From positions 576,001 through 640,000 of the forward strand of contig CAWFSF010000002.1 of NCBI GenBank assembly GCA_963818475.1: a stretch of 64,000 nucleotides of DNA. The letters run 5' to 3'. The notes beneath the pieces were generated by a model. It had not been told where the DNA came from, made no database searches, and was given only the letters and a program-made list of their open reading frames with translations. Both the position numbers and the translations under genes were made by a program. This DNA comes from Nitrospirota bacterium. GTDB taxonomy: Bacteria; Nitrospirota; UBA9217. Of the stretch, positions 1-64,000 are shown piece after piece; position 1 is the stretch's first letter, and each line of letters opens with the position of its first letter.

Positions 1-3000
1 GAGCTCCAGGTCCTGGTTGAAGCCAAGGCTGATGCGCTTCTGTCCGCAGCCGAACCAGACAAGGTCGCTCTCGCTCATGAGCCGGTCGAGCCACTCGCCC
101 CGGTACTGCTGCATGCGGCAGGGAAGGAGGTATTCCTCCCAGGCCGCGACCGGCGCAGGCAAGTCCGAAGAGCTGCTCCAGCCTTTGCTTGAGGTCGTCC
201 AGGGACTGTCCGGCCGGGACAATTCCCTGATAAGCAGCAAGGAACAGCGGAAGCTGTTCAGCAGGAAGCGGTTCGAATGAGGGCTGGCGGTATTTTCGCG
301 CCATGCGAAGCAGGACTTCGAGGTTTCCGCTGTCGCAGATCTCGATGCCGCGGCTCTCTTCGCCAAAGCGGTCCATGACGAGGTCCTGCGACTCGATCAA
401 AGGTTCGATCGCTTCATCGATCCGCTCCGCGGTGATGCCGAGGAGATGGACCAGCTCTTCCTTCTCGATCGGTCCGTAAAAGGAGAGCCACTCGGAAAGG
501 AAACTTGCCAGATCGTACTCCTCGCTTACCCGGGCAGACTCGGGCGGTTCGCGCAAAAAAGAGAGGACGCGTTTGGCAAGGGTTTCCGCTTTTTCTTCAC
601 TACCCGCAGGCCGCAGCGTGAGAACGTCCGGGTGCAGACGGAAGGCGACGATCACTTTCGGCATTGTTTCGAGGCTGCATAAAAGCGGGTGTCTCACTCC
701 GGGCCAGCTTACCCAGAAGAGCTTCTTTGCCTGGGCCGCAAGCCATGCTGCTCCGTCCTCGTCAAGGTCGCGCCTGATCGCGCCTGCCAGCTCCTTCCAT
801 TCCGTTTCCGGGATGAGCATTCGCTCCTTCACCCAGTCCAGAAGCTCCAGGGCCGTGGCCGGAGCGTAGCCGGGTGCTGTGCGCTTCAGCTTGTTGTCCA
901 GGATGCGGACCACTTCCGCAGGCAGCTTCGGACGGAGGTGGGACGAGAACAGAAGCTCTTTGATCAGATCAGGCCGCAGGGCCGACTCTTTTGCGAAGAT
1001 CGGCGTATCGTCCTCGTACATGTACTTGTTCGTCTGTTTCCAGACAAGGCTTCCGGCAAAGGGAGAGGCCGTCCTGGTCACGGTCTCGCTCACGCGCACC
1101 ATGCCCGTCCGGAGCTCTTCGATCACGCTCCTGACATGGCTGAGATCGAACTCGTCCTCAAGGCAGGTGCGCCATGTTTCAAGCACGATCGGGAAATCCC
1201 CGTAGGACGAAACAGCCGCGAGCAGTTCCTTGGACCGAAGCCTGATGAGCCAGAGCGGCATCCTGCGCTTGAAGCTCGCTTTCGGCAGCAGGAGCGCCCG
1301 TTCTGCGTTCTCCCGGAACCGGGCGCCGAAAAAGCCGGTCTGCTCCAGTCTCTTTCTGAGGAAGGTCTCGACGTTTTCCGGCGTCAGGAGCGAGAAGAGC
1401 TCGTCCGCATGGAACGCCCTTGGCAGCATCAGCAGGATCGCGTCGTCGTTCGCGATGAATTGCAGCGGCATTCGCTCCTTCTCTTCCCAGGCCTGGGCCA
1501 GGGCGAGGCTGAATGGCCGGTTCACTCTGCCTCCCCAGAAGGTATGCAGGATCACCTGCTTGAAGTCGCCGCGGCCGCCCGGCTCTTCCACGTGCTCGAT
1601 CAAAAGATGATGGCGGTGAGGAAGCGCGCTGCCGGTCGCCTCTTTCTGGAGTTTCAAGAACGCGATGAGCTCATCTGCCGCGGCATCTTCCATCATATAG
1701 CGATCCAAAAGCTCCTGCCTGAAATCGGGGGCCGCGAGCGCGGTGTCCGCATGTTCGAGAAAGAGGCCGATCTTTTCCGAGAAATGATAATCCCTGTCCT
1801 GCTGCTCCGCCTTCCAGAAAGGGAAAATGCCGACAGCGGACCTGACCGGAACCACCTCGACGTCGTTGTGCGTGATCTTCTCGATCCTCCAGAGCTGGGT
1901 GCCGAGGGTGAAGCTCTCGCCGATGGACCGCTCCCAGACGAACTCCTCGTCCAGCTCGCCGATCTTCGCACGCGTGTCCGTAAGCCGCAGATCGAAGTAC
2001 CCGCGCTCGGGGATCGTCCCGCCTGAGGTATAGAGAAGGTAGGGCACTTCGCTGTGCGCCTGGATGGTGTTGTCCACCCGGTCGAGCGAGACACGGGCCT
2101 TCAGCTCCCGCAAGCGGGAATCGGCATAGCGGCCGGAAAGCATGTCGAGCACCATGTCGAAAAGCTTCCGTGAAAGGGCGCGGTAAGGATAGCTGGTTTT
2201 GAGGAACGCATAGAGCTCGTCGATGTCCCATTTCTCCATGCTGACCATCGAAAGGATGATCTGGGCCAGGAGATCGAGCGGCGCTTCGACGGGATGCACT
2301 TCTTCGATGTCCTGGTCCAGGCAGGCCCGCGCCATGACCGCGGCGTCGATGAAGTCCCTGCCATGGGTCGGGAAGAGCAGCCCGCGGCTCTTTTCTCCCA
2401 CGGAATGGCCCGACCGTCCGATGCGCTGCAGGGCCGACGAGACCGAGCGCGGCGTCTGGATCAGCACGACCTGGTCAAGGCTTCCGATATCGATGCCCAG
2501 TTCGAGCGAGTTCGTGGCAACGATGGCCCTGAGCTCTCCGTTCTTCAGTTTTTGCTCCACCACAAGACGCAGTTCGCGCGAGAGCGACCCGTGGTGGGCG
2601 TAGGCAAGTTCGTTTCCTTAACGCTAAATCCCCTCACCCCAGCCCTCTCCCACTGAGGGGAGAGGGTGCGTGAAACCAACCTCTTTTAAAGGAAGAGGCT
2701 GTAGCCCCTCCCTTGATGGGAGGGGTTGGGGGAGGGTGGCAGTGTCACCCCTCCCCTCGTGGGAGGGGCCAAGGGGGAGGGGCGAGGCCTCATTGATCAG
2801 CCGCGTCACCTTCTCCGTTGTCCTCCTGCTGTTCGCAAACAGCAGCGTCGATCGCTGCTGCTGGATGGTTTCCCGGAACGCATCAATGAGCGCCGGCCAC
2901 CAGGAGCCGTTCACCATCTTCTCCCGCGCATCAGGAGGAAAGGATACGGTGATGTCGTATTCCTTTGCCTGTCTGGACTGAATAAGGGTCACGGGCCGCT

Positions 3001-3688
3001 TTTCAAGAATGCTGTCTTTGCCAAAGCCGGTTTTCCGGAATCCTCCGACGAATTCAGCGACCCGCTCCGCAGGATTGACCGTGGCAGAAAGCGCAATGCG
3101 CTGAAAATCGCCGGAAAGCGGCACCAGCCGGTCCACTGCGGTGATGAGATGGGTGCCGCGCTTGGTGCCTACGACCGCATGGATCTCGTCGAGAATGACC
3201 GTTTGAATGCCCAGGAGCATGCCGCGGCCGCTCCGGGAAGTGAGCAGCAGGTTCAGCGACTCCGGCGTCGTGATCAGGATCTCCGGCGGCCTGCGTACCA
3301 TTCGCCGCCGCTCCTCGCCCGGTGTGTCGCCGCTGCGGGTGAGAACGGTGATGTTCGGGAAAGGCGTGTTTGTGCGGTTGAAGGTCTCCCGCAATTCCGC
3401 GAGCGGCTTCAGCAAGTTTCGCTGAACGTCGTTGTTCAGGGCTTTAAGCGGCGAGATATAGAGGACGCGGATTGTGCCGCCGGACCAGGTCCCGTTGATG
3501 AGCTGGTTCAAGGCCCACAGGAAAGAGGCCAGCGTCTTGCCGCAGCCTGTTGGCGCGGTAACGAGCACGTGCCTGCCCCGGCTGATCTCGGGCCAGGCTT
3601 TCTCCTGAACGTCGGTCGGTTTGCCGACCAGCTCCCTGAACCACTTCTGGATGAGGGGATGAAATAGTGAGAGGCTCGATTCCGGCAT
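1..3688 (-). CDS. lhr: Lhr-family DEAD/DEAH-box helicase, runs off the window start; interrupted at ~2615-2785 by a REP-like insert carrying two in-frame stops
   Basis: ORF 2624-3688 has APTGCGKT, SPLKALNND, TTPESL, DEIH and SAT. The same frame continues after TAG/TAA as GNELAYAHHGSLSRELR...ATNSLELGIDIG...QRIGRSGH. Confidence 0.9.
2631..2783. repeat. Cluster of GC-rich palindromic REP-like units inside lhr
   Basis: CCCTCACCCCAGCCCTCTCCCA..GGGGAGAGGG, CCCCTCCCTTGATGGGAGGGG and CCCCTCCCCTCGTGGGAGGGG hairpins. Confidence 0.8.
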
Positions 3689-3738
3689 GTGCTTTCTTCC
3701 TCAATTAAAACATAGACCAGGAGGGGGAGAAAAGCAAG
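3682..3738 (-). promoter_or_regulatory. sigma70-type promoter of lhr (copy A of a duplicated promoter)
   Basis: Minus strand TTGCTT-N17-TATGTT just upstream of the ATG; homologous to 7469-7525. Confidence 0.6.
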
Positions 3739-3776
3739 AGAGGGGTAAGGTATTGTCCTGTTCTATCCGCTGAAGC

Positions 3777-3836
3777 GGTGAACGCTGAGCTAAGGGGCGG
3801 AAGTTTTGCCCGTCCCTCTTGAGTGAATTGTTAAGT
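3777..3836 (-). mobile_element. Integron attC site
   Basis: Minus strand ACTTAAC-AATTCACTCAAGAGGGACGG...CCGCCCCTTAGCTCAGC-GTTCACC; imperfect palindrome of VCR-like type, 60 bp, right after a stop codon. Confidence 0.85.
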
Positions 3837-3854
3837 TAGTTTTATTTGCTTGTC

Positions 3855-4277
3855 CTACTGTCTTTGTCTCGGTAAGATCATGTAAAATTTTCCGCCTTTT
3901 TCCCCGACAGGCATCGTTAGCGTACCAAATGTTTTACTACCTTCTAAGGTCACAACTAATTCATGGCTTACCTTTAGATTCGGGACATACGTAATCCCGT
4001 TCCTTGTCTTGATCAATCTATTTTTGGTTTTATTTGATCGTTTTAAAACGACTGATTTTACTTTTTGCGTTACCCAATACTCTCTGGATTTATTGTCTTG
4101 TTCCTTATCTTCATCTGTCACGCCCTCAAAACATGTCAAAGCTATTAATGCGGCAGGATCCTTTCTGGAAAAGGCATCTTTGATTGCATCAATAAAGCGT
4201 GTTTCTTCCTGGACTGAAGCTGCATTTGCCGAGGCTAATATTCCAAGCAGTATTGCAAGAATGACGAATGTACGCAT
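3855..4277 (-). CDS. Cassette-encoded exported hypothetical protein
   Basis: 140 aa, signal peptide, AT-rich, flanked by attC sites. Confidence 0.8.
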   Translation of the reverse strand: MRTFVILAILLGILASANAASVQEETRFIDAIKDAFSRKDPAALIALTCFEGVTDEDKEQDNKSREYWVTQKVKSVVLKRSNKTKNRLIKTRNGITYVPNLKVSHELVVTLEGSKTFGTLTMPVGEKGGKFYMILPRQRQ

Positions 4278-4304
4278 GGCAAGTTCCTTTGTAATTATAC
4301 TGTC

Positions 4305-4365
4305 AGTTAACCACGCGCCTGACGCGCCGACTTTTAGCGCGTCGCTGTCAAGGCGCTCGTTGGAA
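4305..4365 (-). mobile_element. Integron attC site
   Basis: TTCCAAC-GAGCGCCTTGACAGCGACGCGC...GCGCGTCAGGCGCGTG-GTTAACT, 61 bp. Confidence 0.85.
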
Positions 4366-4392
4366 TATTTTCGGGTTTTACTTCGTCGACAG

Positions 4393-4797
4393 CTAGTCAG
4401 GGCTCTTTCCCATTTCGTAAGGCGTCAATAACTCGACCTTAAGGGTCGCGCTATTATTCAGTACCCATGCCTCCGATTTTTTTAACAGTGTAAAAACTAA
4501 TTGATCAGAATCAGGATGAACTTTTACGATAATTGAGGTGTTATCAGGTGACGGAGACCCAGCTTGAAGTTGAAACTTCTTTGACAAAATATATCCGAGA
4601 TAGCCCTCTATCTTATCTTGAAGCCTTGCCAGCGATCCCTTGTCGCCCTGAAGCGGTGTTGCGATAACGATGGTCAGATCAGCACCTCCTCCCTTTTTTA
4701 TATTCATCACATCTATCACTGCCAGGGAAGGAATTGGATGATTCGGATCGTCACGCGGATCTATAGGAGGATTATGTTTAAATATTGGTGCTGCCAT
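4393..4797 (-). CDS. Cassette hypothetical protein, DUF6572-like (possible immunity-type protein)
   Basis: True start MAAPIF follows GGAGGT RBS overlapping the attC R' box; LQDKIEGYLGYI motif resembles DUF6572. Confidence 0.65.
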   Translation of the reverse strand: MAAPIFKHNPPIDPRDDPNHPIPSLAVIDVMNIKKGGGADLTIVIATPLQGDKGSLARLQDKIEGYLGYILSKKFQLQAGSPSPDNTSIIVKVHPDSDQLVFTLLKKSEAWVLNNSATLKVELLTPYEMGKSPD

Positions 4798-4806
4798 TAG
4801 TGACAC

Positions 4807-4862
4807 CTCCAACGACGAGTTCACACGCCGCGAAGCGGTCGGCAAGGAACGATTTGTTAAGC
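4807..4862 (-). mobile_element. Integron attC site
   Basis: GCTTAAC-AAATCGTTCCTTGCCGACCGCTTCGCGGCGTGTGAACTCGTC-GTTGGAG, 56 bp. Confidence 0.85.
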
Positions 4863-4867
4863 CAAAT

Positions 4868-5365
4868 TTATCGGCTGGTCCGCCGTTGTGAGTCGTAGCC
4901 GTTTTCGCTCGTCTGAAGCAGTACTGTCACACGTCTCCAGCTATCTTGGACCGTTTGGTGCGGCTTGATATCTCTCAAGTCATAGCAGACCGGGTCGAAC
5001 CTGGATATTATTGCGTCTGCCGGACGAACCAAGATTAGTGTTCTGTCATCGCGCCATATCATCTTATCGACAATGATGCTGCCTGTCATGACAGGCCATT
5101 CATAGTGTTTGTTCTTTTTATCAAGAGCGAGACCTGAAGGAACCACGTATAAACGCACTACGGATGATCCAAATGAAAAACCGGATTCTTGAATGGTCAG
5201 TACGGCATCATATTCCTTCCCTGGTGAAGCCAGTCGAAATTCTTCAGCCTCCTCTGGACTAGAACCAAAATCGAGTTCAAATTTCAAATAAACCCCAAGT
5301 GCGATGAGCGCGAGAAGGCCTATGGCAGCAAGAATATTCCGAAGTACAATAATAACTTTTTTCAT
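4868..5365 (-). CDS. Cassette hypothetical protein with N-terminal membrane anchor
   Basis: 165 aa ORF whose stop abuts an attC. Confidence 0.8.
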   Translation of the reverse strand: MKKVIIVLRNILAAIGLLALIALGVYLKFELDFGSSPEEAEEFRLASPGKEYDAVLTIQESGFSFGSSVVRLYVVPSGLALDKKNKHYEWPVMTGSIIVDKMIWRDDRTLILVRPADAIISRFDPVCYDLRDIKPHQTVQDSWRRVTVLLQTSENGYDSQRRTSR

Positions 5366-5395
5366 AATAATTCGCGGTGCCGCATATTAAAAGAG

Positions 5396-5418
5396 AATTA
5401 ACCAGTAGTTGTCTACTT
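5396..5418 (-). mobile_element. Putative attI-like site heading cassette array A
   Basis: AGTAGACAACTACTG-GTTAATT; non-palindromic GTT core, similar to the 11581-11600 site. Confidence 0.4.
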
Positions 5419-5500
5419 AGGGCTAAGTCACTAGCAACGGATTTCCGTTCTTTACGAGTTCAGCAAAAAGGATGCCGGATACGAGCTTCCAATTTGAAAT

Positions 5501-5529
5501 AAAGTAGCATGGTTTGCAGGGGTGGTCAA
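5501..5529 (-). promoter_or_regulatory. Putative Pc-like promoter pointing into array A
   Basis: TTGACC-N17-TACTTT with extended -10 TG. Confidence 0.5.
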
Positions 5530-5580
5530 TGAATTTAAGAAAAAACAAGGCGCAAGCGCTTGTGAGGGGCTGATGATGCG

Positions 5581-6237
5581 TCACGGGCGTGCTGCGTCGG
5601 GATCGAAGATCACCGTTTCCTGGCCGACTTCTACTTCGCCATACCTGAGATCGCCGGCTCGCTCGTATACGTGCAGAACAGCGCCGGTTTTGGTCAGTTG
5701 TGTGTCAACAAGCCGGAAGCTTCCCGGGATCGTGCCTTCGCCGAATAGGCGCTTGCCGGTACCGAGAACCACAGGGAACTGCCAAATGCGAAAGGTATCG
5801 ATAAGGTCGTGTTTGAGCAGGGTCTGGAGAAAATTACTGCTGCCGTGGACCTGGATCTCGCCGCCTTCCTCTTTTTTGAGTTTCGCGACCTCCTCGGCAA
5901 CGTCTCCCTTGAGCAGGAAGGAGTTGCTCCACGTGACCTCCTCGAGCGTCCGCGAAGCGACGAACTTCGGCCGGGTGTTAAGGGCGGCAGCGATCTCATC
6001 CGCCGGGTCGGTGGACTTGGGCCAGGAAGCTGCGAAAATCTCATAGGTCTTGCGGCCGAGCAGGAAGGCGCCGGCCTGCCTGGTCCACGCGGTCATGATT
6101 TCACCGAACTTATCATCAAAATAAGGAACGAGCCAGCCGCCGTGCCGGAAGCCGCCGTCGCGGTCCTCATTGGGGCCGCCGGGCGCTTGCATGACGCCGT
6201 CGAGAGTCAGGAAGGTTCCCGCAACCAGCTTTCTCAT
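5581..6237 (-). CDS. Dihydrofolate reductase / RibD C-terminal family protein
   Basis: TLDGVMQAPGGP, LLGRKTY, GSS..LQTLL, PVVLGTGKRLF motifs. Confidence 0.9.
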   Translation of the reverse strand: MRKLVAGTFLTLDGVMQAPGGPNEDRDGGFRHGGWLVPYFDDKFGEIMTAWTRQAGAFLLGRKTYEIFAASWPKSTDPADEIAAALNTRPKFVASRTLEEVTWSNSFLLKGDVAEEVAKLKKEEGGEIQVHGSSNFLQTLLKHDLIDTFRIWQFPVVLGTGKRLFGEGTIPGSFRLVDTQLTKTGAVLHVYERAGDLRYGEVEVGQETVIFDPDAARP

Positions 6238-6264
6238 GTTTGTCCTCTCAAAGATTTTACGGAC

Positions 6265-6295
6265 GCCGAACGCAGCTGATCAGCGGCGCCGCTCC
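6265..6295 (-). mobile_element. Right half of an attC site (remnant)
   Basis: GCGGCGCCGCTGATCAGCTGC-GTTCGGC immediately before the DHFR-family gene. Confidence 0.5.
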
Positions 6296-6297
6296 TA

Positions 6298-7360
6298 TCA
6301 CTTTTTATGGTGTTTCATTACGGTCTTGACGAACTGTCCGAATTTTTTGTCCTTTCTGCGTTTTTCAACGTAGGATAGCTCATTGTATTCAGATTCTTTC
6401 ATCAGCTTCAAATAGCTCTGGTATCGATCCGCGTGCAATGTGCCATTTTCAATTGCGATCAGGAGTGCGCAACCGGCTTCCTGAGTATGGGTGCAATTGG
6501 CAAACCGGCAGGTTTTCGAAAGGCTCCAGATGTCAGCGAAGCTTTCCTCAAGCCCTGAGCTGACGCCGATATTCCCCAGTTCCCTCATCCCCGGGGTGTC
6601 GATCAGCATCGCCCCTTGATCAAGGACGATCAGCTGGCGCTGCGCCGTCGTGTGTCTGCCCTTCCCGTCGCTTGCTCGGACAGTGTTTGTCTCAAATAGA
6701 TCGCGGCCGATGATATGGTTCAAGAGCGTTGTTTTGCCCACTCCGGAAGACCCGACCAGGCAATACGTTTTGCCCGGCTCCAGCAGTTGACGCACCTGAT
6801 CCACTCCGAAGCCGGTCACGTTGCTGAGCGGAAGCACTGTGCATTTGATGTTGGCTTGACGTACCTCTGATATTCTTTGCTCCAGCTTCTCGGGGCTGAC
6901 CAGATCGCTTTTTGTCAGGAGCAGTATCGGTTCGATCTGCCCTTCGTTGACCATGACGAGGTAGCGCTCCAGCCTGCGCAGATTGAAATCGAGATCGCAG
7001 GCTTGCACGATCAAGGCGGAATCTATGTTGACCGCGATCATCTGGTAGTCGATCTTCTTGCCAGGCGTTTTGCTCCGTCAAAAATGATTTGCGCGGGAGC
7101 AGGCCATGGATGATGGCAAACGTATCAGCGTTGTGGTACTGGACAAGTGCCCAATCACCGACTGAAGGAAGGTCTGTGCTCGACTCGGCGGAGTAGAGGA
7201 AACTGCCTGCCAATTCAGCGAGAACCTCGCTGTTCTCATTTCTTACGAGGTAGCTGTCCCTGTGGACCGCGGTCACGCGGGCCACCGTGCAGTCAGGCCT
7301 CTGCGCCTCCGATCTTTTGTCTTCAAACCACTGATCAAATCCGAGAAGTTTCAGTTCCAT
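6298..7360 (-). CDS. rsgA: Ribosome small subunit-dependent GTPase A (frameshift near 7075, probably a sequencing error)
   Basis: TKSD, GSSGVGKT, GRHTT, DTPGMRE and CRFANCTHTQEAGC Zn finger; N-terminal half in ORF 6692-7411. Confidence 0.9.
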
Positions 7361-7464
7361 AGCAGGTCTCGTGTCATCCATTCCCTTGCACGGGTCGGAT
7401 CTTCCAGCCAAGAGAAGATCTTCTCGGGCGTACTCTTAATTTCTATGGTAATTGCTGTTTTCAT
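7351..7464 (-). pseudogene. Truncated 5' fragment of an SRPBCC/polyketide-cyclase-like gene
   Basis: Own translation MKTAITIEIKSTPEKIFSWLEDPTRAREWMTRDLLWN*; the stop overlaps the first rsgA codons. Confidence 0.5.
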
Positions 7465-7468
7465 AATC

Positions 7469-7525
7469 CCGGCATAATTTTGTATTCTCAACTAAAACAT
7501 AGATCAAGAGGGGAGGAAATGCAAG
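7469..7525 (-). promoter_or_regulatory. Copy B of the lhr-type promoter
   Basis: TTGCAT-N17-TATGTT; 33/39 identical to 3700-3738, plus ATGCCGG at the same spacing. Confidence 0.6.
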
Positions 7526-7564
7526 CGGTGGCGTGGGGAAGGGGGGTTGGCTCTCACTGCCGGT

Positions 7565-8227
7565 TTACGTATTGGCCAGCTTCGCGATATCCCGGACCTC
7601 AAGGAGCTGCTTGTCGTACCCTTTATTGACGCTGTTGATCATGGCCAGTCCTATCTCTTTGAGCGTCAAAAGATACTGTGGAAATAATATTTTCCACAAA
7701 GGAAAAAACGGGGCAAGGATGCGATAAAACGAATGGGTGTTCTTCAAGCCTTTGGTCGGCTGGATAAATGCGGGACGAAACATATAGGCCTGGCGAAACG
7801 GCAATCGCAGCAGATCGTTCTCTGTTTTGCCTTTGACCCTGGCCCACATGATGCGGCCCGTTTCGCTGCTGTCGGTGCCCGCGCCGGACACGTAACAAAT
7901 GGTCATGTCAGGGTTCAGCTTTGCAAGCGTACGAGCCAAGGCCATGGTAAGGTCGTAGGTGAGGTGCCGGTACGTTTCCTCGTTCTTGCCGACGGAAGAC
8001 ACGCCCATGCAGAAATATCCTGCATTGCAGCCCGCCAATTCTTTTTCGATGGCGCTGAAATCACTAAAATCCTGATGCAGGATCTCTTTCAATTTGGGGT
8101 GCTGCACGTTGCAAGGCCGTCTGTTGATGACCAGAACGGATTCTACGTCGGGATGGAGGAGACACTCATGCAACACGCCTTCGCCGACCATGCCTGTGGA
8201 GCCGGTAATGATGGCTTTTATTTTCAT
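7565..8227 (-). CDS. NAD(P)-binding epimerase / TIP30-like SDR
   Basis: ITGSTGMVG Rossmann motif, VSGAG, KG..E. Confidence 0.85.
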   Translation of the reverse strand: MKIKAIITGSTGMVGEGVLHECLLHPDVESVLVINRRPCNVQHPKLKEILHQDFSDFSAIEKELAGCNAGYFCMGVSSVGKNEETYRHLTYDLTMALARTLAKLNPDMTICYVSGAGTDSSETGRIMWARVKGKTENDLLRLPFRQAYMFRPAFIQPTKGLKNTHSFYRILAPFFPLWKILFPQYLLTLKEIGLAMINSVNKGYDKQLLEVRDIAKLANT

Positions 8228-8276
8228 AGGAACGTCCTTTCACACTGAGTTTGCAGGTTGCGTTAAGTGTAGCACA

Positions 8277-8323
8277 ACCCAACGGCAAGACGCGCGCCTT
8301 ATGCGCGTCGGGACAAGTTAAAG
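8277..8323 (-). mobile_element. Short degenerate attC-like site
   Basis: CTTTAAC...GACGCGCATAAGGCGCGCGTC...GTTGGGT, 47 bp. Confidence 0.5.
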
Positions 8324-8366
8324 CATCTTTTCGATTTGCCCGGTGTCCCGGTTCTCCGTGAAAGGC

Positions 8367-8970
8367 TCAACCATTCGGTTCGACCTGCGACTGTAAAAGC
8401 ACATGGAGGGCAGTTCCGAATATCGGCATTAACTGTACCCTGGTTTCATCATCGCCCTGCACAAATCCGGGAATCACTGAATAGCACCTGCTGAAAAGCT
8501 CTTCCACTTCCCCTTTTGCAGTTTCGACAATTTGGCTTGGTATCTGCGTCGCTATCCGGGAAATTTCAAGAATTTCCTTTTTTGCAGCTTGATCATTGTC
8601 CTCCGTCAAGATCTTCTGATAAAGGTGCTGCTCGATCAACTTTTCAGTCAGCTCCTTTACGTCAACAGTAATGCCTTCCTTGCTCACCGCTTGGATTATC
8701 CCAAGCATTACGAACAGGCTGAAGCCGATTATAACGGGTGCATCTCTAGGCAGAACGCCGCTCGAAGAGATACTGCTTCGTCCCAGCAACAGAAGTGCTT
8801 TATCTGAGATGTCCTGCGCAGCCCGCGTTATTCCGAGTTGCAGCAGGTCCTGGTGAGCTTATTGGTGCACGTACAGCAGCCGGCGCTGCAAGAGGATCTA
8901 TCGATTTCACTGCACAAGAAATTAGTGCTCTGGCTAGAGGTTTTGCCTCTAGATCGAACTTGGAGTCCAA
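8367..8970 (-). pseudogene. Frameshifted cassette hypothetical gene
   Basis: AAGGAG + TTG start (MDSKFDLEAK...) in a different frame from downstream ORF 8367-8789. Confidence 0.45.
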
Positions 8971-9209
8971 GGTAATCTCCTTTTATTTTATATCGTTGGC
9001 GCAGAACGCGAACAACGAGTCTGTAGGAAAAGCCCCTCTCAAAGCCCCGAGTCACCAGGCTTCGTTTAACGCAATTAAACTTTCGCGATGTCGCTCAATG
9101 ATGGTCAAGCGAGGAGGGTCCGTCATTCGGGCTCAGAATCGTCACCATTACTATTCTTATTAGTATCAATGAAATATCGTCGCTGCCCTCAAGGGGTATA
9201 AATGCGGGT

Positions 9210-9314
9210 GCGCAATGCCAATAGCTGAGCTGCGGGCCACTGCCCTTGCAGCAGATAGAATGCTTTACGAGTAGCAAGACCGTGTGTTCCGTCAGCTCTT
9301 GCGTGTTGTTAAGC
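9210..9314 (-). mobile_element. Long attC site with degenerate R' box
   Basis: GCTTAAC-AACACGCAAGAGCTGACGG...CCGCAGCTCAGC...ATTGCGC, 105 bp. Confidence 0.65.
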
Positions 9315-9319
9315 GATGT

Positions 9320-9703
9320 CTATCTTGTAACCGGACTAATTTTAAAAATAACCATCAAAACGGTTATTATGATTCCAATAATTATTGAGACTATAAATAC
9401 AATTAGGGATGCAATTGACCATTTTCTTTGAACGTTATTAAAGTGTTCAACGCTTTGCCATTTCTTATTTTTCCAAGCCCATTCACGCCCTTTTATTCCT
9501 AAAACAATACATACAACAAACCCAATCACTGGCAGTCCGACGAGATAGGTTAATAATACTGATAAACCAATCCATGTGTTATTGAAAATTGCCCATATCC
9601 AATTCAAACAAAACCCGCCCCAACACCAGCCCTTAATTTCATCAGGAACAAGCGAATCCTTGCCCATACCTGATGTGTTATTGTGATTATTGCTTCCATT
9701 CAT
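9320..9703 (-). CDS. Cassette membrane protein (W-rich WxWGGFxLNWIW family)
   Basis: 127 aa, about 3 TM segments, GREWAW...F...QRKW motif. Confidence 0.8.
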   Translation of the reverse strand: MNGSNNHNNTSGMGKDSLVPDEIKGWCWGGFCLNWIWAIFNNTWIGLSVLLTYLVGLPVIGFVVCIVLGIKGREWAWKNKKWQSVEHFNNVQRKWSIASLIVFIVSIIIGIIITVLMVIFKISPVTR

Positions 9704-9737
9704 TATTGCTAATATCCTTTTAAATGCGCATCTTATC

Positions 9738-9787
9738 GCTTAACGACGAGTTGAGCCGCCTTCGGCGGCTCGAACGCCTGGTTATAA
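9738..9787 (-). mobile_element. Integron attC site (minimal, 50 bp)
   Basis: TTATAAC-CAGGCGTTCGAGCCGCCGAAGGCGGCTCAACTCGTC-GTTAAGC; GTTAAGCGAT is the exact complement of ATCGCTTAAC at the far end of the following cassette. Confidence 0.9.
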
Positions 9788-9788
9788 A

Positions 9789-10514
9789 TCATTTTGCTTC
9801 GGCAAGGACGATCATAATTTCGTTCTTATCTTCTTGACCAAAATCGACGATCCATGCCTTTTGCGGATTAGCTGGTTCTCTTGGATCTAGTTCTTCTGAC
9901 CATTCCAAGCCAATTGCGGCGTGATGCCAAATGATAGACCTGATGAATTGAAGCGATTTTCGGATTTCTTTGCGTGCTTTATCATACTTGGTACGTTCTG
10001 CGTTTACAAGTGTTTGAAAGTCCTTTCCAAGTGGATTCTTAGCGTGAAGATAACTGCTACTTTGCTTGTAAATTTCAATCAGCCGTCCGTGTGTAACTGA
10101 TAAGCTTTTATTGTCTACATGGTGTGCGATCTCCGTTTTTACAATCCGTTTGATAGGCCGAGGAAGAAAATAGGGACTGATTTCACTGAGTCGCTTTTGG
10201 ATTTCAGCAGCCTCCCAGTCCTTGGCGTAATCTCCGTGATCTCGATTATTCTCGGTCTTTTGTAGCTCCCGCAGCTTCTTATATCTTGCTTCATCTCGAA
10301 GTGCAGCAGTGAAGGTGATTATCTCGATGATTCTTCGAATTTGAAGAAAACAGAACTCCGCATCAAGAGATGCTAAGCCCGTTACAGGACTTGGCGCTCG
10401 CAGAACGAACTCGGCGCGCTGCAGTCGAAGTTTTAATTCAAGCATGAGCGTGCGATATACCTCATGCGGCGGAACAGTTGCGTTGTTGGAATCAGTTTTT
10501 GTCTTAATCCCCAT
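9789..10514 (-). CDS. Cassette hypothetical alpha-helical protein
   Basis: 241 aa ORF ending at an attC. Confidence 0.75.
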   Translation of the reverse strand: MGIKTKTDSNNATVPPHEVYRTLMLELKLRLQRAEFVLRAPSPVTGLASLDAEFCFLQIRRIIEIITFTAALRDEARYKKLRELQKTENNRDHGDYAKDWEAAEIQKRLSEISPYFLPRPIKRIVKTEIAHHVDNKSLSVTHGRLIEIYKQSSSYLHAKNPLGKDFQTLVNAERTKYDKARKEIRKSLQFIRSIIWHHAAIGLEWSEELDPREPANPQKAWIVDFGQEDKNEIMIVLAEAK

Positions 10515-10812
10515 AGAATTTTACATAAGTATGTACTTGGCCTTCTGCCTCCCTGACAAGCTGCAATAGCTTTTCCCCAAAAGCCTTTGCCTCTAGAATT
10601 TTCACGTGATTGATTGCATTTGTCAGTTCTCTGATCAATATTGGTATCTGTACCTGATTAAATACCGTATCTCCATATGGATCAATAAATTTTAGACAAT
10701 ATGATGAGCCGTCATTAGGATCGGGCAGTAATTCAGAAAGACGATTTTCTGAATCAAGGCATTGTTTTATTTGGTCGCCGCTTTCTGACTCTATATATGC
10801 ATCGATTCCCAT
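10504..10812 (-). CDS. Cassette hypothetical protein (IDPYGDTVFN motif)
   Basis: 102 aa, first ORF of a two-ORF cassette. Confidence 0.75.
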   Translation of the reverse strand: MGIDAYIESESGDQIKQCLDSENRLSELLPDPNDGSSYCLKFIDPYGDTVFNQVQIPILIRELTNAINHVKILEAKAFGEKLLQLVREAEGQVHTYVKFYGD

Positions 10813-10821
10813 TATTCACCC

Positions 10822-10878
10822 ATATAACGCGCGCGGAGCCGCGAGCTTGTCGCGGCGGACTCGATGAGCAGGTTGGAA
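10822..10878 (-). mobile_element. Integron attC site
   Basis: TTCCAAC-CTGCTCATCGAGTCCGCCGCGACAAGCTCGCGGCTCCGCGCGC-GTTATAT, 57 bp. Confidence 0.8.
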
Positions 10879-11023
10879 TCAGCAAATCAATAATTGCACG
10901 CCAGCTATCAACGTCACCTTGGCCAGCAGTCCCGCCGCTTTACCAATGTCATCGCCCCAGCGTTTGAAGTAGCTGTCATGGAGAATACCTTATCAGTCAT
11001 AGCAATTGTTTGCTCCAAAGCTG

Positions 11024-11086
11024 GACCAACGCTACGGTCGCCCGTGCGGACCGGAGGGTTGCGTCTGGTGCAGAGATTTATTCGAC
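11024..11086 (-). mobile_element. Degenerate attC site
   Basis: GTCGAAT-AAATCTCTGCACCAGACGC...GCGACCGTAGC-GTTGGTC; R'' is mutated relative to the expected GTCTAAC. Confidence 0.55.
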
Positions 11087-11111
11087 GTACTTTCTTCAGT
11101 CTGCTCAGGCG

Positions 11112-11567
11112 TTATCTAGGAAAAATCTTCTTATTACCGTCCCATGCTTCCACGCTCGGTGCAACGGCAGTTCCATCCAATAGTACCGCTATCCTAAGTC
11201 GGGCATGATTTTCAAGCGGTAATGCCGCGTCAATGACTGAGTTTGCTGCGATAAACTCGACAACATAACAGAACTTTCTCTGGTCTAAGGTCTGTGCAAG
11301 TCTTATGTTTGTCACGAGGAGATCATCAGAGACCAGACTCGCCGCTTGACTGCGCGCCGATTTCTCCGCTTCCGCCGGCTGGAGTGGGGGCGGAAACTGC
11401 AGGTTCCACTTAGGAATTGTCTCGAAATCCTTTTCCGTTAGAATTGTTGTGTAAATCTTGCCTTTGTAGAGATCTGACAGGCTGAGAAGAGGCTGTTTTA
11501 TCGCATTAGTGGCGCCGATGCCGCAGACCGCAAGAAATACAGCCAGGATGACGTTAATAACTTTCAT
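11112..11567 (-). CDS. Cassette exported hypothetical protein
   Basis: 151 aa, signal peptide, preceded by GTTAGACCGGAGG. Confidence 0.75.
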   Translation of the reverse strand: MKVINVILAVFLAVCGIGATNAIKQPLLSLSDLYKGKIYTTILTEKDFETIPKWNLQFPPPLQPAEAEKSARSQAASLVSDDLLVTNIRLAQTLDQRKFCYVVEFIAANSVIDAALPLENHARLRIAVLLDGTAVAPSVEAWDGNKKIFPR

Positions 11568-11580
11568 ATATCGACCTCCG

Positions 11581-11605
11581 GTCTAACCAGTTGTTAATTG
11601 GACGG
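11581..11605 (-). mobile_element. Putative attI-like site heading cassette array B
   Basis: CCGTCCAATTAACAACTG-GTTAGAC: canonical GTTRRRY without an upstream attC palindrome. Confidence 0.5.
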
Positions 11606-11627
11606 AAACCACTATCTACACATATAT

Positions 11628-11673
11628 AAAAGCATATACAGGTATATGGTTCCATCTACCTGTATATGCTTTT
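11628..11673. repeat. 46-bp near-perfect palindrome
   Basis: AAAAGCATATACAGGTA...TACCTGTATATGCTTTT. Confidence 0.85.
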
Positions 11674-11891
11674 CCAGCGGTGTGTCCGAGATTTTCATTT
11701 TTTATGAACCAGAGCGGTTTCCCAGGATTAACCTTCCTCGTGCTGTTTCAGGTTGGAATCCCACTGTTACCGCGAGAGCTGATGGTACGGGAACCTATAA
11801 CATTGTTGCTAAAATCGCATTACGCTAATGCCTGGAACCAACGCAACGGGTGCAATAATGTCCCTGAGTCACCTGGCCCTTTCGTTCCCTT

Positions 11892-12830
11892 CTATTCTTT
11901 CACTTTCCAGGCTGATCGCATGGAAGCCTGATCGAACGGAGCAGGAATCTTCCCGTCAGCAGCAAAGAGATAAAGCGCGCATATATAGATATGGTTTGCG
12001 ACATTGAATAGATAAGAAAACGAGAGAATACCGATCAGACAAAGCACGGCAGCGATTATAATGATTGAAGTACTATTCAGAAGGATAGAAATAATGAACA
12101 TACCAGCGAAAAAAAAGAGCGACGAAAGAATAATTATAAGGCCGCCGAATTGGATGCCTACATACCCGATCAACGATTCTCCCCATGTTTTCTTCAGAGT
12201 ACCTGCGGATTGCCGTAAGAGATGAAATGGATTGACGCTTGCTTCAGTAATAATAAACGGAATGACAAATACCGAAGCAACGCTCCATGCAATTCCTATA
12301 AAACCCAGAATGATCTTGCCTAAGATCCCGACTTTTTCTTCCAGTGTCCGAATTATATAACCGATCAGGCCTGCAAACAGTGACCAGATTAAAATGGAAG
12401 GAAGTTTTGTGCTTGCAAATCGCAAGCCCCGCATGATGGAAACATCTTGTCCGTTCAATGCACGCAAAATTTCATGATAAAACGCCACGGAAAAAAAGGT
12501 GGCGAGGAACATGGCGGCAAAATAGAGTATCGAAATGAAGAGAATACCATTGTTTGTCAGCTCTGCCGGCAGCGGACTATTGTGGTTCTGAGATGCTTCC
12601 ATTGATCCTGCAGTAAAAATCGTTTGCCCAACGGCTTTCCAATGCTGGATGTCGGTATACTTGAATCCGGTCGGCTGTAAAGCCACAGGTGCAATAAAGA
12701 AAAGAATGATGAGCAGCGTTAATGCGGCGGTAACGATGGGAAATACGAGCAGCTTCTTATGGTCCCTCATGACCGTCAGAGATTGTGTGAACAACTGCCA
12801 ACTATTCTGCAGCCTTGTCGTAAAGCTCAT
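11892..12830 (-). CDS. DUF6159-like polytopic membrane protein
   Basis: SW.LF..S..V....K.LL.FP N-terminus; S..TLKKTWGE motif. Confidence 0.75.
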   Translation of the reverse strand: MSFTTRLQNSWQLFTQSLTVMRDHKKLLVFPIVTAALTLLIILFFIAPVALQPTGFKYTDIQHWKAVGQTIFTAGSMEASQNHNSPLPAELTNNGILFISILYFAAMFLATFFSVAFYHEILRALNGQDVSIMRGLRFASTKLPSILIWSLFAGLIGYIIRTLEEKVGILGKIILGFIGIAWSVASVFVIPFIITEASVNPFHLLRQSAGTLKKTWGESLIGYVGIQFGGLIIILSSLFFFAGMFIISILLNSTSIIIIAAVLCLIGILSFSYLFNVANHIYICALYLFAADGKIPAPFDQASMRSAWKVKE

Positions 12831-12871
12831 ACTTCCTCCTTTTTTGAGCGCAAGGGTTGCCGCGTTCTCAC

Positions 12872-12975
12872 CCCGGACTTGGTATGACTATATACAAGTT
12901 GATCAAATAGATAAAGAACAAAAGAAGGGTAATTTAAGGTAATGATTCTGTGAGGGAGTCGCGGGGTACTACTCT
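12872..12975. repeat. 104-bp dispersed upstream repeat, copy 1
   Basis: 96/104 identical to 15601-15704 by manual alignment. Confidence 0.9.
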
Positions 12976-12992
12976 AGCATGCGTTTAGCCGA

Positions 12993-13337
12993 TTACACCC
13001 GTTTCCCGCCAAAACAGTGTATGGTGCGCGTTCCCGCGACAGCTCTGCCGGAATGCGGCGTGCCTTTCGGGATATAACATTCCCGGCCCGCCTCATAAGG
13101 CTCTTCCTTCCCGTTGCTAATGACCGTATATGTTCCCTGAAGGACCACGAGATACTCGTCATAATCATGGGTGTGCTCTTTTGAATCCCTGTCCTGGTAA
13201 CACGTCCAGAACGCCATCTGGCTGCCGTCCGCGCCGGTAAAAACGTACCCTTCTATCCCTTCGGTGTATTGTGATTCCTTGCCGATACGGTTTGCAGGAC
13301 GTCTCATAAACTCAGGAAACTCTTTCATGTCGTTCAT
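12993..13337 (-). CDS. Cupin domain protein
   Basis: HTHDYDEY..V..G and IPKGTPH. Confidence 0.85.
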   Translation of the reverse strand: MNDMKEFPEFMRRPANRIGKESQYTEGIEGYVFTGADGSQMAFWTCYQDRDSKEHTHDYDEYLVVLQGTYTVISNGKEEPYEAGRECYIPKGTPHSGRAVAGTRTIHCFGGKRV

Positions 13338-13393
13338 CGCTCTATATCTCCTGAGTTTTTTTCACTTTCGCGGTCTTCTCTTTGAATGTATGG

Positions 13394-13873
13394 CTAGTTA
13401 AAAATTTCATACTCCGGAAGGTTCCGGACGTCAGGGCAATTTCTTGAATGGCGTTCGATCTCGCGTCCCTGCTTGCCGCGAGGCCCGGCTTCGTGGATGC
13501 TCAGGTTATAAATGCGATCAGCGTAATTTACGTTTGCGATGTATCGATCGCCGGGCCGGGGAGTAAGGATAGTAGTACTGGGGACGAATCCGTCTGAATG
13601 GAAAACGAAAGCGAGATACGTGGGGCGGCCTGTGGGAATGCCTATCTGCGTCTCACCGTTTTTCAGTTTGATGCTGCCGAGGTAGTCGCTTTTGCAATCA
13701 TCCTTCAAATCATAAATATGAAGGACTACTTCCACGCTCATAAACAGAGATCCCGACGCTTTGGTCTTCACCAACAGATTTTTTTCTGCCGTATTCGGAT
13801 ACGTCTTGAGGCCGGAGCAGGCTGTAACAGCAAATATCACCACTAACCAGAACGCCAGATGAAAACGGCTCAT
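13394..13873 (-). CDS. Hypothetical lipoprotein
   Basis: Lipobox VTAC. Confidence 0.75.
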   Translation of the reverse strand: MSRFHLAFWLVVIFAVTACSGLKTYPNTAEKNLLVKTKASGSLFMSVEVVLHIYDLKDDCKSDYLGSIKLKNGETQIGIPTGRPTYLAFVFHSDGFVPSTTILTPRPGDRYIANVNYADRIYNLSIHEAGPRGKQGREIERHSRNCPDVRNLPEYEIFN

Positions 13874-13906
13874 GATCGGCTCCTCCCGGGACAGCCTTTT
13901 CGTATA

Positions 13907-14419
13907 TTATCGGGTTGTCAGATCCGGACAGCCCATGTTATCGCCCTTGACCCATCCCCGCATCGCATTATGGATAAACTTCTCATCGGGAGACGACCTG
14001 AAAATATCGATTTTTGTCCGGTTCTTGCCGATAGGAGTAGCATCCATGACAATCACATAATCGCCTTCCGGAGGCGCGCCTATCGCGATGACCCCACCCG
14101 CCTTATACTGAAGATGAATTTCAGTCCGATTGGGAGTGGTTACATAGGTCGGTTTAAAAACATTGAATCTTTCGTTTTTACCAATGCAATTGAGGCATAC
14201 GAGGCGGACCGTAACATCAAGACATTCTGTTGCCTTTTTTCGCATCGTCTCCGTGACGTCTTTGAACGAACGTGCGACTTCGAAAGTTTCCACTGTCGTA
14301 AACGGAGTAGCGCGGACAGTTTTCCGGAATTCTTCCGCATTTTTTGCGCCGCACCCTGCAAGGAGAAATACAACTGCTGCCAGCAACAATCCCGTTCTTG
14401 CTCGAAACAGGTAGCGCAT
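13907..14419 (-). CDS. Hypothetical lipoprotein
   Basis: Lipobox LAGC; start at MRYLFR after GGAGG. Confidence 0.75.
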   Translation of the reverse strand: MRYLFRARTGLLLAAVVFLLAGCGAKNAEEFRKTVRATPFTTVETFEVARSFKDVTETMRKKATECLDVTVRLVCLNCIGKNERFNVFKPTYVTTPNRTEIHLQYKAGGVIAIGAPPEGDYVIVMDATPIGKNRTKIDIFRSSPDEKFIHNAMRGWVKGDNMGCPDLTTR

Positions 14420-14460
14420 CCAAGCCTCCTTGAATTCATAAAGTATCTGCTTGCGGATCA

Positions 14461-14928
14461 TCACTTTATTACGCTTTTACTGTTACGGTGCGTTGAGGTC
14501 GAAGACTGCATCGAAGTCCCTGCAAACCCGAGGATCTCGTCAATTTGCGACCTCAGGTAAGGTTTAAGTCCGCCTCCAAAGAACCCTGGTCCGGCACTCA
14601 CTGTTATCGGTATAAACAATAAGGGCAGCTGATTGGACTGGAGATAATAATCGCCCTCAAGCAGATTTTCGGAGTAGTGCAGATTTGCATGAAACGCAGT
14701 ATAGCCCAAACTTAAGATGGAATGGGTCGGCCACCAATCAGAGATCTCTAACGTGGTGTCGTTGATCCATGACACCGAGTATTCTTTGGATGCCTTCTCC
14801 GCAATGTTTTTAAGCGGGTTTAGATCCACTTGTGAACGGATATTTGTTACGGCGCACCCGCTGAAAAGAACTATTGAAACCAGGCAGAGAACGAGATTTG
14901 AGCGAACTTTCATGATCCTCCCTTTCAT
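14461..14928 (-). CDS. Hypothetical lipoprotein
   Basis: Lipobox FSGC. Confidence 0.75.
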   Translation of the reverse strand: MKGRIMKVRSNLVLCLVSIVLFSGCAVTNIRSQVDLNPLKNIAEKASKEYSVSWINDTTLEISDWWPTHSILSLGYTAFHANLHYSENLLEGDYYLQSNQLPLLFIPITVSAGPGFFGGGLKPYLRSQIDEILGFAGTSMQSSTSTHRNSKSVIK

Positions 14929-14971
14929 AGTTGTTTTAATCTGGCGAGCCTTTCACGCCGCTCTATTCCAC

Positions 14972-15580
14972 CTACGAAACTGTTTCATTCTTTTTCATGT
15001 CTGCATTGTAATCCATGATCCTGGGCGCGCTGCCTATTTCACGAAGAAGATTCTGGTTCTCCTCTACAGAACCAGGCAACAATAAAGTGCCCCCGCGGAG
15101 ATATTTACGAAGATCGGCCCTTTGCTTCAATAAATTTCCAAGTCCTTCGCGCGAAGATGTTGAGATATGAATGCCATCTTTTGTAATATTTGCAAGGACG
15201 ACAAAATGCAATGGTTGCGAAGTTAAACTTTTCATGATCTGGCTCATCGTAGGCGGCCCTCCCGGATCTCGGGCAAGGCTTGAATCGGCCTCCGGAAAGA
15301 AATCAAGATAAGTGAAGCCGCCAGACTTAAAGAGCGTCAACGTGTAATTAGACCAGGCATTACCTTGTCTGAGTGTTGCAGTGTAGCATTTTGGATCATC
15401 ATCATTTTTCTTTATCGTCCAATTGTGCCCGGCACGTTTATCCGCATAGGTGCCGAGCAGGCGATCGTCCTTTATAACTTGCTCCGGCTTGTAAAAAGGA
15501 TTGGTCGAGGTTAGACATCCGCTGAGAATAGCAGTAAGCAATAAAAATAGAATTTGTCGTAAATTTATTGAACTTCGCAT
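14972..15580 (-). CDS. Hypothetical lipoprotein
   Basis: Lipobox LSGC; start at MRSSINL. Confidence 0.75.
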   Translation of the reverse strand: MRSSINLRQILFLLLTAILSGCLTSTNPFYKPEQVIKDDRLLGTYADKRAGHNWTIKKNDDDPKCYTATLRQGNAWSNYTLTLFKSGGFTYLDFFPEADSSLARDPGGPPTMSQIMKSLTSQPLHFVVLANITKDGIHISTSSREGLGNLLKQRADLRKYLRGGTLLLPGSVEENQNLLREIGSAPRIMDYNADMKKNETVS

Positions 15581-15600
15581 TTCTCCCCCCCTTTTTTTCA

Positions 15601-15704
15601 CCCGGATTTGGCATGACTATATACAAGTTGATCAAATAGATAAAGAATAAAAGAAGGGTGATTTAAGGTAATGATCCTGTGAGGAAGTCACGGGGTTCTA
15701 CTCT
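15601..15704. repeat. 104-bp dispersed upstream repeat, copy 2
   Basis: CCCGGA..ATGACTATATACAAGTTGATCAAATAGATAAAGAA..CTACTCT. Confidence 0.9.
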
Positions 15705-15735
15705 TCTTTTGCGCGTGGGAATAACACGCCGTATT

Positions 15736-16167
15736 TCAGGAAGTGAGAATTTTGTATTCCGCCGCGATCTCCGCGTTGCCTTTCACCATTGCCCAGACCG
15801 GGCAGACGGATTCCTCTGCCTGCCGAAGCGCCAGCCGAACATCGTCGTCCTTCGCGTCGCTCGACACAACGGTGAATTCAAGGAAGATCTTCTCGAACGA
15901 CGTCGGGTGCTGCTGGCGCCTCGTCCCTTTTGCCTTCACCGTGATCCCGGACACCGTTCTCCCCATCTTTCGGAGCAGGATTCCGATCGTTCCGCCGCTG
16001 CACGCGGCGAGGCTCATCAGCAGCATTTCAAGGGGAGTGTACCCCTGCCCGTCGCCGAACGGGGGAATGTAGTCGATCGGGATCGGTGGATGGTCCCTCA
16101 ACCCGCCGGTATAGCCCAGCTTTTGGTTCGTAGAGTGAACCGTAACTTCCAATGGCGCGATCATCAT
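15736..16167 (-). CDS. OsmC family protein
   Basis: TPLEMLLMSLAACS and CPV motifs. Confidence 0.9.
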   Translation of the reverse strand: MMIAPLEVTVHSTNQKLGYTGGLRDHPPIPIDYIPPFGDGQGYTPLEMLLMSLAACSGGTIGILLRKMGRTVSGITVKAKGTRRQQHPTSFEKIFLEFTVVSSDAKDDDVRLALRQAEESVCPVWAMVKGNAEIAAEYKILTS

Positions 16168-16217
16168 AGTCCTCCTTTGATCATTCCGGGTAACTGCTCA
16201 GCACATATAAAATTCTT

Positions 16218-16362
16218 TCTCCCGCAGAGCCGCGTAGCCGCAGAGAAATCATTATCAAGAGCTTCGTCAAGATTCAATAGGCAACTGCGCGCCGCCGTCA
16301 CCCAAGCAGCTGTTCTTGTCGCGTTTTTTGCCTTCCTCTGCGCCTCCGCGTCTCCGCGCGAG
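16218..16362. repeat. REP-like palindromic element (CGCAGAG..CTCTGCG family)
   Basis: CCGCAGAGCCGCG...CTCTGCGCCTCCGCGTCTCCGCGCGA; related remnants near 38270-38341 and 56640. Confidence 0.55.
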
Positions 16363-16390
16363 TCCCCCTTACAATTCTGGAGCTTCTCCG

Positions 16391-16918
16391 TCATTTCCGT
16401 CCGGCCAAATGCCGCTGAATTTCGTCTTTATGCAGCCCCACGTATGCGCAGCTCGGCGTTGTTCCGCATTTTCTGCATTCGATATCGTAGGCTGAATTTA
16501 TCGTCCCGCAGCGTTGACAGGAATAATGCTCGAGCATTTCCCTATACCAGGTTTCATATCCTGCTTCCTTGATCCGTGCCTGCGACTTCCACAATTCTAT
16601 CCTATGCGGCATCTCGGCCTGGAAGGCCTTCAACTCCCTGCAGGGATATTCCGCGCATTCGCCGCAAAACTCAACGCCCCTGGCCGCGGCGCATTTCGCC
16701 ATCGTGCACCTGGTTTCACAATAAAAGCAGCGCTTGTCGGAACGACATCCGTTGCACTGCATTTCCTCCAGGGGCCGTTTCAAGCGCTCGGCCATTTTCG
16801 CGAGCCCTTCCGGTTCTTCCCGGGTGCCGATAAAAGCGCGACATGCCGGGCAAAACAGGCCGCAGACCGCCGCAAGGCGCTTGTCCGGCGTGCGAATGCT
16901 GTTATCCGCTTTGTCCAT
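16391..16918 (-). CDS. DUF3795-family Cys-rich protein
   Basis: CGLFCPAC, CNGC, CGECAEYPC. Confidence 0.85.
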   Translation of the reverse strand: MDKADNSIRTPDKRLAAVCGLFCPACRAFIGTREEPEGLAKMAERLKRPLEEMQCNGCRSDKRCFYCETRCTMAKCAAARGVEFCGECAEYPCRELKAFQAEMPHRIELWKSQARIKEAGYETWYREMLEHYSCQRCGTINSAYDIECRKCGTTPSCAYVGLHKDEIQRHLAGRK

Positions 16919-16924
16919 GATAGT

Positions 16925-17302
16925 TCACCATCCTTTCGTCAACTGTCCCGATGGACCGCCTCTGGCGAAAATGCCGGCAGACAGACCGCGATATATTCGG
17001 CGCCGTCGGGTCCCGGAGTGCTGTACTGGACCCATTCGTTGCGCTCGCGTAATGATGGCCTGGCCTTCTTTGACATCGATGCTTCCGGTCCGCGTGGTCA
17101 CGCGAAGAAGACCGCGCAGGACCACGGTATATTCATCGAACTCGGGCGTCTGTCCCGGTTCGACCCAGCCGGAGGGACTCTTCATCCGGGCAATGCTTAT
17201 TGCGTCGGTTTTTGAATTGACGCGGCCGACAAATTCCTCGATCCTCTTCGGCATATTGCCCGCAGCGGTGATCACGGTCGGCGTTTCAATGAGTTTGGGC
17301 AT
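16925..17302 (-). CDS. Cupin protein (probable C-terminal frameshift)
   Basis: GWVEPGQTPEFDEYTVVLRG; expected WVQYSTP tail lies in another frame. Confidence 0.8.
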   Translation of the reverse strand: MPKLIETPTVITAAGNMPKRIEEFVGRVNSKTDAISIARMKSPSGWVEPGQTPEFDEYTVVLRGLLRVTTRTGSIDVKEGQAIITRAQRMGPVQHSGTRRRRIYRGLSAGIFARGGPSGQLTKGW

Positions 17303-17347
17303 ATCGCATCCCTTTCCGCAAATGAGAGCATAGGGCGTTCTTTTGAC

Positions 17348-17413
17348 CCCGGATCTATTATGACTATATACAAATTGACCAAGATTGATAAAGAGTAAAA
17401 GAAGGGTATTTTA
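17348..17413. repeat. Diverged, partial copy 3 of the upstream repeat
   Basis: CCCGGA..ATGACTATATACAAATTGACCAAGATTGATAAAGAGTAAAAGAAGGGTA. Confidence 0.8.
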
Positions 17414-17551
17414 TTAATGGTACTCAAAGTCATCTCATCCTTAAGCATGCCCTCTTAATCCCGATCAGGGCAAACGAGATATAATTAAAGCAGAACTTTT
17501 TTGACCGAGATCGACCCGATCAGACCTATCGGGTGCAGGGAGGTGATATCC

Positions 17552-17980
17552 ATGGCAACGAAGTCAGTGAGAGTGGATAATGATGTCGCCCGTAAACGGA
17601 TGGACAAGGAACATGAACAGATCCTGAATGCGCTTTTGAAACAGTTGACGCCCGTATTTTTGCACAGCCCGGACGGGGTCTATCTGTATCTGGACGACAA
17701 CCATAAGGTATGCAACAAGCGGCTGGCCGACATGTTCGGCATGACTGTTGAGCAATGGAGCAGGGTCCCGAATTTCCTGGAAGGATTTGTGGCGCCGCAG
17801 GACCGGGAGCTGGTCGCATCGAACTTCCAGAAACATGTGGCGGCACTGAGCAGGCCCGTCACGTTCCGCTTTAATGCTGTACGGAAGAACGGCGAGACCT
17901 TCACGGCGGAGACGGAGATGATCCCCCTCAGCTGGGGCGGCTACCCGATCGCCTATCACTTCGTGCGGGAGATAAAGTAG
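17552..17980 (+). CDS. Stand-alone PAS domain protein
   Basis: SPDGVY..CNKRLADMFG..RKNGETF; GGAGGTG RBS. Confidence 0.8.
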   Translation: MATKSVRVDNDVARKRMDKEHEQILNALLKQLTPVFLHSPDGVYLYLDDNHKVCNKRLADMFGMTVEQWSRVPNFLEGFVAPQDRELVASNFQKHVAALSRPVTFRFNAVRKNGETFTAETEMIPLSWGGYPIAYHFVREIK

Positions 17981-18024
17981 ACTGAGCCGATGTGGGAGAG
18001 GGCGGGTGAAAGGCATGACCGGCG

Positions 18025-18585
18025 CTACCACTCTGGGCGATGCGTGACTGCGGTGCTCTTGGCGTCAAGAAAGCGGAGCGCTTTGTCCTTCCATTCCCCG
18101 GCATACTCCACGCCTATCCGCTTCGTACTCCTGATCCGCGGTCGGTAAAGAAGGTCGTGCTCGAGGTACAGCCTGTCTTTTGTCAGGTCCAGACCGTTCG
18201 CGGAGCGGGTGATCTTGAAGCCGCGCGTAAGTTTTCCAGGGCCGGAGAGATCGGCCTTCCAATTTCCCAGGGGTTCTGCCGCCCGGATGAGCACCGCCTG
18301 ACCGCTTCCTGTCCTGCCCGCCACGATATTGAACATCTCGTACATCCCGTAGATCAGGTAAACATAGGCATGACCGGCAGGGCCGAACATGACCTCGGTG
18401 CGTTTCGTGCGGCCTTTGGATGAGTGGGACGCGAGATCATGGGGGCCGGTGTAGGCTTCGGTTTCCACGATGCGCGCCCGGTATTCCCTGCCGCGGCTGC
18501 GATGTACGAGGACCGCTCCGATCAGATCACGGGCGAGCTCTTTTGCGTTCTGTTGGTAGAAGGAACGGCCGAGCTTCTTCACCAT
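18025..18585 (-). CDS. DNA-3-methyladenine glycosylase (MPG/AAG family)
   Basis: IVETEAY, YVYLIYGMY, AVLIRA, GPGKL, RIG. Confidence 0.92.
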   Translation of the reverse strand: MVKKLGRSFYQQNAKELARDLIGAVLVHRSRGREYRARIVETEAYTGPHDLASHSSKGRTKRTEVMFGPAGHAYVYLIYGMYEMFNIVAGRTGSGQAVLIRAAEPLGNWKADLSGPGKLTRGFKITRSANGLDLTKDRLYLEHDLLYRPRIRSTKRIGVEYAGEWKDKALRFLDAKSTAVTHRPEW

Positions 18586-18619
18586 AACACGGGCTCTCGA
18601 TGAGCAGGATGGATACTGC

Positions 18620-19816
18620 CTAGTCCGGACCGCTTTCGCGCAGCGGGACGGTATTGTGGATCCGCTCTTCTTCCATGAGCAGGACGAAGAGGCAGAACAG
18701 CAAAAGCACCATGGCGGAGAGCGGAGAGAGGAACCGGCTCGCGAGGTTTGCCGCGAGCAGGACTGCGAGCGTCCCGGCATATCGGAACGCTGCTGCGCGC
18801 GATTCCCGGGGGTGCATGACGTGGTGCAGAAGCCACCCGCCGAGCGCCCAAAGGTAGACGCCGCTCCAGAGCAGGCCGAAGGTGCCCTGGCGGAAGCGGT
18901 CCGCGCCGCTCTCCTTTATGGCGAGCTCGATGCCGATCCCCATCGCAACGATGCCCACGACCAGCGGGATGTGGCTGTACATGTATGGCTGACCGCTCCC
19001 CATCCTGACCCTGCCGATGGCGCGCTCCAGGTGCCGGAAGTAGATCCACCAGACGCAGACGCCGATGCCGAACCCAAGCGCCGAAACCGCGACGGCCGGG
19101 GCTTCCCAGTCCCTGCCGGCCAGGCCGCGCACCACGGCGCTGATGGACTCACCCAGCACGATGATCGTGAAGAGCCCGAACCGCTCGGGGATATGCGAGG
19201 GGCTCACGGCGGCCGAGGGATGCATGCTTCGCCAGATCTGCCAGGGCACGGCAAGCTCCAGGGCCAGGCTCGCGCCCCACAGGACGTACCGCGCCGGCGC
19301 GGGCATCAGGATCGAAACCGCCCAGAGCGCGGCCCCGGCGCCGAACCCCTGGAGATAGGTGCGGATGAACGGCCGAGCCGCAGGAGCATGCCTGCCCGCC
19401 CGGGCCAGGAGTGCGAGAAGGATGAGCCGTGCCCCAAGATAGGCAAGGCAGAAGGCCCGCGTCTCGCCCTCCGATGCGTGGTGGACCTCCACAGCCATGC
19501 CCACGACCGCGAACATCTGGAGGAACGTGAAGAGCCGGTAGACGAGGTCGTCGGTGTCGAAGCGTGTGGCATAGACCGTGTGGCCGGCCCAGACCCAGAA
19601 CAGGGGAATGAACAGGCCGGCGAAGACGAGCATGCCCCGTGCAGAATGGTTCTCCTCCAGCGCGGACGCCACCTGGGCCACCGCAGCCACGACCACGAGA
19701 TCGTAAAAAAGTTCGAGCCACGTGGCGTGCCGCTCCTCTCCCTCCTGCGGCGTCCGCAGACGGGGCCGGACGAGGAGGGACGCGCGGAGTTTGGGAACGA
19801 GTCGGGAAAGCTTCAT
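18620..19816 (-). CDS. ltrA: Low temperature requirement protein A family
   Basis: ATWLELFYDLV and ERFGLFTIIVLGES. Confidence 0.9.
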   Translation of the reverse strand: MKLSRLVPKLRASLLVRPRLRTPQEGEERHATWLELFYDLVVVAAVAQVASALEENHSARGMLVFAGLFIPLFWVWAGHTVYATRFDTDDLVYRLFTFLQMFAVVGMAVEVHHASEGETRAFCLAYLGARLILLALLARAGRHAPAARPFIRTYLQGFGAGAALWAVSILMPAPARYVLWGASLALELAVPWQIWRSMHPSAAVSPSHIPERFGLFTIIVLGESISAVVRGLAGRDWEAPAVAVSALGFGIGVCVWWIYFRHLERAIGRVRMGSGQPYMYSHIPLVVGIVAMGIGIELAIKESGADRFRQGTFGLLWSGVYLWALGGWLLHHVMHPRESRAAAFRYAGTLAVLLAANLASRFLSPLSAMVLLLFCLFVLLMEEERIHNTVPLRESGPD

Positions 19817-19849
19817 GGTCGCGAGCCGGGCATTCTTTGGCGCACCGGT

Positions 19850-20662
19850 CTAGGGTGCTGCCGGTTTGTAATATCCCGTCGCCTCGGGCAGGAGTCCCTT
19901 GATATTCTCGATCCTTTTTGCGTCGGCAGGATGGGTGCTCAAAAGCTCCGGCGGCGCTTTGCCGCCCTTGGACGCCATCATCCGCTCCCAGAACGCCACG
20001 GCGCCCTGCGGGTCATAGCCTGCCATTGCCATGAAGATCAGCCCCAGATGATCGGCCTCGGATTCCTGCACTCTGCCGTAAGGAAGCAGCACGCCCACCT
20101 GTGTCCCCAGTCCGTAGGCAGCAAGGAAAAGATCGTTCGTCTTCCCGGAATTCTGCGAAAGCGCCGCATCGAGCGTAAGACCGCCCATTTCCACCAGAAG
20201 AGACTGGCTCATGCGCTCGCCCCCGTGGTTCGCCACGGCATGGGCGATCTCATGCCCCATCACCACCGCGAGCCCGTTTTCATCCCCGGCAACAGGCAGG
20301 AGCCCCGTATAGACCACAACCTTCCCGCCGGGCATGCACCAGGCGTTTACCTCCTTGTCCGCCACGAGATGAAATTCCCATTCGTACCCTTTCAGACGAG
20401 ATGCCATGTTGTGCTCGGAAAGATACCGTTCCACGGCCAGCTGGATCCGCTTACCCGCACGCTTCACCATCTCCGCCTGCTCTCCCTGTTCAACGACCTC
20501 GTGTTTGGCAAGAAAGTCCTTGTACTGATTGAAGCTCAGGGGAAGGATCTGGCTCGCCGGCACGAACGAGAGCTGTTCCCGTCCGGTGATCGGAACGGTC
20601 TGGCAGGAAACTGCAAAAGCTGATGAAAGTATAAGCAGGAGAATGGTAAGGTTCCGTTTCAT
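19850..20662 (-). CDS. M48 family metallopeptidase lipoprotein
   Basis: NAWCMPGGK, HEIAH, ESEAD, STHP. Confidence 0.92.
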   Translation of the reverse strand: MKRNLTILLLILSSAFAVSCQTVPITGREQLSFVPASQILPLSFNQYKDFLAKHEVVEQGEQAEMVKRAGKRIQLAVERYLSEHNMASRLKGYEWEFHLVADKEVNAWCMPGGKVVVYTGLLPVAGDENGLAVVMGHEIAHAVANHGGERMSQSLLVEMGGLTLDAALSQNSGKTNDLFLAAYGLGTQVGVLLPYGRVQESEADHLGLIFMAMAGYDPQGAVAFWERMMASKGGKAPPELLSTHPADAKRIENIKGLLPEATGYYKPAAP

Positions 20663-20711
20663 AAGCACCGCCTCCGTTTCACGCCTACGCATTGATCGCA
20701 ACATGAATTAA

Positions 20712-21185
20712 CTATGGCGCGGGAATGAGGACCAGGTCGAACCCTGCTTCGGTCTTTCCCTGCGCCGGATAGTGCTGCGTGACCAGGGTCTTGAATCCCT
20801 GGGCAGATACCCGGATATGGATGTGAGGCTGCCGGGCTCCGTAGGGCAGCGGGATGTTGCTTTCGAAACGGTACGAGCCGGCGGCATCGGAGTAGACGGT
20901 TGCGCGGTGCGCATCGTCGTACTCTCCGTCAGGCCCGGCAAGCCAGAATTCGATCGCGGCCTTTGCGACAGGTTCGCAGTCCTTTGACGACCTGACGGTC
21001 CCCTGCAGCACATACCCTTTTCCAACGCTTGACCGCACCGGAGCATTGGGCTCGTAAAAAGGTCCGAGAATATCCGATCCCGTGGGCTTGCAGTCTGCTG
21101 CAAGAGATTCGGCGGTAGATATGATCAGCAGGAGGAATACGCCGATCAACATTGGATATCCGGGTTTCATCAATCCGCACCCCAT
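20712..21185 (-). CDS. Exported intradiol ring-cleavage dioxygenase-like protein
   Basis: GPFY, PLPYGARQPHIHIRV. Confidence 0.8.
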   Translation of the reverse strand: MGCGLMKPGYPMLIGVFLLLIISTAESLAADCKPTGSDILGPFYEPNAPVRSSVGKGYVLQGTVRSSKDCEPVAKAAIEFWLAGPDGEYDDAHRATVYSDAAGSYRFESNIPLPYGARQPHIHIRVSAQGFKTLVTQHYPAQGKTEAGFDLVLIPAP

Positions 21186-21193
21186 GCCTCGAC

Positions 21194-21850
21194 TCAGTAA
21201 TAACTCACTTCCAGCAGCGGCGCCAGGATCTCCCGGTCACGTCCCGTGGTATCGTTTATCACGATGAGACCGGGAGTGACCGGTCCGAGGTCCTCCATGA
21301 TGCGGACCTGGAAGTCCGGCAGCCCCAGTCGCTGCGCCTCCCTCATCAGGAAAGTAACATCCACCGGAACGTGGTTGCCAAAGTCGGCCTCCGAGATCGG
21401 CGGTTGTATGGTGATGCTGGCCAGCGCAGGCTGCTGCACACGGTCGAAATCCGTACCCATCAGCGTCGGCGGCTGAAAAGAAACGAGGTCGATGCGGATC
21501 GGGATCGTTCCGATCAGCGGGTTGGGAAAGATGTTGTCGATGAAGATATCGAGGGTCGCAGAAGAAATGCCTGCATTGAGCGGAACGCCGCCCGGGCCGC
21601 CAAGATAAAAGTCCAGGAAAGTGCGGTATTCGACGTTGGTTGCAGGGTCAATGCCGGCATACAGGGTTTGCGTGTTGCCCTGCGTCACGGTATACACCCC
21701 CGTATCAGGATCCCGTGCAATGTCGCCGTCGTACGCCGGATCGCTCAATATCTGAGTGACAATGACAGGCGATGAGCTGTGGTCTCCTCCGCATGCTCCG
21801 AGTGTCAAGCTGACGACCAATAGCGTAACAACAACGATGGGAACCTTCAT
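21194..21850 (-). CDS. Hypothetical lipoprotein
   Basis: LGACGG lipobox; YRTFLDF..ISSATL beta-rich domain. Confidence 0.75.
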   Translation of the reverse strand: MKVPIVVVTLLVVSLTLGACGGDHSSSPVIVTQILSDPAYDGDIARDPDTGVYTVTQGNTQTLYAGIDPATNVEYRTFLDFYLGGPGGVPLNAGISSATLDIFIDNIFPNPLIGTIPIRIDLVSFQPPTLMGTDFDRVQQPALASITIQPPISEADFGNHVPVDVTFLMREAQRLGLPDFQVRIMEDLGPVTPGLIVINDTTGRDREILAPLLEVSYY

Positions 21851-22013
21851 GGCGGGCCTCCTCTTGAGCCAGTCCGTAATGTTAAAATAGAACTACAGAG
21901 TCCACGAAAACTTTTTAATGCAACTGCTTCAAGTGTACCACGCGCGGAACCGAAAGAATTGCGTTCCTAACTAATACTTTAGCAGGAGAGCAGCAGCATG
22001 CGATGATTGCGAA

Positions 22014-23753
22014 TCAGCCGGAAGCGGCGCTTCTCAGGTTGCCGCGCCTGAGCCTCCGCAGGAGCTGTCCCGCCTTCAGGGTGTTCAGAACATGCTTTTT
22101 CGTAAGCCACCCGCGCCGCGCAACAGACACACCATAGGCCATGAAGTCGAACTGGTCTGTGAGATGCATGTCCGTGCTGATCGCAAGAGGAACGCCGTAT
22201 TCAGCGGCCAATTTCGCGTACTGGTCCGTGAGGTCCAGCCGCAGGGGATAGGCGTTGATCTCCAGGCAGACGCCGTACTTCGCCGCCTCCTTCAGCACCG
22301 CCTCCAGGTCCACGTCATAGGCGTCCCGCTCATTGATCAGCCTGCCCGTGGGATGGGCGATAACGGAGACCGCGGGATTCCTGATCGCGGCGAGCAGACG
22401 GCCCGTGATCTTGTCCCGGGGCTGGCTGAAGCCCGAGTGGATCGACGCGACCACGATGTCGAGGCCGGCCAGCACGCTTTCAGGGAGGTCCAGGCTTCCG
22501 TCGGAACGGATGTCCACCTCGGTTCCCTTGAGGATGCGGAATCCCGTGAGCTTTTCGTTCGCCTCGTCGATCATCCGCATTTGCTGCGCAAGCCGCTTCT
22601 CGTCCAGGCCGCGCGCCACGCCTAATCCCCTGGTATGGTCCGTGATCGCGATATACTCGTAGCCTTTTTTCCTGGCCGCCTGGACAACGGTGTCGAGGTC
22701 ATGACTGCCGTCGGACATGCTGGTATGCACATGAAGATCGCCCCGGATGTCGTCCAGCGTGATCAGGTCGGGCAGGGTTCCCTCAAGCGCCTGCCTGATC
22801 TCTCCCCGGTCCTCGCGCAGCTCAGGAGGTATCCAGGGAAGACCGAGCGCCTGGTACACGTCTTCTTCTTTTTTCCCGCCGATCTTCTTCTCCGCAGCCC
22901 CCTGGAACACGCCGTACTCGTTGATCTTGAGCCCTGCCCGGACCGCCATCTCCCGCAGCCTGATGTTGTGCTCCTTGCTGCCGGTGAAATACTGGAGCGC
23001 CGCGCCAAAGGAGTCTTCCTCCACCACCCGCAGGTCCACCTGGATGTTGTCGTCGGTCAGGACCGACGATCTGGTCCCTCCCCGGCTCAGGATCCGCGCG
23101 ATCTGCGGCAGCTTCACGAACGCCTCCATCACCGCCTGCGGCTCCTTCGACGTGCAGAGGATATCGATGTCCTTCACCGTGTCCTTCCAGCGCCGGATGC
23201 TGCCCGCGATCTCGATCTTGTGTATCGGCGCGCTTTCCTTGATGCGCCTGACGATCTCATTGGCAAGCGGCAGCGCGCGGCCGAGCGGCTGCCGTCCGCT
23301 CCTCCGCCGGACCAGCTCGATGCCTTTCAGGATGTTCTGCTCGGTTTTGTCCTGAATGCCGGGCAGCCCCTTCAGCCTGCCTGCCTTGATCGCTGCCTCG
23401 AGATCATCGAGGCTTGCGATCTTCAGCTTTTCAAGGAACTGCTTCGCTTTCTTCGGCCCGAGCCCGGGCACGCGCAGCAATTCCAGCACCCCTGCCGGTA
23501 TCTCCTGCTTCAGCTCCTCGTACTTCGCGATCATGCCCGTCGCAAGATACTCGCGGATCTTTGCCGCAAGGTCCTTGCCGATGCCCGGCAGCTCGGTCAG
23601 TTCCTCGTCCGGGAGCGTTGCCACGTCCTTCGAAAGGCCCTCGATGGTCTGGCTGGCACGCTGGTAGGCGCGGATGCGGAAGACGTTCTCGCCCTTGAGC
23701 TCAAGAAGCTCCGCGATATCGTGGAAGATCTGCGCGATCTGCTGATTTTTCAT
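22014..23753 (-). CDS. polX: DNA polymerase X / PHP 3'-5' exonuclease
   Basis: HhH motifs, AGSIRR..DIDIL, YFTGSKEHN, PHP HVHT..SDG, TDH. Confidence 0.95.
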   Translation of the reverse strand: MKNQQIAQIFHDIAELLELKGENVFRIRAYQRASQTIEGLSKDVATLPDEELTELPGIGKDLAAKIREYLATGMIAKYEELKQEIPAGVLELLRVPGLGPKKAKQFLEKLKIASLDDLEAAIKAGRLKGLPGIQDKTEQNILKGIELVRRRSGRQPLGRALPLANEIVRRIKESAPIHKIEIAGSIRRWKDTVKDIDILCTSKEPQAVMEAFVKLPQIARILSRGGTRSSVLTDDNIQVDLRVVEEDSFGAALQYFTGSKEHNIRLREMAVRAGLKINEYGVFQGAAEKKIGGKKEEDVYQALGLPWIPPELREDRGEIRQALEGTLPDLITLDDIRGDLHVHTSMSDGSHDLDTVVQAARKKGYEYIAITDHTRGLGVARGLDEKRLAQQMRMIDEANEKLTGFRILKGTEVDIRSDGSLDLPESVLAGLDIVVASIHSGFSQPRDKITGRLLAAIRNPAVSVIAHPTGRLINERDAYDVDLEAVLKEAAKYGVCLEINAYPLRLDLTDQYAKLAAEYGVPLAISTDMHLTDQFDFMAYGVSVARRGWLTKKHVLNTLKAGQLLRRLRRGNLRSAASG

Positions 23754-23871
23754 GGCAGGCACCTTTCTGCGCACGGTTCTGATCAGAAACAGCTGCTATT
23801 TCGATTGTATCACAGGGGAAGGGGAAGAATTCGCGGCGGGTGATGCGGTTCAGCAATAAAGAAGACGGCGG

Positions 23872-24390
23872 TCACTTCGGGTCTGCATGAAACAGTTTGC
23901 CAATGAGCAGATTGAGGGGGTTGGAGCGGGAGAGAAAGGCGATAGGCGGACTTTTCCGTGTGCCGAGGCGCTGCATTTCTTTTTTGAGCTCCAGATTTCC
24001 CCGGTCATACTGCAACCCTTTTTGAAAGTTCTCGACGGCTTCCTTCTTATTGCCCGAGGCAAGTAAGGTCCTGCCGAGATTGAGATAGAGGATGGGATAG
24101 ACCCTGCCCGCGAGATCGCGATCGGAGGTCTTGAACAGGACGAAGGCCTTCTTGCAGGCAGCCAGTCCGCTCTTGTGTTTCTTGTCCACAATTGCCTGGA
24201 GCCAGCCGCAATAGGAAAGGATGATGGGTTGCTTTGGATAGATCGCGCTTGCCTGGAGCAGAATGCCGTAAGCGTCCTTGCGCCGGCCGCTCCGGAGATG
24301 AGCGCGCGCAGACTTGAGATACTCGGCAGCGGGCATTACCTCGGGCTGGTTCTGTTGTTCTGCTGACCCATGGGTATTGATCGGTTCCAT
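23872..24390 (-). CDS. TPR-containing protein
   Basis: YLNLGR..L..G...EA TPR pattern. Confidence 0.75.
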   Translation of the reverse strand: MEPINTHGSAEQQNQPEVMPAAEYLKSARAHLRSGRRKDAYGILLQASAIYPKQPIILSYCGWLQAIVDKKHKSGLAACKKAFVLFKTSDRDLAGRVYPILYLNLGRTLLASGNKKEAVENFQKGLQYDRGNLELKKEMQRLGTRKSPPIAFLSRSNPLNLLIGKLFHADPK

Positions 24391-24581
24391 GGGCGAGAGT
24401 GTACCATTTGCCTCGCTTGAATCAAGAAAAAACCTTCAGGCCTGATTATTCACGATCCCGCGACAAGATATTTTAGCATCACCCATTTAAAACACCTGGA
24501 GAAACGCGCTGCCCATTCGTTCATGCGTCTGCATACTCTGCGGATATGCGCAGCTGCCTTCTTGTTTTCCTGAAGCAGGAT

Positions 24582-27500
24582 TCAGCAGTCCTCCTTACGT
24601 GCGACTCCCCGCCTCCACCAGCTCGCGAAGCTGATCCGCCGGCACCGGCCTGCTGAACAGAAAACCCTGCGCCTCGTCGCATTCCGACTCGCGCAGAAAA
24701 GCGAGCTGCTCCTCGGTCTCCACCCCCTCGGCAACGGTCTTGATCCCCATCTTGTGCGCCATCGAGGTGACTGCGCCGATGATCGCACGGTCATCGGAAT
24801 CCTGTCACAATGTCCTGGATGAAGGACCGGTCTATTTTGAGACGCTCGATCGGCAGTTTTTTGAGGTAATTGAGCGACGAATAGCCGGTCCCGAAATCGT
24901 CTATCGAAATATGCACTCCCATCTCCCGCAGTTCCCGAAGCTGCGAGGCGCTCTGCTCGACATCGCTCATTGCGGTGCTTTCGGTCACCTCCAGGTCGAG
25001 ACAGCCCGGCGGCAGTCCTGTTTTCCTTCAGAAGTGGCGGATATCATCTCGACGAGCATCGGGCTCTGGAACTGGCGGGCCGAAAGGTTGACGGCAACGC
25101 AAAAACTCTCCAGTCCCGCCTTCTTCCATGCAGCGGCCTGCGAGCAGGCGGTCCTCAGCACCCATTCGTCGATCGATGTTATGAACCCCGTCTCCTCGGC
25201 GAGCGGAATAAAGTCGCGGGGCTCAAGAAGGCCTCTCTCCGGGTGGTTCCACCGGACCAGCGCCTCGGCATAGGATATTTTTTTCGACCTGATGTCGATC
25301 TGGGGCTGATAGAGGACCGAGAGCTCCCCGCGGCGTATCGTCTGGCGCAGCCAGCCTGCCAGCCTCATCCGCTCGATGGTCTTCACGTTGATCGAGGGGT
25401 TATAGAACCGGAACGTGTTCCTGCCGCTTTCCTTTGCGTGGTACATGGCGATGTCCGCATAGCGGAGCAGCGTTTCTATATCGTCGCTGTCGTCCGGGTA
25501 AACGCTGATCCCGACGCTCGTCGTGGCGTGCAGTTCATGCCCGCCGACGATGACCGGCTTCCGGAGGGAATCGACGATCTTGGCCGCGATGTCGCTCACG
25601 TCTTCGGTACGGTTGATATCCGCCAGGATCATGTTGAATTCGTCCCCGCCGATCCGGGCGACGGTGTCCGATTCACGGGTGGTCCACCGGAAGCGGTCCG
25701 AAACTTCCTTCAGCAGATCGTCCCCGGCCTCGTGGCCGAGCGTATCGTTGATCTCCTTGAAGTGGTCGAGGTCGAGAAACAGGATGGCAAGTTTCGTTCT
25801 GCGGCGCCGGGCCTCTGCCAGCTCGACCTGCAGGATGTCGATGAACAGCCGCCGGTTCGGAAGCCCGGTCAGGGCGTCGTGCTGCGCCATATGCCGGATC
25901 TCTTCTTCCATCAGTTTCCGGTCGGTCACGTCCCGCGCGATCCCCGCAGACCCGATGATGATCCCCCCCTCGTTATAGATCGGGGTCTTGATGGTCTCGA
26001 TCCATCGGACCGTACCCTCGGCGGGGACGAGCATCTCTTCGACCTGTTTCAGCGTACCCGACCGCATGACCTCTTCGTCGTCCGCCCGGTATTGTTCCGC
26101 AAGCTCGCGCGGCCATGCGTCCAGGTCCGTTTTCCCGATCAATTCGCCAGGGTCCTTTCCGGCCGCGATCCCGAAGGGAGGGTTCACCAGAATGAACCTG
26201 CCTTCCCGGTCTTTGAGCCAGGCGATATCCGGAATGCTGTTCAGGAAGGCATTGAGGAGCTGCTCGCTTCTCCTGAGAGCATTTTCGGCCCGCTTTCGCG
26301 CCGTAATGTCCTGAACGACGATGTTCACCCCGACGACATCGCCGGTCTGCTCCCTGACCGGATAATAGTGAGCGAGAACAGTTACCGCCCCTTGCATCGT
26401 TTTTCGGGTGAGCTCGATGTTTTCGACCGGCTGCCCGGTTTCGATGGCACGTTTGCAGAGCTCTTCTATGGTCTGGTCTGCCTCATCCGCTACGACCTCG
26501 CGGACGGTCCGGCCGATGGTTTCCTCAATAGGGACGTTGTTCATCTCCGCAAGCCTTCGGTTGATCTTTACATAGCGCATGTTCCTGTCGATGAAACATA
26601 GTCCGACGGGAGCTGTTTCGTAGATCGTCCGGAGTTCAGCAAAACGGGTTTCCGCCAGTTTCCGGTTTTCCTGCAAGGCCTGGTACAATTCCGCGTTCTC
26701 GAGAGCGAGCGAAACGGATGCGGCAAGCTTCCGGGCGAAATCGAGATGCTCGTCGCCGAATTCTAATTGTTTCGAAAGTTCGCAAAATACCATGGCGCCG
26801 ATGACCCGGTCTTTTGTCATGACGGGAGCTGCCAGCAGGGACCGGATCCCGATCTCGCGGAGGAATTGCACGTTCAGCCGTTCGTCATTGAAGGCGTCGT
26901 TGAAGGCTACGGCATCTCTTGCCTTTGCCGCGTAATCCATGGCCAGGCATTCGTCGGAGGTCAGGATCCGGCGGGAAAAATCTTCCGGCATGTTGTGGAC
27001 GTAGCGGACACGAAAAATGCCGTCCTCGAACTGGCCGATCAGGGTCGCGTCGACGTTCATCGCCTTCGCTGCTCCTTTGACGACGCGCTGCATGATCTCG
27101 TCGATGTCGAGGCTCGAGTAAATGACCGTACCGAGATTGTTGAGCGCATCGCTCAGCGCTTTTGATTTTCTGATCAGGTCCTCGGCCCGCCTCCGTTCGG
27201 CGATCTCGATGATGAGTTCTTCGTTGGTTTGTGCGAGTTCGCGCGTGCGCTCCTGCACGTTTATTTCGAGTTCGGCATATGACCGTTTCAGGGTTTCCTT
27301 CACGCGCCGGAGGTTCGCTTGAGATCCAAGGAGTTCCTCTTCGATCCGTTTCCGTTCGGTTATGTCCCGCATGATCGAGGCGTAACCCGTTACCGTGTTC
27401 CCGGTCTTCAGCGCAACGGCGCTCAGCTCAACAAGAATTTCCCTTCCGTCTTTCGCGAGCCTCACGGATTCGTGCGCAAAAATTTTTCTCTCTCCGTTCA

Positions 27501-27717
27501 GCGCCGTGACGCAGTGCTCCAGCTCCTGCTGCGCGATGTCCGCCGGGATGATTACGGAGAAATGTTTGCCGATGATCTCATCCGCCCCGTATCCCAGCAT
27601 ATCTTCCGCACCGTGGTTCCAGCTCTGGATGATAAAATCCGTGCCCGTTACACAGATAGCGTCCGGGATGTTCTGGACAATGGTGAAAAATGGGTATTCA
27701 AATTGGTGAAGGTCCAT
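24582..27717 (-). CDS. PAS-GAF-PAS-PAS-GGDEF-EAL diguanylate cyclase/phosphodiesterase (frameshifts in the EAL region)
   Basis: [18 protein letters not shown] and KIDRSF split over ORFs 24985-27717 and 24791-24988. Confidence 0.9.
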
Positions 27718-28066
27718 AGTGGTATGCCCTGATGGATTGAGACCGCTCAGCCGCGTCTTTTACAAATCCTCAACATTGATACATATGTAAAGTCAAAATC
27801 TACCACTGAGAGTCAAAAGTCGATTTGAAAAGTTAATGGTTTCTCTGTGCCCGTGCTTCTGTGGTGAATATAGGTTTGTTACTATTTGCTCGAGATTTAC
27901 ATTCCTCATAATTTAGATTGTAACTCTCTTTCACAAGGGACAAAAAGGATGAGAGAAAAGCGTGCTACTTTAGGCTTTTGGTTGAGTACGGGTAGATGCT
28001 GCTATACTTAAAATAAGCGACAACGCGGGGAATCGGGCGCTTTGATCGGCAGCGCGAGGTGAAAAC

Positions 28067-28972
28067 ATGAGGGTCCTGCTCGCAACGGACGGATCTGAAT
28101 ATTCCGGGAACGCGGCGAAGTTCCTGTCCCGCATCAACTGGTCCCCGCAGGACTCCATCACCGTGTTTCACGCCATCTATGCGATCCCGTTCCCGGAAGA
28201 CGGGACATTCCACGCTGATACGCTCAGGGCCGTTAAGATGGAGATCGCACCCAGGATCCTCGATGCGGCAGTGGCCGATCTCAAGCCTGTTCAGGCGGGG
28301 ATCAGCGTCGAGATCAGTGAATTTTGTCCGGCAGAGTGCACACCTGACCAGTGCATCGTGAACGCGGCCCGATCTTCGAAGGCGGACCTCATTGCCATGG
28401 GTGCGCGGGGGACCAAAGGAGCGTCGTCCTTTCTCGGGAGCGTGGCGCGGCTGGTCGCGGCGCATTCCCCGCTGCCGGTCCTGGTGGTCAAGCGTGAAGA
28501 GATACGCCCACCCGGGCCTTTCAAGGTGCTGTTCGCTGTCGACGGCTCGGCCTATGCCCGGGCAGCAGGCGACTTCCTGTTGTCCCTTCCCGTTCCCGAT
28601 AACGCGGAAGTAACTGCCCTCCATGTTGTTGCATCAAGTTTCTCCGATCTGCCGGAGCGGTTTGCCCTGGAGATCAATGACCGGATCAAAGAGGCCGTGG
28701 CAAGTTCCCGGACTCGCGAACTGGCCGCATCGGAAAAAATTCTTGAAGAGGCGAGAAGGTCGCTGGAAAAAAAATTCCGCTCCCTCTCCATTCTTTCACG
28801 GGTCGGAGATCCCTCCACGGAGATCGTGAAGGCTGCAGCGTCCGGAGAAGCGGACATGATCGTGGTGGGCTGCCGGGGACTGCGGGGAATGAAAGGCATG
28901 ATGGGAAGCGTGTCGAAGAACGTCCTCACCCATGCACGGTGCTCCGTGCTGATCGGAAAGACGTGTGGTTGA
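28067..28972 (+). CDS. Tandem universal stress protein
   Basis: Two ATDGS/AVDGS...G.RG...GSV domains. Confidence 0.92.
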   Translation: MRVLLATDGSEYSGNAAKFLSRINWSPQDSITVFHAIYAIPFPEDGTFHADTLRAVKMEIAPRILDAAVADLKPVQAGISVEISEFCPAECTPDQCIVNAARSSKADLIAMGARGTKGASSFLGSVARLVAAHSPLPVLVVKREEIRPPGPFKVLFAVDGSAYARAAGDFLLSLPVPDNAEVTALHVVASSFSDLPERFALEINDRIKEAVASSRTRELAASEKILEEARRSLEKKFRSLSILSRVGDPSTEIVKAAASGEADMIVVGCRGLRGMKGMMGSVSKNVLTHARCSVLIGKTCG

Positions 28973-29019
28973 CAGAAGCAGAGAAAAGCGTGTGCCGGAC
29001 TTCACCGTCGGAGATTATC

Positions 29020-29805
29020 ATGCCCTCAACATCTTCACGCTTCTGGCTTTATCATGCCGTCTACCCCTTTCTGCTTTTTATCCTGCTCGCGATCCTGTTC
29101 GAGAAATCCGATCTTGACCTGTTCTTCTCGGATTATTTCTTTGATTTTCACTATCGGGCATGGAAGTTCAAAGACTCCTGGTGGGCAGAGGGCCTCGTCC
29201 ATGTGCTGGGGAGAAAGCTCGTTCTGTGCTTTAGCTTGTGGCTCCTGGCAGTCTGGGTTCTTTCCTTCATCAGCGAAGCGTTGAGGCCCTGGCGGCGCGC
29301 TGCCCTGTATCTTGTTTGTGCCATCGGTCTCGCGACCGGCTCTGTTGCGCTCGGCAAGGAAGTCCTGAACAGGCATTGTCCCTGTGACTATGACCGCTAC
29401 GGGGGCGACGTTCCGTATGGGAAGTTGCTCGACCCGCCGCCTGCATCCTGCCAAAAAGGGAGGTGTTTTCCGGCCGGTCATGCTGCGGCAGGGTTTTCCC
29501 TGATGAGCGGTTACTTCATCTATTACCGCCGGCATCAGCGAAAGGCGCTGGGGTTTTTCATATTCGGTTTTCTGGTCGGCTCGCTTTTCGGGTTTACACA
29601 GGTTGCCCGCGGTGTTCACTTTGCCTCCCATAATCTCTGGAGTCTGGCTCTCTGTTGGTTTATCGGGCTCGGGCTTTATGCGGGGCCGTTCAGCCGTGCT
29701 GTTTCTCCGCCCGGAACTGAGGTCCGGAGAGGGGCCGCTGCGGTTGTTGGTAATGCAATTGTGCCTCCGACGAGGCAGGCGGGAAAGCGACAAGGGAAAT
29801 TGTGA
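29020..29805 (+). CDS. PAP2 family phosphatase
   Basis: K......CP, CFPAGHA, RGVHFASH. Confidence 0.85.
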   Translation: MPSTSSRFWLYHAVYPFLLFILLAILFEKSDLDLFFSDYFFDFHYRAWKFKDSWWAEGLVHVLGRKLVLCFSLWLLAVWVLSFISEALRPWRRAALYLVCAIGLATGSVALGKEVLNRHCPCDYDRYGGDVPYGKLLDPPPASCQKGRCFPAGHAAAGFSLMSGYFIYYRRHQRKALGFFIFGFLVGSLFGFTQVARGVHFASHNLWSLALCWFIGLGLYAGPFSRAVSPPGTEVRRGAAAVVGNAIVPPTRQAGKRQGKL

Positions 29806-29815
29806 AACCTGCGCA

Positions 29816-30772
29816 TCACCGGACGGTCTGCCCCTTCCCCCACTCCTCCAAAGACCCTGCGAGCCCTTGCACGACCTTGGCCATGCGTTCATAATCCAGT
29901 GTCCCGGGCAGATCGGTCGGCCTGTGGTAATGGGGGTTGCGGTAAAAAGCGGTGTCCGTGACCATAAGCGCCTGGTAGCCGAATTTGTTGAAGGACCAGT
30001 GGTCGGAGAAATCGATCCCCACAACGATTGCCGGCGCGTTCAGGGTGACCACGGGAAGGTCGGTCGCTTTTTTAAAACTAGCGGCGATGCGCTCGGTAAA
30101 TCCCTTTGAGCGCAGGTTGCCGACAAGCGCGATAAAATTGCCGGCCTTCGGGAAGCGGCGGTTCATGAACGGGAAGGGATAGTGCTGCGAACCCACCGCG
30201 TCGCTGTAGAAACCGAGCATCTCAAGACAGATCATGCCCTCGACATCTTCGTTCTGCGCTTTTAAGCTCCGGGCGTACTGATAGCTCGCCATGTTGCTGC
30301 TGCGGTAGACCGGCCATTCTTCAAGCGCAAAGGCCGCGAACCTGATCGTTTTCACCGGCTTCTTTTTGGACAGCGCCTGCGCAAGGCAGAGAAGTCCTGC
30401 CACACCGCTCGCGTTGTCATCCGCCCCCGGCGTGGTGACTACTGCGTCGTAGTGCGCGCCGACGATAAGGAGCTTTTCCGGGGAACCGCTCCCGCGAACT
30501 TCGGCAATGATATTCTGATAGGTATTTTCGGCAAAATGAACGGGCTGTCTCGTGACGCGACAGCCGAAGGAGGCAAACTGGCCGGAGATATAGTCCGCTG
30601 CCTGGTCCAGGTGGTCCTGGTCCCGGAACGTGCGGATCCCGATCCCGTCGGCAAGCATGGTCACAACCTCTCGGAGCTGTTCAGCCACATCCGTAGAGCA
30701 AAACCTCCTCTCCCTTTTTTCTAAGGGCCGCAGCCGGTCATCTGTTTCCTGAGTAAGCGTCTTGCTCACCAT
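29816..30772 (-). CDS. M28 family peptidase
   Basis: GAHYD, GADDNASG, EE, SDH, YH. Confidence 0.9.
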   Translation of the reverse strand: MVSKTLTQETDDRLRPLEKRERRFCSTDVAEQLREVVTMLADGIGIRTFRDQDHLDQAADYISGQFASFGCRVTRQPVHFAENTYQNIIAEVRGSGSPEKLLIVGAHYDAVVTTPGADDNASGVAGLLCLAQALSKKKPVKTIRFAAFALEEWPVYRSSNMASYQYARSLKAQNEDVEGMICLEMLGFYSDAVGSQHYPFPFMNRRFPKAGNFIALVGNLRSKGFTERIAASFKKATDLPVVTLNAPAIVVGIDFSDHWSFNKFGYQALMVTDTAFYRNPHYHRPTDLPGTLDYERMAKVVQGLAGSLEEWGKGQTVR

Positions 30773-30843
30773 AATCGGGCGACAAACTGACGCATTGAGA
30801 CCACAACATTCAGATCCAATAAATTAGGAACGCGTCTGAAGCC

Positions 30844-31173
30844 CTAAGCCGCCATGCTCGGGGTCACGCTGATGACGCAGTTCGTGCTTCCCCGGTCGTT
30901 CACGACCACTTCCCTGCACTGCGGGTCGGTGATCCAGGACCCGTCCGCGATGTACTTGTACTCGTACCGCCCGGGGACGAGCATGACGGTGGTTTTCCAC
31001 TCACCATGCTTGCTCTTCTTCATGGGGAGCGCGCTCGCGTCCCAGTTGTTGAAGCTGCCGGCAACATACACTTTCTTCGCCTGGGGGGCATCATACACGA
31101 ACTCGACGGCCACTTTCAATTCCACCGGAGCCTTCTGGATTTTTTCCCTTCGCATCTTATCCAGTTCTGGCAT
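30844..31173 (-). CDS. CBM48 / glycogen-binding early-set domain protein
   Basis: VAGSFNNW, GRYEYKY..DG.W..DP. Confidence 0.88.
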   Translation of the reverse strand: MPELDKMRREKIQKAPVELKVAVEFVYDAPQAKKVYVAGSFNNWDASALPMKKSKHGEWKTTVMLVPGRYEYKYIADGSWITDPQCREVVVNDRGSTNCVISVTPSMAA

Positions 31174-31348
31174 TGTTGTCTCCTTCCCTCGACTAGAATG
31201 ATCGTTATGGATATTCTAGCACCATCCCTGAAACATGCAATACGACTTGGTTCGTACATCCTAAAGCATCATTTTTTACATAACCGACGCATCACATGGC
31301 CTCATTCTGTTGCAACAGCCGTCGCTGTCGCAGGTCAGCACCTCATCG

Positions 31349-31912
31349 TTACGCGAGATATTTTTTCCCATCCCGCCAGCAGTCTCCCACCGCAGCTCCC
31401 ATCGTCCAGTACTTTCTGCTGTTCATGTCGAACAGCAGCGGATTCACCTTGGCCAGGTCGACCTGGCCGTCCGTAAGCACCGACTCGTCCGCGTAGGTTG
31501 CCACAATTTCGCCGATGACGACGTCATGGGACTTGATGTCGTAAATGTCCCGCAGCCTGCATTCCATCGACACCGGACAGTCCTTGATGATCGGCGCGGT
31601 CTTAAGCTCTCCGTAAAAGGTCTCAAAGACCGCTGATTTGTCCGTCACAGCCCCGGTGACCATGCCCACGTGGTCCGCGGCAATGAGCTGGGCAGGGCTC
31701 ATGATATTGACGCTGAAGGTCTTCTGCTCACGGATGCCTTTGTTGGTGTGGTGGTGCTTCCCCATCCCGAGCATGATCAGGTGGGGCGGCGCCGCGTTCA
31801 GAATGCCGACATGGGAGATGTTAATGAAATTTACTTTTCCCTTCACCAGCGCTGCCACAACCGTGACCGGCAGGGGATAGAGTGCGTTCATGTTTCCGAT
31901 CTTTTTTTTCAT
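31349..31912 (-). CDS. Flavin reductase family protein
   Basis: FSVNI, APII..CP..MEC, HDVVIGEIV. Confidence 0.9.
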   Translation of the reverse strand: MKKKIGNMNALYPLPVTVVAALVKGKVNFINISHVGILNAAPPHLIMLGMGKHHHTNKGIREQKTFSVNIMSPAQLIAADHVGMVTGAVTDKSAVFETFYGELKTAPIIKDCPVSMECRLRDIYDIKSHDVVIGEIVATYADESVLTDGQVDLAKVNPLLFDMNSRKYWTMGAAVGDCWRDGKKYLA

Positions 31913-31962
31913 GGCTGATCACCTCCAGGGACCGATCGTCCGTAAGGTCTGATAATTACCCC

Positions 31963-32021
31963 AGTTGCTAAGATGGTCATTCGTAAAGCCTCATAAATTA
32001 AATAACCCGTCATTCCGGGCT
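31963..32021. repeat. 59-bp direct repeat, left copy (followed by a GTCATTCTCGCGAAAGCGGGAATCCAG REP)
   Basis: 52/59 identical to 33870-33928. Confidence 0.8.
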
Positions 32022-32122
32022 AACGCCACCTACTTCGTCATTCTCGCGAAAGCGGGAATCCAGGTACCGTGGCAACAACGAGGGGCAGCTATGATGGATT
32101 CTAAAAATATCACAACTGCCCG

Positions 32123-33847
32123 CTACAAAAAATGTCCGGTCAACGTAGCGGTGTTGGACGTGATCCCTGACACTGGATCTGCCGCCGTGATATTCGTGGT
32201 GATGAATTGATTTGGACCGCAGGCTGCTAAAACTGTCGCTACTCCATTGATCACCGAAGCAAAATCAGCGTTCGAGGAAGACCAGGCGGCGGTATTGGTC
32301 AGATCCACCGTGGTCCCGTCAGTAAATAATCCCAAGGCAGAGAACTGGCTGGTCTGCCCCACTATACATCTGATAGAAGCGGACGACGGCGTTACCTGAA
32401 TTGACGCCAGCACTGCAGGCGTTACCGTCAGCGTGGCGGTATTTGAGGTGACTAAGGAAGAACTTGCCGTGATCAGGGTCGTACCCACGGCCTTGGTCGT
32501 GGCCAACCCCTGGGAACCGGTTCCGTTGCTGATCACGGCAACCGCTGCATTCGACGAACTCCACGTTACGCTTGTGGTAATCTCCTTAACCGAGGCATCC
32601 GTTAGCGTCCCGATTGCGATATAGTGCTGACTCCTGCCCAGAGCGATGCTGGTATTTGTCGGCGAGGTGACTATGGATACCGGGACTGGTGGTGTGACCG
32701 TGAGCGTGGCTGCGGGGCTCGAAATTGACCCGAGCTTGGCAGTGATCGAGGTCGTGCCCACTGCCCTGGACGTGGCCAGTCCATTCGAACCCATTGCATT
32801 GCTTATCGTGGCAACTGAGGTGATCGACGAGTTCCATGTTACGGCTGCGGTCATATCCTGCGTCGAGCCGTCAGAAAACATCCCGGTGGCGCTATACTGC
32901 AGATCCCTGCCAAGAGCGAGATTGGTACTTGCGGGAAAGGTCGCCAAGGAGTCGAGGGTGGCCGGCGTGACCGCAAGCGTGGCTGCGGGGCTCGAAATTG
33001 ATCCGACCGCAGCGGTGATCAAGGTCGTACCCGTGGCAAAAGAGGACGCTAAGCCTTGAGAACCGGCCGCATTGCTGATGGTCGCAACTTCGGGAACCGA
33101 TGAGGACCAGGTCGCCAATGTCGTCAGTACATGCGGAGCGCCGTCAACAAGCATGCCCGAGGCCGTGAACTGCTGCATGGTCCCCTTGGCAATACTCGCC
33201 GTTGCCGGAGATGTCGAGATGGTCGCTACTGGCGAAGTGGTAAGCAGAGCGGAACCCGTGATCCCGGTGAACGTCGCCGAAATTGTGACCGTACCCGGAG
33301 CGTTGACAGCGGATGCCAGGCCGGAAGTGTCTACTGTTGCGATATTTATGTCAGATGAGGTCCAGTTCACCCCGGACGTCAATTTCTGCTCCACGCTGTT
33401 GGCAAGCGTCCCGTAAGCAAGGAACTGCTGCGTCATATTCGGTGCGATGCTTGGTGCGATTGGCGGTGTAACGAATAACGACACCATCTCCGATGTCGTG
33501 AGGGTGGCTGATCCTGTTTTGCCGCTGTATTGTGCAGTAATGACAGCGATTCCTGTCGCCGTGCCCGCCGTTGCCAGGCCGTGTGCGCTGACCGTTGCAA
33601 TTCCCGTGTCCGAGGAACTCCACGTTGCCGATGAGGTGAGCTCCACCGTACTGCCATCAGCGTATTCGCCAGAAGCCCTGAACTGCGTGGTAGTAAGAGG
33701 TGCAATGCTTGGACCGGGCGGCGTTACTGCTATTGATATCAGGGTCGGAATTGCGGGCGGCATCGCTTCCTCATCGCCTCCTCCGCATCCGGTAAGCATC
33801 ACGGTCAGGATCATGCCGGAAATCGCTGCGTGTATTCCCCTTTGCAT
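32123..33847 (-). CDS. Lipoprotein with about 6 tandem Big_2 Ig-like domains (Lig-like)
   Basis: LTGC lipobox; repeated SI.VTP..QF.A.G..DG..W.SS..ATI. Confidence 0.88.
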   Translation of the reverse strand: MQRGIHAAISGMILTVMLTGCGGGDEEAMPPAIPTLISIAVTPPGPSIAPLTTTQFRASGEYADGSTVELTSSATWSSSDTGIATVSAHGLATAGTATGIAVITAQYSGKTGSATLTTSEMVSLFVTPPIAPSIAPNMTQQFLAYGTLANSVEQKLTSGVNWTSSDINIATVDTSGLASAVNAPGTVTISATFTGITGSALLTTSPVATISTSPATASIAKGTMQQFTASGMLVDGAPHVLTTLATWSSSVPEVATISNAAGSQGLASSFATGTTLITAAVGSISSPAATLAVTPATLDSLATFPASTNLALGRDLQYSATGMFSDGSTQDMTAAVTWNSSITSVATISNAMGSNGLATSRAVGTTSITAKLGSISSPAATLTVTPPVPVSIVTSPTNTSIALGRSQHYIAIGTLTDASVKEITTSVTWSSSNAAVAVISNGTGSQGLATTKAVGTTLITASSSLVTSNTATLTVTPAVLASIQVTPSSASIRCIVGQTSQFSALGLFTDGTTVDLTNTAAWSSSNADFASVINGVATVLAACGPNQFITTNITAADPVSGITSNTATLTGHFL

Positions 33848-33869
33848 GAAAGTCCCTCCTTTCCTTATG

Positions 33870-33928
33870 AGTTACCAAGATGATCATTAGTAAAGCCTCA
33901 CAAAGTAAATAACCCGTCATGCCGGGCT
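33870..33928. repeat. 59-bp direct repeat, right copy
   Basis: AAGATGATCATTAGTAAAGCCTCA..AAATAACCCGTCAT. Confidence 0.8.
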
Positions 33929-33968
33929 GAGCCGGAATTAGGATCAAGCGTGCGAAGCGCTTGAGCTT

Positions 33969-36900
33969 CTATACCACTGCCCTGCAGGCCCTCGCCGCAT
34001 GCGCTAGCACCTGCTGGATATGAACATCCACCTGCCGGAGGACCGACGGCGATACCGCATAGCCGTCGCTCTCGTAGGTCAGCACCGGCATCCCCTGCCT
34101 GATGCTGAGCGGTTTCAGGATCGCCTCGGAGATGCGGAACGGCAGGCAGTTGAAGGGTCCGATGATGATGATCCCGTCGTAGCCGTCAGCCTCGGCCTCC
34201 AGTCCCCGGCCCACCGTCGGGGTGATCTCGCCGTAGATCCCCGGCGACACGTGGCTTGCGGCCGTCTCGAACAGGGACGCTGCGTTATTGGGGCCGGCCA
34301 CGAGCAGGCCCGTCTTCGCAAAGAGGCTCCTGTAGTTGTCCTCGATCCGCTTCTCCAGCTGGTAGGCGAGCCAGTGCTGCAGATACTTCTTGCCGTCCTG
34401 CTGGAACATCCTCGAACAGGCCTTGGCGAGCGTCGCCAGGCCGCCCGGCTTCATGCCCCAGCCGCTCGCCGCATCGGCAACGCCGTAGTAGATGTGATAC
34501 TGCAGCAGATCGGTCATATCAACGGGCTTCAGGATGATGCCCTGCCTGGTGTAGAGGTCCCGGACGCCATCCATGAAGAACGGGCTGAAGCGGGTGAAAA
34601 AATCGCCCATGACCAGGACCTTGGGACAGGCCCGCGGCTCCCTGATGCGCGGGAGCGCCGCGATCTGTTGGACCAGTCCGGGAAGATCGGCCTGGAACCG
34701 GGCCTCCGAGTCTGTTGCGGCAGCGAACTGCCGCCATTGCCTGCCGAGGCTGTCCACGCTGCCTTCGTCGCCTGCGACACGCAGAACATGCTCGATCTCC
34801 ACGAGGAGATCCGCCACCAGGAGCGTGAGCGCCGTGTGCTTCGCGAGCGTTATTCTGTCGATGGCGCTCCTGCCGTTCTCTTCGGTCGGAGCGAACAGGA
34901 ACAGGTCGGTGAGCTGCTGCTCCGCGATGAACCGCCGGAGAAAGTCCAGGTAGGCGTCGAGCACGCAGGGCGCGCCGCCTTTCAGCATGTAAAATCCGGC
35001 GATCTCGCCGGGTCTGCGCTGTTCGCTGATCTTGAGCAGTTGTCCGATGCAGAGCGGCAGCGGAAGGCATTCGCGCCCCGACGTGTATTGGAGGCCTCGT
35101 TCGAGCTGGCTCCGGTCGAGCGGAGCGAGCTCGCCGGTGTGCAGGCCCATCCAGCGGAACGCCATGGCCATGGCCTGCGTATGGAATTCGGAGAAATTGG
35201 GAAAATAAAAAGTGACGCGCGGATCGTTCATGGCTACAGGCTCGCCGTTGGTCCCGATGACCTGGTTGTTGCTGCCGGTCCGGCAGAGGGAGAAGGTCGC
35301 GCTCTGGGGCGCACTCTGAACAGCTGGCGCGGCCTGATAGTTGTGAACGATGTCAAGAAACGCTTCGATGCGGGTCTGGATCCCGGCGTCGGCAGTGTGC
35401 GCGTCGATCTCGAGGATCAGGTAGGGCTTTGCGCCCATGCCCGACGCGACCTCGGCGTGGGTAAAGGCGTCCACGGTGCAGCTGAAATTGCTGACGCAGA
35501 CCAGGAACAGGTTCGGATGTTTTTTTGCCAACGCCATGGCGTTCAGGATCTGGTTCGAGAAATGCCACGCAAAGGGCCCCTCTTCGATCGGCGCCAGGCA
35601 GTCGGCAGGGATGGCTGCCACGCCCATGCTCGATAGTTTCCTGCCGATCGATTGGGAAGCCTCGGCTGCGTAGGCATTGTAGCTGCGGCCGGCAAGCAGG
35701 ATCGTTGGTTTTCCTTCGGAGAGCGCACGGGCGAGCGCCTGCTGTCCCAGCTCGCGCATGGCGCTTTCTGCATGCATCTGGGCGCTCTTTGCCGCTTCCC
35801 AGGCGTGCTGGACTCGTTCGCGCCGTATGCCGAATTCCTGCGCGAACAGCTCCTCCAGCTCGGGGCCGCATTCGTAGCCCTGCGTGAGATCGAGGACCGG
35901 CGACAGAAAACGGATGTCCGGAAAGGCCGCGGCAAGGAAAAAGGGGCTGGCCTGGGTGATCGGGCAGAGATAGGAATCGCGGCAGGGGCCCGATTTCGGC
36001 ATGCGCTTCACATGCGGCAGGAACACGAGGTCCACGCTCTTGTTTGGCAAGGTCCAGGATCGCTCCGTGCGCTGTCTGCGCCGGAAAGCAGAAACCGGAA
36101 TAGGATTTCAGCTCGCCCCGTGGGTCGACGCCGGACAGGACCACGTCCATGCCGAGGCTGTAGAGGAAGATCGAGTAGAGCGGGAAGAGCGAGTGCGTGA
36201 GGAGCGCTCGCGGGATCCCGATGCGCAGCCGATCGCCCGGTGCCGACGGCCGTTCTTCTCCGGTGTTCGTACGGAAAATCATTTCCGACCGCTGTCCCAC
36301 CAGGTCCGGCGCCGCAGCAACGTGAGCGTTCCGCTTCCACGCCTTTTCGTACAGGCTGCAGCGCCCGCCAAAGGGGAAGCGCCGGCCGCCGACCTCGAAA
36401 CGGTCGATGCTGCAATGCATGCCGCAGGCCTTGCAGATGAAGCGGCCCGGCGACTTCATCTCCGCCGCGGCCAGCGAAAGCAGGTCCGTAGCGCAGTCAA
36501 GCCGGCCCTGGGACCGCGTGAGGGCAAGAAGTGCCACGCCGAGCGCCCCCATCAGTTCCGGGTCGGGCGGGATCACGACCGTGCGGTCCACGCTGTGCGC
36601 AAAGGCATGGCCCACGGCGCGGTTCAGCGCTACACCGCCCTGCAGGAACACCTTTTTGCCCACGGCACGCGGGCCCTTGACCTTGGTGAGATAGTTTGCA
36701 GCAATGGCGTAGACCAGGCCGGCCACAATGTTTTCACGCGACTGGCCCTGCTGGAAGGCGATGCGGATGTCGGAATTGATGAACGCCGCGCAGGTCGCCT
36801 TGAGCTGCACCGGCGACGGCTGCGGAGAGTGCCGCGCCGGCGATCTCAAAGACCGTGATGCCGAGGTCGCCCTGGGCGCTCTCTTCCAGGAACGAGCCGG

Positions 36901-38198
36901 TGCCGGCGGAGCAGGCGTTGTTCATGGCATAATCGATCGGCACGCCGTTCCGGAGCAGGATGTACTTGGCGTCCTGGCCGCCGATCTCGAAGATGGTGTC
37001 CACATCGGGATCGAAGTGGGTCGCGCCTGCGGCATGGGCAGAGATCTCGTTGTACACCTGGCTGGTGCCGAGGTAGGCACCGATGAGCTCCCGGGCCGAG
37101 CCGGTGGTCCCGACCAGTCCGATGCGAAGGTTGCCGGCCTCGCCTGCCATGGCCCTGAGGCATTCGCGTGTCGCTGCCACGGGATCGCTTCGTGTGCGGG
37201 TATAGTGCGAAGCGACCACCGCCTGTGTCGCGGGATCGAGCAAGACCGCCTTGGTCGTCGTCGATCCGGCATCCAGGCCGAGGACCAGCAGGCCCGCCGG
37301 AGGGGCCTGGCGCAGCGGCGGCGCAATGACCCGTACCCGGTCCGCAGAGCGGCCGAGCGGCGGAAAGCTGTCCAGGACCGGCTGGAGCGCGATCTCCGGA
37401 GAACGGTAGCGCGGTTCGTCACGGGTAAGCAGGGCGCAGCCCCAGGCCTCGAAATAGAGGCTTTCGGGTAGGACGACAATTCCGCGGCAGGAAGCTTCTC
37501 CCGGAGCGCCGCGAGCATTGCCGCATTTCTGGACAGGCCGCCGATGACGAGCACCCGTTTGAGCTCCCGCTGCCCCTGTTCGAGCAGCGAGACCACCTTG
37601 TCGGCCATGCGGTCATGCAGCGTATGCAGGATGTCTTCGGTGCTCGCTTCGTTCCGGTTGAGCTTGTGGGTGATGTCCGATTTGCAGTGGACCGAGCACC
37701 GGCCCGCCAGGGGCACGACCGTGCCGCTGGAACGAGCGCTCGATCGCCTCCTCCATGCCGAGCCTCATTCGTCCGATCTGCTGCACAAAGAACTCGCCGC
37801 TTCCGGCAGCGCATTTGTTGTGCGAAAGCACATTCGCGATCCTTCGATCCGTCAGGAGGTATGACCAGGAAGGACTCGCCGCCGAGCGATGCCACGGCGT
37901 CGAAATCACCCCTGGTCTCGTCCAAGGCCCGCTGAATGGCGGCTACCTCGGTGATGTGGCCCCGGCTGCCGGAAACCCCGAAATAATCGGCCCCGGAGAA
38001 CTCCTTCTTGCGCAGCAGTTCCTTGAGCGCCTCCATCGGACGGCCCTGATGGGTCACCACGCTGGAGAAGAGATCGTCGCCTTGCAGGGCAGCCACCTTT
38101 ACGGTGATGGCGCCGATGTTCACGCCGACGCAGCCCGGCCCCCCTGCCAGCGATTCCGGCAAGTCACCATTCTTACTCCGGGACAGGTCATTCAGCAT
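33969..38198 (-). CDS. Fused 2-hydroxyacyl-CoA dehydratase activase (BcrAD/BadFG x2 plus DUF2229-type), split by several frameshifts
   Basis: NKCAAGSGEF, IFEIGGQDAK, NNACSAGTGSFLEE, GGVALN, SGRECLP, GPFNCLP across overlapping ORFs. Confidence 0.85.
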
Positions 38199-38454
38199 AG
38201 TTCTCCTTCATTCAGCGAGGCGAGATGACACGTCTGGGGCTGGGTCGCCGTGGCAAGATATGATAAGTATAGCTCACAGAAAAGTCAGGGAGATTTTATT
38301 CTATTGTTTGGTTTTCTGCGAGCTTAGCGGCTCTGCGCGAGACGCCTTGCTTGTGACCTGATTAGCTGGAAGATATTTATTTTGGGAGAACCGGCAGCAA
38401 GCCGGCAATCCAGGGCATTGCCGTACTCAGCAAGGCCTATGCTAGAATAGAATT

Positions 38455-40374
38455 ATGGATAGCGAACAGGACAAAACAAGCCGGCTCAAGAATCCCCAAA
38501 ACCGGATCCTTATAGCGATCATCCTCATTTCCATGGCCTTCTATCTCTGGCAATTCTCGACGCTTCCTTCCGGCCCTCAGCGCTTTACGATCTCCTACAG
38601 CCAGTTCATGGAGCAGCTCAACGCATCAAATATACGGTCCGTCTCCATCCAGAAACTGCGGGTGAACGGCGAGTTCGTGAAACGAACGGATCTCACCCTT
38701 GCCGATTCGACCAAGCCGGTTCCGGTTCAGCACTTCACGACGCACCTCCCGACCTTCCAGGGTCAGGACCTTTTGGCACGGCTCGACGCGGAAAAAGTCG
38801 CCATCACCATCGAGCCGCCTGAGGAGGGCTCGCTGTTCTGGAATTTTGTGCTGGGTATACTGCCCTGGGTGCTCATCCTCGGATTCTGGTTTTTCATGAT
38901 GCGCCGCGCCCAGCAGATCCAGGGCGGAGCGGGCGGCCTTTTTACCTTCGGCCAGAGCAAAGCCAGGCTCTATGACGTCAAGCGGCCCAAGGTGACGTTC
39001 AAGGATGTGGCGGGGCTGGACAATGTCAAGCAGGAGCTCCGGGAGTCGATCGAGTATCTGAAGGATCCCTCCAAATACGCAAAGATCGGCGCAAGAGTCC
39101 CGAAGGGCGTTCTACTCATCGGACCGCCGGGCACCGGGAAAACACTCCTTGCCCGGGCCGCGGCGGGCGAGGCGGGGGTCCCCTTCTACAGCATCAGCGC
39201 CTCGGAGTTCATTGAAATGTTCGTCGGCGTCGGCGCTTCCCGGGTGCGGGACATGTTCAAAAAAGCGCGCGATTCCCATCCCAGCATTATCTTCATTGAC
39301 GAGATCGATGCCGTGGGACGCACACGCGGCGCGGGCCTGGGCGGAGGGCACGACGAGCGCGAGCAGACGCTGAACCAGCTTCTGAGCGAAATGGACGGGT
39401 TCGATCCCCACGAAGAGGTCATCGTCATGGCCGCGACGAACAGGCCCGATGTGCTGGACCCGGCGCTCCTCCGGCCGGGCAGGTTCGACAAGCATATCGT
39501 GGTCGACCGTCCGGGCTGGAAGGAGCGCAAGGCGATCCTGGAGGTCCATGTGAAGGGAAAGGTCCTTGCAGCGGACGTGGACCTCGAGACTATTGCCCGC
39601 GGCACGCCGGGAATGACCGGCGCGGACCTCGAGAACCTTGCGAACCAGGCAGCGCTCGTGGCGCTCAGGAAGAACGAGAACCTGGTCTCGATGAAGGACT
39701 TCGATGAAGCGCGGGACACGATCCTCATGGGCGGCGTGCGCGAGGAGACGATCTCCGATGCGGAGAAGAAGATAACCGCCTATCACGAGGCGGGGCACGC
39801 GCTCGTTGCCGGGGAACTGCCGGGCACGGATCCGATCTATAAGGTAAGCATCATTCCGCGCGGAATGGCCCTGGGCGTCACCCAGCTCCTGCCTGCAGAG
39901 GACCGTCATTATTATCCCCGCACTTATCTTATGAACAGGCTGGCCGTCGCCCTTGGCGGCAGGTGCGCCGAGAAGCTCTTCTTCAACGACATGAGCAGCG
40001 GGGCCCAGAACGACCTGAAGGAAGCGACCGCGCTTGCGGAGAAGATGGTGGCCCAATGGGGCATGAGCGACAAGGTGGGTCCCATGAACCTCGGGAGAGG
40101 TGAAGAGCACCCCTTCCTGGGAATGGAGCTGGCGCAGCCCAAGCGCTACAGCGAAGAAATGGCCTGGATCATGGACCAGGAGATCCGGCGGCTGTTGCAG
40201 GAGGCCGAAGGCGTGGCCATGGACATCCTCACCCGGAACAGGCATGTCCTCGAACCTCTTGCCGCGGCGCTCATGAAAGAAGAAGTCCTCGAAAGAGCGG
40301 ATGTGGAGCGCATCATTGCGGAAGCGCGGGAAAAGACGACTTCCGGAACGCCGGGAACGGGTTCGGAGAAATGA
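38455..40374 (+). CDS. ftsH: ATP-dependent zinc metalloprotease FtsH
   Basis: [37 protein letters not shown]. Confidence 0.97.
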
Positions 40375-40562
40375 TCTGTTGCCGATCTTCCCCTATTTGA
40401 CAGGCCCCCATTGTCGCGTTAAGGTTAGTCATCAGCACATACTGCATAAGTATGACAACTGCAGCAAACGGCTACTGACTGCACGTTTCCAGTCTATTAT
40501 TCATCAATATGCAATATCTGATAAAAAGTTCATTGTTTCATTGCCATGAGGGAGGTTTGCCA

Positions 40563-41993
40563 ATGGATGTCTTTCACCATCACGGTGAAAAGAACAGCAA
40601 TTTTCTGATCAAAACGATCATCGACTCGATCAGCGATGCGGTCCTTGTTGTGGGCAAGGATCGCCGCATTGTGCTTGCCAACCCCGCCTCGTCCAGGCTC
40701 TTCGGTTACAGCATGGAAGAGCTGCACGGACAAACCACCGAAATGATCTATCCCGACCGGGAGGCTTATGAAACCACCGGCAAAGATCACTTCGCTTCCC
40801 TGCAGCAGGGGAAACGCCTCCTTTTCGAGTTCACCTTCAGGCGCAAGGACGGCGGCACGTTCGACGCGGAATCGCTCGGCGCTGTGCTGCATGACCTGCA
40901 CGGATCGCCGATGTGGTACGTTGCCGTGATCCGCGACATTACGGAGCGGAAGCGGCTGGAATCGGCGCTTCGGCGGAGCGAGCAGCAGTCCCGGGACCTC
41001 GTCTCGGTCATCGAAGCGCGGCACATTATCTATACGCATGACGAGAACGGAAACTTCACGTACCTGAGCCCTTCGGTCACATCAATACTGGGATATTCGC
41101 GGGAAGAGTTCATGACGCACTTCACCGAGTACATGACGGACCATCCTGCTAACGCCGAAGCGGTCAGGCGAACGGCACTCAGCTTACGGGGCGTGCAGCA
41201 GCCTGCTTATGAGGTCCAGCTTTTTCATAAAAACGGTGAACGCCGTTGGCTCGAGGTCGTCGAAACGCCCCTCCGGGGACCAGACGGTACGATCATGGCA
41301 GTTCACGGCATTGGGCTCGATGTCACGGAGCACAAGCGCAGCGAGGAGTTGCTGCTCGAAAGCGAAGCGCGCTTCCGGAGTATATTCCAGTCCGCCCCGA
41401 TCGGGATGCATATGTACGAGCTCCGTCCCGACGGCAGGCTGGTCTTCATCAACGCCAATCCGGCCGCGGACCGGATCCTGGGTGTAGATAACAGTGTGTT
41501 TATTGGGAAAACAATTGAAGAAGCTTTTCCTCCCTTAACGGATACGGAGATCCCCGATCGGTACCGCGAGGCGGCAGCCACGGGAACGTCGTGGCGATCG
41601 GACAATGTGGATTACGAGAATGGGCGGCTGATCCGGGGCGCCTACGAGGTCGCGGCCTTCCAAACATCGCCCGGCGTCATGGTAGCTGCCTTTACGGACA
41701 TCACCGATCGTAAGAGAAAAGAGGAGGAACTCCGCCGCCTGAATGCGGAATTACAGGAAGCGGCGGCGAAGGTCCGGATCCTCAAGGGCCTGCTGCCGAT
41801 TTGTTCATATTGCAAACGGATCAGGGACGACGACGGCAACTGGGAGCAGATCGAGTTGTACATCAGGAAACGTTCTCAAGCCGAGTTCACACACGGCATC
41901 TGTCCGGAGTGTATGAAGAGGCTGTACCCGCACAATGCATTCCCTACCACCGGCCGCAAGGATCCTGACGACCGTTCGAAATCAGGAAAGTAG
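40563..41993 (+). CDS. Triple-PAS sensor with C-terminal LPICxxCK...HGICPxC domain
   Basis: Three PAS repeats ending DITERK; no kinase domain. Confidence 0.85.
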   Translation: MDVFHHHGEKNSNFLIKTIIDSISDAVLVVGKDRRIVLANPASSRLFGYSMEELHGQTTEMIYPDREAYETTGKDHFASLQQGKRLLFEFTFRRKDGGTFDAESLGAVLHDLHGSPMWYVAVIRDITERKRLESALRRSEQQSRDLVSVIEARHIIYTHDENGNFTYLSPSVTSILGYSREEFMTHFTEYMTDHPANAEAVRRTALSLRGVQQPAYEVQLFHKNGERRWLEVVETPLRGPDGTIMAVHGIGLDVTEHKRSEELLLESEARFRSIFQSAPIGMHMYELRPDGRLVFINANPAADRILGVDNSVFIGKTIEEAFPPLTDTEIPDRYREAAATGTSWRSDNVDYENGRLIRGAYEVAAFQTSPGVMVAAFTDITDRKRKEEELRRLNAELQEAAAKVRILKGLLPICSYCKRIRDDDGNWEQIELYIRKRSQAEFTHGICPECMKRLYPHNAFPTTGRKDPDDRSKSGK

Positions 41994-42045
41994 GCCGCCC
42001 AGTATCATCCTTAAGAACAGACACAGTAACTCACCTTGCTTTGCA

Positions 42046-42201
42046 TCAATGGCAATCTGCTCCTTTGCTGTTGCCCCTGCCGTTGCACGCTCCCGCGTCG
42101 CAACCCGGGCAATGCCCCTTTTTTTTCCAGAGGGAATGATAAAGCAAGAAGAGCGCTCCCGCGATGATCGAGACCATCAGTACTATGTCAATAACTCCCA
42201 T
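42046..42201 (-). CDS. FeoB-associated small Cys-rich membrane protein
   Basis: Own translation MGVIDIVLMVSIIAGALFLLYHSLWKKKGHCPGCDAGAC...; AAGGAGGGG RBS. Confidence 0.8.
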   Translation of the reverse strand: MGVIDIVLMVSIIAGALFLLYHSLWKKKGHCPGCDAGACNGRGNSKGADCH

Positions 42202-42266
42202 ATACCCCTCCTTGAAGTCCTTCAATTTGCCCGCGCCGTTAACGGAGCGATCCCAGAAAGTGTTCT

Positions 42267-44515
42267 TTATCCCAGCCCCAGCAATCTACCACCTTGATAA
42301 ATGGCGAACGCAACGACCCATGCCAGCACCATCTGATAGGCAAAGGCGATGCCGAACCACTTCCACGTCCCGAACTCCTGCTTCATAGCGATGGCCACGA
42401 CCACGCACGGCATATACAGCAGGACGAAGGTGATAAACGCATAGGCGCTGAGCGGGGTAAATTGCCCCTTGATCACCTCCCGCAACGGCGAGCGTTCCTC
42501 CTGTTCCTCCGATGATTCCTGCGCAGTAATGCTTGAGATGCCGATTCCGGAAACAACGTTGACGGCTGAATCACGAAGAGCATCGACAAAGCTTGTTCCA
42601 ACCTCTTTCACCTCCTCGGCAAAGGTCGGGGTTTCTTTCTTTTCCTCCTCCGTCTTGGGCACGTAGATCTCGCCCATGGTGCCTACCACGATCTCTTTTG
42701 CAATGAGTCCCGAAACCAATGATGATGCTGCCTCCCAGGTGCCGAACCCGAGCGGCGCCAAAGCAGGCGCGATCACCTGGCCCGCCCTGCCGAGGTAGGA
42801 GTCTTTCCTGTGCTCCACTCCCCACGGCAGGTTCAGGAGGAACCATACGAGGATAGAAACGGCAAGAATATAGGTTCCGGCCTTGATCAGGAAGTGCTTG
42901 CCTTTCTCCCAGGTATGGATCATCAGGCTCCGAAAGGACGGCATGCGGTAGGGCGGCAGTTCCATGATGAACATGGGGGCCTCACCTTTGAACAGCGTCC
43001 ACTTGAAAATTATGCCCATCAGCACGGCAAGCGCGATCCCCATGACATAGAGCGACCAGAGAACCGTTCCGGCATAGGCGCTGAAAAAGACACCGATGAA
43101 CACGACATACACGGGGAGACGGGCGCCGCAGGACATGAGCGGTATGAGAAGCGCCGTCAGCGCCTTGTCACGCTGATTTTCCAGCGTCCGCGTAGCATAA
43201 ACAGCGGGAACATTGCAGCCGAAACCCAAGAGCATCGGGATAAATGATTTTCCATGGAGGCCCATGGCGTGCATCGCCCGGTCCATCACGAATGCTGCCC
43301 GCGCCATGTATCCGCTGCCCTCCAGAAAGGTGATAAAGAACATCATGGCAAATATGACGGGCACGAAGACCAGCACGAAACCGACGCCGGCGATGATACC
43401 GTCGGTTGCAAGGGAGATCATCCAATCCGAGGCGCCCGACGAGGCCGAGAAGCGCTTCCGCCCACCGCTTGAAGGGTCCTGCGGTCATGGCGTCTATCCA
43501 GTCGACAAATGGCGTTGATACGTCGAAGGTGAGCTTGAACATGAGCCACATGGCTCCCAGAAAAATAGGAATGCCGAGGAAACGGTTCAGCACGAACCGA
43601 TCGATCTTTTCGGTCAACTCTTTCTTTTTTATTTCCGGTTTGCGAAGCACCTCACGGATCAATCCGGCCGCCTGCGCATACCGTGCATCAGCCATCAACG
43701 TCTCTATGTCTGACTCATGGGCTTCCTCCAAATGCGCAGTTGCCTGCTTCACCACTGAATCGATGCCGGCCAGGTTGATCTCATTCAAAACCCGCTCATC
43801 GCTCTCCATGATCTTGAGTGCCAGCCAGCGTTTTGGATATCGCTCAACCAGTCCCTGATGAATGCCGATGACCGCTTTTTCCACAGCCGATGCCGCCGCC
43901 TCAACGTCTTCTCCGTAATGCAGGTCCTTGGGACGGCGCGCAGTATCAGCGGCTGTTTCCAGCGCAGCTTCCAAAAGATTCAGAAGGCCGGTCTTCTTCG
44001 TGGCCACGGTCGGGATAATGGTTGCCCCGAGCATCTGCTCCATCGCTTTTACATCGATCTTGTAGCCTTTCTGCTCTGCCTCGTCGTAGATGTTCAGCGC
44101 GATGATCATGGGGATTCCCAATTCCATGAGCTGGACCGTGAGGTACAGGTTTCGCTCGAGATTCGTCGCGTCCACGACGTTGACGATCACGTCGGGGCGC
44201 TCGTGCACCAGGTAGTCCCGGGCGATGATCTCTTCCTGGGTGTAAGGGCTCAGGCTGTAGGTTCCGGGCAGGTCCACCAGTTTTACCAGCTGGTCGCCGT
44301 ATTCAAACTGCGCTTCTTTCTTTTCCACGGTAACGCCCGGCCAGTTGCCCACATGGAGCCGTGTTCCCGCAATGGCATTAATGAGCGTGGATTTCCCGGA
44401 GTTTGGATTTCCCGCCACCGCGATGGTGACGGACTTTTTCGCGACTGCCAGGCTGCAAATCCGCGGATTGCCTCTGCTTTTAATTCCGCTGTTCACTGTC
44501 GCATTGCGCACTCAT
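42267..44515 (-). CDS. feoB: Ferrous iron transporter B (frameshift near 43430)
   Basis: GNPNSGKST, GNWPGVTVE, DLPGTYSL, GFGCNVP, CGARLPV. Confidence 0.93.
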
Positions 44516-45011
44516 TCGCACCTCCACCGCAATGCCTTCAGCTTCTTTTTTTCTGAGAGAAAGCTTGTAATTCTTGATCGTCACCTCGATGGGGTCTCCC
44601 AGGGGCGCGATCTTTTCAACCTTCACTTCTTCGCCGACAAGCACGCCCATGTCCATGAGCCGTCGTTTGAGCGGTCCGAGAGCGCCCATTTTCGTGATTC
44701 TTCCCTTTTCTCCCGGCTTCAGCATTGCCAGATTCATTTCTCCGATCCTCCGTACCAGTATTTTCATCGCTATGCCGCGTCCCAGGGCGATCCGCGATTC
44801 GTCCACCTTGAGCAGGAGCGGTCCGCGGCCCCCGTTGCTCAGGACCTCCACGATCTTGCCGACGCGGACGCCCATGTCCTCGATCCGGTCCTGACAGCTT
44901 CGGTGCGCTGCGCGCTCTCCTGCGGGAACGGATGCGCATTCTCTTTCCGTTCCCGTACCTCTACGACCTCGCGCGAACTCCGTCGGCTCCGAGTAATCCG
45001 AGGGGAATCAT
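44480..45011 (-). CDS. feoA: Two FeoA domains (feoA pair, frameshifted or fused)
   Basis: MGVRVG..RIALGRG and RRLMDMG..APLGDP..LSLR. Confidence 0.85.
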
Positions 45012-45022
45012 TTGTATGCCTC

Positions 45023-45817
45023 CTATAATCTCCACGTGATCCCCGCAAGGAACGTGGTGTCTGTTTCCGGTTTATTCAAAGCTTCTTTTATGCCAAGATC
45101 GAGGTCCAGATTGTCGGTAACCGAGTAGACGAACCCGCCCAGGATGAAGGCCGGGTTCGTGTTCGAGGTCCTGTCCGGGTTCCGCTCCATGCCGATATTC
45201 GCGACGAGGTTCAAGTCCTTCACAACCTCCACCTGTGAGGCGAGGGAGGCGTGCCAGATGTTCTTTCTGTTTGCCTCTTCGTCCGCCTGAAGTTTGTACT
45301 CGTTGCGGGTGTATCCCGCATTGAAATGGAACGCCCAGGGACCTGTTTCCTTGGTGGTGATGAAGAACATACTGTAAGATACTTTTCCGTTGCCAAGCCC
45401 CTTCTCCTCGTCGCCGGTCGGAAGGCTGATGCCGGGCTTCACCGCAAAGCTCAAGCCGTCCTTTTCAGAGACGCGCGCTTTGAGCTCTATGGACAGGTCC
45501 GTGGCCCCCCGCACTGCCGTGGTAGTTCCCGCATCTTCGACCCTGACCGAAACAAAGGGAAGGCCGAACACGAGGTCTATGGTGTCGCTCAACCCGTATG
45601 ACAAGAAAGGAACCGTCGGCGCCTCAAAACTTTTCTCCGTAACCCCGTCTTCCTTATCGATCCCGTACTGGCCGGTGAATTCGAGCTGAGCCTTCCCCTT
45701 GCCCTGCGTTCCGGTGTCGTCAGTGATGAGCGGATGGGCGGCGAAAGCCGTTCCCGCAGCCGTGAGCGACACCATTAATCCGATTGACAAAACCGCTGCC
45801 GTAGCCATTTTAACCAT
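45023..45817 (-). CDS. Outer-membrane beta-barrel, MetA/phenol-degradation-type transporter family
   Basis: Signal peptide, AHPLITDD, LPTGD...GLG.G, terminal TWRL. Confidence 0.75.
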   Translation of the reverse strand: MVKMATAAVLSIGLMVSLTAAGTAFAAHPLITDDTGTQGKGKAQLEFTGQYGIDKEDGVTEKSFEAPTVPFLSYGLSDTIDLVFGLPFVSVRVEDAGTTTAVRGATDLSIELKARVSEKDGLSFAVKPGISLPTGDEEKGLGNGKVSYSMFFITTKETGPWAFHFNAGYTRNEYKLQADEEANRKNIWHASLASQVEVVKDLNLVANIGMERNPDRTSNTNPAFILGGFVYSVTDNLDLDLGIKEALNKPETDTTFLAGITWRL

Positions 45818-45931
45818 TAACTGCTCCTCCTCTTTCTCTTTTGTTCATGAAGTTGATACCACGTACTACCGTACAATCGCTGTGCATCTTTTTTCGCTGC
45901 TTACGAAATCCGGCCGAGAGCCCCTTGTGCA

Positions 45932-45950
45932 GATAATGATAATCATTATC
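45932..45950. promoter_or_regulatory. Fur box
   Basis: Exact consensus GATAATGATAATCATTATC upstream of the barrel-feo operon. Confidence 0.92.
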
Positions 45951-46023
45951 AACAAGAGGTCCAATAAAATGGCCGCTTCTGCCTCTTCGGCCCTCCTCCG
46001 GCGGCTTTACGACCTCGCGATCC

Positions 46024-46482
46024 CTACCTTGGTGAGCAGCTCACGGCTTCCGCCGTCTGGCACGCCGCGCACAGTCCATACATCTCCAGCTTATGGCTTT
46101 GAACTTTGAATCCCTTTTTGTTTGCCACGTCCTGCTGAAGTGCTTCGATGCGCTCATTCTCGAATTCGATGATCGAGCCACAACCGGTGCAGATCAGGTG
46201 GTCGTGATGAGCGTTCGGGTTCTTATATTCAAAGCGGGTGAAGCCATCTTCAAACCGACGCTCCTCGGCGAGGCCGGCTTCTGCCAGCAGCTTCAAGGTG
46301 CGATAGATCGTTGCATATCCGATACCGGGATGCGACTTTCTCACGCGGGCATACAGTTCTTCCGCACTCAGATGCCGCCCTGCCTCGATGAATGCGTTGA
46401 GGATTGCATCCCGCTGACTCGTGGATCTGAGCCCGTGCGTTGCAAGGTATTCAGACAATTGGAGAACGGGTGTTTTTTTCAT
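46024..46482 (-). CDS. fur: Ferric uptake regulator
   Basis: HLSAEEL, ATIYRTL, HHDHLICTGCG, C-terminal CAAC. Confidence 0.93.
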   Translation of the reverse strand: MKKTPVLQLSEYLATHGLRSTSQRDAILNAFIEAGRHLSAEELYARVRKSHPGIGYATIYRTLKLLAEAGLAEERRFEDGFTRFEYKNPNAHHDHLICTGCGSIIEFENERIEALQQDVANKKGFKVQSHKLEMYGLCAACQTAEAVSCSPR

Positions 46483-46486
46483 ACTT

Positions 46487-46544
46487 GAAATTGATAACCA
46501 TTATCAACAGGCGATATAGTACCATCCCCGATGTCTGCAGTCAA
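46487..46544 (-). promoter_or_regulatory. fur promoter with autoregulatory Fur box
   Basis: TTGACT-N17-TACTAT; GAAATTGATAACCATTATC at 46487-46505. Confidence 0.7.
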
Positions 46545-46749
46545 TATGTTTTTCATTTTTTTTATTCAAGGCTAACAGGCTGCTTAAACTCTGAAAACCG
46601 CGCCTGTTAAGTAGTTTGCGGACTTCACGTCAATGAAAGCTAAAAAATGCGAAGCGCTCCCCACGTAATTCGTGATGAGGGAGCTGACAGGCTCGGCGAG
46701 AAACTCAACGTTTCTCGCCGCCCCGGCAGATTTTTTCGCGTGAAGTCTC

Positions 46750-46935
46750 TCAGGCGCCCTTCGCGCGGGAGCTTTTGTACCGTTCGAGGCACGGCTCACA
46801 TACACCGTCATGCTCGGACCAGCCCGGGAAATCTCGCTTCATCCGACTGATTACCAGCTCGTCGGCCGTACGGTGCAGGTCGTACAGCAACTCAGGAACT
46901 TCCTTTTTGCATAACGGACACTGTTTCATCTTCAT
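46750..46935 (-). CDS. Small CxxC...CxxC protein
   Basis: CPLC ... W...DGVCEPC. Confidence 0.6.
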   Translation of the reverse strand: MKMKQCPLCKKEVPELLYDLHRTADELVISRMKRDFPGWSEHDGVCEPCLERYKSSRAKGA

Positions 46936-47006
46936 AGCAAATCACCCTTTCGTTCATTCAATTGAATAAGACCCCTGCTTTCTCCGCAAAGAAACGGATC
47001 GTCGGA

Positions 47007-47198
47007 TTATTTGCACCTCTTGCAGCTTGAAAAGCCGACCAAGGCATAGGGCGGACACCAACCGATCAGGCCGGTCGCAAGAGGGACAATTCCAAGATAG
47101 GCCCAGGGCGATTGGGGTCCCGTAAAGGCAAGTGAGATAATCGCTATGCCTCCCATGATCCTGATTATTCTTTCAACTCCACCAATGTTTTTTTTCAT
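47007..47198 (-). CDS. DUF2892 membrane protein
   Basis: NIG..ERI.R and TG..GWCP.Y. Confidence 0.9.
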   Translation of the reverse strand: MKKNIGGVERIIRIMGGIAIISLAFTGPQSPWAYLGIVPLATGLIGWCPPYALVGFSSCKRCK

Positions 47199-47283
47199 AC
47201 TGCCTCCTTAATATAGTGCGGCGCCGGCATAACTGCCGTACCGCTTTGTTGTCCGAAAGATATCAAAAAGGAGGACGGAGGTC

Positions 47284-47298
47284 TGTGACTTAGTCACC
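47284..47298. promoter_or_regulatory. Crp/Fnr-family operator-like palindrome
   Basis: TGTGAC-TTA-GTCACC between the Crp/Fnr gene and the DUF2892 gene. Confidence 0.5.
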
Positions 47299-47441
47299 AG
47301 ACGGACGGAGGATGTGGTCAGGGAGGAAAAATCTGATATACACGGGTTGGACTTTAAACGATCTGTCACGTCACAAACTGCACAAAAGACCAGTTTGAAC
47401 GGTGCGATTCGTGTGCATCTATGCGGCAAAAACAGCGTATG

Positions 47442-48074
47442 TTACGGCCTCAACAGGGTGATCGAATTCCGGGAGAGCTTGACCAGCTTTCGGCGTTCAA
47501 AATCCTTGAGTAAACGGCTTACCACTTCACGCGAGGTGCCCAGGTCGTTGGCGATCTGCTGATGCGTACTCGCAAGCAGGTTGTTCCCGCTTTTTTCGAC
47601 AAGATAATCCATAAGCCGCTCGTCCATCCTGCCGAAGGCAATTTCTTCCACCAGTTCCATGACCATCGCCATTCGCTGGGTCATGATGGAAAAGACAAAA
47701 TTTTTCATCTGCTCTGATTCAGTTACCATACGCCTGAAATGCCGTGACGGACAAAGCATGAGATCGACCGCGCTAAGGGTCACCGCATGCGCAGGATAGG
47801 GTTTTCCCGAGAGGATGCACGAAGCATTCAGAATGCAGGTCTCGCCAGGCCCAATCTCGTAAAGCGTGATCTCCCTGCCCGTTTCACTGATCTTAAAAAC
47901 GCGGATATCTCCGGAAAGAACGAAGGCTATCGCGGAGCAGGCATCGCCCTCGCTGTAAAGCCGGCTCCCGGCCGACGCCTTTTGGCGGCTGCAGGCTGAT
48001 AAAAAATCCTGCAGTTGCCCGTCGCTCATTCCCTTGAATGCGGGAAACGTTTTGAGGAAATCATTTTGTTGCAT
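47442..48074 (-). CDS. Crp/Fnr family regulator
   Basis: cNMP domain and THQQIANDLGTSREVVSRLL HTH. Confidence 0.92.
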   Translation of the reverse strand: MQQNDFLKTFPAFKGMSDGQLQDFLSACSRQKASAGSRLYSEGDACSAIAFVLSGDIRVFKISETGREITLYEIGPGETCILNASCILSGKPYPAHAVTLSAVDLMLCPSRHFRRMVTESEQMKNFVFSIMTQRMAMVMELVEEIAFGRMDERLMDYLVEKSGNNLLASTHQQIANDLGTSREVVSRLLKDFERRKLVKLSRNSITLLRP

Positions 48075-48299
48075 AGCTGGACAATATAGTAAGTGGAAGC
48101 ACGCAATTTGTCAATTCGAGAAATAGGAAAGAAAAGGCACAAGACGCTTTCTACAGGGAAAGAGACGCCGACCCTGGTCCGGGATCACTCGTCTAGGACG
48201 GGAAGGATGCCGAGGCTGCTCAGGAAGGAGAATCGGGCAATCTTGAAAATATAGTTTCTTATATTTCATGATCCGTCAACCGTAACCTGATAAATCGAA

Positions 48300-48328
48300 A
48301 AGCCTGCCGATGTAAATCCGGCAGGCTT
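48300..48328 (-). terminator. Intrinsic terminator
   Basis: AAGCCTGCCG/CGGCAGGCTT stem followed by Ts. Confidence 0.6.
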
Positions 48329-48363
48329 GATTATTTCACGTGATTGCTGTTCCCCAGCCTGTG

Positions 48364-48951
48364 CTAGTGCGGCGGAGGCGGGGCAACAACGGAAGCAGGA
48401 ACCGCATTCCTGACCGGTTTGAGGCTCATGAGATACGCAAAGATCGCCTGGAGATCTGCATCGGTAAGCTTTGCATATTCCTGCCATGGCATAGGCGGCA
48501 ATATGTCCCTTTCACCACCCATGAACTTTCCTGTGCGAAGTATCCTGATGAACAGCTTCTCGTTCAAATTTCCGAAACCGGTTTCCCTGTCAGGAGTAAG
48601 GTTTGCGGCATAGCTGGTGCCCCATAAACCGACCCAGGCCGTCAAATTGTGGTTGAACAGGCCGCCCCATTTATCCATACCGATAACGCCCATCGGAATT
48701 GCGGCTATCCTCTCATCTGCCGGGTGCCCCGACAGCAGCCGGGCTTCATCCACTGCCGGGCCCTGCGCGGTCATCTTCTTGGGAGAGTGGCAGTCGTTGC
48801 ATCCACCCAGGGTGACAAGATATCTTCCGCGTTCGATCTCTGTTTTTTTCTGGCCGGTCATCTGTGGTTCTCCGGCGAAGGCAGGTTCATACACCAGAGT
48901 AAGACTGATGAATCCAACAAGCACCAATCCAGCAGCAGTAATTACCTTCAT
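48364..48951 (-). CDS. c-type cytochrome (c-553-like)
   Basis: RGRYLV..GCNDCHSP, ANLTPD, PPMPW. Confidence 0.88.
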   Translation of the reverse strand: MKVITAAGLVLVGFISLTLVYEPAFAGEPQMTGQKKTEIERGRYLVTLGGCNDCHSPKKMTAQGPAVDEARLLSGHPADERIAAIPMGVIGMDKWGGLFNHNLTAWVGLWGTSYAANLTPDRETGFGNLNEKLFIRILRTGKFMGGERDILPPMPWQEYAKLTDADLQAIFAYLMSLKPVRNAVPASVVAPPPPH

Positions 48952-48980
48952 GATGTCTTCCTCCTTCGTAAGGGGCGTTG

Positions 48981-49169
48981 ATCCTAAAAATGGCATTTGG
49001 ACACGGAAGAATCGGAAACATCTGATTACCAGAAGTAGGCGCTTCTAAGCGACGCGGATAAATTCTGAAGCAAAGCATTCACCTATTAGGTGAACCTCTT
49101 ATAAAAGAAATAATCCGCCGTTATCCGGCTCTTATCCGTGTTTATCCGTGTCCAAATGTTTTTTAGGTT
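48981..49169. repeat. MITE/REP-like inverted-repeat element, copy 1
   Basis: Terminal CATTTGGACACGGA/TCCGTGTCCAAATG and internal TCACCTATTAGGTGA. Confidence 0.75.
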
Positions 49170-49336
49170 TATGCGCTGACAGCCTTCTCTTTTGATGAAA
49201 CGATAGCAAAAGGGTAAAGAGCAGTCAATGAGCCCAAAGGATGAATAATCAGGATGGTCTTTTTATAAGATAACGTTGTTGCTGGGAGGACCGGCCATCT
49301 GCTTGCCGGGAGATACACGTCGATCCTGCTCCGGGA

Positions 49337-50098
49337 TCACTCGTCAATGGCGGGAAGGATGCCGAAGGCAACCTCGTCGTTGATGAACCTGCGGATGATC
49401 TCTTTGGCGCCGGGAGTGGTCCTGACGAACTGCACCCCGACGCCCCACATGCCGGAAGCTTCGTCGTCCGGAGACTGGCAGTAGACGACCCGGGCTTCGG
49501 CGCGGACCGCCTCTTCCTGAAAGCTGACCTGCAGCACGACCTCGGAACCCTCGGGATAGGGCCGGAGCGTGCGCAGGTACATGCCGTTCGCCGAGAGGTT
49601 GGTGGCGCATTCGCCGTCCACACAGTCGAGGGGCCGGTCGTTCACGAGCACGGACAGCCGGGTGGGGATGCGGACGTCCCTGCGGCGCGATCCGGGCTCC
49701 AGCACGGGCTGAAGGACCTCATAGAGCTCATTGGCCTGGACGGGCTTGCTGATGCAGGACAGGGCTCCTGCCCGGCGACATTGCTGTTCGACCTCGGGCG
49801 CCAGGTCATGGGTCATGACGATGATGGGCACGGCAGCGGTCTGGTCGAGCTGCCTGATATGCTGCAGCAGGTCCAGGCCGCTCAGCCCCTTGAGGTGCAG
49901 TTCGGTCACGATCAGAGAGGGGGGCGAGGCTGACGCGATCTCGAGGGCGTTTCCGACGCCGAGGGCGGAGCAGGCATGGTATCCGAGGCGCTGGAGGATC
50001 ATGGACATGAGCACAAGGTTCCGGGCATCGCAGTCAACAACAAGGACGAACCTGTTCATGCGCTCCATGCTTCCAGGTGTGCTCCGGGCTTCCTCCAT
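49337..50098 (-). CDS. Atypical receiver + PilZ domain protein
   Basis: REC fold with an apparently non-canonical phosphoacceptor (IVTELHL); RRDVR and NLSANG PilZ motifs. Confidence 0.85.
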   Translation of the reverse strand: MEEARSTPGSMERMNRFVLVVDCDARNLVLMSMILQRLGYHACSALGVGNALEIASASPPSLIVTELHLKGLSGLDLLQHIRQLDQTAAVPIIVMTHDLAPEVEQQCRRAGALSCISKPVQANELYEVLQPVLEPGSRRRDVRIPTRLSVLVNDRPLDCVDGECATNLSANGMYLRTLRPYPEGSEVVLQVSFQEEAVRAEARVVYCQSPDDEASGMWGVGVQFVRTTPGAKEIIRRFINDEVAFGILPAIDE

Positions 50099-50323
50099 GG
50101 CCTGCCTCCTTGGATGGTACGGTGCTGCGTGACGTTCGTCGCCGGCCAATGCATCGGCATAGCGTGATTGTATAAGAAAGAGGCTGTCTGCGCAAGAGCT
50201 CTTTCCTGGGCAGGAGCCGTCTCAGTGGGTATTCTCGAGCTTCTGGACCGCGGTGCAGGCAACGCCATGCCCCGGACTGCAGGCTTTCTCGGAATTAGAG
50301 CATCAAGGGATTATAGGGTGTGA

Positions 50324-50359
50324 TATTGGGGTCACCCGTTTACAGGGGTGACCCCAATA
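50324..50359. terminator. Stem-loop downstream of the MCP gene
   Basis: TATTGGGGTCACCC/GGGTGACCCCAATA. Confidence 0.55.
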
Positions 50360-50484
50360 GAGATCTCGGATGAAGAACATCGGAAAACCATGTGCGGGAA
50401 AACCGCATTCACGGTTTGAAAGAGGGCTGGTCAATGAGACCGGCTCTCTACATTTAATGGCCATTCTTTTTTGGACAATTGTTG

Positions 50485-52137
50485 CTAATATTTTATAAAC
50501 GCCGCTTCACGATGGCCACCGTTCCCTTTTTCAACCCCTTTGCGCGTTGTCGCTGCCCCGGCCGCTATCTGTCCCTGCTGAGCGACAAACTGCCCGCTCT
50601 GTGCCTGCCGCCCTCCAGCCAGTTTTTTCATCGAAGGCGCTCGCAACGCAGTGTCCTCGCCATCTTCCACCTTAAAGAATGCGATCGTGCCCCGGAGCTG
50701 CTCGGCCTGGGATGAAAGCTCCTCCGCTGTGGCCGATATCTCCTCTGTTGCTCCCGCGTTCTGTTGGATGACATGGTTCAGCTGCTGAATCGCGGAGTTG
50801 ATCTGAGCGGATCCCGATGTCTGCTCCTTTGATGCCGCGCTGATCTCCTGTACCAGTTCAGCCGTCTTCTGGATGTCCGGGACGAGCTTTGCCAGCATTT
50901 GCCCGGCTTTCTCTGCAACCTCCACGCTCGTTATCGAGAGCTGGCTGATTTCGCCGGCCGCCGCCTGGCTTCTCTCCGCAAGCTTCCTGACTTCCGCTGC
51001 CACCACCGCAAAGCCCTTGCCGTGCTCGCCGGCCCTGGCCGCTTCTATTGCCGCGTTCAATGCCAAAAGGTTCGTTTGACGGGCGATCTCTTCGATAATA
51101 GAAACCTTTGCCGCGATCTCCTTCATGGCGCCAACCGTCTCGGACACTGCGTTTCCGCTCTCTGTCGCATCCTCTGCGGATTTAAGGGCGATTTTTTCAG
51201 TCTGGTGAGCGTTGTCCGCGTTCTGCCTGATGGTTGCGTTCATCTCCTCTATCGTGGAGGATGCTTCCTCGGCCGATGCCGCCTGCTGCGTCGTGCCCCG
51301 CGACAACTGGTCCGCGCCGGACGAAAGCTGCATACTGCCTGAGTTAACATTTTCCGCTGCCAGCTTGACGCCGGTGACGGTTTCGCGGATGTTTTCGATC
51401 ATTCCATTCAGTTTGACTGCGATGTCTCCGAGCTCATCGTCGGTTTTTATAAGAATGTTGTTCCTGAGATCGCCGTCCGATATCGTGGCGACCCAGTTCG
51501 ATATGGAGGTGAGACTCTTTTTGAGCGGTCTCGCCAGGAAAAAGGTCGATCCGGCAAAAAGCAATCCGACAACCCCGGCAAAGACGGCGATAAAGATAAG
51601 CTCCATGGTACGCTGTGCTTTTTCCATATCGCCCAATGCCTTCTCCGAAATGTTCTTCGCTTTATCGCTTAACTGCATGAGGATATCGTGTGTCTGTTTC
51701 AATGCAGGGACTGTTTCGGTCTCGTACGTGTCCATGGCGATGTCCGCCCTTCCTTCTTTGAGGGCAGTTATTATCTTGGAAGCTGTTGCATGAAGGTCTG
51801 AATGCGGCTTTTCGAGGCTCCGGTAAATGACCTCCAGCTCCTTGTCGGGCGTATAGCTGTAGTACCACTGGCCAAGAGCGCATTTTGTGTGATCGAGCTG
51901 CCCGGAAAAATCTTTTCCGAAAAGAATCGAATCTACGGCAAGCGCGTCTGCCCATTTGAAATGATCAAGTATGCGCACGTTGATAATGGACTGGAGCTGG
52001 GTTTGAGCGCTTACATGCTTAAGCCCGCTCCTGGTTTCACTGATTTTAATCTCGACGAAGCTAGCCAGTCCTATCAGCACAACGGTCAATATGACAATGG
52101 CTATGTAGGTCTTGTTGACGATGGTCACCCTCATCAC
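50485..52137 (-). CDS. Methyl-accepting chemotaxis protein with CZB domain
   Basis: [20 protein letters not shown]; HAMP; [17 protein letters not shown]. Confidence 0.93.
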
Positions 52138-52261
52138 CGGATCCTCCTCCTCGTATCGTACGTATGCTGCGCTTAATGCTTTTTTTGTGGACCAAAGCTA
52201 AAAATGCCGGCAGCTGGCAATTTTAAGCTTCATGGGTTTAAATATATTCCATGCATTCGCC

Positions 52262-53113
52262 TTATTCCTGGATCTGCTTCCGATAGAGCTTCCAGAGATT
52301 GGCGCCTTCCCGGAGATTTACCGTCCCTTGCTGACTGATAATTTCCTGGCCTTCTTTGCTTTTTGCGAACTCAATGAATTTAGCGCTTGCTTGATCCGGT
52401 GCTACGGTTGTCACGAGATAAAGCGGACGATACAGAAGATATTTCCCGGATGCGATGTTTTCTTTCGAAGTATCAATTCCATTAAGACGAAGTATTTTCA
52501 CATCTCTTTTTCTCGCACTTGATATCCCGGTTATGCCCACTGCCCACTTGTCTTTTTCGATAGCCTTCTCCATTGGGCCGCTGTCCTCGAACAACGCTGC
52601 AGTAACGAAGGTCTTATTGGGATCATGGAACAGGATTTCGCGCACCATTAAGCCCACTCCCGAATCTTTTTCATCGCGATCGAAGTATTTGATCGGCATT
52701 TTCGACGGCCCTCCCAGGGCTCCCCAGTCCTTTACCCGGCCCTCCAGCACGGCTTTCAGCTGTTGCACGGTAATAGAATCCACAGGATTTGATTTGTTGA
52801 CGATCACCACCAGCGCGTCCCATGCAACGTGATGCAGGGTCACCCCTTTTTCTTCAGGCTGATCCACTGCATGACGGCACGTTCCCCCCAGATTTTTCTT
52901 ATGGGAAGCAATGTCCCTGATGCCGAGTGTTGCGCCACCGCCCTGTATGTCCACCTCTATTCCGTGCAGCTCCTTGAATTTAACTGCCAGTTGTTCCATG
53001 AAGGCAAGTTTCACGATGCCGCATCCCGTATAACTTATTTTTTGAGCAGGTGCCGCCCCGAGCAGGAACCCGGTAATAAGGACCACACAGCCTATCAACC
53101 ACATCTTTTTCAT
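52262..53113 (-). CDS. PstS-family periplasmic binding protein
   Basis: QGGG..GI, DALVVIV...NP, Y.L.RPL. Confidence 0.85.
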   Translation of the reverse strand: MKKMWLIGCVVLITGFLLGAAPAQKISYTGCGIVKLAFMEQLAVKFKELHGIEVDIQGGGATLGIRDIASHKKNLGGTCRHAVDQPEEKGVTLHHVAWDALVVIVNKSNPVDSITVQQLKAVLEGRVKDWGALGGPSKMPIKYFDRDEKDSGVGLMVREILFHDPNKTFVTAALFEDSGPMEKAIEKDKWAVGITGISSARKRDVKILRLNGIDTSKENIASGKYLLYRPLYLVTTVAPDQASAKFIEFAKSKEGQEIISQQGTVNLREGANLWKLYRKQIQE

Positions 53114-53240
53114 GATCTTTCTCCTTTTATCAGGTTTTTTAATTTTTCAGCTTTGTTTCCCGCTGCTGTTTTAATCATTTTTTTGATCGCGCAACTGTCG
53201 TTGGCCGGAACAGAATTCCGGCCAACGACAGTTCGTTTGA

Positions 53241-54050
53241 CTATTTACCGTTCCTATGATGACCGTTCGTGCTCACTTTCGTGATTTCCGAATGGCATAC
53301 ATTGCAGTTCTCGTATCCTCTGGTGAACTGCCCGCCGCTGTAATCCGTGCCGACATAGTGGCACTGGACGCAGGTGGTAGAACTGGCCGGCACCGGCAGC
53401 CCGGGCCTTCCGTTGTTCAGCATCTCCACAGCTTTGGCGGCGACGTCGCCTGCCAGGCGCGCGCACCGTTCCGAACGCTCGGGCGATCCGCTTGCGTACC
53501 CCGATGCAAGGCACCAGTTCGTGACAGAGTTGTGGCAGAGAGTGGTTTTTGCGATGCTCTGCGCCAATGGACCGGTAGGAGCAACGATGTTCGATGGAAG
53601 CGGCGTCTGTGTATACCAGGTGAGAAGGTCCGAGATGAATCCCTGGGCATCCACTTGCGCGCAGATAAGCCCGATTGCCGCACATGCCCCGTTCAGCGCC
53701 CCGCAGAAACTGGCGAAACCGGCGACGCCGCTCGCAGCCCATTCCATCATAGGCGTCGGGATGTTCGCGTACGGGCCGTACGGGTCCGCGGCAGCCAGCT
53801 GGCTGATAATGGCGTTGAATGAAGCAAATCCACAATGCTGATGCTTGACCCCGTCAATAACAATTCCTTTATACGAGTTATATCCGAGCTGCCTTGTTGC
53901 TTCCGCGTCAAGCGGAGCATACCCGAAGGGATGCGCTACCGCGGCATTGGCCTTCCCCGGATTTACCAGAGTCAATCCGCCCGCTGCAACAACGCCCGCC
54001 ATCACCCCAGCACCTACTTTCAAGAAATCTCTTCGCGATGAGTCTGACAT
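53241..54050 (-). CDS. Tat-exported C-GCAxxG-C-C / split-Soret cytochrome c-like protein
   Basis: SRRDFLK; CGALNGA; RSERC; C-terminal CVQCH and CNVCH. Confidence 0.82.
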   Translation of the reverse strand: MSDSSRRDFLKVGAGVMAGVVAAGGLTLVNPGKANAAVAHPFGYAPLDAEATRQLGYNSYKGIVIDGVKHQHCGFASFNAIISQLAAADPYGPYANIPTPMMEWAASGVAGFASFCGALNGACAAIGLICAQVDAQGFISDLLTWYTQTPLPSNIVAPTGPLAQSIAKTTLCHNSVTNWCLASGYASGSPERSERCARLAGDVAAKAVEMLNNGRPGLPVPASSTTCVQCHYVGTDYSGGQFTRGYENCNVCHSEITKVSTNGHHRNGK

Positions 54051-54244
54051 GTTATTTCCTCCTTAAGGTATGGGTATCATGATGTTTCGAGCACCGATGG
54101 TCAGAATTGCCAGCCAGTATGACTGCTCAGTGAAACGGTTCCGGTTTGCCGCCTTTCTTTTTTGCATGCCTCCCGCTGCACAGGGAATACTATAAAAGAA
54201 GCGCCGCACAGGTGAAAAATCCCTCTTCTTGCCTCGAAAATCTA

Positions 54245-54736
54245 TCACGCTGTTGTTTCGTTAGCCCGCAAAACAGATATTTCACTGCTCGAAAACACTT
54301 TTTCGATGTCCAGAATGATAACAAAGCGGTTCTCCTGCTTGCCCATGCCCTTGATAAACCCGGTGTTCGCCAGCGTCCCGATGCTGGGCCGGGGCTCAAT
54401 GCTGTCCTGCTCAAGATCTATCACCTCCTGCACGGAATCCGCGAGAGCTCCCAGCACTGTAGGCTGATCATCGATTGCCACCTCCACGATGATGATGCAT
54501 GTGTTGACCGTCATCCTGGTCCTGGGCATCCCGAATTTAAGACGGAGGTCCACGACGGGCACCACTCTGCCTCTGAGGTTGATCACCCCGTGCATGAATT
54601 CCGGCGTCCTGGGAATCCTGGTTATCGATGTGAAATCGAGCACCTCACGGACTTGTGAAATATCGATCGCAAAGGTTTCCGTATCAAGATTAAAGGTCAG
54701 GTACTGCGTCGTCTCCATGGTCCCCGCTGTCGTCAT
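54245..54736 (-). CDS. cheW: Chemotaxis adaptor CheW
   Basis: YLTF, GVINLRG.V.PV.DLR, ADSV.EV. Confidence 0.95.
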   Translation of the reverse strand: MTTAGTMETTQYLTFNLDTETFAIDISQVREVLDFTSITRIPRTPEFMHGVINLRGRVVPVVDLRLKFGMPRTRMTVNTCIIIVEVAIDDQPTVLGALADSVQEVIDLEQDSIEPRPSIGTLANTGFIKGMGKQENRFVIILDIEKVFSSSEISVLRANETTA

Positions 54737-54790
54737 GGCATGCCTCCCTTTCCAGCATCGGATTTTTCAAATCTGAGACTTTGCCGGCGC

Positions 54791-54906
54791 TCGGCAACAC
54801 CGGCTATCGCTTCTGTTTGAGTACACGAAAGCACGTTATAATCATCACACCTCGTGGTTCACATTTCAGGCCGTCAGAGGTTGCATCCGCCGCGCGTGAC
54901 TGCCGA
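54791..54906 (-). ncRNA. Possible degenerate c-di-GMP-I (GEMM) riboswitch upstream of cheW
   Basis: TCGGCA...GGATGCAAC...GGCCTGAA...GATAGCCGGTGTTGCCGA; P1 pairs but the GAAA tetraloop is absent. Confidence 0.3.
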
Positions 54907-55597
54907 TGTTCTGTGTACAAAATAGTGAAGTATGATAATTGCTGGTAGTGCGTGAGTAACGCTTGTGCCTTGGAGGCACGGGAATGCGGATATGCAGGAA
55001 TTCTGAAATACGAAGGAGCAGCTTTAATCCAGAATGGTCGTGTTGCTTTAGAACTGCAACAAAGAGTTACCTTAGCGTATTGCTTAATGCAGCATTCTTG
55101 TCACCTCTTCGAACACTCCCCTTGAGCTCGTTCATGTTTAGGCAACACTTTATTGCTATTTTCATACGCAACACCTTGTGTAATGATTTATTTTGCAATA
55201 TTTATACCCATACATAATAAATTTAAGTTGTTATTTATCAATTTGTTGCCGTTGGGAGCAGGTGTCGCGCATGTCCGAAAACACTACAGGTCCAGTTGTT
55301 GACTGGCAAAATTTGGCATTAATGATTGCGGTTATAGATCGTCACGAGAGCGGTCACCGTGACCGATACAAAACAGAAGCGCCCCAATAAGCGAGGCGCT
55401 TCACGTCGGAAGCTGAGGCCGTGGTTGCAGCACGTGTTGCGAACAACGCGACAAGGACAGCAAGGACAATAAGCCGTGTATTGATGATTTTTAGAATGCA
55501 CGCTTTTTTCGTTAAAACTTTGCGAATGTAGCATCGATTAAATTTGTCGTCAACCTAAAGTTATGATTTGAGATGACCCGAAGGAATAGTGCACTTG

Positions 55598-55741
55598 TGA
55601 TGGTCTCGTAAGAAGTCTCCTCTGCCGTCATTGCGAGGAGCTGAGCGACGCGGCAATCTCTTTTTTTCAGGCGGTTATAAACTGCGAGATTGCTTCGCTT
55701 TGCTCGCAAAGACGGCTTAAAGGACTTTTACGAACACATCA
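55598..55741. repeat. Palindromic REP/RPE-like element
   Basis: TGATG..TCGTAAGAAGTC..GTCATTGCGAGGAGC..GCAATCTC..GAGATTGC..GACTTTTACGA..CATCA. Confidence 0.8.
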
Positions 55742-55909
55742 ACTTGTAATTGTTTGATTTTATGTGGTGAGGTATTTTCAGAGCGTGGGCGAAAAGTTGC
55801 AGTCATTTGCAGCGCGCTTACGTCGAAAACGAATCTCAGAATGCATTAAGGAATAAGATAGGATGCAAAGGAGTGGGTATCTTGCTGATAAATCGTCATG
55901 AAAGAAAGC

Positions 55910-56380
55910 TCACTGCGGCCGATACCGGAGAGCCAGGCCTTTTAAGAAGCTCCTCAGGAACTGGTCGCCGAATTCCTTGTAGTTCTTATGGTCTTTTTTT
56001 CTGAAGAAGGCGGTCAGTTCGGAGCTTGAGATAGCGACCTCGCCCAGCTTCAGGACGGCGAGCATATCGTCCTCTTTCAGCTCCAGGGCGATCCTGAGCT
56101 TCCGCAGCACGGCGTTATTGTTCAGTTGCTGGTCAGGCCTTTTCACCTGCCCCGGTTCAGCCTCTTTCCTGCCCCGTTTATGAACAATAAGCCCGTCCAG
56201 AAAGGCGCCCAGCACCATATCGCTGCAGGCGACATATCCCGGTTCGTCCTCCTTCTTCAGGAGGTTCTTCAGACCGGCCAGATCGACGGCGTGACCGGCC
56301 TGCTTGAATATTTCGAGCATGGTCGGATCGTTGAGGTTCAGGGCGTAGCGTACTCTTTTGAGAATGTCATTGGGTGTCAT
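55910..56380 (-). CDS. DUF1456 (YehS) family protein
   Basis: ND.L..VRYAL, NN.VLRKLRIA, DQFLR.FL.G. Confidence 0.9.
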   Translation of the reverse strand: MTPNDILKRVRYALNLNDPTMLEIFKQAGHAVDLAGLKNLLKKEDEPGYVACSDMVLGAFLDGLIVHKRGRKEAEPGQVKRPDQQLNNNAVLRKLRIALELKEDDMLAVLKLGEVAISSSELTAFFRKKDHKNYKEFGDQFLRSFLKGLALRYRPQ

Positions 56381-56466
56381 AATATGCTTACTGTATATCG
56401 CATTGAGCAGCAGCGCAAGCGGAATTTTCCCGCATTCGAATTTCCATTGTTTCAAAACTTGTCTTT

Positions 56467-56631
56467 AACCTGAAAAACATTTGGACACGGAAGGAGCGGA
56501 TTAACAGCGGATAAAGGCGGATAAATCGTAAACAACGCACTCACCTATTGGGTGAACCATATATCAGGAAAAAATCCGCCGTTATCCGACTCTTATCCGA
56601 TTTGATCAGTGTCAAAGGACGTTTTTAGGTT
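56467..56631. repeat. MITE/REP-like inverted-repeat element, copy 2
   Basis: Homologous to 48981-49169. Confidence 0.75.
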
Positions 56632-57010
56632 TAAAGCTTTCCTTTGCGTCTTGGCGAGAGACGCCCTTGACTCTGCCCGGCTTGACAGTCATCAGCCTGC
56701 TCTTGAAATTGCAGCGGGAACCAGTTATGATGGCGGCATGAACGAGAACGCGGGAAATCTCTGCGGAATTTGTGACCTGCCTCCGAAGGAATGTGTCTGC
56801 TTTTGCGGGTGAAGCCACGTCTGCCCCCTGGACCAGGGGGAAGCATACTGCCCGATCTGCCTGCCGGAGCCTGAACATTAGGGCAGGAGCAGTACTACTT
56901 TCATTTTTTTCTATCATCTTCCTGCGGTTTCTTATATTATAATAGTGTTGTCAGTGACGAACGCTTTGGCTGCGAGCATATAATCTTATGTACGAAAGAG
57001 GTGAGGAATA

Positions 57011-57076
57011 ATGGCACAGTCGCGTCAGGGAGCAAAAAAGGAAGTTAAGAAGCCGAAGAAAGATAAAAAGAAGTAA
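57011..57076 (+). CDS. Small Lys-rich peptide (21 aa)
   Basis: GAGGTGAGG RBS + MAQSRQGAKKEVKKPKKDKKK*, followed by a terminator. Confidence 0.55.
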   Translation: MAQSRQGAKKEVKKPKKDKKK

Positions 57077-57092
57077 CGATCGCAGCGCCTGA

Positions 57093-57130
57093 AAAAGACG
57101 AAAGGGAGCTATCGGCTCCCTTTGTCTTTT
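57093..57130. terminator. Bidirectional intrinsic terminator
   Basis: AAAAGACGAAAGGGAGC/GCTCCCTTTGTCTTTT between convergent genes. Confidence 0.75.
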
Positions 57131-57173
57131 GATGAACGCTTCATGAACGAACGATCCGCCTGCCGCCCTTCCC

Positions 57174-60100
57174 TCAGAAGAGCCAGAACACCCTGTATCT
57201 TTTCTTATGCTCAGGCGTGGTCTCCACGCCGAACAGCCCCCCCAGGACCGCCCAGTATGAGCCCTTGCCCTCTTCCGACTCAGTATAATAGAAGGGATTG
57301 AACTCAAAGATCGAGGACGTAGGCGTAGCGCTCTTCCTGATGACCCTCCAGAGGAACCGGAAATCGCTCGTCTCGGCGTCTTTCCGCTCGTAGGAAATGA
57401 CCTTCCAGAGGAAGCCCGTCTGTTTCACGAACTCTCCCTCGCTGCTGTAGGAAAACAGGAACCATAGCACGGACCAGCTCATGGCGTCCTGTTCCTTGTC
57501 AAAGGAATAGGAATAGAGCGGGAAGAGCCTGTGCTGCTCCAGAGTTCCTCTCCTGTTGTAGTGGAAAAGACTGATCTTCGGCGGCACCAGCCACAGAAGG
57601 GACAGGTCGGTCTCATCACGCGTCTCATCCCGTTCATACCAGTGAAGCAAGAGCGTCAGATCTCGTTGCCTGTTCTCGTCCTTTTCCTGATGCCACCACA
57701 CGGGAAAAACCGTGGACAGGGAGGCAGTCCCCTCCCGCCTGTGATAGTACAGCAGGAACTGGTCGAGTTCCACGTCCCGCATCGGATCCCGTCCGAAGCG
57801 GATGAGCGGCCAAAGGAGCGCGTGTTCCTGATAGGTCCCCTGTTCATGCCAGCGATAGATCGGCCAGACGTACAGCGTGTTCGTTCCCGGATCACGCTGA
57901 TGGTAATAGAACGGCGCGAGCGTCAACAGCGAGTCCGCGTCGCTCTGGCTGTAGTAGAGCGGGATGAGCCAGGTCTTCTTCTCCGGTCCCTCCACTTTCC
58001 TGCCGTACAGAGGGAAGACAGCGGTGAACGAGTCATTTTGTTCTCGCTTATGATAGTAGAGTAGAAACTGACTGAGCGTGATGTCTTTCACCGGGTCCCG
58101 TCCGAAGCGGACCAGCGGCCAGAGGAACGCATGCTCACGATAGCTCCCCGCTTCGTGCCACCGGTAGATCGGCCAGACGTACAGCGTGTTCGCTCCCTCG
58201 TCGCGTTGATGATAATAGAACGGCGCGAAGGTCAGGAGCGAGTCTTCGTCCTCGTAATGGTAGTAAAGCGGGAAGAGCACCTGCTGCTTTCTTGCTCCCG
58301 CTATCGTGCTCCAGAAAAGAGGGAACACCGTGGTGAACGATCTGTCCTGTTCCCGCTTGTGATAGTAGAGCAGGAACTGGTCGAGCTCCACGTCTTTCTC
58401 ACCGTCCTTTCCGAAGCGGATCAGCGGGTAGAGTGCCCCGTATTCACGGTAGCTCCCCTGCTCCTTCCTGCTGAAGAGAGGCCACAGATGGAGTGAATCG
58501 CTTCCCGGCTCCTTGCGGTGATAATAGAGCGGAGCGATGGTCAGGAGCGAGTCTACGTCTTCACGGTGGTAGTAAAGCGGGAAGAGCACCTGCTGCTTTT
58601 TTGCTCCCGCTATCGTGCTCCAGAAAATAGGAAACACCGTGGTGAACGATCTGTCCTGTTCCCGCTTGTGATAGTAGAGCAGGAACTGGTCGAGCGCGAT
58701 GTCTTTCTCCCGGTCCCGTCCAAAGCGGATGAGCGGGTAGAGGGCCCCGTATTCGCGGTAGCTTCCCTGCTCCTTCCTGCTGAAGAGAGGCCACAGGTGG
58801 AGCGTGTCCTTGTCCGCTTCCCTTCGATGATAGTAAGGCAGCACAGGGAGCGCGAGCGTCAACAGCGAGTCTTCGTCCTCGCGGTGGTAGTAAAGCGGGA
58901 AGATCACCTGCTGCTTCTTTGCTCCCGCTATCGTGCTCCAGAAAAGGGGAAAGACCGTGGTGAACGCTTTGTCCTGTTCACGTTTATGGTAATAGAGCAG
59001 GAACTGGTCGAGCGCGATGTCTTTCTCCCGATCCCGTCCGAAGCGGATGAGCGGCCAGAAGGAAGCGTGCTCGGTATAGGTCTTTTCGCGGCGCAGGCTG
59101 TAGATCGGGAAGAGGACCAGCTTTTCTTTATCCGGCTCCTTGCGGTGATAGTAGGGCAGCACCGGCAGCGCGAGCGTCAACAGCGAGTCCGCGTCGCTCC
59201 GGTGGTAGTAGACCGGGAACAGCCAGGAGAGCTTTTGCTCGTTCTCCACCCGCCTGCTGTAGAGCCAGAGCAGGGCGTCCTGCTGCGAGAGTCCGGCGCG
59301 GCTGTCGCGCGTATCCATGAAGAGCGGGCCGAGGACGAAGGTTTTTTTATACCAGTCGCCTTCCCGGTGTACCCCGTAGAAGGGAATGAGGTGCCGATAG
59401 CTGTTTTCCCCTGAGTCGAAGGACCAGTAGAGCGGGAAGAAAACAGTATAGGCATTGTCCGGCCTGGAGCCGTGCCAGTAGAACGGAGGGATCCTGACCG
59501 AGCGCGTTGTGGGCGAAGCTTCATAATGAAAGAACGGCCAGAGCACGTCCCACCCGGTGAGCTGTTGCTCCTGGTCCGCATATCGGGAGTACAGGGGGAA
59601 GAGGAGGAAATGCCGCGAAACAACGTCGCCGCGCTTGTACTCGCCGTAGAACGGGAAATAGTAGGTGAATGCTGACTGCTGCTCCTTGTCCTCTGCATTG
59701 AAGTACAGCGGAAAGACGGTTTTAAAGCTGAACTGCTCGCTTCGGTACCGCAGGTAGACCGGGACCCCGACGGTGATGCCGAAGTCCTTCCTTTCGTAGT
59801 CATAGTAGAGCGGCAGGAGCGTCGTGAACGCGCTCTCTTCCGACTTCCGCTTCATGTAGAGCGGGGTGATGGCCGAAAACTCGACCGTGGGGCTGTCGTA
59901 CTGTAGGTAGAAGGGAAGGAACGTGCGCAGCCTTGTCGTCCCCGTTACTGACGAGAAATAGGTCGGGAAGATATACCGGAAATGTCCTTCAGGCTCCCTC
60001 CTGCTGTGATAGAGAGGAATGATCGTCCTCACGCTGGTATCAGGCGTTTCGCGGTGGTAGTAAAGCGGCGCGACGATCCGCATCGACTCCTCCGGTGTTT

Positions 60101-61679
60101 TCCGTCCAAAATAGATCGGAAGCAGAAGGTCCCATGCAGCCTGGGGTTTTCTCGATGAGAACCAGAGGGGGAAAAGAGTGGTGAAGGCTTTGTCCTGTTC
60201 CCGTTTATGATAATACAGCAGGAACTGGTCGAGTTCGAGGTCTTTCTCCCGGTCACGTCCGAAGCGGATGAGCGGCCAGAGCACCCCGTGCTCGCGATAG
60301 CTCCCCTTTTCATACAGCCGGTAGAAGGGCCAGAAGTAGAGCGAGTCACTGCCCGGCTCCTTGCGGTGATAGTAGAGCGGCGCAAGCGTCAACAGCGAGT
60401 CTTCGTCTTCACGGTGGTAGTAAAGCGGAAAAAGCACCTGCTGCTTCTTTGCTCCCGCTATCGTGCTCCAGAAAAGCGGGAAAACCGTGGTGAATGATTT
60501 GTCCTGTTCGCGCTTATGATAGTACAGCAGGAACTGGTCGAGTTCGATGTCTTTCTCCCGGTCTCGTCCGAAGCGGATCAGCGGGTAGAGCGCCCCGTAT
60601 TCGCGGTAGCTCCCCTGCTCCCGCCTGCTGAAGAGAGGCCACAGATGAAGTGATTCGCTTCCCGGGTCCTTGTGGTGAAAGTAAAGCGGCGCGATGGTCA
60701 GGAGGGAATCCGCGTCGCTCTGGCTGTAGTAGAGCGGGAACAGCCAGGTCTTCTTCTCCTGGCCTTCGACCTTCCTGCCGTACAAGGGGAAGACTGCGGT
60801 GAACGAGTTGTTTTGTTCGCGCTTATGATAGTACAGCAGGAACTGAGCGAGCGCGATGTCCTTCACCGGGTCCCGCCCGACGCGGATCAGCGGATAGAGT
60901 GCCCCGTATTCGCGGTAGCTCCCCCGCTCCTCCCTGCTGAAAAGAGGCCACAGATGAAGTGAATCGCTTCCCGGCTCCTTGCGGTGATAGTAAAGCGGCG
61001 CGAGCGTCAGGAGGGAATCCGCGTCGCTCTGGCTGTAGTAGAGCGGGAGCAGCCAGGTCTTCTTCTCCTCGTCTTCGACCTTCCTGCCGTACAAGGGGAA
61101 AAGGGTGGTGAACGAGTTGTTTTGTTCGCGCTTATGATAGTACAGCAGGAACTGAGCGAGCGCGATGTCCTTCACCGGGTCCCGTCCGACGCGGATCAGC
61201 GGATAGAGGGTCCCGTATTCGCGGTAGCTCCCTTCCTCCTGCCTGCTGAAGAGGGGCCACAGGTGCGTATAGGAGTAGTCTTTACCCTCGCCTGCCCAGT
61301 AAAGCGGAAAAAAAACGCTGTAACTTCTCTCGGGAGAGCTCTTCTGCCAATAGAAGGGGAACAGGTGAGACGACGAGTGCTCCCCTTCCCGCTTGTAAAC
61401 GCCGAGGGGCCAGAGCACGCTGGTCTTGCGAAATTCCCTCGCCGGATCGCTTTCTGTTGCAAAGATGAAATACCCGAAGGAATACCTGGTCCAGCTGTCC
61501 CTGCGCTCGTAATGGTACAGGGAAAAGAGCGCGTCCGTCTCCGCCCGGCCTTGCTCCTCACTGTGATAAAGCAGCGGCCACGCCGTGATCGGACGCGACA
61601 CCTCCTCGGCGCCCGCACCGGATGCGATGGCCAGAACGAACGTGACGATGATGAAGAGCAGCAGAAATGCTTTTTTCAT
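57174..61679 (-). CDS. 1501-aa exported aromatic-rich repeat protein (probable outer-membrane beta-hairpin repeat protein)
   Basis: Signal peptide; recurring [FW]PL[FY] motif about every 17 aa; nine ~103-aa units; C-terminal VFWLF. Confidence 0.8.
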   Translation of the reverse strand: MKKAFLLLFIIVTFVLAIASGAGAEEVSRPITAWPLLYHSEEQGRAETDALFSLYHYERRDSWTRYSFGYFIFATESDPAREFRKTSVLWPLGVYKREGEHSSSHLFPFYWQKSSPERSYSVFFPLYWAGEGKDYSYTHLWPLFSRQEEGSYREYGTLYPLIRVGRDPVKDIALAQFLLYYHKREQNNSFTTLFPLYGRKVEDEEKKTWLLPLYYSQSDADSLLTLAPLYYHRKEPGSDSLHLWPLFSREERGSYREYGALYPLIRVGRDPVKDIALAQFLLYYHKREQNNSFTAVFPLYGRKVEGQEKKTWLFPLYYSQSDADSLLTIAPLYFHHKDPGSESLHLWPLFSRREQGSYREYGALYPLIRFGRDREKDIELDQFLLYYHKREQDKSFTTVFPLFWSTIAGAKKQQVLFPLYYHREDEDSLLTLAPLYYHRKEPGSDSLYFWPFYRLYEKGSYREHGVLWPLIRFGRDREKDLELDQFLLYYHKREQDKAFTTLFPLWFSSRKPQAAWDLLLPIYFGRKTPEESMRIVAPLYYHRETPDTSVRTIIPLYHSRREPEGHFRYIFPTYFSSVTGTTRLRTFLPFYLQYDSPTVEFSAITPLYMKRKSEESAFTTLLPLYYDYERKDFGITVGVPVYLRYRSEQFSFKTVFPLYFNAEDKEQQSAFTYYFPFYGEYKRGDVVSRHFLLFPLYSRYADQEQQLTGWDVLWPFFHYEASPTTRSVRIPPFYWHGSRPDNAYTVFFPLYWSFDSGENSYRHLIPFYGVHREGDWYKKTFVLGPLFMDTRDSRAGLSQQDALLWLYSRRVENEQKLSWLFPVYYHRSDADSLLTLALPVLPYYHRKEPDKEKLVLFPIYSLRREKTYTEHASFWPLIRFGRDREKDIALDQFLLYYHKREQDKAFTTVFPLFWSTIAGAKKQQVIFPLYYHREDEDSLLTLALPVLPYYHRREADKDTLHLWPLFSRKEQGSYREYGALYPLIRFGRDREKDIALDQFLLYYHKREQDRSFTTVFPIFWSTIAGAKKQQVLFPLYYHREDVDSLLTIAPLYYHRKEPGSDSLHLWPLFSRKEQGSYREYGALYPLIRFGKDGEKDVELDQFLLYYHKREQDRSFTTVFPLFWSTIAGARKQQVLFPLYYHYEDEDSLLTFAPFYYHQRDEGANTLYVWPIYRWHEAGSYREHAFLWPLVRFGRDPVKDITLSQFLLYYHKREQNDSFTAVFPLYGRKVEGPEKKTWLIPLYYSQSDADSLLTLAPFYYHQRDPGTNTLYVWPIYRWHEQGTYQEHALLWPLIRFGRDPMRDVELDQFLLYYHRREGTASLSTVFPVWWHQEKDENRQRDLTLLLHWYERDETRDETDLSLLWLVPPKISLFHYNRRGTLEQHRLFPLYSYSFDKEQDAMSWSVLWFLFSYSSEGEFVKQTGFLWKVISYERKDAETSDFRFLWRVIRKSATPTSSIFEFNPFYYTESEEGKGSYWAVLGGLFGVETTPEHKKRYRVFWLF

Positions 61680-61776
61680 AGGGTCTGCCCTATTATCATA
61701 AAAACCGATCTATACGGCTGCTGACCTTTTTTCTCTAATGCGAGATGTTGCCGCCATTTTGAGCAAACATTATTTG

Positions 61777-62421
61777 CTACTGCAACGCATCCGCGATCGC
61801 AGGACTGTTCAAAAGCTCCTCGATCTTTCCCTTGAATGCCCGGGGGACCGCTTGCCTGGCATGCGCCGGGGGATTCCAGGAACTTCCTCCCAGATCGTCC
61901 TTTCCCTGGATCCTTTTTTCCGCAAGAACCCTTCCGTCCTGGTCGTAGATCTTCATGGTAACGTCGTAGCTCAAGGCAGTATTCATGTAGGTATCGCTTT
62001 TCCATTCGTTCAAAATCAGGAGGATCAGGCGTTCGGCCCGAACAGCCTTCAGTTTTTCCAGAGCGGCGGCTTGATCGTCGTCCTGCGTCACAGCGACGGG
62101 CACGGCTTTATAGCCTTTCTTTGCCAGCGATGTCACAAGCGCCTCGGTCATGTCCTTTGCCAGCGGTTCTCCGCTCGCGGTCGTAATATTGAAAGGATTG
62201 CCGAAGCCGCCGCGCTGAAGGCCGACGAAATCGGGGGTCTTCTCCCGGTCCTTTACGTATTGCCGCTGATCGTGAGCCGCAACGCCCACAGCCTTGGTGC
62301 CTGAAACGGTAAAGTCAGCGACCACATTGCTGTAGCTATGCCGGTTCCCGACAGCGCACCCGGCGGAGAAGGCCAAAACGATCACGACAACGGCATATTG
62401 AACCTGCAAAAAGATCTTCAT
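61777..62421 (-). CDS. Hypothetical lipoprotein
   Basis: SAGC lipobox; VG..RGGFGNP motif. Confidence 0.75.
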   Translation of the reverse strand: MKIFLQVQYAVVVIVLAFSAGCAVGNRHSYSNVVADFTVSGTKAVGVAAHDQRQYVKDREKTPDFVGLQRGGFGNPFNITTASGEPLAKDMTEALVTSLAKKGYKAVPVAVTQDDDQAAALEKLKAVRAERLILLILNEWKSDTYMNTALSYDVTMKIYDQDGRVLAEKRIQGKDDLGGSSWNPPAHARQAVPRAFKGKIEELLNSPAIADALQ

Positions 62422-62855
62422 GGGAATGCTCCTTTCCTGACAAGGTGAAATGCCAACGGGCTTGCGTCCGCTGCGCTTAATCCTACAGATTTGAACTGCT
62501 GCACAAAAAAACCGAACAGACTTCAGGGGTTTCCCTGTCGGTTCGGACTCAGCGTTGTTCGTCTTTTAAGTATACTATAATTCTTATACTTTAGAAGTAA
62601 AAATACCAGCCGGAGGATTTATCGGGTATGTGGATAACAATAGCGGGATCGTCATTTTTGATTGCCGGCGCCTGGCAAAAAAAAGGCAAAAGACGCATCC
62701 TGCGCTCTTTGCCTTTGCAACACCGGCTGATGAAAGATCGATAACCGCACAGCCGCTCTTGCTGAACAGCCCGTACTGAAGCAAACACCTTTCTCGCTTA
62801 GCGTTTTTTCATGGTAGACGCCAAGCGCCTCATAGCGCGGACAGAAGCAGGAGCC

Positions 62856-63149
62856 TTATGCTGATTTGAGATGGCGCTCCTTCTCCTCGGTGTAAGCGGC
62901 CTTGCCCGCCTCAATGGCGTCGGTGAGGGCTGTCGTGCTCTCCTTGTACAACTCCTTGCCTCTTTGAACGGTAGAAGCGATCTTCTCCTTCGTCTTCTCG
63001 GCAAGGTCCTTTATGTCCTCCCGTGTTTCTCTTCCCGATTTAGGCGCCAACAGGAGCGCAATACCTGCTCCCACGAGGCTGCCAACCAGGAAGGGGATTA
63101 CCACAGAGCTTCCTTTTCTTCCAACTTCCATTTCTTCTTTCATTTTCAT
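62856..63149 (-). CDS. YtxH domain protein
   Basis: FLVG..VGA..ALLLAPKSG.ETR. Confidence 0.92.
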   Translation of the reverse strand: MKMKEEMEVGRKGSSVVIPFLVGSLVGAGIALLLAPKSGRETREDIKDLAEKTKEKIASTVQRGKELYKESTTALTDAIEAGKAAYTEEKERHLKSA

Positions 63150-63541
63150 TTCTCCTTTCCTTCTTTTTTGAGATCCTTTACCAGGGTTGCTACTCCGGTT
63201 CTTATACCTGCCTTGAGGCTCGCAAAGTCTGCCCTTGCTTCAGCGCCGGCCGTGTCTCTTATGAAGCCGTACAATGTCTTCACCTCCTTCTGGAGATTGG
63301 CGACCGACGAGGTAATCCCCCGCACGTCTTCGGTCACGACCGTGACATTATCGCTGATCTTTTTGAAGTTCTCGAGCGTTACCCTGAGCTCAGCCAGCAT
63401 TGCCAGCAGGTCCCCTGACGAGAGCGTGATGAACTGCCGGACAGCAGCTACCGTGCGATAGTTGCTCACCTGGTAGGCGATCGAGACTACGGCGTAGATG
63501 ATGAAAACAACCACTCCGGCGTTTAAAAGCACGTTATTCAT
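63146..63541 (-). CDS. DUF948-like membrane-anchored coiled-coil protein
   Basis: Single TM plus coiled coil, overlapping the ytxH-like start. Confidence 0.6.
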   Translation of the reverse strand: MNNVLLNAGVVVFIIYAVVSIAYQVSNYRTVAAVRQFITLSSGDLLAMLAELRVTLENFKKISDNVTVVTEDVRGITSSVANLQKEVKTLYGFIRDTAGAEARADFASLKAGIRTGVATLVKDLKKEGKEK

Positions 63542-63681
63542 GATCACCTCTGGTTCTCGAAATTGCGCGCCGATACCGCCGGCGGACCTCCTGCCAGCAG
63601 GTGTTTTTCTGATAAACACGAACGAAGGCCATGCTTCAACGAGATCGTCCGGAGCTGCCCCTTTAGTCTCTCAGGACCACG

Positions 63682-63978
63682 CTATCCCGTTTTTTTGAAC
63701 TTGTTCTTTGCTTCCGTAAAAGCATGCTTGAACTCGTCCCAGGCTGCATCCACGCCTGCTGTCATGGATTCCCAGGCCTCATTGCCCGCGCCTTTCAGTT
63801 CATGGAGCTTTTTGTTGACGGCTTCCCGCTTGGTCTTCATGTCGAGGATCCGGTTCTCATAGGTGACCCTGGCGTCTGCCTTGGCAGCGCGCGCCTTGAA
63901 CTCCAGTTCGTCGATCTTTCTCGACCACTCCTTAAGCTGGGCAGTCATCTTGTCAATATACTCTTCTCTGTTTTTCAT
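63682..63978 (-). CDS. Small coiled-coil stress-type protein
   Basis: Y..K..AQL.EW...ID.L..KA ... AW.....G...AW. Confidence 0.7.
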   Translation of the reverse strand: MKNREEYIDKMTAQLKEWSRKIDELEFKARAAKADARVTYENRILDMKTKREAVNKKLHELKGAGNEAWESMTAGVDAAWDEFKHAFTEAKNKFKKTG

Positions 63979-64000
63979 GACCGGTGCCTCCCTCCTTCGA

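Follow-up and report, generated by a model that had tools for sequence, protein, structure and literature searches.

Why should one short repeat stand three times, always in the same orientation, before unrelated genes next to what looks like a cassette array? We addressed this question in a 64-kb stretch of Nitrospirota DNA (the window), for which an earlier note had proposed a second, undescribed cassette or gene-capture system. We found no specific support for such a system. Rather, the repeat is probably a reused promoter plus leader, a 'putative mobile promoter' (PMP) that heads three units and needs no cassette machinery.

The repeat is about 100-130 bases long, AT-rich and promoter-like in appearance. 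Three copies (c1, c2 and c3; Table 1) are known in the window and one in a related genome. The 104-mers of c1 and c2 (12872-12975 and 15601-15704; spacing 2729 nt) are identical at 96/104 positions (92%). The corresponding part of c3 (17341-17413; spacing 1747 nt) matches in two blocks, with 81% identity over 42 nt and 87% over 30 nt and a 1-nt indel. A shared 19-mer, allowing up to 3 mismatches, occurred 3 times against 0.01 expected, and 3 occurrences were reached in 0/100 shuffles. All copies read on the minus strand, and the three co-oriented copies described previously were thus confirmed. Their length had been given as 104 bp, which is too short: an nhmmer profile, built from the four known copies and run on the window, extended over 12844-12974 for c1 (E=7.6e-42), 15588-15703 for c2 and 17322-17420 for c3. 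Nothing else scored below E=7, and there was no fourth copy in the 64 kb. A 5' extension is common to c1 and c2 and missing in c3, and homology stops at different points in different copies, with c3 and the copy of the related genome ending elsewhere than c1/c2. The variable sites among the four copies are too few for mosaic or breakpoint analysis.

Table 1. Features of the repeat-bearing region and its surroundings (positions in the window).
Feature	Position	Strand	Description
Repeat copy c1	12844..12975	-	Upstream of DUF6159 gene; repeat search, nhmmer, match to L012
Repeat copy c2	15588..15704	-	Upstream of lipoprotein gene lp1; without 22 nt of the c1 3' part
Repeat copy c3	17322..17420	-	Most diverged; upstream of cupin-like gene
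Candidate sigma-70-type promoter, c1	12887..12915	-	TTTATC 12910-12915, 17-nt spacer, TATAGT 12887-12892
Equivalent candidate site, c2	15616-15644	-
Equivalent candidate site, c3	17363-17392	-	18-nt spacer
Tandem direct repeat	12924..12943	-	ATTACCTTAA / ATTACCCTTC; upstream of c1 -35-like hexamer; candidate activator binding site
DUF6159 membrane-protein gene	11892..12830	-	Pfam PF19656, E=1e-23; between c1 and region X
Block 2	12993..15580	-	Four lipoprotein genes and a Cupin_2 gene; GC3 0.44-0.60
lp1	14972-15580	-	Lipoprotein gene, block 2
lp2	14461-14928	-	Lipoprotein gene, block 2
lp3	13907-14464	-	Lipoprotein gene, block 2
lp4	13394-13873	-	Lipoprotein gene, block 2
Cupin_2 gene	12993-13337	-	Block 2
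Block 3	15736..17302	-	Cupin-like gene, DUF3795, 76-codon ORF, OsmC; GC3 0.55-0.76
Cupin-like gene	16925-17302	-	Block 3; apparent frameshift
DUF3795 gene	16391-16918	-	Block 3
OsmC gene	15736-16167	-	Block 3
Region X	11582..11779	-	Conserved, non-coding; 22-bp hairpin 11628-11673
Plausible attC-like cassette array	3700..11111	-	Without integrase; site sequences, folds, hairpin scan
Clearest attC-like sites	4305-4365, 8277-8323, 9738-9787, 11024-11064	-

The distance from the 104-mer to the downstream start codon is 41 nt for c1, 20 nt for c2 and 45 nt for c3, in agreement with the 20-50 bp reported before, and each of these start codons has its own Shine-Dalgarno sequence. On the other side, the 104-mer begins 18 nt (c1) and 32 nt (c2) past the upstream stop codons. 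The three downstream genes were also identified as described: the DUF6159 gene by its Pfam match (its protein has 846 relatives at E<=1e-5, the closest with 79% and 77% identity), the lipoprotein gene by its lipobox, and the cupin-like gene by a weak match to the other cupin, with no Pfam or NCBIfam match. This weak match to the Cupin_2 protein was the single one in an all-against-all BLASTP of the 11 island proteins, and by this comparison the genes downstream of c1, c2 and c3 are non-paralogous. In block 2, lp1-lp4 each carry a lipobox and are not paralogues of one another. The block had been described as four orphan lipoproteins plus a cupin; the contents are correct, and 'orphan' overstates the case for lp1, since a search of 5.8 billion proteins gave it 8 relatives at 37-74% identity. 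Block 3 contains the cupin-like, DUF3795 and OsmC genes named before, plus a 76-codon ORF. The compositionally foreign blocks bracketed by the copies have GC3 values of 0.44-0.60 versus 0.71-0.85 in host genes, and the repeat lies in a low-GC accessory island.

To explain these observations, we propose a core in which a T-rich tract and a 10-11-nt direct repeat precede a weak -35 hexamer (TTTATC), separated by 17-18 nt from a good -10 hexamer (TATAGT). Three co-oriented units, namely cupin-like/DUF3795/OsmC, the four lipoproteins plus cupin, and DUF6159, would be transcribed from points about 30-55 nt ahead of their start codons. Consensus resemblance and spacing in the sequence suggest that the repeat may act as a promoter. 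The T-rich tract lies upstream of the promoter-like hexamers, three invariant blocks, ACCCTTCTTTT, TCTTTATC and TTGTATATAGTCAT, coincide with the UP-like, -35 and -10 positions, and the sole core indel (in c3) falls in the -35/-10 spacer. Judged by its sequence, the tandem 10-11-nt direct repeat could bind an activator; in the related genome both units are ATTACCCTT, with a period of 11 nt. In a sigma-70 consensus scan the c3 version passed (9/12), and the c1 and c2 versions scored below the threshold. Against the promoter reading, the -35 hexamer is weak (3/6), c1 and c2 fall short in the scan, the region holds 6 promoter-like sites and so no more than the 7.9 expected from shuffles, and the near-invariant stretch of about 85 nt exceeds what a simple promoter needs.

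PMPs were defined as sequences with at least 80% identity across 50 nt or more that precede genes of a single genome which are not paralogues (Matus-Garcia, Nijveen, van Passel 2012; commentary PMC3575422), located at -150 to -50 before the translation start and outside neighbouring coding sequence (PMC3575422). The published families are mostly pairs with a mean identity of 92%; some are common to several taxa, and their mobilisation mechanism is unknown (PMC3575422). The identity of c1 and c2 lies within this definition, and c3 alone is borderline. In c1 the 104-mer covers -145 to -42 and in c2 it covers -124 to -21, which agrees with the PMP location, and the one weak cupin-cupin match agrees with the requirement for non-paralogues. 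Unlike typical PMPs, there are three tandem co-oriented copies in 4.6 kb, with foreign-looking operons between them and an attC-like array adjoining. The c1/c2 homology also differs from PMPs in reaching the ribosome-binding site. The earlier suggestion of a portable promoter or a recombination anchor therefore survives in its first half, through the spacing, the invariant blocks and the agreement with PMPs; the anchor half gained no specific support.

We infer that the copies go back to a single ancestral upstream region that was multiplied by segmental duplication or by recombination. The c1-c2 homology, interrupted by a 22-nt deletion in c2, runs from GAGTAG to the ribosome-binding site. 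The window also contains three further pairs of duplicated upstream regions (52/59, 97/118 and 33/39 identical), which lie far from the array and have no stacked blocks. In the E. coli Cit+ case of Blount et al., a resident promoter was reportedly copied before another gene by non-site-specific recombination, as a tandem duplication of one segment. The copied promoter region is a likeness to our locus, whereas the intervening blocks here are mutually unrelated. The c1-c2 homology seemingly continues about 16-27 nt into both coding regions, to a shared TTTACGACAA, and 11/5000 shuffles of the downstream segments reached its score. The native N-terminus of DUF6159 is MSFTTRL, which hinted that c2 derives from the upstream region of a DUF6159 gene. 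However, the N-terminus of the closest lp1 relative (74% identity) resembles that of lp1 (MPNSINFRR vs MRSSINLRQ), so the TTTACGACAA match may be chance or very old, and a chimeric lp1 start was not relied on.

A search for the core in 185,579 species genomes, with 13 loci checked, revealed one true homologue, locus L012 of a Nitrospirota MAG. This MAG holds the one exact core match, with none in the other species genomes scanned. The copy in L012 is 90% identical to c1 over 83 nt, and FtsH shows 88% amino-acid identity between the two genomes. The similarity of the core between c1 and L012 is about equal to that between c1 and c2, which argues for functional constraint.

Region X is shared by the two genomes as well (82% over 67 nt and 77% over 87 nt). 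The homology ends at ..ACTGGTTAGA, a site with GTT in both genomes (..GTTAGA / ..GTTGGA). From there on the genomes part ways, each with a different first cassette that is followed by an attC-like hairpin. At L012 the repeat lies 9 nt from X and points into X and the attC-like array, with no DUF6159 gene in between. Repeat and X stand at the head of an attC-like array in each genome, but the upstream-side neighbours within 2 kb differ. X was not found downstream of c2 or c3, and its palindrome motif is confined to X. The X hairpin (fold z=-5.4, also found as an inverted repeat), with its flanking A and T runs, looks like a terminator; the two Rfam matches at E<=1, both on this hairpin, are at chance level. 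The comparison of gene content with relatives that the earlier note had called for came out in favour of its proposal: in one relative, with 4 kb examined, gene content differs from the point where the repeat ends on its 3' side. On balance the anchor idea is weakened, not refuted.

attC sites are imperfect palindromes with paired core sites (..AAC / GTT..). An attC-like array at about 3.7-11.1 kb, as described before, is plausible on the basis of folds and a hairpin scan: three of the clearest sites have fold z = -1.6 to -3.1, and the scan was a crude AAC..GTT search of intergenic sequence with an uncalibrated score. A first attC scanner gave 0 matches under strict settings, and under loose settings it matched all over the window and L012, even in coding DNA. 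No integron integrase for the array was found in the window. In the proposed arrangement, the repeat unit would sit at the promoter-proximal end of this integrase-less array, and in L012 it is aimed straight into the conserved head region of the array.

The repeat itself showed no fold signal in c1 or c2 on either strand (single-strand DNA fold z = -0.10 to +0.37). An attC-type palindrome was absent by these folds and by the AAC..GTT scan, in which the c1 intergenic stretch scored 1.0 and nothing came up in six further stretches between 13330 and 17500. The 23+9+24+38 ORFs scanned in the window yielded no domain of an integrase, transposase or recombinase. Alternative reading frames between 1 and 30 kb (38 ORFs) gave no integrase remnant, nor did the surroundings of the L012 copy, where 8 ORFs showed no integrase or other recombinase. 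These results uphold the earlier statement that the repeat has no attC structure and no recombinase nearby. Rfam gave 0 matches in the window at the gathering score, none on the repeat at E<=1 and none in L012. We also rejected two coding readings. On the minus strand a frame is open in c1 and L012, but c1 has no start, c2 has a stop and c3 a frameshift; a plus-strand mini-ORF of 8-12 codons has no ribosome-binding site. Against a gene-capture system, then, no recombinase was found and the site is neither structured nor palindromic, the edges differ, the copies number 3+1, each block is an operon of several genes that lacks attC, and the window holds three other duplicated upstream pairs.

Among the alternatives, a recombination anchor survives best, and we still consider it unlikely. 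The repeat would be portable homology or the site of an unknown recombinase. DNA circles with one copy and some genes would insert beside a resident copy, so that blocks with their own promoters would pile up in tandem at the head of the array and could loop out. The co-oriented order repeat-block-repeat-block-repeat is the expected product of single-crossover integration, which counts against promoter reuse, and blocks 1 and 2 are compositionally foreign. Against an anchor stand homology edges that differ in every copy, 8/104 differing positions and a 22-nt indel between c1 and c2, the lack of an inverted-repeat core and fold signal, and 64 kb in which no recombinase was found. The direct junction of repeat and X in L012, the sole comparison genome, and the different upstream neighbours of the two arrays fit an anchor; the missing DUF6159 gene is equally explained by a simple deletion, and the other duplicated upstream regions have not stacked any blocks. 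A bolder version, to which we give even less credence, makes the repeat a dedicated anchor heading integrase-less arrays in this Nitrospirota lineage, as a second, coarser, integron-coupled tier of gene capture. A single crossover within the repeat would bring in a circle with one repeat copy and an operon, so that promoter-equipped operons would stack upstream of classical promoterless cassettes and may loop out again.

It is improbable that the locus is a remnant integron platform, in which the repeat would be the Pc analogue, either X or the repeat's own 3' end would be attI-like, the integrase would be lost, and the extra copies would be leftovers from rearranged platforms. As in an integron platform, a promoter-like element faces attC-like sites, most closely in L012, gene content varies just downstream, and the inter-genome homology breaks at the GTT-containing site that ends X. 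Unlike an integron, there is no integrase, no recognisable remnant of one adjoins the repeat in either genome, and the repeat is without the attC imperfect palindrome. The blocks are multi-gene operons lacking attC sites, each with its own promoter copy, and no X follows c2 and c3. The X hairpin is terminator-like, and transcription would therefore end ahead of the cassettes.

A non-autonomous, Correia-like MITE with an outward promoter is very improbable. Correia elements, ERIC and REPIN are promoter-bearing small repeats (PMC3575422), and our repeat is likewise short, AT-rich and intergenic and could supply a promoter. Those elements are marked by terminal inverted repeats or hairpins and by scattered copies that number tens to hundreds, whereas within the 64 kb the repeat shows no convincing terminal inverted repeats and no dispersed copies. 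An imperfect 10-11-nt inverted repeat (ACCCCGGACT ... AGTCGCGGGGT) near the ends of c1 is paired in the minimum-energy fold, but shuffled sequences pair just as well (z=-0.1); c2 has a degraded form of it, and c3 lacks it. No target-site duplications flank c1-c3, blastn at E<=0.01 found no match in plasmid and phage collections, and the exact core is confined to the related MAG among the species genomes scanned. Random scattering, named earlier as a refuting outcome, was not observed within the window, where all copies cluster in 4.6 kb in one orientation; c1-c2 homology that continues into the ribosome-binding site is a further point against a MITE.

Finally, we find it hardly credible that the copies are only a regulon signature, three promoters kept alike by one regulator and never copied, for although the tandem direct repeat resembles response-regulator sites and the core is conserved across species, the c1/c2 identity includes positions between plausible binding sites and extends to the ribosome-binding site, indicating common descent rather than convergence, and the 64 kb hold no further sites of the motif.

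If the anchor were true, it would represent an operon-stacking route beside integron arrays without an integron integrase. If the promoter reuse that we favour is true, the locus would be a worked example, in an uncultured Nitrospirota, of one upstream region driving three unrelated accessory operons. It would help to explain how foreign low-GC genes are expressed, and the repeat would be a candidate promoter for the array.

A repeat search of the window identified a 104-nt pair, c1 (12872-12975) and c2 (15601-15704), with 92% identity, and a partial third copy, c3 (17341-17413), which matches the pair over two blocks and differs by a 1-nt indel. The spacings are 2729 nt (c1-c2) and 1747 nt (c2-c3), and all three copies lie on the minus strand, as do the genes 3' of each. 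A 19-mer common to the copies occurs three times in the window at up to 3 mismatches (0.01 expected), a count reached by 0 of 100 shuffles. We also searched the 64 kb with a profile built from c1, c2, c3 and L012, a homologue in a related Nitrospirota MAG, and found no further copies below E=7. The three co-oriented copies described in the earlier note, the third partial, are present in the window.

Repeat copies from the profile search and other duplicated upstream regions in the window
Feature	Position	Strand	Details
c1	12844-12974	minus	profile search
c2	15588-15703	minus	profile search
c3	17322-17420	minus	profile search
Duplicated upstream pair	31963-32021 / 33870-33928		52/59 identical; upstream of flavin reductase and Big_2 protein genes
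Duplicated upstream pair	49054-49171 / 56517-56633		97/118 identical; before cytochrome c-like and DUF1456 genes
Duplicated promoter-like 39-nt pair	3700-3738 / 7487-7525		33/39 identical

The alignment columns that do not vary among c1, c2, c3 and L012 make up three blocks (ACCCTTCTTTT, TCTTTATC and TTGTATATAGTCAT) plus TCCGG. They can be read as a promoter, with TTTATC, a 17-nt spacer (18 in c3, the sole core indel) and TATAGT. Upstream of TTTATC there is a T-rich tract, preceded by a tandem direct repeat, ATTACCTTAA ATTACCCTTC, which in L012 consists of two exact ATTACCCTT units. In all three window copies, a start codon with a Shine-Dalgarno sequence is located 20-45 nt 3' of the 104-mer. 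Since a consensus promoter scan accepted the c3 version alone (9/12) and showed no regional enrichment of promoter-like sites, we predict promoter function from position and conservation.

The single-stranded DNA folds of c1 and c2 did not exceed those of shuffled sequences in stability, whichever strand was used (z=-0.10 to +0.37), consistent with the earlier claim that the repeat has no attC structure; the neighbouring attC-like sites gave z=-1.6 to -3.1. The repeat had no Rfam match at gathering or at E<=1, and no blastn match in plasmid and phage collections. An imperfect inverted repeat of 10-11 nt near the ends of c1 has decayed in c2 and is missing from c3, and no target duplications flank the copies. 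A coding reading was rejected because the reading frame is inconsistent across copies.

On the minus strand, c3 precedes a cupin-like gene, DUF3795, a 76-codon ORF and OsmC (block 3); c2 precedes four lipoproteins and a Cupin_2 protein (block 2); and c1 precedes DUF6159. Beyond DUF6159 there is a 320-nt non-coding stretch, followed, to ~3.7 kb, by short genes with attC-like imperfect palindromes between them. The four lipoproteins each carry a lipobox and are not mutual paralogues. They had been called orphans, a term that does not hold for the first: though rare, it has relatives, 8 in a set of 5.8 billion proteins. GC3 is 0.44-0.60 in blocks 1 and 2 and 0.55-0.76 in block 3, versus 0.71-0.85 in six neighbouring housekeeping-type genes; therefore, ~4 to 16 kb is a low-GC accessory island. 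As had been noted, no recombinase is nearby: integrase, transposase or other recombinase domains were absent from the main ORFs throughout the window and from 38 alternative-frame ORFs (>=110 codons) in 1-30 kb.

The cupin-like gene (16925-17302, minus), without sequence matches in Pfam, NCBIfam or PDB, seems frameshifted near codon 86, and another frame carries a plausible C-terminus that ends shortly before DUF3795; the gene may have decayed to a pseudogene, or the assembly may be wrong here. The RsgA GTPase gene (6298-7411, minus) in the cassette region appears split: two ORFs that overlap (6298-7041 and 6692-7411) are in different frames, as is an N-terminal-like segment upstream. The Lhr-type helicase (2-3688, minus) reads as two ORFs with a break near 2563-2624, the DEAD domain on 2624-3688 and Helicase_C, WH_Lhr and DEAD_assoc on 2-2563. 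A 1501-codon ORF (57174-61679, minus) without a Pfam match consists mostly of 309-nt tandem repeats, which have diverged and form two clusters (families D1-D3).

The invariant 19-mer was used to scan 185,579 species genomes, a collection evidently lacking the window's own genome. We found 13 loci, where ~17 are expected by chance (18 specified bases, 596 Gb, both strands; our own arithmetic). In 12 of them the match extends at most a few bases beyond the 19-mer (19-26 nt in total). The other, L012, on a 363-kb contig, is a true homologue, with 90% identity to c1 over 83 nt, 89% to c2 over 80 nt and 86% to c3 over 65 nt, and is the only exact core match in its MAG. An FtsH 88% identical to that of the window, whose best named relatives are Nitrospirota (83-84%), probably sits on the same contig; the two organisms are therefore related, yet distinct. 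Because the non-coding repeat is as well conserved between the two organisms as between c1 and c2, it is probably under constraint.

The comparison with relatives covers 4 kb of this one relative, and gene content differs at the repeat's edge. In L012, 9 nt after the repeat, the sequence is that of region X, a conserved non-coding stretch at window 11582-11779, downstream of DUF6159 (82% identity over 67 nt, 77% over 87 nt). The window therefore holds ~1065 nt more between repeat and X, namely DUF6159 with its ribosome-binding site and a 112-nt tail; the same difference would arise if L012 had lost this segment. On the other side of the repeat, L012 has an HD-domain gene versus block 2 in the window. 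This gene (L012 2531-3320, plus) is read in two frames (2531-2851 and 2709-3320), which suggests a frameshift or assembly error.

Region X carries a 22-bp hairpin (z=-5.4) with A and T runs on its flanks, which looks like a bidirectional terminator. Its near-perfect palindrome (11628-11673) has the TACCTGTA/TACAGGTA motif in two arms, and its L012 counterpart (1690-1790) has three arms; the palindrome could act in termination, as an operator or as a site bound by a recombinase. The window's X ends in ..ACTGGTTAGA and that of L012 in ..ACTTGTTGGA, and homology stops exactly there. The first genes beyond are unrelated, with an attC-like hairpin after each; thus, the repeat and X head attC-like arrays in both genomes.

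The edges of homology vary. A 5' extension from GAGTAG is common to c1 and c2 and missing from c3, and a 3' extension (..GAACGC..TTGCGCTC) is common to c1, c3 and L012 and was lost from c2 through a 22-nt deletion. Past this deletion, c1-c2 homology restarts, spanning the ribosome-binding site, and may extend to TTTACGACAA, which lies within the coding region on each side; the score was reached by 11 of 5000 shuffles. Proteins of the DUF6159 family natively begin with MSFTTRL, but the closest relative of the first lipoprotein also has an N-terminus similar to that of the lipoprotein, so this continuation may be due to chance or be very old. Variable edges fit non-site-specific copying and are unexpected for a recombinase with a fixed crossover.

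The simplest account of the repeat is promoter reuse, in which one upstream region would have been copied ahead of unrelated operons. The earlier note had proposed a portable promoter or a recombination anchor for stacked modules. The former is the better fit, as c1 and c2 agree with the published operational definition of putative mobile promoters (PMC3575422). Gene capture at a recombination anchor is a less probable alternative. It would likewise leave foreign blocks between co-oriented tandem copies and a change in gene content where the repeat ends, as seen against L012; however, the expected recombinase, defined core and fixed edges are all missing, and our findings do not require it.

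In the 118-nt pair (table), three to four TTATCCG-type direct repeats with an ~11-nt period look like a response-regulator site array. Of the 39-nt pair, one copy immediately precedes the start of the Lhr-type helicase and the other is in the cassette region, ahead of the RsgA-like gene. A further duplication, 48156-48216 / 49308-49369 (52/62 identical), has one copy upstream of a Crp-like regulator gene and a second that shares sequence with a response-regulator/PilZ gene at that gene's 3' end. Duplication of upstream regions is not confined to c1-c3: three more pairs (table) were counted, described as distant from the array with the 39-nt pair among them, and the phenomenon is therefore general in this genome and unlinked to the cassette array.
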